A stretch of DNA of 55,429 bases, counting the filler, from Sluysia triapertura (lineage: Eukaryota), in assembly GCA_046118255.1 (NCBI GenBank). It is 3 parts of 3 records of this genome, joined end to end, with 100 filler letters (N's around TTAATTAATTAA, not from the genome) between each part and the next. Parts side by side here need not be neighbours in the genome. Positions count along the whole stretch, not along the records: positions 1 to 14,200 come from JBJNIA010003780.1; positions 14,301 to 42,612 come from JBJNIA010000011.1; 1 more part is not named here. One strand, 5' to 3'. The translations under genes and the position numbers were made by a program. Under the pieces are notes generated by a model, which saw only the letters and a list, made by a program, of their open reading frames with translations, was not told the DNA's origin and did not search any database. Below, one piece after another: positions 1 through 55,429 of the stretch. Each line of letters opens with the position of its first letter. Positions within the stretch are counted from its first letter, which is position 1.

Positions 1-125
1 AATTAAATATTTGTTTAGAATAAACTATCTAAATATTTATAATTTATCTAACTTCAACTTTATAATTGATTTGTACAATTCGACTTTTAACTTTAAACTT
101 TATACTTTATTTTATTATAACTTTA

Positions 126-126
<1 letters not shown>

Positions 127-177
<51 letters not shown>
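127..177. repeat. (ATT)n microsatellite
   Basis: Perfect ATT run. Similar AAT/ATT runs at 17035-17089, 18902-18962, 32464-32502 and 55366-55429; (TA)n at 933-957; (CA)n at 50191-50210. Confidence 0.95.
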
Positions 178-2779
178 TAAGATTTAGAATAGATTACATT
201 GGAAGTTAAATCGAATTAATTTGATTAATTAATTTGAATTAAATTGATTTGGAGTGACTTTATTAAACTAATCGTTAGTTTAAATTATTTTAAGAGAGTT
301 TCTTTAAAAATTACAAAATACAGGTAATATTAAACTCATATTATCTCGTAATTTCTATTACTAAATAAAATCAGTTTTAAAAATTATCAGTTTAAAAATT
401 AATATTTATAAATACTCGTATAAATTGGATATCTGACGTATTATACTAAAAACTAACATATATAAATTAAAGTAGAGTTAAATAAATAATTTTCCTTTTA
501 TATACAGCGTTTAATATATTTTTTATTCACTGAATTAGTTTATATTTTGTGTTATTCGTTTTATAGTTTTGTTCGATTTCATATTAATTTAGTTAACTCG
601 CATTTTTATCATTAGCTGACAATTTTTAATATAATATTTGTTGTTTATTCGTAATTCAAGGTGAGCTTCAGAAGTGCATTTCATTTATACAAAAATAGCC
701 AAATTAATATTTTCTAATAGTTGTTCACTAAATTATAATAAGCCAAATGCTAATGGAGATTCAGTTAATTGACAACTTTAATAAAAGTTATAAACAAAGA
801 ACCTCCAGTAATTATCTTCTTTAAAACTGCAAAAATTATGTGCTAGCCCTTAAATGAATAAGCCCAGTATCATAGAGGACTCACATCTAAAAGCACATTT
901 AGTTTAATTTAATTTAACTACATTAAATCATCATATATATATATATATATATATATAGTTAGGGATTCACTGTCTTTTAAAATCAAATAGTTTACTAAGG
1001 ATCGTTTGCAAATAGAATTAAGATTTAATTGGATTAAGTGATGATTTTACTTCGGTTTCAAAATTAAACGAAACCCTTAAAAATGATTTTTTTTCGTTGG
1101 TTCCTAATCTGAACCAATAATTCTTAACTACTGATATTAATCAAGATTTTTCTTAGATTTGATTGAAGCAAACCTTTTCTAAACTAATTATTAAACAAAT
1201 AAAACAAATCAGAAATGAATATATATATATATATATTAATGCCAATGGACATTATTACAATAAAATATGATAATACAAGTTAAGAATATATAATAAAATT
1301 TTTCCAAAGATTATCCTCAGCAATTTAAGTTACTGTAATATTTTACTCGGTTAACAGTGTAAACGTTAACTAAAAAGATTTTGAGTGGATTTTACTATGA
1401 GAACTTAAAATATCGCTCAAACTTATAAAAACAAAACTAACGATAATTAAAATCAATAGTTTGAAATCTCGAAGTAAAGTTGAATTCTCTCGAGGATAAA
1501 ATTAATGGTTAAATTTTTTCCCTTTTTTGTGTTGTGATATATTGTGAAATATATAAATACTGTGATATATAAATACTGTTATTTATATATTAAAAATGTT
1601 GACCTTAACTAACTCGATTTAAATAATATATTTTTTATTTTTAGTTTTTTTCGTGGAAAAGTAATTTAATTAATTAATTAACTCAAATATTTACTTTTCT
1701 TGTTTAATTTAAAAATTTTTGTTTAAATTTTTATTTTATTCCAAATATTAGTGAAATTTTAAAGTACTTACATTAATTTAATTCCAATAAAAATTCCAAA
1801 ATGTAAGAATCACATAAAATCAATAATTATTCACATAGTAACGCTAATGCACAATAAAATTAATGTAAATGTTGAATAAATACACACAATGTTGTAATGT
1901 TGTAGTTGTATTACAATACTCCTTAGGGATATATAATAAAAAGGACTCAACGTAGAGAATAGTTTGATATATTACATTTATATAAAAATGTCATTATTAA
2001 TAGATTTTACAATAATAATAAAGGAAAATGATATTATAAGTAGATTAATAATAATTTTAAAATAAAAAAAACAATAATTCTATAATTGAAAAACCAATCA
2101 TATGTAATAAACACGCACTACAATTCACAATGATCAAGTTAAGATAAGAAAACGTTTCAAAAAATAAGAAATTTTTTATAAAAGGAAAAAGCAATAACTT
2201 AACAATAATTAGAACTATTCACTTAAATTTTCTTTTGAACAGATCATTTAATTAAGTTTGAGATTCATTACAGGAACCACAAAATGCAGGTCAAATAAAT
2301 TCAAATTTCACCACTGATTTAATGAGACGCCAAATCTTTTTCCAAAATACAAAAGGTAAATTAAAGTTTAGTATAACTCAATTTTTAGATACTACAGTCG
2401 TTTCATTTTCTTTTTACATTTCATCTTACATTTATTATGCCAAATATAAATTTTGTGATTTATACAAATTACTTTTTATTATTTCGTAATAATAAAAATT
2501 AATAATTAACCGATGATACGTTTACAAAATTGATTTATCATATAGGTTGTATGTTTATAAGTGAAACGATGAAGTGATTACTGAATATATCCTGTAATAG
2601 TTTAACATATTTTAATCTGATATACTTAGGTACTGTGAAGAGCTACGGATGTACTTTTACTTGTAACCTGTAGTAATTAAACCTAACAATTATAGATTTT
2701 AATATAAATATTAAAACAATAAATATGATTATGTCGTAAAAAGAGGACATTTTCAGAAACTGTTGTGAATTTATAAGAT

Positions 2780-2878
2780 ATGGATTATTGTTTAATCGTA
2801 TATTGAGGATCGTTTTATTGTGTAGTTTTATATTGTATACAAATTTGTTTTAAAGTTGAATATGGTGTATTTCGTTAA
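2780..2878 (+). pseudogene. Possible highly decayed Tudor-domain relic
   Basis: Translates MDYCLIVY*GSFYCVVLYCIQICFKVEYGVFR*, resembling Tudor GDxCxAxYxDGxWYRAxV...VxFVDYG. Shares FYCVV with the relic near 20050. Confidence 0.3.
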
Positions 2879-4399
2879 GGTGTAGTTTGTTGTGTTCACA
2901 CTTCTTATGATAGATGATTTTGTGATAAGTACTGTACTTGTTTAAATTAGTTTGGGTATATGTTTACTTTATGTCGAATGTTTAAGGATCAGCTGTGTAT
3001 CATTGAATTATTAACAGTTAGCTGTATCATGTATTTCATAGAGATATTTAAGCGATGTAAGTTTGAAAGATTTTGATGGCCTAATGTCAAAAGTTGAAAA
3101 CATAATATAATAATAATATGTCAATATTTTACATGTCAATGGTCAGCAAATTCGATTCCAAAAGGTTGTAAATAGTATAATAGCCTAATAATGAAATATT
3201 CAAACGAATGTTTCAAACCTACATTACACAATTAAATTTCAAATGGGAGCAAGCACTAGTAACACTACGTACCAAAGATTTTAATGAAACTTATCAGATC
3301 TAGCGCTAAAATAATTATCTTCACTATCGCTGTTATATTATTATAAGAATATGAATTTGAATTTTAAAAGAGTATGAATTTTTCAAAAGCATGAAAATTA
3401 ATTTTATTATTTGTATGTATTAAGAATAATAGATTTAAATAAATTAAAAAAATAATAGAGTTAAAAAATTAAATAAATTAAAAAGTAAGAGTTAAAAATA
3501 AAACATATTTAAATTAAATGAAAAACATCAAGCTGTTATTTTAACAATTTGTAAATCTACTTAATTATTATAATCTGTGGCCTTAGTAATTACTTTTAAT
3601 GATATAAGAATAACCAAATGCTAAATGTTATGTATAAATAGTTTTAGTTTAAAAAATCTTTCGACACTGCAAGAAGTTTTTTACTCGGAGTTTAATTGTC
3701 ACTATTAATTTTTGAAGTTCACTTATTTGGAATCAATAATTTAACGCATACAGAGAAACATCCTTATATTCAAGATCATTTTTACTTGATCAAAATTTTG
3801 GAGAATATTCACTTTGATCTGTTTCGATAGATTCTGTAAGTTTGTTTTTGTATGTTTAAGCTTCCTTAAGAGGTTATAATATGTCTACATAAATTTCATT
3901 CACTTTTAATCTAGCTTAAGCTAGAAATAAGTATCAAATTAAATAATTAAACAATAGTATTTAATTTTATTGTTCTTGTTAGAAGAAGTAATTAGCAATT
4001 TGTTAGATAAAATAATTAGCAAGATCCATAGTAAGACGGATAAATAATTTTAGTAACCTTATTAATAACTGTTTTATTTCTTAAAAGAAAACTAAAATCC
4101 AGTATTAAAAAATTGAAAGAACTCATTAACCACAATTAAAATACTTAGCTTATAAACTAATTTAAGACCTAATTTAATTAATATTTCTTATAAAAACGTT
4201 TATCCATTCAGAATAAATTGTATGTTATAGACAATAAATTTAAATTAAATTAATGTTGCAGGATTTTAAGTTAAAGAAAAAGGAAATAAAAAACCTTGCA
4301 TAACAATGTGCATATTAGGAACAGAGCATAGGTTGCTGCTGTATAATAAAATATGTATCAATGCGTATTTTAGTAAATAGTACATTTTAGTAGTATGAT

Positions 4400-4720
4400 A
4401 AAATTACAAAATATATTTTAATACAGATTATGGTTATTATAAAGCAATTTTTTAAATATTTTTAAGGGTGGTCGATGTTATGCTTAAAGTATCTCTAGCT
4501 AGTGAAGCATAAACGGATAGAGTGGTATTTATTGAACTGCTATGATTTCGAATTATATGTTTATTATAGGATGTGTTTGAAAGTAGGATGACTCATACCT
4601 ATATTATCACATTGTCGTAAAGATGCTTGGTATTAGTAGCACTATCATCAGAAAGCCTTAGTTCCAGATTGTAAGTTTAGGGAAATAGCTTTAACGAAAT
4701 TTGTGGAAGGCTTGATATGT
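4400..4720 (+). mobile_element. Possible LTR-retrotransposon RNase H/integrase-junction relic
   Basis: Fragments FNTDYGYYKAIF, WYLLNCYDFELY and LVPDCKFREIAL resemble Ty3/gypsy TDHKPL..IF, RW...YDFEI.Y and VP..LR..IL. A protease-like ILHVNGQQIRFQ lies upstream at about 3126-3162 on the same strand. Confidence 0.25.
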
Positions 4721-5086
4721 ATAAATTTATTCTTAAATTGAAATTTTTTTGTTTGATTAAAAATCTTAAAACATTAGTGTGGTGATACAGGCCGTTACAT
4801 CAGATACATTACAATCATCAACCACACTAAAATATGATTCACCCACAACATTTGTATTATTATACTCTACATCATCAATAAATTACAGATATACAATCAA
4901 ATCTCTTTTATTAACATTTTATTTAAAACATAACACGTAATGCCTATTGTCATCTAATCATCATTGTAAAACCATCCTTTTATTGTGTTAGCCATTCATT
5001 ACACACTGCTGTGTAAATTAATATTATTATTTTACTATAATTGTGTTTATGTTTATGTATCGTGATATACGAGGTAGTATACATTG

Positions 5087-5572
5087 AACCTGCAAGGGAA
5101 GGACTACACGTATGGACGCAAATTGAATATTCATCGTTCGTACGATGTAATATCAGAAAAGATTCATTACGACATCGGATGTCTGAAAAAGGTTATTAAT
5201 TGTAAGTGGTAATTAAGAAACATGTTCCAAGTCAAGGAGATGAATTTAAATGTTTTTGAAGTACAAATCAAAAACAAAGAGGTTAACTTCTAAATCCCTT
5301 TCCGAATTCAAGTTACGCATTACCGATTTCAAATCTAATCTCGATTCCAGCATTTCGATGAAAGTCAGACCAATGTGTTACGCTGTCGAAAGTTAAGTGT
5401 TGAAGATAATTATGTTCGTGAAGAGCTGGGTCATAACAATGCCGTCTATAAGTTGTCGGAAATCGCCTTCTGGATTAAAAATAACGCTCGTGAATTTGTT
5501 AAAAGTATTTTTCAGAGTCATGTATTGCTTTTCAAAAATTATTATAGTTACATTTTGCTATTACTCAAATAA
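5087..5572 (+). mobile_element. Decayed BEL/Pao-like pol fragment (pre-integrase and H2C2 zinc-binding region)
   Basis: One frame with three TAA stops: ...FQHFDESQTNVLRCRKL...YVREELGHNNAVYKLSEIAFWIKNNAREFVKSIFQSHVL. Matches BEL/Pao PFLD.DGILRC.GRL and H...GH......FWI..AR..VK.V...C..C patterns. Confidence 0.45.
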
Positions 5573-5856
5573 AATGTTCTCATGTTATTTTTATTTTATT
5601 AGTCCTCAGAGGCATGTGAACAATATTTTAGTGTGCCTTAAGCACCAAATTTCTAAACATTGATACTAGTTTTAATTTTTGTAAATTTTATAAATTAAGT
5701 AAAAACATCTTTATAATAAATGGAAACTTTATAGTAATGCAAATAATACATATTTCAACAATTAGATTTGTTAAAAAGTTTTATAATTGTTATTATCATT
5801 TAATTTAATTTTAACTATATTAGCAATGCTTTTAGCCTTAACGGCTTTTATAAAAT

Positions 5857-6653
5857 TCATAAAATTACATTCAGACAAAATAATTTAAATTTTATATTAA
5901 ACAATTTTATATTAAATAATAAAATATCGAAATTTAGCAAACAAAATTCAAACACACAAGAATTAACTAAACAGTCATGTAACAGTACATTACTAGGATT
6001 CACTAAAGCATTATTAACTGAATTGTTTTGTTTCTCGAATTTCCATTTTCTGTCGTTCGAATTCGTCAAATTTAAAATAATATCAAATATATCTTTGGTC
6101 ACATATATGTGCTTAAAATGATTATTTGGTTTTAAATGTATCGGTTTGTGTCGATTAAGTATTAGTTGCGCCGAAAGAACATTTTCTGAGTTTTCATCGT
6201 TTTTATTTATACGAATTAAGTCTGATAAGCTGTCGAAATTGAACATTTTTCATTAATCTTTTTCATTATACTCAGATCTTTCAGTGGCATATGGTAAACG
6301 ATTAACTGTTATGTTTTCTGACAGTTTAGAGCTAGCTAAATAAATATGAAATAAATTTCCACCTTTTAAAAAATTTCCATAATTTTGTTTATAAAATAAA
6401 ACCTCTATCAAACGGAAACTACTCAAAACTGTATTATGAGATATACAGCATTTTTCACTTGAAGTAAAACAACTTTTTCCTTTAACGTATCAAGAGTAAA
6501 CACATAAATAATAAGACTACGTAGGGGAATTAAAGAAAAATAGTACATTATATCTGATGACGAAGATTTTCTCTTTCTTTTCGTATAAAATTTTAATGTT
6601 GCGTAACTTGAATTATTAAAATCAATTTGACAATTAAAACAATTTTCCAACAT
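5857..6653 (-). pseudogene. Decayed intronless ORF, unknown family
   Basis: Co-oriented ORF fragments 6423-6653 and 5857-6246 with protein-like sequence between them; no recognisable motif. Confidence 0.3.
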
Positions 6654-7409
6654 TTAACATAATAAATATTGATTAATTTTTACAAAGATTTAATTAATAA
6701 GCTTTATGAAATTATTATATAAGTAATTTTAATTTTTTAAAGCAGTTTCTAAGTTTACCAATTTTGACTTTTCGCATAATAATTGTTAAATTTATAAAAT
6801 GGTATTGTAATGTGTATTGTAAATATCTAAGGTGTAATAATATTTGTAAAACTTATTCTTAACTTATTCAAATTATTAAAATAATTATTAAATCACTTAT
6901 GGGCTTTTATATATCAAAACTTATAATGATATTTATATTTATATTTATATTTTATATTTATATTTTACTTGTTTACTTTCAGTTTATATCTTATGGTATA
7001 TATTATGATAATAATTCTAAAATTATAGTAATTATAAATTATTATGATTGTGTTTTGTTTGAAGAGAGTAAACTGTTTAGTAATTTATTTATGCATGAAG
7101 TGCTGTTTTGTAAAGAGATGTGTTTGTGATTGTGATGGGTTGATTGGAGTTCACAAAAGTAAGATAGAAGGCCTTACTAATGTGGAGTTAAATTAATTCA
7201 AAGACATTTACATATAATTACCAGATTATTTTAGCATTGAAATTGAAAATTTTAAATAAAAATTTTATTTCTATATAATTTGTGTTCAAGTATTTATTTT
7301 ATTTATGACATAAATCAAAGACATAAAATTGTTCGCTTTAAAGTTTCCTGACAAACTAAGTTTTGCATTTTTAAATAATCTATAATAAGAATAAGAAAAT
7401 CATAAAAAT

Positions 7410-8153
7410 TCAGATCAAGATTATAAAAATTACTTTGTTAGTGTCTTCATTAGCGAAACATGACATTGTGGATAACGTCTCATCAAAATTTGTCAAGATT
7501 GGCGTAATTTCGTTCCATCCGTGCGAATAAGGGCAAAATTCACCACATTTTACGCATTGATTAGTTATCGTAGTCTGTTATGGACAGATTATGCATATAA
7601 GGTTTAATCTTTTACCTAAAAAGTTGTTTACGAATTGATGATGCGTTAGAATTCCGAGACTTGTATTTATAATATTTGGGGTTTCGTCATAATTGTTTGT
7701 ATTATACTTTATGAAGTTTAAAAATTGCCTCGATTTATGATGATTCATCTTTACTTCATCTGTTTTTGAAACGATTAAGATATCTTGCAAACTTCTTAAA
7801 TGTATTAACTCTTTATTACGCTGGTTAACAAATAGATCATTGAAATTCAATTCATCATAATGATTTAGTACCACTTTAGTAGATATTTTAACTTGATCAT
7901 GATTATTTAGCATGCTGCTACTATGCCTTATATTGGAAACTTATGCATTCAATTTTAAGAATTCGTCACTTTGTGATTTGCGTGAAAATATTGATTGAAT
8001 TTGTACTAAATCTTTTAGACCAGAACCTACATATTCTCTAAAATCGTTGTTTTGTGTGCAATTTTCACCGAATCTATCATAGAATATTACTCCGGTGTCA
8101 TCTTTAATATAAAACGGTGTTACACTTTTATCAAATCGGTATTCTGATGCCAC
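7410..8153 (-). pseudogene. Pseudogenised ORF with a C-terminal CCCH-type zinc finger
   Basis: ORFs 7941-8153 and 7578-7913 and the continuation to TGA at 7410-7412 share one frame (247 codons, two TAA stops). Contains ICIICP*QTTITNQCVKCGEFCPYSHGWNEI, with a C..G..C.(Y/F).HG..E CCCH tail. Confidence 0.55.
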
Positions 8154-11100
8154 ATCAAGATTTAATTGACTAACAGACCATGTCTAATCTCACGATACAT
8201 TCGACTAATAAATGATTTAGGAATTATATGATTATAGTAACAGTTAAATTGATTAAATATATGATTAATGTAAAATTCTAATAATTTTCACTAGTGTTTA
8301 TCGCTTTATTGACTAAATAATGTTCAACCATATGTCCGACTATTAATTCTTGGATATTATTGAGATTTACTGTTTTTTAAATGTTTAAGATAAAATTCTT
8401 GTAAGTTTTTCTTTTTTACCAACTTTTAATTATGAATGATATTGTCTATTTTTAACAAAATTTTTGTGACAATAATTGGTGTCAAAATTTCAAGTAATAA
8501 ACTATAATATCAATTATTGGCTGACCAGTTGTAATTTCAGATTAACATTGATTAGGAATGATTATTATTGGATGGCCAAGGACATAGACAGTAAGACTTG
8601 CACCAACACACAATTCCGATTCTCAGCCCGTCTGGCAGATGTTGCTCTAAAAAATTAAAATTAAATTTCTGTACTAATAACTATCATTATTCGACAGTTA
8701 ACAAGATGGTTTGTATTATATTTAATTAAAACTGTCGGCTAATGACATTTTATATAATGAAGAACAGTTTTGATATAAATAATGAAAAATAATAGTGCAA
8801 GTAATATAATAGTAATAATAATAATGATAATAATAATAAATATGTCAATAATGATAATAATAATAAAAATGAAAGTAATAATAATTAAAATAAAATAATA
8901 ATAATATAAAATGAAAATAAAACACATGTATACATAATTCTTTCAAATTGGTCTTATATTTTAAGCATATAAATCTTTGCATTCTTTTATAACTTAATTT
9001 GACTTTTTACTTTGATAACTAAAACCGAGTACATAATAATCTTTCTCTTAATTCTTATTGTCGTATCAAAAGAATTTATGTAAATATAAAAAGGTAACAA
9101 CGTAGTTAAAGATGTTGAAAGAAATTCCATTTTGATTATAATGATGTTTTACAATAACTTTGAAATATCCTTGAAAGTCAATATATAAACAAAACAAACT
9201 TTTATTTTTATTATTTTCATTTATTATTATTATTCAACTAAATATTATTAATATTTTGTTAATAACATCACAGTATTATTATTAAAATTATTTTACTACA
9301 AAATGTTATTTAAGATGCACAGTCACTATCATATTATAATTATAATAATTATTAAAATTATTACGATGCGGTATGAGGTAGATGTGCAATCTAACATATG
9401 TAAATAAAAATATATTTAATATTATATCATCATAAAAGACAATTATTTTCATTTGAATTTATTAAAATTTTAACGATTTATTTGGAATAAAAAATAAACA
9501 TTTTAACAGGCCATAATTAATTATGAATTTTATGTTTTAAATTATAAAATTCATTGCTAAATTTTCTTTCGCAAACAAATCCTGTTATTTATATAAAACG
9601 CCTGTCGTAATTTAAATAGATTTTTTATTTGTTTTGATATTTTTCAATAGTTTTTCATTTTGTAAAATTTTATTAATTCAAAGGTGTTCCATTCCAAAAC
9701 ATAACTACTATCGTGTTTATTTTGGTTTTTTCGTGTGTGTAAATTTCACCAAATTGTACAAAATTGAAAAAAAACTATAAAGTAGTTAGTAATTTAATTG
9801 TTTAATCCTTAGTGACGTAAAAAACAAACATAATACATTTTAAAATGAAATTATCCTTATTTTGTAAAAACAATATTCTGTAAATTAAATTCAAAAGCTA
9901 TTTGATGTTATACTTTTCTTTCAAATTTCTCATACTTCACAATCATATTATCTAGCAGTTGCATGTGCAAATTCACAAGCGTTTGTTTTTTAGTAGTTTT
10001 AAATTTTACACAAATTATGATTGTCAATTATAAATCATAGATATCTGCTTTAACTGAAACCATATTACTAAAACAATTGCTGTTTCTAAACACAAATATG
10101 TAACACTTTTTATTCATAACATTTACAAATTATATTTGCGTTAATATGAAATAATTTTCATGTTCACATTTTTATAGCAAAATATTTATTAATATTTAAT
10201 TAAAGCAAGTAAAATTATGTTTGCACATTTAATTAAAATGAAAATTAAATTTACAAAATATTATAACTGTTAATTTACCATAAACACATGCAATTAAAGC
10301 AAAGCATTAGAGACGAAACAAATGAAATTATGCATTTACCTTTTTGAAATAATTGTACAAAAACGATTTTTAAACAAGTAAAATTATTAAATTTAACAAT
10401 ATGAAATTATTTTATAATATATTTATTTTGATAATACAATAATTCTTTCTACGAAACTAATTTGACTTTTAAATTTATTTTCTTATTTTTCTCAGACAAT
10501 AATTTTTTGACCTTAATTAAAAACGACTATTTATCAAATTTATTAATTATGCAGTTCAAAAATAAATTAATAATAAATGTATTTACAAAACAAAATCAAC
10601 ATAGTAACACATTTAACTAATAAGACAATATTATTACTAGGCACACAAGACAAAAACTTGATTTATGGTCCAACCATTATTTCTCCTACTCTATTCGGCC
10701 TATTTGTCCTAAATTAATTTTCACATTCAAATAACAATTATTAGAATTAAAAACATAAATGAAAATAATGAATTTAACATTACTTTTCCGAATTCAATTA
10801 ATTTTCAGTTATTCACATTCAATTTTCTAATTGAAACTGTTTAAGGTTCTTATTCTAAAACAGATTATTCTATAAACATTTCGAAATTCATTTCAAGATT
10901 CTTCTCTTTCATACCAATCTTATCATATTCAATTCATTGTCATTTCATCATTCTAAATATGAAACATTTTCTATTTTAGAAAATTTGATTTCTTTGCATG
11001 AATTAAATCAAATCACATCGTCATCCAAAACAAACACGTGCTCTGTCATAACTTTGTCATTCCGAATTCAAACGTTATTATAAAAATGTTAGGTTGTCAT

Positions 11101-11965
11101 CACATCCCTTAATACTACAAAACCGCTATAAAACAACTTAAAATATTAATTTATCTTATTTTCTAAAACAGAAACTTATTTTCTTAAAAAGGAAATATTA
11201 TTTTTTCCTGGAGAAAATAAAAAATTATAAATATGAAAATCTCTTTTAAACGATATTTTTATCCCGATGTAAAAATGTGTTTAGTTAAAATTTTATAAAG
11301 ATATAACACAAAAATAAACACAAACTGTATAAATAATTGACTAATTTAATCAAGAGATTTTGAACTTGATAATGTCTGCCAATTCCGATAGTTAAGATGT
11401 ATTTGATACTCAGAGTGAAATAACAATCGACACTGAATTAATAAATGCCTAAAACAATATCTTGCACGATGCGATGATAGTGACCACGTTGCACTGAAAG
11501 TATGACAGAGATATAATCTGTTAGATTTAGGTGATTTCAAATGTTCGGATAAAAGGTTTAAGGTTGATGTAAGTAAAGTATTGTTAAGTCCATATGGTAG
11601 GTTAAAGCTGAATTTTTCTCAAGAATTTTATGTAAAACCTTTTTTTGTTACTTATTAAGTCATTGATAATATATTTTGTTTCCGTTGCATACCCATGACA
11701 ATATTCTTTAGATAATATAAAATTATAATTAGATGATTATAACTTATTAATACTTCACGAAAGGACTCTCTTTTTATCATTCATATGCCGTTTAGATTCC
11801 ACTTTGGTTACGTTTACGTTTAATTCAGATTTATTTCAATCTAAAAACCAATTGATACAATAAAAGGAGAGTTTATTTCAACTCCCATCCTACATTTAAC
11901 TTTATCAGAACTATTTATTATGTTAACTAATTGAATGTCACCTACATTTGTTTCACTTCTTGATT

Positions 11966-13342
11966 TTAGATACATATGGAGTTTATTGATATATTAACTG
12001 TATATTTAAATGTTTTATGAAGAATGAGAACCATGGAAAAGTTTGAGGGCGTAAAGATCTGCAGATGAAGATAGATGTGGCTGAGTAGAACACCTACCGG
12101 AAGACGTAATTTAAAATTATGGTCGAGTAGAGTATCGCCTTTTGTAAGGTTATTGACATTCACATTTATATTATCTACTGAGTATTTGAAACATTTAAGA
12201 CGGATGTTAAAATTAGTTAATTTGTGTCGTTTACAGCCAATGTTAGAGACATTGAATTTAAGACGTTTAAAATAGATATTTATTAAAATTTTAATATTTA
12301 CAAGACTAGTTAATTTATATCGTTTATAGCAGATATTAAACACATTGAATTTAAGACCTTTAAAATAAACATTTATTAAAATATTAATGTTTGTTAGCAT
12401 GATATATTTGTTCAGTGGTGTGCAGCTGGATCGTCCTTCTTCGTTACAGGATCCAATTTTGCTAAGGTATAGATTAAAATATCTGGAATAACAAAATATA
12501 ATAATATAATTATAAAAAGAATTAAGCGTATTTAGACTTGATTTATATTCAAACAAATACATACCTTCATTAAGACTAAGTGTATGTTCCACAACATCAG
12601 TCATGCTATCTATACAACTCGTGCGTATGCCAATATTGAATATTTGGTTCATAAGATCATTGAGACTATTTACACGTTTCATACTTTTACTAACTTTGAA
12701 TACATGATTCATATGATCATTAAGACTAATTACAGGATTCATGCTTATACTAACATTGGATATTTGGTTCATAAGATCATTGAGATTATTTACACGATTC
12801 ATGCTTTTAAATTTAACGGAATAAACAGAATATGACTTTGGTCTTTCATCTTGCTTCATTTTCGAGAATTCAGAGTAATTAACTATCATACCTATAAAAA
12901 AGACATTTGGCTTCAAGCTCTTTGAAGTATTATTAATTGTTGAATAAACTTGATCATAAGATTCATAGCTATGGTTAGATATAAATTCACTGAAATTATT
13001 ATTTGTGGAATCCATACTGTGAGGATCTGCGGGAAATAAACATCTACGATTCTCGTATCTTGCCTGACTTCCTTTAACTGGAACTTCTGCAATATCTAAA
13101 AATATAACGTGGTCGACTCCTGCTTTATTGTACTCTGTTATGTCATCACCCTTGCCAGAAACGAGATCTAAAACTTTAACAGAAAGTGCATCACGTCTAA
13201 AACTATCCATCACATAAGTTATCAGAACACTTTTGGTACTATTGTTTAAGTTTCGCGAGCAAATGGTCGCTGATTCATTACGCTTTGACAAATTATTCTT
13301 TAAATTATCGTTGTGATTCTTAACTGAATCAGCATCGGACAT
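11966..13342 (-). CDS. RNMT (mRNA cap guanine-N7 methyltransferase)-derived chimeric ORF, 458 aa, intronless, probably catalytically dead or a young pseudogene
   Basis: ATG at 13342. VKNH..KRNES..RNLNNSTKSVLI, VLDLVSGKGDD, FLDIAEVPV..SQARY, SYESYDQV and LKPNVFFIG are collinear with RNMT RNFNNWxKSVLI, VLDLGCGKGGD, DIAxVSVxQCxxRY, SFESYEQA and LxPGGYFIG. The C-terminal two-thirds is unrelated and contains tandem repeats. Confidence 0.75.
   Translation of the reverse strand: MSDADSVKNHNDNLKNNLSKRNESATICSRNLNNSTKSVLITYVMDSFRRDALSVKVLDLVSGKGDDITEYNKAGVDHVIFLDIAEVPVKGSQARYENRRCLFPADPHSMDSTNNNFSEFISNHSYESYDQVYSTINNTSKSLKPNVFFIGMIVNYSEFSKMKQDERPKSYSVYSVKFKSMNRVNNLNDLMNQISNVSISMNPVISLNDHMNHVFKVSKSMKRVNSLNDLMNQIFNIGIRTSCIDSMTDVVEHTLSLNEGMYLFEYKSSLNTLNSFYNYIIIFCYSRYFNLYLSKIGSCNEEGRSSCTPLNKYIMLTNINILINVYFKGLKFNVFNICYKRYKLTSLVNIKILINIYFKRLKFNVSNIGCKRHKLTNFNIRLKCFKYSVDNINVNVNNLTKGDTLLDHNFKLRLPVGVLLSHIYLHLQIFTPSNFSMVLILHKTFKYTVNISINSICI
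12205..12400. repeat. 93-bp tandem repeat (about 2.2 copies) inside the RNMT-derived ORF
   Basis: TAGTTAATTT at 12214 and 12307; encodes 31-aa units (NIxILINxYFKxLKFNVxNIxxKRxKLT). Confidence 0.85.
12601..12810. repeat. 60-bp tandem repeat (about 3.5 copies, 120-bp higher order) inside the RNMT-derived ORF
   Basis: Successive 60-nt lines align; TATTTGGTTCATAAGATCATTGAGA recurs at 120-nt spacing; encodes 20-aa units SMxRVNSLNDLMNQIxNVxx. Confidence 0.9.
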
Positions 13343-14200
13343 GGTTAACAATTGCAAATGTTACTTTGAAATTATAAAACTTTTACCTTTTGTAGCTATT
13401 TTTTAGCTTTGCCTTTTTTATTTACAATGTCTGGCTTTTTAATTTTGTTTTTCTTCTCAATATGGCTGTCAAAATAAATTTTTTGTTGTTTTATTTTTTA
13501 TTTGTCTGACTGTAATTATTAAATTGTGAAAAGAAAGGTCTAAATTAATTTCATTGATTTCTTTCTTTAGTCTTTCACACACACTCCAGTGTTGATTTTT
13601 TAGCTGTGTGTTTTCTACTCTCTGTATTGATTTTTTAACACAAGTCTAGTCAAATTTTTATGATTGGTCATTTCGCATTAACATTCGATCTTTTTCATTT
13701 GGACCAATCAAATACGATCATGGCTACTGACAGATTTTTGTAGTAATTTGCAGTAATGACTGCCAAATTGATTGTTTTAACATGATATTACGTCACAGCT
13801 AACGTGTTGTGACTAATAGCAGTGATAGTGATGTGTAGTAGCAATACCAATGATGAGTAATAGCCCGTGATAAAGACGATAATAAAAGTACTAATAATAA
13901 TAATATTAATTGTAATATTAAGAATAATAATGGTGATAATAATAACAAAGAAATAATAATAATGTAATTAATAGTAATAGTAATAATAATAATAAAAAGT
14001 AATAATGGGAATAATACTGATAATAATAAGAGTAGTAATAGTAATGATGAGAGATAGAAATAAAAATAAAACACATAAATCTTTATCTTTAAACATGATC
14101 TTCTCTTTCTTTCTTCTTAACTATTCTACATATTTAGAGCAATAAAATGGAAATATAAGTGAAAGTGATGAAGAAAGATGGGAATGTAGAACAAGTTTAT

Positions 14201-14300
14201 NNNNNNNNNNNNNNNNNNNNNNNNNNNNNNNNNNNNNNNNNNNNTTAATTAATTAANNNNNNNNNNNNNNNNNNNNNNNNNNNNNNNNNNNNNNNNNNNN
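14201..14300. other. Artificial contig-join spacer
   Basis: N44-TTAATTAATTAA-N44 (stops in all six frames), identical to 42613-42712. Confidence 0.97.
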
Positions 14301-14320
14301 TATGTGTTTTGACTTAATCA

Positions 14321-14388
14321 GTTGCGGAACCCCTGTCAACGTTCCAGGGAACCCTAGGGTTCCGCGGAACCCAGGTTGAAGACCCCTG
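14321..14388 (-). mobile_element. hAT (Charlie/Buster-like) transposon terminus
   Basis: Minus strand begins CAGGGGTCTTCAACCT followed by palindromic GGGTTCCGCGGAACCC subterminal repeats. The flanking 8-mer ACGTAGGC fits the nnnTAnnn target-site pattern. The element runs into the contig end. Confidence 0.8.
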
Positions 14389-17035
14389 ACGTAGGCTATG
14401 TAAATAATATGTAATTAAATATAACTTACCAATTTTTTTGTATTTCATCTTTTTATGAAAAAATTGTACTCTCTCAGTTTGACAAATATTTTTGGAAGAC
14501 ATTTATTATACTATTTTCAAACACCACATTATCATTTTCCCGGAGTCGAACTCGATGACTATTTAATTAAGTTTAGAAACTTCAGTTAATAATAAAGCAT
14601 TATGACGAGATAATTGAAATAGTGGCATATTGTTAAAATTGGAAGAAAAGCGAAAATAAAATTAAAATAATTATTTACAAATACGAAAGCAAAATAGCGT
14701 AAACGAAAAAAACTATAAACAGCAACAAATAGGAAAAAAGAGTATAGGAAGCAATGCATCACCAAAATACGCAAGAAACACTAATTATAGTAACGAGAAA
14801 AATAAAAACTATTGCATATAAAAAGAAACCAGCGAAACCATAGTAAGTGACTAGCTATAAGAAATCTATAAGCAAAAAAGAAGATACGCATTAGTTATAA
14901 TTGATACATATTATAAAAGAGAATAAAATGATATGCAATAGTGTATCATAAGATAAAGATAATTCTTTAATGAAGCCTATTGGCTATAGTAGATAGCAAA
15001 ATAGGCAGTAGTACAGAACAAATAGATAAATTTAGTAGATTCACACAATATTAGTACACAATTAGTGGAAGACAATTATCGCAACTTGATGAAGACCGTG
15101 GGACATTTCATGATTAACAGCAGTCGATTATTTGTTTCTTAAAATGTACAAATAAAATTACGTTGTAAGTACAATTTACCGTTAACATTGTTGTTTTGTA
15201 TATCTTAATATTTATTATCTAACCTATTGATTGCTTAACGTATTGTTAATTGAATCATTATCATTTAATCTATTGTTTAATTACATATTTGCCATTTATC
15301 CTATTACTTGTTTAATTACATACTTATCATTAGTTATTTAATTTAATTGATTGTTTAACTAGTTGTTAATTGAATTTATTAATAAATTATAATTCATCAT
15401 TAGCATTTTTGTAAATATTTGCAATTTAAATTAAAATATTAAACGAACACAAGCAATTTTCCATGGAAAAATATTGTTATTCATAAATCGTCGTTAAAAT
15501 TCAATACATATATCTTTAAAATTTAATGTGTATAATAATGTGAATAATGTTCAATAAAAATAATATTTATTTTGCAATTTTAAAATAATATTTCATTTTA
15601 AATTTTAATGCTCAATAAAAATAATATTTTCATTTAAATTGTAATGTTTCAATAATATTTTTTGTAATTTTAAATTGAATAATTTAATAATCATAATTTA
15701 GTCATAACTTTTAATCATAATACTTTGAAATCAAAATTTAGTAGTAAATAACAATCACATTAAATTAAATTTGTACAGAGTAGTTATTTTAAATTGAGAT
15801 TAAATGGAGATAATGTGAAATCAAAATTTCAAAACATTAAACCTTATTCAGTTAATTAAGTAAATAAAATTTTATTAAAGTAGGATTACATAGAAATAAT
15901 ATCCAATCAAAACTTAAAATCACTAAATTCAATGAAAACCATCTTAAAGATTGGGTAGAGTAGGTAGATGTTAAAGGTATTATGATTGAAAATTATTAAT
16001 TTTGTATTATAAAATTATGACATAAAATTTAGCATGCATGAAATTATCATTAAATCTTGTAGCTATACAATTATTACTATTAATATAAAATTACGCTATA
16101 AAATTAGTATACATGAAATTATTATTAAATTTTGTACATATACAGGGAGAAGTAATCAATAAAAATGTGCATATGTATTTAAATATATAATTATTAATTA
16201 TCGTATTTTGGTATTATTAAAGTGCTAAAACATGAATATTTGATGTTTGGTTGATATTTGATATTTTGATCGATAATATTTATATGGTTGATAATATTTG
16301 ATATTCGATTAACTATATTTTATTAAGAATATCTGATTGCATGTATATTTTTGTCTCTAATGGATTTTTATGGCGATGCATTGTTTCTTATGCTCTTTTT
16401 TCCTTTTTTGCTGTTTAAAGTATTGTTCGTTTACAATTTGTTTTGGGAAAACTGATAAAGTAATTTTATTGATGTTCTTCTTCACTGTATCGAATAATAT
16501 TGATATTAGAAGTGTTAAAATAAATTTTCATTAAGATATTAGCTTTATTAATCAAATAATTTGCTGTTACGCTATTTCTTATAGTTAACGAGCGGGTTGG
16601 AAACACAGTCACTATAAAAAATTAGAATTAACGAACGTACAATTTTAACAAATCAAAAGACAATAAATCATAGAAGTAAAATAAAATTGATATTAATTAA
16701 AAAAGTATTCCTCTTAACTAGAAATTTAGTTATATAAAATACGATAAAGAAGGAATATAGTCTCCTAAAGTAAATAAGATTTCATCGAAGAGTAATAAAT
16801 TTGCAGAATTTTTTTAAAGCATTTATATCTCGAACAACTGAGTCGAGTATACAAATTCACTAATAAATATAATTAATTAACATAAATTTTCAAGATTTTA
16901 TACGCAAATATCAAACACCAAAAGAAGCTTTAGACAAACGAAGATAAATCTGAATTAAAATCACAAATTATAAATTATAAATTTTACTTTAAACAACATA
17001 TATTTTAAAATTCTTACAATAATAATCTTGCATAA

Positions 17036-17090
<55 letters not shown>

Positions 17091-18901
17091 GTAATAGTAA
17101 ATTTGGGAAATTCATGTATGCTATATGGAACATGTTCGAATGAATGTGATTGTATACGATTAAATGTTTGCACGCAATGTATATAATTTGAATGAATAAA
17201 ATCTATATATTAAATGTTTTTCTAAAAATCATGTATTATGCAGTGAACTAATAAAACTAGAAATATAAATTAGATCATTGTTAAATATGATTAAAACTAA
17301 AATTGTTAGTAAAATTATTTCTATCTATTCAATATACTAGTGAAATTTATACAATGAAATAATATAAATTATTTGATTCGAAAACACAAAGAATTGCTGA
17401 AACTATTGGATTATCAAACGCACTATAAAAGATTGTTGACTACTATAAAATTGCGAGAAACAATTATTGAATCGAAAATGGCGGATTACGATAATAATAA
17501 ATAACATAAATTAATATATTATTTGATTGTTAACTGTGATTGATATTTATAAAATTATCAATATAAAAGTAAAAATATTATACTTATTTATATTGTTTAA
17601 CATTTAATGTGCATCTGTTTGAGTATTTATAAAACTTGAATATCACATCTTTGTTCATTATACATTACAGTTTAAAATATAAATCGTTCTTGTTAGTACT
17701 TCTTATTTATACACAGAGATAGAAAGTTGGATTCATCTGAATAATTAAATTTATCTTTTGTTTATTAAGCACTTCCATCTCGAACAGCGAAGCCGACTAC
17801 AGAATTCACTCTCTTAGATACGAATCATTTTAGTAAGAGAAACTTAACGTAACTGAATAAATTTGATTAAACAAAGATAAATTAAGCGACAGTTAAGTTT
17901 AACTATTTTGAATGAATTTAAGAAAATAATTCGAGATTAATATAAACAAGTAAGATTGATTGTTTATTTAACATCTATAATCTTCTAAAGAAATACAAAA
18001 GAAACATCAAAGAAGGAAAAAACTAAAGTAACAACGCTTATTAGCAAAAAGCATTTTTTTGAAAAAGTTATTTTTAAATTTTACATATATGCAGCTTCAT
18101 TTCTATCCAGACAAGGTCGGATCATCAAAAGCTCAAGCAAAATAAGGAAAATAATTCAGGATATAAATTAAATAGAAACATTCATTTAACATTTTTAACA
18201 AGATTATAACTTCAGTAATTTTATTTATTCAAACAAAGCACATAACAAACATTAATATCGATCAAGTCTGAAAATAATATTTTTATGTAAGTTGTATCAT
18301 AATACTAAAGAGAGAGAATTTATAAATTGTCACAAGTTTATAGTATTGTTGAAGCAACATAATACTCTCAACGTAAATATCTAATATTTTAATAAATGCT
18401 TTATTGCGCTCTGATGTAATGTTTAAAGAAAATATAATACTCCCTTATATGTTATTTTAGTGTTGAAGATGATATTTTATTATTTAATTTATGAATTTTG
18501 TGATTTATTATTATTACTCATTATATTAATTATTAATTTCTTGACTTTGTTATGAAAATTTTTATTGTAATAATTTTTACGAAAAAATTACTTAGGTACT
18601 TAATGCACTTAGACAATTCATTGTTATATTTATATTTTAAATTATAAATACGAAAATGAAAACAAATATTATTTCTGTTACAAATAGAAAACATAAAGAA
18701 GGCTTATAATCAAATTGTTCACAGGTCACTTTTGGATAATGTTGAATAAATTATGTTAACAAAATCACTTTAAGTATGAAATCTAAATTTACAACATTTA
18801 CAAGATTGATTATGTGACAAAATCATTTTAAATTGAAATTATATAGAAATCGTATTAAATTTTAAGTCATATTTTATTCTGGATGATTAATAAAGTGAAT
18901 A

Positions 18902-18970
<69 letters not shown>

Positions 18971-19249
18971 AACAAATAAATACTTAATAGTATATGCTTG
19001 TGAATAGTTCAACTCATTGGAAATGAATGGTATTGAATTAGATGCGAATAAGTTAATAATTTATAACTATGTTGGTATGTTATACTTATTTATTTATAAG
19101 TATAAATAATTAAATTCATTGAAGTAATTTTGCTTAATAATAAATTTGGCTAAAAATAAATAATTATATTTATAACATTATATCATTGGAAATTTAATAA
19201 TTATTTCTGTTACATTTTATACTCGTAATATTTCACTGAAGATCGTGAT

Positions 19250-19600
19250 GGTCGGTTCCACTAATTAGATACGTTTTATACCTGATCGGGAGGTTGTAAT
19301 TAGATTTCTTAATCTTATACAACAAATTAATGCTAAATGCTTATATGATATTTTGAGACTGCTTTACTAAAAGACATGTCGTTATCAAAAGAAGTTAAGT
19401 TGGCCTTACTACGGTCTGTCAGTATAATTGATAATTTATATGTTAAATCAGCCTTCGTACGGTCTGATCAATTATGTTAAAGTTTTAATATTAAATCAGC
19501 CTTTGTAAGGTCTAATCAAGTATTCAATATTTTAATTTAAGGAACTTGGTTAAAAATCAAAAATATATTAACAAATATCGTGTGACAGTTATAAAGTTTA
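19250..19600 (+). repeat. Dispersed repeat, with an inverted second copy at about 43150-43610
   Basis: ACTAATTAGAxACxTTTTATA...GTTxTAATTAGATTT and GCCTTxxTACGGTCTG motifs occur in both places; three ~48-bp internal units at 19400-19520. Confidence 0.65.
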
Positions 19601-19919
19601 TAAAAATCTAATATCCATCAGCAGCAAGTAGCTATTCCAACATTATATTTACAAAATTATATTATTGGAAATTTAATAATTATTTCTACATATCTTATAC
19701 TCATAATGGAAGTAAATAATAATCTAAAACATGTATAAATAGGAAATATTATAAGACATCACAATAGAAGTTTTAACGGGCATACTAGTCAATATTATTG
19801 GGAGTCATATCGAAACTGACCGCAATTGAACTACGTTTTTCTATTCCATGTGTAGTGGCCAACCTTGATAAACACTAAATTTTATTACAAACTAATACCT
19901 TTTTTTCTTCCTTTCTCTT

Positions 19920-20070
19920 GTCATCATACCTAACAACCATATATTCAATTCCACAACATCTAAATCACAAGTATCTTCAACATTACCAATTTACATCAAC
20001 TAATCCACCAGAAACATTACTCGACATTCACAATAATCCAACAACACAGTAAAAACAATCCATTTAATAC
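19920..20070 (-). pseudogene. Decayed Tudor-domain relic
   Basis: DCFYCVVGLL*MSSNVSGGLVDV, then after a frameshift GNVEDTCDLDVVEL; resembles Tudor WYRAxV...VxVxFVDYGNxExV...DIxxL. Confidence 0.4.
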
Positions 20071-20706
20071 TTTCGAACCCTTTATTTTACACTACACTTT
20101 AACAATTAATACCTAATATTTAATAACATTTATTCAATATCTTATTTGCTTAAACCAAATCACAACCATAAACTCATAAAGCATAAACCGCAATTACATT
20201 TAACACCATTTCATAACACCAATAAATCTACTCGAAACGCATAAAATACTTACTTCACATTTTTGAATCAATTACAATATTTCAAATGCACTATTCATCT
20301 ATTCATAATCATCGTCAACACAGTACAGCAACACCAAAAACATCAAACAAATTAATTACACAAAACATAGCATAATAACATCTTAAATATACCAAGAGTT
20401 GTATTGTAATTGTCCTTTCAGATTCATTAAATTACAATCTTCTCAATAAGCCTTTTATCCACAATATTTCAATACATAAATTTTGTTTTCAAATATGAAC
20501 TTCAATCAATAACATTCTTTATTTTATTTCAAGACTCAAATAAATTATTATATCTTCATAGGTTAATTATACTTACCAATTCATTCGAAACAATTATTGC
20601 TCAGAGGCTTATTCCAAAGTACGTTTTTTATTCATTTTAATGTCTTACAAACCTTTCAAGAACTTAAGGTAAATCGTATACAGTTTTAAAGAATTCAATT
20701 TTATAC

Positions 20707-20764
20707 AGTGAAATAACAACGATAACTCGAGCATAATACACCCTGTTATCGTTGCTATTTCACT
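20707..20764 (-). other. 20-bp stem / 18-nt loop hairpin
   Basis: AGTGAAATAACAACGATAAC ... GTTATCGTTGCTATTTCACT; the single mismatch becomes G.U on the minus strand. Confidence 0.85.
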
Positions 20765-20977
20765 CACTTTTATCAATTTTTAATAAATTTTTTGCCTTTT
20801 TCATATGTTGAGAATAAAAGAATAAAGAAAACAAAATTGTGTGAAAGACATAAAAGAAAGTTTATTTATTGTTTTACATTTTTTTGTTTTATTAATAATA
20901 ATAATAACAATATTGTTATTGTTACTATTATTATTACTAACGATTACTAAATTAATTATCACATAAGATGTTGCTGT

Positions 20978-21036
20978 CATCACCAGTATTGACACTGCTC
21001 GTCAAGGTCTTCATTATTGTGTCAATACTGATGATG
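20978..21036 (-). other. 18-bp stem / 23-nt loop hairpin with a lower stem extension (20970-21052)
   Basis: CATCACCAGTATTGACAC ... GTGTCAATACTGATGATG; the single mismatch becomes G.U on the minus strand. Flanking TTGCTGT/ACAGCAA can also pair. Confidence 0.85.
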
Positions 21037-21140
21037 GTCAATTAACAGCAATCGCGTTTTTGTGTGCCAGATCTAAGTTTCTGGCCATCATCCAATCAAG
21101 ACCGATTTCACTGATTTATCTTTTGTAAAGCCCTGACTGG

Positions 21141-22600
21141 ATGACCAACCTCAAACTAAAAATTAAAAAATTAAATTCCATTTATCAAAATTGTGTAATA
21201 ATTTCATTATCAAAGAAAAGAGAGAACTTAAATTCGTGTTTATATTCTAATTGTTTTGAAAATATTATCAATAACCCAAAATTTGTCAATCGTGATTCTA
21301 ATTTCGAGTATTATTACAGAATGCATTTGATATGGAAATTCGTTTTGTGTGGACTGTTCAAAGTTTATAATGATATATTACGAAATGCCGACGTATCAGA
21401 CGATATTAAATTACATATTCAAAATTTTTATGAAGAAATTGAAAATGATGGATCCGAATACATTAGAGATATTAAAAAATGATTACAGCATTTGATGATC
21501 CGAATCAGCACTTTAGATTCAGTTTGTAGTTATTACTTCATTTCCCTATCAGAGTCTCTTATGATAATCAAGAGTGATCACTTTAAGACTTATTCGTATA
21601 AATTAGTAGATGCTATCATGATTGAGTTAATAGCTCAACTAGCTGATGGCGAAAATTTCAACTTCGATCTTATTAATCATAGTTTTTACTGCCTCAAATT
21701 AAAGGATTTGTGTGTTTATAAAAAGGACGATGAAATTGTTGAATTAAGAGATGCATGAGCTCAATTAAGTATGAAATTAAAAGGATTAGGAGTTAAAAAT
21801 GACTTATTGAAAGAATCTTTGAAAAATGTGCTAAAACCGGATACTGCTCTTTCACAAGCTATAGAAGGTTTGAAGAATGTTAAGCTTGATCATATTTTAT
21901 GTTATTCATCAACAATATGTCAAGTTATGAGAATTGCGCGTAATTCAGTTATCTTACCAAATTTTATGCGCATTAGTGACGGATTGTCAATAAATGAAGA
22001 AGGATTCTAGGTCCTTATTATTCACCATTATCGATTAATTCATTAATCGAGTCTAGTACTAATTTAAATACTTTTACAGAACCAGTAAATCTTACACGTA
22101 ACATTTCAGAATCACCTAGTGATAGTCGTCAAAATAACGAGTCATTATCAGATACTTGGAAACCTTCAGGTAACAACAGAAATACAAATATCATAGATCC
22201 TACAAGTATATCTATCAAAATGTATTACACTAATAGGTTGCCGATAATCTTAAAAATCAACACAGACATTTACACACGAACCAATGTCTTCAATACCAAA
22301 AAATCATATGCTGCAAAAGAAATATCGACAAAGGCAAAGCTTTTACAGAACAAAGTCAGGAATGGTCACTATGAAACATTACATATAGTAAAATTTTATT
22401 TTACTTATCTTAATTACTATCTTGATATTATATTTTTTTTAGAATTTAATTCCAGCCCAAGACTCGATGGCATATCGACAGATGCAGCACAGAGAATATT
22501 AACGATGAACAAAAATCTAAATAAAACTTTGAAACTTATTAAGCATATTTTAAAAGTGTTTTACAATTTAATAAATAATAGTTTTTTGTGTATTTCGTGA
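21141..22600 (+). pseudogene. Large decayed intronless ORF, unknown family
   Basis: ORFs at 21141, 21492 and 21771 share one frame, separated only by TGA stops (21480, 21756). After about 22010 a frameshifted Ser/Thr/Asn-rich frame runs into ORF 22220-22600. Confidence 0.6.
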
Positions 22601-24807
22601 ATTTTTGATTGATAAAGATTCGTATAATAACTCAAAATCAAGTTAGATAAAATAAAAAGCAAATTAATAGTTTATACTATCTTTAATAACCAAATTGTTA
22701 GATTTAAGTATTGTAATTTAATGAAAGATATTAAAGTATTACCATTCGGACACAATAATTTTAACTTAATACTATTGCGATATAAAAAGATAATATTTAA
22801 AACTTTGAGATTTTCATTTTTATATGAACACAATAATGTTCTAAATCAGTATTCTACGTAGAAAATGATAAATACTTAAATATGTACAAACTATTATATC
22901 AGTACTTTGTCTGCTCTCCTTTGTTATTCAATAATAAAAAAAGCAAAGTTCTTTCTGTTTCAGAAATACTATGGTGAATGATATACCATAAGCGCTTTTG
23001 AGTACTTTCGCGGTAGATATGAGCGCCATATAAATTAATATATTATTATTATTATTCTAAATTATGTAAAAATAATAAAAAATAATAAAAATTATTATTA
23101 TTAATTAAAAAATTTTGAATGTTAAAAAATCAATAATTATTAAGTTGATATTTTAATTATGAACACTGTACCAATTTTAGTTTTGATTGTCGTAATAACG
23201 ACTTGTATAGTGATTTATTTTTGCTATTCACTTAAATGGCCGAATTCTATTAAATTTCTATTGATCAATTGATTAAATGACAACCAATCATTTACTAAAT
23301 CATGTTATCATAATTTGTTACTAAGACATGACATTTTGTCGAATTATGTAAAGTATGATATAAGTGCTATGAAACGAAAATTACGAGTTTGGCTAGGTAT
23401 GGTATCATGTTGGCAAGCTACCTTAATCTTCGTCACAAATAAACCCGTTTATTCTCTTGTTTTATTTAACCAATTAACAACATTGTTGTTATCCATGATT
23501 TGTTTAGCAATTATAATAATTTTTATAAACTTCATAAAAATAAAACGCACAATAAAAGGAAAACAAACTGTCTGTAAAATCTGTTTTAAATTATTATTTT
23601 AAAAATTATATTGACCAACTTGATAAGATAACGAAATTTTAATTTTCAAAATGAAAAAAGTTTTACGAAAAAATTTATCACTAACTTGAAAAACATCACT
23701 GTACATTGCATGAAGCATAATTTGCAGAAATCGGAATAGTTTATAATTTAGTACCTTTAGGCTTGCTTTAATCTTAGAAAACTGTTACTGCATGCAGTTT
23801 GGGATTTAGTTTTAGTCAGTTATTTCCTATTTCAAATCGTATAATTGTAGTCGACTGTACTGTATGTGTGGGTATAGCATAAAACGGTTAAATCCGTTAA
23901 AAATGAAATTTTTTGTGGGTAATAACAAGTTACTAAAATCATTAGTAAAATCATTACTAATAATAGATAATGCTTAGATAATTACAGTGCAGTTATTGTT
24001 AATTTTTTTATTTATTCATTATTTTTAACGAACAATACTTTGATTTTGCGATTACAATGTTTTTGATTCTAATACTAATCCTTTGATTCCCGGAAATGTT
24101 GCGTAATGACGTAAGTAATTAAAAGTTTAGTACCTTAAATTATTGGTGAGTTTCAAGTGAAATTCTTAATACATCGTGGAAAATACACAATGCTATCTTT
24201 TGTGTTTTTGAGGTGAGCAGTTTCAGAAGAAATTACTTTTAAATAAACTCTTCTGATTGGATATTTTAATATTAAAAACCAAACCTGAATATCCTACCTT
24301 AGAAGTTAATGGTATTTATTATTATTATTATTACTGCGATTTTGGTGTCTATTCGTAATTTTGATTATCTTTTGTTTTGCATTTGATTTTTCAATTTTCT
24401 TGAGATTAGAAATTTAACTTTCCCATTCTAAAGTACTAAACTAAACTTTTTTGAACAATGGCATTAATCATTAAACTTTTAAATGATGAACTCGTAAAAA
24501 TTATAGCAATAAAGTTCTGGAATTTTAATATTAAACTTTTGTAACGTTATAAACGGTATTAAGTATTTAATAAATTTAGATTTAAAGTTTTATATTTAAA
24601 GTTTTATATTACTGTAAAAATACAAAAACAATTAGAAAATTTAAAACGTTTTTTATGAAAATTCTAATTTAATTAATTATATAATATAAAAACACCACGA
24701 CATTCATTTTCAATCTTATTTCTAAATGTGACTCAAATTATATCATTAAATACATCATAAATATAAAAACAATCATTAAATGTATTACGAAATTGTTTCA
24801 GGAAAAA

Positions 24808-25251
24808 TTATATTTTCGATATTTTATCAGCTTTTATTTCCGGTAAATCTTTTGCTAATTTTTTCGATTGATTTTTTCTATAATCAAAATTACAATCATG
24901 TTCAGTACTGAACATGTGTGCAGTACACAAGTACTTGAAACAATTACACATTATACCTAACAAACCAATTTTCTTTCTACAAACTTCACACCGATTAGGT
25001 TGTCTGAATTTGAGTGGCATTTCATCGAAATGTCGTTGACAATAACCACGAGTGTTTTTTCCTAGGTGTAATGCATCACAATCCTCCGATTTACAGATAA
25101 GTCCATCGGCAAATAATTGTTTTTTCTGAAATATTTCTTCTTCTTCTTTCAATTTTTGTTCTTGTATCTGTTTAAAATGAATTGAACAGTAACCCAAGGT
25201 ATCATTAGTACCATAAAAAGTACAATTTTCAAATAGACACTTACTGGCCAT
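24808..25251 (-). CDS. A20/AN1 zinc-finger protein (ZFAND5/6-like), intronless, with two A20-like fingers
   Basis: N-terminal CxxxxCxFYGxxxTxGYCSxH; intact AN1 C-x2-C-x10-C-x-C-x4-C-x2-H-x5-H-x-C followed by FDYR; family-typical end PEIKADKISKI*. Confidence 0.92.
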   Translation of the reverse strand: MASKCLFENCTFYGTNDTLGYCSIHFKQIQEQKLKEEEEIFQKKQLFADGLICKSEDCDALHLGKNTRGYCQRHFDEMPLKFRQPNRCEVCRKKIGLLGIMCNCFKYLCTAHMFSTEHDCNFDYRKNQSKKLAKDLPEIKADKISKI

Positions 25252-26649
25252 TACGTTTCAAATATCAATTTTATAGTTAAATTTAATTTTATATTTTAAC
25301 AAATATAATTACGAAATAAAATTTATCAAATAATATAAATTTATCTAATAATATAAGTAATATAAATTTAAATAAAACTTACTTATTATTTGCAATTTAT
25401 AATTTTTTTTTCATTTATAGTTTTCGTGATAGAATAAAATATAACGTTTTAAAGATATACATTATTTTATAAGTAATATTTATTTTGATTTTTTTGAGAT
25501 TGTACTTATAGTGAACAAAATGAAAAACTACGTCTAATGTTTAATTTAAAACTTTGTATTTCAATTTTAAAACCGAATAATAGGTTCAAACATAATTCAA
25601 ACAGAATATTATATTTGACGAAAAATAAAGAATGGTTTCGAAAATTTATTACGTCTTTTTCAATAATCGAATATTAAAATGATCATTTGAAATATAATTA
25701 TTAATGAATAATTATTGAACAAAAAATAACTTATTAATTTTTTTACGAAAGTTAAGCATGAAGTAATACGAAATCATTATATTGTTGGTGATTTAAATGG
25801 TCATGTGGGATTTAATTAGTTTAATGATAAATGTGAATATATTTTCAAAGAAAAATGAATCATAATGAACATTTTTATTATGACTAAGAAAATAAATTTT
25901 CATATTTTATTTTAATAGTTCATTTTAATAAACAAACTTTTAACATACAAACTTTTTAAGGTTGCTGCATGTTGTGTTCATATTTTAATTATATTTTCGT
26001 GGATATTGATAATATCTTCCACGTTCCTGGACAGATTTACTCACTCAAGTTAATGTTCGACAACATCAGCTAATTTGATAAACACTTGATGACAAGTAAC
26101 AAATATAGTGAGAGTTAAAATGTTTAAGAAAATTTTACCGAAATGTACAAACAAAAAAATTGTATGTCTGATAATTTAAAAGTAAAAAATAGAGAAAATA
26201 AAGTAGTATGAGAAACTATACTACTGAATGATTTGAATTAATATTACTGATAATAATATTTGTTTACGAAATAATGAAATAACCGTTCTACACTGATACC
26301 GAATATGAAATTGACTGGGAAACAATCTGTGACTTACCTAAGGGTTCCCGCAATGACAAAAATATTGCTTACATTCTCATCTGATCTCCACATCCATAAC
26401 TTAGACATAAATAGTCGCTTTGGTAGTTGTGATATTTGAAAAATTTCTTAGATTTATTTTTAATATAGGTGTCGCGTTCAATATCATTACAAAAGCATTA
26501 CCAATATTCAAAATATGGCTTAAGGTCGGTGAAATTCATTACTAAATATAATTTTACGTATACTAAATCAATATTTATTCCATAAAAATAATAAAAACCA
26601 TAATAAAGAACACGAAGAAACTTTATTAAATGTAATAATATATTTTAAA

Positions 26650-27200
26650 CTGTAACTTGTTCGTACCTAACATTTGATTGGTTAGCCTTTTTCAAAATGA
26701 TTTCATTTATATCAATAGTAAGCGAAGCTTCCTTTTGCAAATATGCATTCGGAAGCTTAATATCCTTCTTTTAGAGCATCAAGGAATTATACCTGTAAAT
26801 CTATCATTTGCAACAAAAACCACAACTTTGCGGTTTATCTTTGTACATCGTTGATGTATAAAAATAAATATCGTCTAATTCTCAAAGTATTTTGAATACT
26901 CATATCAATTACTAATTTCTGTGGATCTAGTAATTGTTTTGTTTTATTATCAAACATTTTGTAAAACAAATGATCATTAAATAATCAAACATAACTCAAC
27001 GTTTAGGTTAAATTTTTAAATTTTACTTTACTATAATAAATTTGAATGTAAATCTTTGATAAATTTCAAAAATGTCACAGTCATCGAATTCATTGAAATT
27101 TTTTGAAAATTTTCTCTCATGTAATCATATTCAGCGTCCACTTGAATATTTTTCTTTTAATTCTTTTTTCGTTAAGTGTACAAATTTAAGCAATGTTTTC
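26650..27200 (-). pseudogene. Possible decayed ORF next to cassette copy D
   Basis: Protein-like fragments (NIQVDAEYDYMRENFQKISMNSMTVTFLKFIKDLHSNLL; FLDALKEGY) broken by stops. Confidence 0.25.
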
Positions 27201-27889
27201 TGAAAATTTAAAATTTTGAAATTTCACTGAAATTCTAACATTATGATGAGACCATTATCAGTAAATCTGGAATGATCCATGCAAACTGCATGCATAACAA
27301 CATTCTTAAGAGGAATAAAAATCTCAGAACACGAAATACCAGCAGCAGAGCGGACTTATCGAAGAAAAAGTAATAATAGTAATAAATAGTAAGAATAGTA
27401 ACAAAAATAATAATGATAATAATTTTAATCACTGACAAAAACTTTAAAATCTTTCAAAATTTGTTCTTTTCTTTTCTTTTTAAAGTTTTACATATATAAA
27501 TATCTCTTATATAGTATTTATAATAATTTTTAATAATTTTTATAATGAGTAAATTATAAAAAATTTATATTTTGAAGATTTATGAAAGACAATATATTAT
27601 TAATAATAATTTATAGAACGGTGGTTTTGCAGTAATTGTTAATGCTGATAAGGATTGTGGAAACGGTCTCTAGAATATGATAAAATGAAAACGTATTTAA
27701 TGTTTTGTAAATTAGAGATGGACTTAGAAAGATGTGTTCAGTGTTGAATGTGGTCTGATGTCTGATTGTGATATAATAAAATTGTCGATAATGGTTTGGG
27801 GCTACAATCTAGAGATGTCCTCCAATCGGAACAATACGATGAAACTGTCCATAAAATCTTTAAACTTTCCTCTAAATAAATGTTTATTC

Positions 27890-28100
27890 TACGTTCACAA
27901 AAGTCTTAAAGCTATGTTTAATAACGGCCATAATTTAGTTTGCACGTTTCGCCTTTTTATTTATCCTGGGTTAAATGTATGTTGCACAGATAAATATGCA
28001 AAGTTGCAAATTTGATAGACCAAAATTAAGACATCTTCTTTAACTTTCAGTGTAAATACAAAACCCAGGTAACATTCATTTTTGTTGTCGATCAGATTCA
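27890..28100 (-). mobile_element. CR1-like LINE reverse-transcriptase C-terminal relic
   Basis: NECYLGFVFTLK and INKKAKRAN*IMAVIKHSFKTF resemble E+DLGV...L.F and HI...V.KAN..+G.I+R.F. Confidence 0.45.
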
Positions 28101-29539
28101 ATCTGACATCAATGGAGACGATCACATGTAGTGGCTCAATTAATAATATATATTATTCTAATACAGAATCAGCACATTATAAATGTTTAACTCATTACAG
28201 AGGCAACATAATTTCCAATCTAAATCACATATTCTTCGATCATTCTATACCTCAAAAAAATTTCAAATAATAAATTCACAACTTCATCCAATATAATATT
28301 TCAACCTTAAATCATTCAAGGATGATTAAACTAGACAAATTTATTCTATGTATTATTAAAAAATTGATTAATCAAACTACTAATTACAAAAATTAGTAAA
28401 GAAATTAATAAGTGAAAAAATTGAAGAAAGAAACTACTCAACACCACGAAAACTTCAACCTTTCAACTATGTCTTTCTAATAACATGATTCGTTCTTAAC
28501 CTAATTACATATATTTTACGCAAGACCATGCAAGACGAAAGAATTAAAGAAAATTTTACCAAAAATAATGAAATAACAATAATAATAATAATTAATGCAG
28601 ACAAAATTACGCTATTTGGAACTAATGATGTAATGATTAATAGTTACATAACATTAATTACTTCCTAAAATTTTTCATTTTTAATTTGAGAAGGATTATA
28701 TGTTTTATGTGCATGCAGGAATTTGTTTTAAGAGCCAAAAAAACTTTCAAGATGGCTGAAAATATTTACTAAATAAAATGATTTCAAGAAAATTTCGTTT
28801 AATCAAAATGTATAAAATGGAAACTTCATTCCTTAAAATCATATCAAAATTTCTGAAAGATCCAATTTTAATATATTACATGATTACATATTTATCGACG
28901 TTACCTAAAATTATATTCATTTTATAATTTATCATTTATCTATTATTTTAAGTGGATATTTGCAGTTTATTTTTATTTATTTTATTTTTAAATTGCATAA
29001 ATGAAATCTCATATTCATTTGAAAATTTTAAATGTTACAGAAGTGACTAATTTCATGCTGATGATTTTTCTAGTTTGTATTTGGATTATTCTAAGAGTTT
29101 AGTCAATTTACTTAAATTCATTTTCTTAGAATGAAACTAAGTTATATACTATGTCGAACTATGTTTAACTGGCTTTTTAAATTCAAACCAAATAAGTATC
29201 ACGGAAATTTCATGCGAAGTACTTATTATTATGATACATAAAATGCTGCATATTAATCCACTGGGTATTATTATATCATTATGTGCTGTTATAAAAGCTG
29301 GTAGAAATATAGGATCTCTTGGTAAAATAAAAGCAAAATTACGTTTTATTTGAGGGTTGATTATCAATCAGAAATTGCATTTGATTTAAAAGGACATGAA
29401 TATTTAAAAGATTATATTAACCCAACGAAGGACATTACGTTTGGTCGATAAAATATGGAAAGTCTGTATAAATTTCAAGGTTAGTTTACCGATTGCTTTA
29501 TGAAAACCTCCTTTTCGCTTCAATTAAGTAACTGTTGAT

Positions 29540-30035
29540 AGATATTCGTGGTTACGGCGTGAAACAACATCTTAAATGTTACTTTCCAGAACTTCCGTCT
29601 GGGTTTTACTTTGATATGCCCAGAGGTGATGGGGATTGGAAAAAGATTTCCGTCATTGGGTGCACGATAATTTCCTGGTGGCCAAATTAAAGTCAATGGG
29701 ATTTACCGTTAAAAAGGATTTCATTGATAAACGACATCCGGACATCCAAGATAGGACCATAATTCCTCTCAGATCTATTTCGTAGATGTCAAAACCTCAT
29801 TAACTTCTACGACAATTTAAAGTTGTTCGAACACCCAACGAAAAGAAGTACGATACTTACGTTTGTCGTAACACTTTTGTTGTGGAAGCTCTAGGTTCCT
29901 GGAATTCGGAAAAAGGTCTTAATTAAATTCCTTGACTTCCGGAAGGTCAATATTTTCAGTTTGACACAACAATGTATTAAATTATGCATTATGCTCATTT
30001 AATACATATAGGGACCATCATCGAGTTAGAGTAAT
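29540..30035 (+). mobile_element. Non-LTR retrotransposon relic with a restriction-like endonuclease (RLE; NeSL/Utopia/R4-like)
   Basis: Frameshifted but collinear: FDMPRGDG(GL) thumb motif, HDNFLVAKLKSMGFTV, RHPDI, IYFVDVK, NEKKYD, FVVEALGSWNSE and YRDH. This is the RHD-PD-(D/E)VK-K..KY-GALGSW order of RLE domains. Confidence 0.75.
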
Positions 30036-30275
30036 ATCACTGGCTTTAATATCTCTCTTTCAGGGTAACACTTTATATTATCATTCTTTTCTCGCTTTGA
30101 AGCGGAGCTTCTTTATGATCAGCGCATTGTATTTCCTAATTTTAATTTAATTTATATTTAATATTTATTCACTAATTCTAATTCACTTGTTTTTGGCTTT
30201 TCTTTTCCCTTCAGTTTCTGCAATTATCTATTCTTTCTTTTGTTTGCATGTTTGCTTATATATATGTATGATAAT

Positions 30276-30389
30276 GGACTGACCGGGAATGAAACTCGAG
30301 TCCTCTGACCATTAAGCTCTCAGCCTCGTCTAACAATTTTAGATTATTATAGTCAATTATACTATCGTTATTCCAAATGGCACTTTATA
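30276..30389 (-). repeat. TATA + tRNA-like repeat, copy 1 (anticodon arm deleted)
   Basis: Minus strand: TATAAAGTGC..TAGTATAATTGA..AAATTGTTAGACGAGGCTGAGAGCTTAATGGTCAGAGGACTCGAGTTTCATTCCCGGTCAGTCC; homologous to 42525-42612. Confidence 0.75.
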
Positions 30390-32460
30390 TATTGTGATTT
30401 TTTAGAAATTATTTATTAAATAAATAAAATTTGAATAAATGGAAAATAAAATAAAGATGAGAAGATAAGTCTATTTGACTAAGCGGGAAAGAAAGATATT
30501 AATGGTCTGCATAAGTATGTTTGGATAAATGAAAAAAAAGAAAGAAATATAATGATAATAAATAGAATTGCATATAACGCAATAAGGCATTAAAAATAAC
30601 AAAAACTATAATTTATTACAGGAAAGTGACAATAATGGAACAAGGCAAAACTAAAATAATGTAATAATTATAACAGAGATCTCAGAAAAACATAAGATAA
30701 TAATAATATTGCACAGAACAAGGAATAATATAGATAAAGAACAAAATAATGCTATTTACTAGATATTAATAATTAGTACAATAATGACAATGATGATTTG
30801 GTAGTAATAATAATTATTCTATTGTTTATTGTATTTGCGAATTGAGCAGGGCAAGTTTATTTTTGTGAAAGCTTGTTACTAAAATGAGAGGATTTGTTAA
30901 GATGTGCAAGTGTATAAAGAAATAAAAAAGTAAAAATGAATATTTTCGTTGTTGTCGTGTTGTTGAAAGACACTATTATTATGAATTTAATTTATTGTAA
31001 ATACAAAGTTAACAGTGTTTTAATTTACTGTGGTTTTTGTAACACTTAACCTACGACAAAGTATTTTTGAGCAGGGTCCAGTAAACGTCATATGCCGCGA
31101 AGAGGGCATTCCTGTAACTACGTTAACTAATATTTTGTTTGAATATAAGTGCTCAAATAATGAAATTTTCTCAAAATTTTAATAATTTATCCTATAGCTT
31201 TTAATAATTAAGTAGACACAGAAATATTAACTCTATTCACGAAATACAAAAGTCTCATAGTAATAACAAAAAACAGAATACAATAATAAAATGGTATTTT
31301 GCGGATTAAAGCTCTAAGAACGTTTAATATAATTACTATAATCATTTGAGTATGTATTACCCATCAATATATTGGGGACGTAATAATTACAAATTTACAT
31401 TGATTTTATAATTTCAACTTCTAAAGTTGAAATTGAACTTAAAATATTATATATAAATTACCAATAAATGTAATGAATTTGAATAGATGCGGTTTTACTG
31501 ATATTTCTCAAATTTTGAAATGACTGTGAATTGTTAACAATTACTAAAATTTCACATTTGCTCCAACAATGACGTTGCAAAATTGTACCAAATGGAGAAT
31601 TACAAATGACGACTTATTTAAAATTTCAAAATAGATAATTACACAATGGCAATTAACTAAATTGATGCTAGTTTATATACTCGTTATCAGCTAATAGGAA
31701 TCGATGGAATGTTCGAGTAGAAAAGAAGATAATTTTCTTTTCGAAAAATAATTTATTTTTGGAAAATAAATATTTTTATAACGATTTTAAAGGTTTTAAA
31801 AGATTGTTAAAGCATTTTAGATAATTTTAGAGAATTGTAATGACAATCTAACAAATTGTTGTATGTAAGTTGTAAATAAGTTGTTAGATTTCATGGTTGA
31901 ACTTAGCATATACAAAAGCTTTTAATCTTTTAAAATCTTTCAGAACTATTTTAAATAAGTTCTTAAACCGATATTTTAACGTCATATTTTAAAGAAGGAC
32001 TTAAAATCATATTTAATTAACCTTGTATAAAAACAAACGAAAAACAAAGTTTTATAACGAGTCTTAGACTCAATGCAAATTAATTTTAATCTTCAAAGAC
32101 TTCGTTGGTATTAAATTTTAGTAGAAGCATTCATGTTGCAAGTTGACTTCCATAATTTTTCTTCAACAAAATTCATTTATAAAAATCTGATTTTTCAAGA
32201 TGTCTTCTGTTTGTTTTTTATTTGATTTAGTTAAACAATGATTAAATTAATTCCAGATTTTTCTAAAAATTTTCTAAAGATTTTTAAATTTTAATTATTT
32301 ATTTTGATTTCTAACTTATTTTAATTTATTTTAATTTTTTAAATTTTTATTTCTAAATTCTAAATTATTTTAATATTTTAATTTTTTTAATTTATTTTAA
32401 TTTTTAATTTCTTTCCTATTTTATTAATAATACTTTTAAATCATTTAATTTTTTATTCAA

Positions 32461-32504
<44 letters not shown>

Positions 32505-32953
32505 TTAAAGAAAAAAACATATATAACATATATAATGTACAGTAAATCTGACACTTGTTTTGGTAAATATATTGTTTAAGGTAAATTTCAACACACAAAA
32601 TCTCACTTATTTTAATTATTATTCCCGATAAGATACATTGATCATATTGCAGTTATAAAATTAAACGCTCTCGGAGCTTTAATTTAAAAAATCGTCCTTT
32701 TATATTTTCCCTTTACTTTATTATAAATTTTAATTGTTCTTTTTTTGTGCAATAAAGTTATAATCATTAAATTGAATTAAAGTTTAAATGAAATTGTAAA
32801 TTCAATTAAGAAAAAATTACGCAGATAATGAGCATTTGATAAGACCCTAATTAAGGAGCACTGCTACTTAGATAAAGTATTATCTTACATAGTTACAGGG
32901 ACCATTAAATTTACAAAAGTAAAATTTATTTTAAAATTCTTTGTAATATCGTC

Positions 32954-33250
32954 TAACAATCTCTTAAGGTAATTATACAAAGGAGACTTCGAGCGATTTG
33001 ACATTATTGATAGTAAAATTGCTTCTTCTCGGTGTCTTGTCGATCCAAGCACTGTTTGTGTTTCCAAAATTGATTTATTCGTATCATAATCATTGCCTTC
33101 AATATCATGTTCAATAATTACACATTTATTATCTTCTAACAATTTCTTAAGGTAATTATACAAAGGAGATTTCGAGCGATTTGACATTGTTGATAATAAA
33201 ATTGCTTCTGTTCGGTGTCTTGTTGATCCGAGCACTGTTTGCGTTTTTAA
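32954..33250 (-). repeat. About 110-bp direct duplication at 183-bp spacing inside ORF 32885-33370
   Basis: Copies start at 32954 and 33137; both encode TQTVLGSTRHRxEAILLSxMSNRSKSPLYNYLKxLLxD in frame. Confidence 0.85.
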
Positions 33251-34329
33251 TAAATTATAACTAAAATTGAAATTATATAAAAATACAAAAATTGAAAATA
33301 ATCTCAATACAATATTTGCAACTTTGAATTTCACATCCGGATACACGCACAAGCATAAATAAACAAACACATCTAAAATAATTACATAATGCTGAAATTA
33401 AATTTAACCTTGAAATTTAAAAAGTCTATATAGTATTATTCTGTTAAGAGATCAACAAAATGAAATAATACAAAACTTTAATTAAAAAAGTTCTTTCTAT
33501 TTTTTGTTTTTATTTGTCGATTATAGTACAACGAAAGTGAAAAATTAAATTTTTTTAGTGCAATTGGAGTTTGGCTTACGTACAAGCAAAATATTTAATA
33601 GATCTACTTTTAATTATTTTGCATAATGAATAAATTTTGTTTCATTCCTATGTTGCCATGCAAGAAGGAACAAAAGTGATCACATTACGCAATACTTGAA
33701 TATCTCTTGAAATAAGAAATACGTAAATCAAAAGGAGTAATTTTAAGGCAACAATTTATGCCTTAATAATGCACAATAATAATACAATATATATCCTTTT
33801 TAACAACCTCCAACCAACTACATAAAAATGGCTAATCACTGTAAGATATTGAAGGTCGTTTATTTATAAGATAAGTGCAGATATAAGTGCTTTACCAATT
33901 AATGTATTGTTATTTATTATTATTGTGATATAAACGAAACATAGCCCAAAGTTTCGTTTACAGAATGAGCGAATTTATATTAACATTAATTATGTTTTAT
34001 TGTTGTTTATTTAGCTAGCATGAATTAATTTATTTGCGAAAACATTTTGAAATAAAGTAATCCGATATTGCTTTAAATTAACAATAAGTGAAGTATGTAA
34101 ATGATAAATATTTTCGCATCAAGAAACAGTCCATAAAATTATAATTTAATAGTGAAACATACGAAAAACAAAAAATAAAAAACATTACACATAAAAATGA
34201 TGTCCAAAATGATACCATTTAGTTGATAAAATATTATCAAACATTATTTTATGTTAATAAGGTTGAAAAATAAAACAAAACCAAGAAACATAAACTTCAT
34301 CAATCAGACAAACTCAATAATAACTCCAA

Positions 34330-34923
34330 AAATAATTTAACTTGATTTTTTAAATACGATGTTATCTTTACAGCAAAAACTTGTTCATTTGCAGAATTTA
34401 TGAAAATTCAACAATGTCCCATCTTCATCTGATTTGTTAAATATAGTTCAAAAACATTGAATTACTTAAATTGCATTGATGATTTCTGCTACACTTTGTT
34501 GTCGATTAAAGCTTCGAAATTCTGTGTAGAATTCTCTCTTGTGTTTCGATGTCTTTCATCGATGTAATTTATAAATGTTTTTCTTCTTCACCAACAACAA
34601 TGTTCAATTGTTCAATCTTCGAAGAAATTCGAACGGTTTTCATTTGATCAGATGTATTTAAAGAAACAAAACCGTCCGCAGTTTGCCCTACATCTGGTTT
34701 AATAAAATTATTTAAGTACTCTTTCTTAAATAATTTAAATACTTTCTTGGTTGCATAAAAAGTTTATTTCGTTGTTTTGTTTTTGATTTCTTGTACAATT
34801 AAATTCCTTGTCTAATTCATCAAGTTTACAATAGGTGGAAACAAAATCTGTACGGTTGGATGATGCACTACTTTTGGTTGAAGAAGTTGTGCTGGTAAAT
34901 TTTGAATTATTTTCAGAATTCAT
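34330..34923 (-). pseudogene. Decayed ORF, unknown family
   Basis: ORF 34735-34923 continues after a frameshift as KVFKLFKKEYLNNFIKPDVGQTADGFVSLNTSDQMKTVRISSKIEQLNIVVGEEEK, then further stops. Confidence 0.35.
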
Positions 34924-37482
34924 TTGTAATTAGTGTTTGAGTTTAAATTAAATGTCAACTCGATAAATTACAAAATTATTGAACTTTATTAATATAATCA
35001 CAAATGAATAATATTAGCGTTAGTATACATTTATACTACGTATATGTTCATAATGATGGCAAGACGACAATGAGCTGTGTTTTATTTTGATCTAAAAATG
35101 TTGGAAAAAGGATTTTTTTTTAGGCATGTGTGATTTTATAAGGACGAGTGTTGTAATGTTGTGAATGATACTTATTATAATGAGACTTATTATAATGTAA
35201 TTTTTTGCAATGAGGTTGGTGTCGATGAATGTTATGATTGATGTGATATTTAGGTAGGTGTAGGCTGGGCCACCACATTTCTCATTATTTTGTCTTGATT
35301 TAAGTATTTTATATACTTATCTTACCACAACAATTTATCATAATACCTCATCTTAATTTTTAAATAATGTTGAACTTATTGTGTTATCCTTAGTCTTGAC
35401 CTTCACCAATCCCAACATAATAAAGTTTGACAGTTTGTACCATGTAACTGTCAAAGTTATTATTTTCGGATTAATTCGCAAATAATGTTGCAGTGCTTTG
35501 TGTGAAAGAGTCTTTAATCAAATATTTCGGAATGATTGGATGATTAGAAAATATAAAAAAGAACACTTAAAAATTTTACTTTAAAACAGCACAACAGTAA
35601 CAGCAAATGATAAGATCCATGCTTTAAGTAATTTTGGAATTTATTTTATAATTAAAAGTAATATTACTTTGGGGGATTTTATTAAAATAGTTTTTGTTTT
35701 CGTGTTGTTTTTGGGAAATTTATATTTGATTATTATTAAGGAATAATCGTGAATAATAATTAATATTTTTCTTAGTGTTGCGTCATCTATGGTTTCTTTG
35801 GATAGTTTGTTGTGTCCTTCTTAATATTATAAAGATCATTGTTAATCTTGTGATTTAGTCATTTTCATTATTGTTAAAGCGGAAACTTATAATAGCAATT
35901 TGTTTTGATTTTGTAATTATTAAATGATTGAGTTATTGCTATTTATTTGATTTAAGAACGTAATTTTTGGGTTGAATAAAGATCATTATTAAAATAAAAA
36001 AAATTTGTGGTAAGTTATATTGGTTCTAGTGAATATTGAAATTATTTGAGATTTTATTTAAGTAAATTAAATTGATACTGGTTTATTGTTACTATTAATT
36101 TCAAAGACGCAACATTATTATTACTATTGTTGTTATTATTATTGTTATTATTATTGCTATTATTATTCAAATATCATCATCAGTCCCAAATAAAGCTATT
36201 ATGAATTAAAATAATTACACTAACGAGTTTCAAACAATTTCACAGAATTGAGATATTACACGATGTTATTCGATGTTCTAGTAATTTTTTACGCATTTCC
36301 AAAGGCTTTGATAAATCTATCAAGTGATGTCTCATTTAAAAGAAAACACAGTCTATGAAGCAGAAAGTAAACTACGGTCAGACGATCGGTCTATTTTCTC
36401 AGTATTTTTAGTCAAATAAGAATTTCCGTAATTCTTTGTTTTCTTTTACGATTCGGTCATTGTTAACTACATTCTTAATTAAAGAATTTAATAGATACTT
36501 TATGCACAGTGTAGATTATTGTAATAACATTTAGATTAATCACGAACTTAAGATTAAGTCCGTTGAATCCACTAAGTGCCTAAGTGCAAGTTGCATTTCA
36601 TTAATTTTCTACATATTCACTTTGTATTTCTACAATTAAATCTTTGATTTAAGAGAAAGTTTTAAGGTGAAATTTATTGGATTCAACTGACATACTTTAG
36701 GTATTAAATATTATATGAACATTGAACACTAATTAAAATTCAAAATTTACATAAAATATTCTATTTACAGTAAAAAATAATAAATATTTAGTAAAAATAA
36801 TGTAAAATATTTAGACACAAGTTAGGCAATAATTTGTACAAGAACTTCTTCTTTTTCTGATCTCATTGCTTTTTTGATGTAAAATAAATTTCGAACGGAT
36901 TCAAAAAATTATTTATTGGATAATTGGGATAATTAAGTATGATCCAACGGTTAAATCGCACGGAATTTCTAAACGATTTATTATTGTTTCATCGAAGATG
37001 CTTCTTCGAAATCGCGATCTAATTTTATTTTCATTCATTTAATAATACAGTTGCAATTGGTGTAGGGAAGTTTAAATAAAATGATCTTATTATTTCGAAT
37101 TATTTAATGATTCCATTATTTGAATTGTATTAGTGGCATCTTCATATTAGAAAACAGATTAATTTCTCGCACGGTTAGTTTCCATTTCTTTAATCATTGT
37201 CAGAGTTCGTCACAACCGATACTTTATTACTCATTTTTGAGAATCATTGAGTAATATATTCCGCGTTCACTTAGTGCTCGAATCTCAATCTATTTTCGAA
37301 TGTAACGTTGTCGCCAGTAGTTGCACTTGAGATGCTTTTGACTTGGTCCATTTGAGCGCATGTTCGAGAAAGCACGTTACGCCGATTCTCAAATCCTTTC
37401 CGTAGCATTCTGAATAGTTCCATAAACTACGCCCAACTTGAATACAAAATTGCAAAGTATACATTAATCATAAAAAATAATG

Positions 37483-37778
37483 TCAATGTTCGAAGTTACT
37501 GATCGATTTGAGAAAGGCCAGAGATTCCTTAACGATTTCATCAACTTGTTTATCCACATCTGATTGGCTCATTTTGTACTTTTCATAATCGTGTGCATCA
37601 TTTGTTGCCGTTGTTTCCACAATAACAATTTCTGGAGTTATTTTGTGATGAAGATGCGAGTCTGGTCGTTTCATTTCCATTCCAGATTCCAAATCAATAT
37701 AGGAATAATATTTATCGTGAAGATTCACACATGTTCCCTGGCAACTGTATTGATTGACTATTGGTCCATTTTCCGGCA
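37483..37778 (-). CDS. Probable terminal coding exon (phase 1), parent gene uncertain
   Basis: Pyrimidine-rich acceptor TTACTCTTTTCAG at 37791-37779; 98-codon hydrophilic open frame with higher GC than its flanks. Confidence 0.45.
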
Positions 37779-39178
37779 CTGAAAAGAGTAACAGAATTAA
37801 ACTTCATATCACGAAAATTAAAACAAATATCAATGCAAGGGCTGGTCGATAAAGCGTCGCTCTAATAGGTGTGATTAATCGTTATAATTAAAAATAATCA
37901 AAATGGTGAGGGTGAAAGCACCTAAAATCCCTAGAGTGCTTATAGTCTGAAAATAGATTAATTAATTAAGAAAAATGCGTGTTTATAAATAGTGTTTGAA
38001 TGAGGATTGCTGTATAAATTATAAGTGTATGTATTTGTTTTAATAAGATCTTTCGAAGATATTATTCGACCGAGTTAATTATAAGAAAACCTTAATATTG
38101 AACAAACTCAAATTTTAATTAACTTTCAATTATAAAGTAGTAAATTTAGAATGATAAATTTTCATACTAATATTGAAAAGATAATAAACGGAATGAGATT
38201 ACTGCTACGGTAGATGAGAATCTAGAAATAAATATGTTTGACACTAAGAACCTTAAACATTTTATATTAGAAAATTAATTGAATTCTGAAAACCAAAGCT
38301 AAATTCATTATTTTTGTGAATATTGATTAATGATCGTCATCTTAATGTGAGAAGTAATTTAGGAGAAAATAAGCCCAGTAAACTATAGGAAAATAATGGT
38401 TGGTCATTAATCAAATTTTTGTGTTATGCACTTAATAAAATGTGACAAGTAATACCGTGTAATTGTCGGCTCGAGTCTCGAAGGATGTTCAGAACTCAAC
38501 GGTGATTAAATGATGAAAAAGTACAAAAGGAAGATGTAAAATTTTAACACAAACAATTACAATTAAGATCCGTGATCCATGTAGACGGTAAAAATTTTTA
38601 TTTTATTAATTTATTTTAAAATAATGACTAAATTATTTTATATTTAGGAGTATCATTTTGTATTTGGAGAAGCTCCCTTTCCAATTTAATTTTTTGAAAT
38701 GGAATTCTGAATCGTAGCGAACCAAAGCAAATTTTGACATCTTAAACCTTTCACGTAATTGTACTAAAGACCACTGAACCGTATGATTACTAGGATCAAT
38801 GTCGAATAGCAGGCAATACCCAAATTGAAGAATTATTCGAACCTATTTTTATCATCTTCCAAAATAAAAGATTGTTTTATTTCTTAAAACACACAAGTAT
38901 CGGAACTACATTTATCAGTCTCAGCAGCCTTTTAGTTACAAGAGACAACACATGGTTTTCTTTAGTAAAATAAATGTTTAAATCTACAATTAACCTCGCG
39001 AGAGTCAACCAAATTATCAGTTTCTCGACACATTTTTGCCAAGTCACTGTTTAATTTGTGAATAATTTATTAATAAATAATTTATTGTAACGCCACATTC
39101 CATACTCTGGTGATTGTCTCAACATTTAACTATGAGAAAATTGTACAACTATGCTCTTTGTCGTGATTCTTCAAATAC

Positions 39179-39570
39179 TTAAATATCAATTAATTCATAC
39201 AAAGCGCCTTCATAAGGAGCCATAACTATATCTCCAACTCTTAAATTAAGAGACCTAACACATCCTGCAGTGTACTTTTCAAAATCCGTACTTAAATTAA
39301 GAGAATCTTCATTTTCAAAGTACTGCACATAAAAGGCATTAGCATCTTTAACCTTGTTAACACTTGAGAATTCATAAATCAGGAGGACTCGGTTTTGCCT
39401 CTCAGATAAAATTCATCAAGTACAATCTCCGGCACTGCCATATCAATAAATGTAATCATACCAATTATAATCATGTAAATTTTGCATCGTACAGTACTGG
39501 TAGGTTCAGCATAGTACCATCAGTAAATACAATATTTGATCAATGCAACACATGATCCACATCTCTATTT
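39179..39570 (-). pseudogene. Extended-Tudor (TDRD-like) pseudogene, two degenerate units
   Basis: SSVNKVKDANAFYVQYFENEDSLNLSTDFEKYTAGCVRSLNLRVGDIVMAPYEGALY matches eTudor VxHVxxPxxFYVQ-helix-LxVGDxVxAxYxDGxWY. The upstream unit gives CGSCVAL..*WYYAE and ITFID..EIV. Confidence 0.6.
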
Positions 39571-40574
39571 TCATCTATTAATCTTAATTTATTTATTCAA
39601 AAATGAATTGCTAAATATCACAATGTAAAAACTCGTCAGATTGTTTATACACAACCAAATCATATTTGCGTTGAATTTTATCTAATGTCTTTGATTTAGC
39701 TTTACTTGCGACAAAATGAGTAACAACCACGTTAAAATTTTATTGATATATACTTTACATTATCAACCTAAGCAATATTAAAACAAAAAAGATAAATAAT
39801 AATATTAATATTCTTACAAGAAATATTTGATCAGTAAACAATTGAAACAATATATTAAATTTCAACAAATTGTACATTTCAAACATAACTATAAAGTGCA
39901 ATAAACTGAATAAAATAACCAGACATGAATTAGCTGTGCATTTAAAAATTGAATATTAATATACCTTTGAAAATGTGCACTATTACAGAGATTAGCCTTG
40001 CTATACATAAGAATTTATTAATTGTTGACCTCGTCATATGATTTATGCACCATCTGAATTGTTTCATTAATATGATTTATAAATCAAGTATAGCTAAAGA
40101 ACTTGCAAACATTCTCTTAATTCATGTGTTTATGTCTCATTTTGATCTATCACACGATCAATAGCATGATCAAATCCTGTTTCGTAATACAAAATAAGGT
40201 TATCTTTATTTAAAAATAACTCAATAATTAAATTAATACGAAATCTCAATTATCACAATAATTGTCAATTACTCTTTTATAACAATATTCTTTCAAAATA
40301 TAAATCCAACAATTACAGATCACTAAATATATAAATTTAAGGGGTGACACTGCATGATAAATGTTGATGCCCCTATTAAAACTAATAAAGTAAGAATAAC
40401 GTAAGTGACTAACCTTAACAATAAAACTACTATTTCTAAAGTTTAATCAGTTGCTGAAGATAAGTCCTCAAATCACAGTGTTTATCACAAATATTAAAAA
40501 TATTAAATACTAAAGGCAATATTAAATATAATTCTTGTTTGAAATTGAATGGTTATTAAAAAAATGTGGTTTGA

Positions 40575-41420
40575 TTATATATAACAACCTTTCTTAGATT
40601 CTACCAATCGTCCCGTGGCTCCAGCTCCAACTCCAGTTCCGATTTCCGAACTTGCATACATCATGTGCAATCTGTTTTCAACTGCAAGCTCCACTTGTTG
40701 ATTGCGTCTATGCTCACGCCAGATAACAATTAGTCGATAGAGAAGCAAAATGATGACAAGACTGTTTTTCGCAGTAAAAAATAAGTTTGTATAACTGACT
40801 ACGTGATGATAAAGAATGAGGGACAAACGAAATCCGAGGAAAGGCCCATCCTGTAAACAAATAGATATGAGGATCCCGTAAAAGTCGGCAGTGATCCAGG
40901 CAGGAACGAGATTGAAACAGGCCAATTCTCGCCTCCTGCGAGATGACGCTGCACGGTGAAGATTGGACGTCAAATTTGAGGTGAATTTTAAATTCTGAAT
41001 AGCATTTGCCTAATACAGAAGTAAATGTGGAATATGACAATTTACTTGGTATAAGCAATTGATTCCATTTAGAGAAGCTCCAGAAGTTGATTCTCCTCCA
41101 GTTCCGTTACCAACTGGAACTACTCCATAGAGACCGCTTTGATCTTTTCGTGCTCGAGTAGCTGTTAAAACAAATCCAAACTGCAGCAATGACCAGGACC
41201 AGATTCCCAGAATCCAAATGCACAGGTTTCTATTATTTCTCACTTCGTCTTCCTTAAATGCCTCAAAGAACTCAGCAATATCAGCTGCAGTTCCTAGATA
41301 AACAAGAAGAAGTTGAGATAACTGGTCATGCGATAACTTTCCTTTGGGGAGGAACCAGCGGCCCAGAATAAGTAACAGAAGTAAAATTTGTTCTGACAAG
41401 CTAGTATAGGTTTGCATGGC
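40575..41420 (-). CDS. TMEM26: Transmembrane protein 26, 3' exons (5' exons not seen before the contig join)
   Basis: EQxLLxxLILGRWxLPKGxLSHDQLSQLLLVYLGTAADIxEFF, WSWSLLQF, LQDGPFLxxRL and FFTAKNxLVxxLxLYRL. Acceptor TTTCAG at 41421; a phase-0 GT at 41045 with AG at 41010 or 40995 removes the in-frame TAG. Confidence 0.92.
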
Positions 41421-42464
41421 CTGAAATTAAAATGTTGACGTAATTATAAATATTGAAATAGAAGACAATATGAAGTTTCTATCAATGCGTATCTTTATGA
41501 TCCGTGAAATAATGGCACAATTGTAATTATTCGAATAGTTTAGCTAAATGAAACAGATGAAAATCCTTGTTCCTTCAAGTTGTCCGTGCACCTTAGGTTT
41601 TATAATTTAAATAACATAAAAATATTTCCGATTAAATCGTAACAGTCGGCCAATGTTACTTCACATAGTTTTGTATTTTCATAATTGTTAAACGACTTTG
41701 AATTACATTTATACTGCTGTGATTTTTCTATATCTTATTTACAGCAAAATATTTTTATAAACAGGTTACAGTAAACATCTTGTGTCATGTACTGTAGCTT
41801 GAAAAATCTTAAAAATATGAATTTAACTAAATTATCCACGTAAACGAACCTAAATATATTATCAGAGGGTCCTACCTAAACAAAATTCTTTAAAATCGAT
41901 ATGTTTTGCAAAAGTGGCGTGTAAATATAAAAAATTATTTAATTTCGAATAGTGAGAATGAAAGCAAAAACTATAAAGCAATAGAGGACACAATTTTATA
42001 ATTTTATAATCAAAATCCTCGTCGGATCCGGATCTTCAATTATTATGTTTTTGATTTTAAATTAAGATTTTTCCATCAGTAGTATATCAGGGTTAACAAA
42101 AATGATTTAAAATATTTTACGTGTTCTTTTACAATTTTGATTGATTAAATCAAAACAACCTTAACAAAATAACTTACTGATTTCATGGACGTTGAGATGG
42201 TTTTTTCTTGAAAATAAACTTTATCTAAAAAACAGAATTAATCCTTGAGTACTAATAGATTTTTTCTTCGAACAATGAGCGTTTCCTAAAGATAAAATTG
42301 GTCTTCTTCAAAAAATTAAAATTGATTTTTTAAAGTAAAATTGATTTTCTTCAAACATGTTTTCTTCTCCAAGGAGCTGAATCGAAATTGTTTCTAAAAA
42401 CAGTCATCCAGCTACTGATATTTATAGTCATCAGTATCCGATTAGCGGCGCGTAGAATTCTAAT

Positions 42465-42479
42465 GTTCTAGAACATTCT
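42465..42479. promoter_or_regulatory. Heat-shock-element-like triple nGAAn array, about 45 bp upstream of a TATA box (42525)
   Basis: gTTCtaGAAcaTTCt is a perfect nTTCnnGAAnnTTCn. Confidence 0.4.
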
Positions 42480-42577
42480 ATAAACTTCTTTTTCTATTTT
42501 TAGTAAGTGTTGGGGTAAAAGGCCTATAAAGTGCGAAGTAGTATAATTGAATATATTGAAAATGAAATTGTTAGACG

Positions 42578-42612
42578 GGGCTGATAGCTCAGTGGTAGAG
42601 CAGTCGGACTGC
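42578..42612 (+). tRNA. tRNA-like sequence (Cys-GCA-like 5' half), truncated by the contig end; probably part of a repeat rather than a functional tRNA
   Basis: GGGCTGA-TA-GCTC-AGTGGTA-GAGC-A-GTCGGA-CT-GC: acceptor strand, D arm/A box and anticodon arm up to GC, with one extra nucleotide before the loop. Confidence 0.6.
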
Positions 42613-42712
42613 NNNNNNNNNNNNNNNNNNNNNNNNNNNNNNNNNNNNNNNNNNNNTTAATTAATTAANNNNNNNNNNNNNNNNNNNNNNNNNNNNNNNN
42701 NNNNNNNNNNNN
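42613..42712. other. Artificial contig-join spacer
   Basis: N44-TTAATTAATTAA-N44. Confidence 0.97.
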
Positions 42713-44724
42713 TTACTTTGTGTTGAATATATATTTTTGCATTAATACGGGTGCTAAAGTTTAAGTAAGTTGTGTCACCCCTGGTTATAATTTGTTTTTA
42801 AAAAGAGTCGTTCATTTTGATAAAGGATAATTTGTAGCGTCATTTTTATAAAGACAATTCGTATTATTATAATTTTTATAATTTGATTATACTGTTGATA
42901 TTATATCAAATATACTGAGATTTTGAGTTTATTCAATTATTGATTTTTGATTTAATAGTTCGGGAAGGTTAAAGAATATTAAAAGACACAACAATACAAT
43001 CAATAAGTATTTTTGGTAACAACTATTATTCAGTAGATTCGTGGATAATTCATGGTTAACAATCTTTTTTCATGCAGAAGTAATTATCTATTTTAAGTTT
43101 CACATACACCCTCATTTTAATACAATAGGGTTCTTTAAACTACATACTTAAAATCACTTTTATTGATCTTAGACCGTAACTGGTTAGGTTAAAATCCTAA
43201 TCAAAACCTATTTTTTCCATGACTAAGCATTAGACTTAAGTCGTTAAAATCATTATAATTATTATGAAGTTTATTATCATAACATTTTTTCCTACTATAT
43301 ATTTATTTTTTTATTTTATGTATTTAATAAATCCCTTATAGTAGTAAATTTTAAATCTATTATTAAATTATTCATAATCGTAGCCAGACCGTAAAAAGGC
43401 AGACTTAAATTATATCTTTATAACTTTGCACGAATGTAACTTTAATTTTTTTATATAGTGGTTATAGATATTCTAGGAAAAGAATAACATAAATTCACTG
43501 CGTAAACATGTACCTTATAGACAAACGATAAATCTTTTTCTTTTGCAAAAAATCTAATTAGAACGTCTTCATCCGGATATAAAATGTGTCTAATTAGTCG
43601 GACTAACCTTCAGAAACTTATTTATTTTGCTAGTTAGGTTTCTTTTAAGTAAGACCTTAAATATTGAATTTTTAATATTATTTTTCTATTTTTTGACTTA
43701 AATTAATGACTTATTTCGTATATTTCAAAAATTGCATATCTAACATTTAAGATAAAGAATAAAATTTATTGATTTACATATGCAAAACTATTTACGGTGA
43801 CTCACTTTTAAGTTTTAATTTTACTTAAAAATCTTTCTTCCTATTATTTTCGATACGTCTTATTTTTTAGGTACAAAATGCCAGATAATGTATCTTTAAA
43901 ATATTAAAAACATAAAGATGTTTTAATAATTATTTAGAAATATTTTTTAATTTTTGCTTTTTATGTCCTATTTCATAATATTATTTAGAAAATTGAATAG
44001 AAATTTAATTTAAATTATAATATTTAATAAATTTTAATAATTTTTGTTGATCGTTTTTCCTTTATTATTTCGAACTTCTATTCACATAACAAAGGTTTTA
44101 GCTAAAATAAATATTTCAAATATTTTAAAATTATCAATGTATTTTACTTAAAAACTCGTCAAATTTTGAACTTTATAATGATTTATGCTTAAAAAATAGA
44201 ATATGTGAAGTCACTTTAAGAGAAATTATTTCATCTATTGATATTATAATATCGTAAATATGAAAATATATTTTAAATTTTGAAATTTATTCACATTTAA
44301 AAAAATTAAGTAAAATTATCTCACTTGAGTTAGATAGAAATACACAAAAGTATAGTTATGATAATGTATCGTTGAAAATATACGGCGAATGATTATATTT
44401 TTACGCACTATAATATTTTTTTGGATTTCATGATACTGTGTTTTCATTAATAGCAAATTATAAAAATTAAATAAACTTTTTAATATAAATTTTACTTTTA
44501 TTTATGCCTTTTAACGAATGTCCTTGACGAACATAATTTTTTTCCATTTTATATTCTGTTCTTTTAATAGTAAAAGAATTTATTTCTAGTAAAAATATAT
44601 TTACGAAAATATTTGCTTATAAAGTACATATAAATATTCAATATATATTTTTATTTCTTTTTTTGCATTTTAATGCATTTTTATTAAATATTCTATATGT
44701 ATATATATAATATATATTTTATTC

Positions 44725-45552
44725 ATGTCTAAAAAAATCTTGTATCGTGAAAAAGTCGTTGAAATTTTTGATAAATTTTTTACAGTAATTTAAAATGTTC
44801 TGAGATTTATTGTTTCTTAAGGGAATTGATGTTACAGAAGGTAGAGAACAATTCTGGGAGGAATTATTTTTGCTTAAAGTAATAATATATTACCTGAATT
44901 TATATTAAGGTTAATATTACTTCTTTAAATGAAAATTTTAAGTGCTTATCTTTGGAGCAACTTATGTGTCTTAAAGTAATTATGTACTATTTTTATGTAG
45001 TTTTTATAGGCACAATTAAATCGTTTATCTGAAAAATGTATAGAAATTATTGGTAATGACCACTGGTATCGATCTGCGAACGCAGCTATAACTTTGCATT
45101 GCTTTATAAATGGAGTTTTTTCATCTACTACAATGATAGGTTAATACTATAATGAAATTTTTGTAGAAAAAATTACGATAATTATTCTTTTAGGTCAATC
45201 AAAGAATTTAGTGGACGTTTTATTTGGCAAAGAAATTTATGTAGAATTAATAAGAAAATTAATTAAATATTCTCATGTAATAGTCTTTACTAATACTCCT
45301 CTCCGTTTAAAAGCAATTATTTTGAATCTTTTACTTTCTTTAGCAACTGTTAGTCATTAGTTTATTTCATATAATACATCTGATATTTAGGCAACAAATT
45401 TATTATTAGAAAATTTATTAATTGAATTTTTGTTATCGGATGAAATATTAGAAATTGTTATACTCATTATTTCTGATTATTCATATCGAAGTTTATTGGG
45501 AAAAGAAGCACTATTTCTAGTTACTTTACTTATGCAATATAATCGTCCTGAT
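44725..45552 (+). CDS. ARMH3: Armadillo-like helical domain protein 3 (C10orf76/UPF0668), exons 1-6
   Basis: Exons 44725-44784, 44822-44878, 44910-44975, 45010-45139, 45194-45348 and 45391-45552, all GT-AG and phase-consistent. They give MSKKILYREKVVEIFDKFFT/GIDVTEGREQFWEELFLLK/VNITSL...LMCLK/...RSANAAITL.../...LKAIILNLLLSLAT/...LLMQYNRPD, collinear with remembered human KEKVV...FWEELFLMKVN...NALQTL...LKLLLCLVT...LLVNYRKYE. Confidence 0.9.
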
Positions 45553-47199
45553 GTTAGTCGTTTAAATTTTATAAGTTGGCTATATACAAATGATTTTTGG
45601 TGATTTTAATAATATTAAATATAATAATAATATTTAACATATACTATAATTTAATATTGTTAGTTTAGCTTGCGACTATGACTAAATTTTGATATTTATA
45701 AAGTCATTTATTTAATTTATTAGTTAAGTTTATAAGTTAAAGTTTAATACTCGTCTCTGATGGAAAATTTGAAAGTTGTTGAATTTTTAATTTATTAATT
45801 TTAATTTGCAAACTCTCTTTGATTTATGAACTTAAGTTTTATTATAAGAAAAATTTTTATAAGAAATAAAAAGAAACAATAATTTATACACGTACAATTT
45901 ATAAGCACAATTAATATTAACAGAATAAATCCTTTTAAGTTAAATTATACTTTTATAATTAATTTTGCTTGGGATATTGTGAAGTTTATCATTAAAATAT
46001 GTTCAATGTAAGTTATCACCAGATAAATTAAGTCCAGTATAGTGACTAAGTAGATTATAATCAATACAGGCTGTTTCTGGATGAATTGATCAGAGGTAAC
46101 CAAAAGTTCGTCTGTTTAGCAAATCATCTGCGTCATTTTAAATGACACTATTTGTGTTGTGAAAATAATCTGGCCAATAATTAATTTTATAATAATTTTT
46201 TCATTTAATTTCTTTTTAACGGCCAATAGTTATTCCATACAAACATTATAGTATTAATTTTAACAAATAATACATTACAGGTAACTAATAGTAATTCTAT
46301 GTTAGCAATTGTCAGTGTTGTAATAAATATTTACATTGTTATAAGAAACATCTATAATTAATGAATACTTATTGTTAACTTATTCTTACCCAATTGTTAA
46401 CTTACTAACATTTTTATTTTTGTTAATTAAAGCTTTCTCCCTAAAGCCAATTACATGTGGTTGCAAATAATCGACACAATTAGTATGCATGAATAGAATA
46501 AAGTTATAAACTTAGTACAATATCCAAATAAGTCGAATTTTATTTCAAATCAAATTACGGTTATTATTTCTTTTAAATAAAAGAGTTTATATTGTGTGGG
46601 ATTTGAATAGGTCCCCAACGATTTATAAAAGTTTTTAGTTGGGTCTTTCTTTGATATTTGCGTTGAGAATGTGTGAGAGTTAATGAAATGATAGATGGAG
46701 AAGGGACTTATGTATAAATTTTGTATTCTGGGACTTGATATGATATGTTAAGTGGCGTGGATGTTCGCTGAAATTTAAAGTTTCTAAAGGAACCTTTAAA
46801 CTTCTGTACAAAGGATAATTTGGTATTTTGTAGTATTTATACACAACTATGATCACATAGTGACCGGCTAACGAATCTCGGCATATAGGGCTTGTACCGT
46901 GATCTAAGTGTTATTACTAAATTAGCTTATTATTAACTTAATTATCTATTAATTTTTTACTGTATAGCGTACATCGAAATTAACCTAAATTATTATTCTA
47001 ATCGGTTACTAAAAAGAAAACAAAAGAAAAAAAATGTGCATTTACAAATGTTTAGCTACAATACTACATACTTATACTAAACTATTGTGGTGAAGTAAAT
47101 TGTAATAATTTGTTACAGGCCAGCAATAGGATAAACAGCAACTTTATGTAGACTACGAATTGTGTCTAATTCGATAATGCAAAAAGTGGGGGCATTCTT

Positions 47200-47580
47200 T
47201 AATAATTAGGAATGCAATAGATCTTGATCAATTCTTTTGCGCGTTATTTGCTGATATGATATATTCACATTATGTTCTATTATTATTTTGTTTCTCCAAT
47301 TCTCTAATGTAGCTTTGTATCCTTCAGCACCTGTATTCTTAATTCTTTTAATAAATTTCTCGTAAGTTTTATCGAACTTTTCCTCATTGTTTGTTTTTGG
47401 CGTGTAAGCTCTCTTTCGGCTAAAATTCTTAATTGATAAGCATATTAAACTGTCAATGCCCGCAATATCCTTAATAAAAGCTTATTTTAGTCTTTCCCAG
47501 TCATTTTTCTCTGCCCTGTTATATATGAAGCAAATTTTAAACATTTTTCTCTTCGAGTCCATCCTAAGGATTCTGTTTCC
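47200..47580 (-). mobile_element. Possible LINE (APE-region) relic within ARMH3 intron 6
   Basis: Near-open frame FKICFIYNRAEKNDWERLK*...DSLICL...KTNNEEK..YEKFIK.., reminiscent of LINE endonuclease sequence; no intact catalytic motif. Confidence 0.3.
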
Positions 47581-48329
47581 TTATTATATTTAGCAATGAA
47601 AAATCCTGAGAAATTTTCTATTTTTAAATTCTGGTATGAAAGGGTCATTCATAACAGATATAAGTTCCATCATTTGTGCTTGGGTTATTCTAATTTCGTT
47701 CATTATATTCTTATTTATTGTTTTCTTTTTTTTATTATAGTACCTCTTCCAATAAACTGTCTTTATAATACAATAAGTTAATCTATGTATTTATATACTC
47801 AATAATAATATCTATGCTTCCTTATGAAGCTTGCCAAAGTTTAATACTCTAACTTATTTTATGTATCACCGAATATCCTCTCTTTTAAAACTTTCGTCAA
47901 TGACGACTATCTATGTTGAACCTGCGTTTAATAGAATGTCAACTTTTTAATGTTAAAATTTGTTATGAAGATCAGAGTTTACTCGTCTCTGATGTGAGAG
48001 ATAGAAGTGCTAATCTCACACAAATTCCTAATTCAAATTCTCTTCATAATCAATTCTTTTCTACTAAAAGTACTTACTATTGGCCAATTTTCTATACTAT
48101 TAATGCATTAAATGTCTATACCAATTGTCTATTATAATTATTCTATAATAGACTACAATAATAATAGATTGTAATAGTATTATAATAGAATAGTATTTTA
48201 TAATTATTGTAATTAATAACAAATAACATAAATAAGATAGTTTCACAAATATATTCCTATTCTATTCTTTATAATGTATTCGAAATAATCGTTTTCATAT
48301 TATTTATGTCTTTATTTAATTAATTTCAG

Positions 48330-48741
48330 TACAACATATTTCGAAAGAAAATGGCACTAATTGAAGAGCAAATAATATTGAATGTAAATAAATAATATGG
48401 ATTATAAAATTATTTTATTATTTTGCAGGGTATCTCACATTTAATATCACTGATGTACGTAGAATTTATTAGGTTAGTTAAACTGATTATTTGGATATTA
48501 TTGAGAATGATCGATCACAGCAAAACNNNNNNNNNNNNNNNNNNNNNNNNNNNNNNNNNNNNNNNNNNNNNNNNNNNNNNNNNNNNNNNNNNNNNNNNNN
48601 NNNNNNNNNNNNNNNNNNNNNNNNNNNNNNNNNNNNNNNNNNNNNNNNNNNNNNNNNNNNNNNNNNNNNNNNNNNNNNNNNNNNNNNNNNNNNNNNAATG
48701 CAGTTAAACCTTCTGGGGTGTTCTCAGCTTTCACATCTATG
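48330..48741 (+). CDS. ARMH3: ARMH3 exons 7-9 (exon 9 interrupted by the N gap); rest of gene not found
   Basis: 48330-48383 YNIFRKKMALIEEQIILN; 45-nt intron; 48429-48472 GISHLISLMYVEFI; 48697-48741 NAVKPSGVFSAFTSM then GTTAGT. Compare remembered human NPYIVKLSIVDDEATLN/GMGLVIAQALSEYNR/..SGFFSALTNM. Confidence 0.85.
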
Positions 48742-49778
48742 GTTAGTTCGATAAATACTTTCTATATTTATTTAAACATTTATTTAGTTAATATTTATTT
48801 AATTTAATAAATTTATATTAAGAATATATTTTCGGTCGATTGAAATATGTTTATAAAGATTACTTTATGTAGTAACATGTTTATTTATTATATTTAGCTA
48901 AAATATTTCTTAATTTGATTATATTTCCGATAAAAGAAGCGAATGAATCATATTACTATTTATATCTTAGGTTACTAAAACTTAAAAGTTAACCCTGCTC
49001 TACACGTTTATATTCGTAAAAATGTCTCATACGCTCCAAGCGAATATTTTCGTATCATGTTTTAAAATGGTTTCATAATCTGCGAGCGTGTGCTGCCATG
49101 CATATGTGATATTTTGATATATGCGCATAGCGGTCGCAAAATTTCAAAGTGTTTCACATTACATTACGCAGAATGGAATATATGTTAGAAAAGAAATTCT
49201 ATGAATGCAAAGAAATTAAGATGTAAGAAATTCAAGAAAGATATTTAAATAGAAATAATTGAAGAATTTAATTAATTTAATTATTAGTTTTTACGTAATA
49301 ACTAATTAGTTATTAGTATTATTTTACTATGATATTTGTGTGTACTTAAAAATGTAAACAGCCAATAAAAAGACAGTATATGCTGTGTTAGGTGACAATG
49401 AATAAATTATACTGAATCAAGTATTACCAACAGCTAAATTTATTGGATAAATTCAAAAAGAAAATCAAAAAAATTTTATGTGATCGTGCAAAAATATTAA
49501 AAATTCAAGTTTATATTTAATAATTTGACCAATACTTATAAATTAATGCTGTCAGCCTAACTTGATGTTACGAAATATTCGAATTAAGGCATATTTTAAT
49601 TAATAAAAATGAATGAAAATGCAAACATATTGTTCAAAAATTAAATAAACAACCATTTAATTTGATATCTCTTGATTCATTCCAAGTTCTTCTTGATGTG
49701 GAGAATAATTGTCATTGTTATAAACACTAAAGAATAAGTGCTTAATTAATTGTTTTGTTGCTTACTATTCTTTTATTT

Positions 49779-51000
49779 TTAACTCTTTGAGGCATGGGGG
49801 GGGTTTAAAAGTGTCCTTTTAGTTACACTTTTTTAGTTACAAACAATGCACGGTGGGATATTTTCTATACCATCTTGAAAAATTTAAATTCCTACTAGAA
49901 CAGCGATTTAATATTGCACCCACCGTAAATATAAGATAATATGTTTACCAACAGATACCTACAATTAATTTTTCAATTTTTATTTTTATTTTTCATAGTT
50001 TTATATTTGTATTTATTTAAATAACCCATTTTTGTAAAAAAAACATTTAAAAAAAATTCTTGTGCAACATGAGTCTTTATTTTCTAAAATTCCGTGCTTC
50101 AAAGAGTTATAACTTTGATATTTTTTATGCTTATATTACCATTACGCAATTTATTTATATTGCTATTACTCAATTACACTTTAGTAATTTCACACACACA
50201 CACACACACATACAGTAAAGATGCCTCTATAAATCTAGTTTGAGAACTGTTTATTCAGAACACAAAAAGTGTTACACTTCATCTGTATTTCTCACTATAG
50301 ATGAGCAACTATGTAATATTTACGAAATCAAAATTTCGTCCCTTTGCGATTCTACGAATTCATACTTTGTCATTGCCAACATTATACGGGAAAAAGTTTC
50401 CAAGAATTACAACAAAACCAAGATGAAAGTATTATCAGGGATCTTAGTGTTGGACTTTTAGATTATAATCGAATATTTATCAATAAGACTCGTTGAAACT
50501 ATCAGAAAGTCAAGAACATCATTGCTTGTTTTGGTAATGCCAAGAACGTTTTAATAAAATTTTCATTCCATGAAAATAAATTTACTTTTTATAGATAGCA
50601 GATAAGTTTGTTGCTCTACTGCTAGTAAGAATGATAAACCTGAAATTTACGAGTTTTATAATGAAATCGAAAGTTTGACTAGGTACTTTGAACCAACTTG
50701 TACGTTTCTACAACACAAAACTTTCAGATGGCTTCCAAATATTTCTTACAACTTTGGACTTTGGAGTATACAGATTATTTGTATACCTTTCAAACCTGCC
50801 AATAGAAGTAGAAGACTCGTATTGCACCAATGAACAGATTTCTATAGAAATTGCTCCTCCACACCAAAACGTAAAAAACTCTGGTAGATGACCCGTTTGT
50901 TCTAAAAGGACATGAAAACACTATGATTTTGTCAAATATGCGAAAAAACTATGCGTAGTTGAGGATTTTAAAAGCTGCGCCAATAATCGTTTAAAATTAT
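49779..51000 (+). mobile_element. Decayed piggyBac (PGBD-like) transposon
   Basis: CYTSSVFLTIDEQL, YEIKISSLCDSTNSY, KPEIYEFYN and TLNQLVRFYNTK, plus a C-terminal Cys-rich remnant, match YTP...LTVDEQL, KYGIKI..LCD...Y, KPE+I.FYN and DTLDQ. Candidate left end TTAA|CTCTTTGAGGCATGGGG at 49779. Confidence 0.8.
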
Positions 51001-51255
51001 TTTTTAATTGTTTGAAAATGACTTCATTTAATCATTTTTCGACCATTTTTGGAGTTACAATTTATCCAAATTCATCAAATGTTATTATTTTGTAGCTTGG
51101 AATGAATGTTAACTAAGTAATAATAATAATATCAATAATAATAGTAATAATAATAATAATGATCACATTGTATATTTATGAATTTATACTATTTTTAATT
51201 TAATACCTGATTTAAACTTATTTTCGTAGTTTTATCATAAAATAATAATACTAAC

Positions 51256-51768
51256 TTTTGTTTTATTTTGTAATGAAGTTTGACCAATTATATTAAGTAT
51301 AGTCATGTGATGAGAAGATACTTGTTTTTGTCCATTAATACTATTAGATTTTTTTTCAATTCCTAATTGGATATAGTTAAGCAAATCACGTATTAAACTA
51401 AATAAAGAAACTCTGGTCTTTCGTAACAGACTTGCTCCATGTTCAGTATCACCGGATTCTTGATTAAGAGCTTCTTGAATCAATAAAACTGAATCATCAC
51501 AACGATACCATGCAGAAAATAAATGAATAAATCCATAAGAAGCTGATGGACTATTGGTCATTGAGTCACATAAAGGTACAGAGTTTGAAGATTCTGTATA
51601 ATCAGAAGTATTCGTCGAAGAAGTATAACATATAGGTTGATGTTTAACGGTAATTAAAAGAATAAATATTATAACTTTGTGAAATAAGATATTTAATGAA
51701 GCAATATGATGTGAAACTGCATTTGATTGATGAATAGTCTGACAAAGCATTTGTATACGTTCGACCAC
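51256..51768 (-). CDS. Exon of an unidentified multi-exon gene (third visible exon)
   Basis: Acceptor TAACAG at 51769, donor GTTAGT at 51255; 513 nt, phase 0-0; open helical-looking frame. Confidence 0.75.
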
Positions 51769-52211
51769 CTGTTATTAAAACCGTTAATTAAGTGATTATA
51801 TAATTATAATTTTGAATAAATCTAAAACGTCTCAATAATCTCCGTAAAGCATCTTAGTAAACGCAAAATAAATGGAACAAATTACGAATTAGGCGGTATC
51901 ATTGGAAGAACAAAAAAATCTCTAAATTTATTAAAATGAATGCTAAAAAACCAACAAATAAATGGTAAATAAATGTATATGCATGTATAAACTATAAGAT
52001 TAACTAGACAGATTAAACATTTTGAAATTTGCTACAATATCATGACGTGCAAGATGAAATATATTTTAAAATTTCAGTCATTTAATTTCATTGAAAAATT
52101 TTTTAGAACCAGAGTAAGATTTTAAACCTTAAAATCACACAGTTCAATGTCTTTCAATATACATCGTAAATATAATTATAAGAATAATTTGTTTTCATAC
52201 AAAATACTTAC

Positions 52212-55429: not shown

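Follow-up and report, generated by a model that had tools for sequence, protein, structure and literature searches.

Four AAT-tract loci with a loose common layout beside intronless gene copies, and a tight cluster of microRNA-sized hairpins at one of them

The four loci A-D of the window (the whole stretch of DNA that was analysed, 55,429 nt) have a loose common layout and lie mostly head-to-head with degenerate intronless gene copies. The only clear signal among them is found in C and is a tight cluster of microRNA-sized RNA hairpins. Our preferred reading, with a probability of about 0.35, is that A-D could be old, heavily decayed relatives of one divergent RNA polymerase II gene-head module that makes the mRNA of the neighbouring ORF and a hairpin RNA. 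That they are copies of a mobile element cannot be shown from their sequences. Should the preferred reading be true, the window would hold an unannotated lineage-specific small-RNA or hairpin-RNA locus and its decayed paralogues, and each of these would have its promoter region in common with a drifting duplicate of a gene. It would then be a concrete case of how copies of genes come to be expressed, and their frames stay open, in the AT-rich genome of a spiralian.

The strongest feature, missed in the initial annotation, is the presence of three pre-miRNA-sized, strand-specific hairpins in or just outside C. An 18-bp stem had been noted at 20978-21036 and is present, and the letters of the ATTGG block of C are also as described, but one of the three precursor-sized hairpins (P1) was overlooked there. 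The features of C are the following.

21075..21157, minus strand: hairpin P1, 17 uninterrupted pairs (21145-21087, 5 G.U) with inner and basal stems, a rod of about 35 bp
20978..21036, minus strand: hairpin P3, the 18-bp stem noted before, 18 uninterrupted pairs, 23-nt loop, 59 nt, z -4.6
20893..20936, minus strand: AAT tract, which folds back into a 20-bp AU-rich stem
20785..20870, minus strand: downstream module with AATAAA (20870, 20866), TCTTTCA at 20848 and CATAT at 20807-20803
20707..20764, minus strand: hairpin H3, 20 uninterrupted and 6 inner pairs, 58 nt, z -7.3, outside the locus as first delimited

Only three uninterrupted stems of at least 14 bp with at least 3 G-C pairs were found in the 55 kb. 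All belong to C, are on the minus strand with lengths of 59, 59 and 58 nt, and are packed within 440 nt. Shuffled sequences gave 0.07-0.09 stems of at least 17 bp per window and never three such stems (0/367), and folding of C has a z-score of -10.3. The internal positions without Watson-Crick pairing in four C stems are all G.U on the minus strand (8/8); the stem definition allowed G.U, and A.C positions lie just outside two stems, which counts against the preferred reading. P1 holds an ATTGG/CCAAT site, overlaps the opposite-strand ATG at 21141 and has an energy of -29.4 kcal/mol on the minus strand versus -13.0 on the plus strand. With flanks included, the MFEI values of the hairpins are 0.96, 0.97 and 1.2. 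P1 fits the shape of a precursor, a rod of about 35 bp that has a basal stem and is flanked by single strands, while P3 has an 8-nt bulge and a 23-nt loop and the basal stem of H3 is weak. The loop and bulge of P3, atypical for a precursor, and the position of H3 beyond the AATAAA/CATAT end of C both count against the preferred reading.

In size and in their rod shape the three hairpins are like microRNA precursors, so their most likely fate would be Microprocessor/Dicer cutting into small RNAs, as in a lineage-specific pri-miRNA-like cluster. No Rfam family reached its cut-off for the hairpins (best 34/100, 19/74, 17/65 and 14/75 bits, the first being mir-8536 for H3), a result that excludes the families held in Rfam and not a new family. 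The six hairpin-arm sequences were not found in a literature search. Novel flatworm microRNAs are described in an extract of PMC3840308 as species- or lineage-specific, and such specificity would explain the missing Rfam match. C is like lineage-specific flatworm/spiralian microRNA clusters in that one strand carries several hairpins of 55-65 nt over a few hundred bases, with G.U pairs and low folding energy, but its stems are almost bulge-free, one loop is 23 nt long and the first hairpin overlaps an opposite-strand CCAAT and ATG. Since the mir-71 and mir-2 seeds are here on opposite strands or outside proper hairpins, it is not a mir-71/mir-2 cluster. A tRNA, 7SK, telomerase, RNase P/MRP, snoRNA or hammerhead identity was rejected for lack of Rfam or ARAGORN support.

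At the other three loci, the following features were found.

8517..8579, plus strand: hairpin P1 of A, imperfect, a possible paralogue of C-P1, with two ATTGG 51 nt apart
8684..8745, plus strand: second hairpin of A (CGACAGTT..AACTGTCG), weak, z -1.7
8770..8970, plus strand: degenerate AAT tract and shortened downstream module of A, with TCTTTCAA at 8939 and CATAT at 8966
13661..13835, plus strand: GC-richer block of B, where GACCAATCA occurs twice in inverted orientation (13661-13710), and two more hairpins
13812..14198, plus strand: degenerate AAT tract and downstream module of B, with TCTTTAA at 14086 and CATAT at 14129, z -1.4
27250..27495, plus strand: D, with AAT tract 27365-27432 and CATAT at 27491

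The hairpin arms reported before are located as described, CGACAGTT at 8692 and AACTGTCG at 8730 in A, GTCACAGC at 13792 and GTTGTGAC at 13806 in B. As a property of every copy the hairpins did not hold: folding is strong in C, moderate in the block of B (z -2.6, 0/60 shuffles, on the same block to AAT strand as in C) and not above shuffles in A and D. A purine run in B is able to pair back on the pyrimidines; the assembly gap is next, at 14201. D has neither CCAAT nor a stable hairpin block; a 12-bp AU stem (27438-27489) encloses its pyrimidine module, and 14 nt at 27250 match the 5' arm of C-P3. Between A-P1 and C-P1, 18/18 consensus pairs are kept with three double changes, and none of 749 hairpin-forming control windows reached the same identity to C-P1 together with the same consensus energy. 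The two best partners of A-P1 in a wider control fall in B and C. Against the preferred reading, the best cross-matches in that control are not collinear, and the A/C covariation is reached by 65/500 shuffles. The RNA structure of A and D would mostly have decayed, with the pri-miRNA-like form intact only in C.

The common layout proposed earlier is correct in its motif letters and coordinates. AAAATAAAACACAT is identical at 8914 and 14063, and ATTGG/CCAAT is present in A, B and C and absent from D. The GC-richer blocks, by contrast, align no better with AAT masked than the flanks of other AAT tracts. A-D are 4 of the 11 AAT tracts of the window, and two further tracts (36105 and 51110) are equally degenerate, with upstream flanks that are also GC-richer. 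The upstream blocks of A-D gave pairwise p values of 0.03-0.45, comparable with control pairs (0.015 and 0.025), and ranked 33 and 15 of 126 four-subsets in two settings. Leave-one-out profiles recovered 0/4. Covariance models from A+C and B+C failed to recover the left-out copy, B not being found at E up to 10 and A only at E 5.4, and an unrelated tract flank was the top rank for one A query. Self-blastn (rows above 15% GC, E up to 1) gave no match between any of A-D, and the identical 14-mer is one of 73 comparable pairs (at least 2 G/C) in the window, which is chance level. These comparisons do not establish that the GC-richer blocks descend from one ancestor, and this counts against the preferred reading.

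The module beyond the AAT tract, consisting of an A-rich stretch, TCTTT(C/A)A, pyrimidines and CATAT, is common to A-D modestly above chance. The downstream part of A-D ranks 1 of 126 four-subsets, and its motif follows 4/11 AAT tracts, with nine occurrences in the window. With a motif-blind detector A-D were the sole four-subset of the 11 flanks with a common two-block pattern; the same score was reached by 25/300 sets of ten random windows and by 96/5000 local shuffles, so that p is about 0.02-0.08 in the blind test. TCTTT to CATAT spans 48 nt in B and 46 nt in both C and D, and in A-C an AATAAA precedes the CA of CATAT by 52-72 nt. The module is without consensus structure across copies and of low complexity, which is a further point against the preferred reading.

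It is possible, if somewhat unlikely, that A-D are unrelated promoter or intergenic stretches whose likeness comes from aged AAT microsatellites, A- or pyrimidine-rich runs and CCAAT boxes, all of them frequent in this genome. The C hairpins would then be a separate local feature, either a young cluster of microRNAs or hairpin RNAs or else inverted repeats left by template switching during replication, and the cluster alone would be worth keeping. The behaviour of the upstream blocks agrees with this, as do the failing profiles and covariance models, the 1/73 rate of the shared 14-mer, the best-four-of-ten null attaining the downstream pattern in 25/300 sets and the strong folding in C alone. 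Left unexplained would be the coincidence of the blind motif subset with degenerate GC-flanked tracts and with ORF heads, the nearly constant 48/46/46-nt span, and the common fold of A-P1 and C-P1.

The ORFs next to the four loci are as follows.

7413..8183, minus strand: ORF relic beside A, 2 stops in 257 codons
11969..13342, minus strand: RNMT-derived ORF beside B, 458 codons, 0 stops
21141..22597, plus strand: ORF beside C, 2 internal TGA and one frameshift near 22000, with 2 stops in 289, then 0 in 200
26300..27244, minus strand: doubtful relic beside D, no family match

An ORF pointing away from each copy, as annotated, was found for A, B and C, where the frames are stop-poor and far more open than in shuffles, but the D relic is weak, with 17 stops in 315 (p 0.02) and 4 in 167 in its 3' half in a frame chosen by eye. 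The CCCH label of the A relic is unsure, since searches gave weak and conflicting labels (UNK-type CCCH, NSE1 RING and ribosomal S8); across these searches the E values were 0.008, 0.002 and 0.42, and one score was 0.81. In the ORF beside B, residues 24-180 are contiguous and match cap N7-methyltransferase (Pfam 4.9e-25) with an altered SAM motif, the best match being 37% identical. In-frame tandem repeats with periods of 60 nt and 93 nt follow this part, and the second half has no family match. The RNMT-derived part of the chimera described before is present, and a non-significant alignment of the 93-nt repeat to the RNMT C-terminal half hints at an expanded RNMT rather than a chimera. No family identification was obtained for the ORF at 21141. 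A Tudor relic claimed on the other side of C is unsupported, its frames having 23-28 stops in 267, which is not ORF-like, and no Pfam match.

At 3/4 motif-bearing and 0/6 motif-less tracts an ORF begins within 700 nt and points away (hand count, Fisher p 0.033). The intact A20/AN1 gene and other intronless ORFs of the window are without the module, which is against the preferred reading. According to that reading the neighbouring ORFs would be drifted duplicates of host genes with frames open for a long time, and this openness suggests expression from the module; the RNMT copy, open over 458 codons despite the changed SAM motif, speaks for it. No poly(A) run was found at the four ORF ends. A tandem gene family was rejected, as six-frame self-tblastn showed the neighbouring ORFs to be unrelated to each other (one match, elsewhere). 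A reassigned stop codon was also rejected, the in-frame stops being TGA in one ORF and TAA in another, and no short introns removing in-frame stops were found. A coding cassette, with CATAT as ATG on the ORF strand and the tract as a membrane anchor or poly-Asn, was rejected because of 2-8 register shifts in the tracts and also because the ATT strand is stop-free by construction. Word-indexed protein searches with the RNMT and A20/AN1 ORFs gave no match, and 0/4 window proteins had an exact match in the protein collection. Labels of LINE and piggyBac for nearby relics were made by eye only and have no Pfam or PDB support.

CCAAT (NF-Y-type) sites in the GC-richer block may drive the intronless gene copy on one side. 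The opposite strand, running from the block through the AAT tract to the AATAAA/pyrimidine end, would yield a short non-coding RNA that is predicted to fold into a row of hairpins, as computed for C and partly for B. Of the bidirectional promoter family suggested earlier, a promoter-type module is plausible within the window from the orientation and adjacency of the ORF heads and from the NF-Y-type CCAAT in A, B and C, but D is without CCAAT. Four of the 26 NF-Y-type consensus sites of the window lie in A, B (two) and C and none in D, and the GC-richer composition of the blocks raises the chance rate of such sites. NF-Y divergent promoters are alike in having repeated or inverted CCAAT 41-51 nt apart, an adjoining AT-rich run and a gene start 50-350 nt off, and unlike in that D lacks the box; they require no long RNA hairpins and no shared motif 300-470 nt from the boxes. 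The genome in which A-D are found is AT-rich and that of a non-molluscan spiralian, an invertebrate.

The idea that the module is the end of a mobile element was not supported, as the GC-richer blocks fail in the AAT-masked alignment and element boundaries were not found. An unlikely version would have it as one end of a host-gene-carrying element, either a decayed 3' or solo LTR with an antisense promoter that transcribes a captured retrocopy, or a non-autonomous element of the Helentron type that has a microsatellite inside. It would fit the fixed orientation to intronless ORFs, the structured RNA on the would-be sense strand, and the order AATAAA, pyrimidines and then CA, which resembles the R-U5 end of an LTR. 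It would also fit the TG..CA segments that begin with the tract in A (210 bp) and C (156 bp) and whose 4-5 nt flanks match. No such TG-type flank is present at the tract in B and D, and short AT-rich flank matches can be chance, which makes the TSD evidence weak. All four loci lack a PBS after CA and a polypurine tract before TG, neither of which is expected for solo LTRs. No inverted repeat of at least 10 bp (3 G/C, more than 100 nt spacing) was found in any of the four copies with flanks, and thus no subTIR or TIR. The window has six loose candidates for a Helitron 3' hairpin with CTRR and T, none at the ends of A-D; no alignable copies, paired or dispersed, were found within the window, and no gag, pol or RepHel match was found in the part of its frames that was scanned.

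Solo LTRs and TRIMs such as the taeniid ta-TRIM, as described in an extract of PMC4558846, are similarly a few hundred bases long, with a poly(A) signal before the CA end and transcription into neighbouring sequence. A-D differ in having no PBS, PPT or paired repeats and a weak TSD in 2/4, and in that their ORFs are antisense to the would-be LTR. The Helentron-associated HINE/DINE-1 elements are, in passages of PMC4067079, non-coding, with an inner microsatellite, stem-loops and a link to gene capture; microsatellite and stem-loop, which also favour the mobile-element version, are not specific. Unlike these, A-D have no 12-15 bp subterminal inverted repeats, their microsatellite is AAT, the hairpins are on one side only and there is no alignable family. 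C and D as the two inverted ends of a Pack-type DNA transposon were rejected, since in place of long TIRs they have only a 14-nt match in common, among ten similar short inverted matches, and the flank repeats for an 8-10 bp TSD are AT runs. A SINE, Penelope-like or retrozyme end was rejected as well (no tRNA, Rfam match or hammerhead core; isolated A-box-like matches only).

Improbably, the shared part might instead be a signal for ending or splicing a transcript of the block to AAT strand: a poly(A) signal with a U-rich downstream element, a U-rich ENE-like stability element, or a polypyrimidine stretch before a cis- or trans-splice acceptor. AATAAA in A, B and C, the 12-bp stem that closes the pyrimidines in D, and a branch-like TTAAC and TTTAG read in B are consistent with it. 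TCTTTCA in A, C and D is complementary to the mir-71 seed GAAAGA (extract of PMC3840308), but occurs 24 times in the window. An ENE-like layout with an A-rich run has its sole window match in C, but with a descriptor tailored after seeing C; a looser descriptor gave four matches against a null mean of 2.7 and missed A, B and C. In C, C/G-interrupted U-rich runs (20859-20852 and 20836-20828) face a G/C-interrupted genomic A-rich run (from 20801), as in the ENE triple helices of KSHV PAN, MALAT1 and transposons covered in part of the review PMC7583470. The flanking G-C pairs that define an ENE there are absent, the closing stems being A-U rich in C (6 bp, A-U only) and D (12 bp, one G-C) and the upper stem in C only 3 bp; a tRNA-like element is missing downstream, and neither A nor B fits. 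Occurrences listed in the same part of that review are in viruses, vertebrate lncRNAs and transposons of plants, fungi, slime mould and fish.

Very improbable is an undescribed spiralian element or lncRNA family whose RNA would consist of a row of precursor-sized hairpins, an AAU linker, a triple helix like that of MALAT1 using a genomic A-rich run, and a downstream hairpin that Microprocessor would cut in the role of RNase P. The family would always be head-to-head with a captured intronless, fast-drifting housekeeping-gene copy, share one CCAAT promoter with it and move together with it. If a mobile-element or triple-helix version were true, host genes would be captured by a new route, and invertebrate lncRNAs would join the RNAs with ENE-type elements. 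The reading as a transcript end or splice signal would leave the ORF heads unexplained, and the distance to AG is not kept among the copies. The ends of A and D may resemble a planarian spliced leader, as a spliced-leader relic would.

The strong signal of the four-copy set (A, 8560-8975; B, 13660-14135; C, 20800-21140, inverted; D, 27260-27500) is a strand-specific cluster of hairpins in C. Both strands of the window were scanned for uninterrupted stems of at least 14 bp with at least 3 G-C pairs, which gave three stems, all in C and all on the minus strand.

Stems found by the uninterrupted-stem scan
21145-21087, minus strand, first stem of C (C-P1)
21036-20978, minus strand, second stem of C
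20764-20707, minus strand, third stem of C

Shuffled windows held 0.07-0.09 stems of at least 17 bp each, and three at once in none of 367. A fourth stem in C is the AU-rich AAT tract folding back. All eight internal wobbles in the C stems are G.U on the minus strand, a count obtained with a stem definition that allows G.U and with A.C positions just beyond two of the stems. Folding of the whole 491 nt of C gave a z of -10.3 (A +1.6, B +0.5, D +1.0), and local folding of the GC-richer block of B gave -2.6 on the corresponding strand. The three hairpins are of precursor size, with MFEI 0.96-1.2, and drew nothing in Rfam beyond weak matches to generic microRNA models. The ATTGG that the initial annotation placed in C is present, in a CCAAT consensus site; in C-P1 it forms the 3' arm. 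Copy C is the part worth follow-up.

A contains an imperfect version of C-P1 (A-P1) with 18 of 18 consensus pairs kept and three double changes, the covariation coming from two sequences only and being equalled in 65 of 500 shuffles. Among 749 control windows none equalled this likeness in both identity and energy; when the control set was widened, the partners of C-P1 included A and B at ranks 4 and 5. The layout of C is ENE-like and includes a genomic A-rich run. It was the sole match of a tailored descriptor, composed after C had been inspected; with the run required, none of 60 shuffles matched. A looser descriptor gave 4 matches against 2.7 expected, no enrichment, and C differs from the ENE in lacking flanking G-C pairs, a feature named in PMC7583470. 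Isolated bulged-stem hairpins weaker than those of C are found at 841-905 (minus), 196-270 (plus) and 33802-33860 (minus). A long hairpin at 35405-35475, followed by ATTGGATG at 35535, has the core GACAGTT..AACTGTC of the second hairpin of A, and the two give a weak consensus fold.

Every motif quoted in the initial annotation was found in its place. The window has 11 AAT tracts; those of A-D are degenerate (purity 0.40-0.65, upstream GC 0.30-0.34), with 2-8 register shifts and mostly AGT or GAT variants, as aged microsatellites would be. Degeneracy and a GC-richer upstream also occur at tracts 36105 and 51110, beyond A-D, and the identical 14-mer common to A and B is one of 73 comparable pairs in the window.

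The best-shared portion of A-D lies downstream of the AAT tract. TCTTT(C/A)A..CATAT follows 4 of the 11 tracts, with a span of 48 nt in B, 46 in C and D and 32 in A. With a motif-blind detector A-D were the sole four-subset of the 11 tract flanks with a common two-block pattern. Random quadruples did as well in 5 of 20000 cases, best-of-ten sets in 25 of 300 and locally shuffled sets in 96 of 5000. The summed alignment score ranked first among 126 four-subsets of nine tracts, leave-one-out nhmmer recovered one of four downstream parts (E 0.28), and a search for a consensus fold of this module found none. The sharing is real but modest, of low complexity, and is established directly, as are the motifs and the strand-specific cluster in C. 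AATAAA stands 52-72 nt ahead of the CA in CATAT in A, B and C. It appears improbable that the shared part is simply a splice signal or the end of a transcript.

The GC-richer blocks, described earlier as copies, do not align better than the flanks of other tracts: pairwise p was 0.03-0.45 (control pairs 0.015 and 0.025), they ranked 33 and 15 of 126 four-subsets, leave-one-out nhmmer profiles recovered none of the four, and covariance models missed B and reached A at E 5.4. A and C had mutual ranks of 2 and 6 among about 1800 windows, while a different A query ranked an unrelated flank first. All tests on A-D were within the window. It is possible, and only slightly less probable than the divergent promoter module proposed below, that A-D are unrelated look-alikes and the C hairpins a stand-alone cluster.

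The proposed four-copy mobile element was not borne out. Using LTR/TRIM and Helentron-type hallmarks from PMC4558846 and PMC4067079, no PBS or PPT, terminal or subterminal inverted repeats or Helitron-type end was found at A-D, and the blocks do not align as copies. Only in A and C does a TG..CA segment start at the tract and have a short flank that matches. Gene-carrying giants include the planarian Burro elements (PMC6431247); coding domains of Burro-type giants, as given there, were absent from the frames scanned. That A-D are the end of a gene-carrying mobile element is unlikely.

An ORF pointing away had been reported for each copy. Open frames, much more open than shuffles, lie beside A (stops in 2 of 257 codons), B (0 of 458) and C (2 of 289, then 0 of 200); the frame of D is doubtful, and the frames of the 'Tudor relic' on the other side of C are not open. 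Of the 4 tracts with the motif, 3 have an ORF head pointing away within 700 nt, against none of the 6 tracts that lack it (p 0.033; counted by hand, the tract at the window's end excluded). Far-side ORF heads and CCAAT consensus sites are each established directly in three copies. The ORF of B is RNMT-derived (Pfam 4.9e-25; PDB 2e-14), with a best-match identity of 37% among 1.84 billion representatives searched, an altered glycine-rich motif and in-frame repeats of 60 and 93 nt. That of A has three weak, mutually conflicting labels, a Pfam domain search assigned no family to that of C, and no kinship was found among the ORFs, which are likely processed copies. The module is absent from other intronless ORFs of the window, including an intact A20/AN1 zinc-finger gene.

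We tentatively favour, with a probability of about 35%, a divergent promoter module with an ORF on one side and a structured hairpin RNA on the other. The GC-richer block would act as the divergent promoter region, from which the ORF would be transcribed one way and the structured RNA the other; the C hairpins may be processed to small RNAs, and A, B and D could be decayed relatives of the unit in C. The single parts each resemble known kinds. We could not match the combination: in main texts no paper was found carrying any of six hairpin arm motifs or the combined concept of module, hairpins and ORFs.

The A20/AN1 gene (24811-25251, minus) is intronless and encodes 147 aa with A20-like and AN1 zinc fingers; the protein is highly divergent (no word-index matches; Atlas 0.90), and the cassette was not found upstream of it. 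A broken TRM10-type tRNA methyltransferase relic lies at 5860-6700 (minus; Pfam E 0.007, no PDB matches), and upstream of it is a hairpin with ATTGG and no AAT tract (7126-7212, plus). The strongly C-rich 19500-20600 (plus; GC skew -0.64) resembles by eye a LINE at its RNase H end rather than an opposite-strand Tudor gene, and Pfam and PDB searches gave no support. By eye, 39150-39450 (minus) is a Tudor-like relic (no Pfam or PDB matches), 27650-28150 (minus) a CR1-like relic and 50219-51100 (plus), which contains the flank of tract 51110, a piggyBac-like one, the last two without Pfam support. A GC-rich palindromic stretch at 14322-14388, beginning CAGGGG on the minus strand and adjoining a gap, is presumably like a small DNA transposon end. 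The ORF at 32888-33397 (minus; 170 codons) has no clear family; 183 nt of it are duplicated in frame, with 91% identity over 120 nt. At 51238-54184 (minus; no Pfam matches) lie open frames that look like exons of a large host gene, which resembles a UBR4-type ligase.

The window has a GC content of 25% and three assembly gaps. Two TMEM26 exons at 40.6-41.4 kb had nemertean, mollusc, annelid and flatworm proteins as top single-domain matches, and in a tree with 24 named references (39% of columns filled) the window formed a long branch within spiralians, not inside molluscs, a position that a free-living flatworm might well occupy. Four dispersed repeat pairs (76-84% identity) are ordinary and have no relation to A-D.

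Dispersed repeat pairs
10644-10806 and 38270-38428
14699-14767 and 16368-16434
30297-30364 and 42539-42606
19246-19310 and 43547-43612
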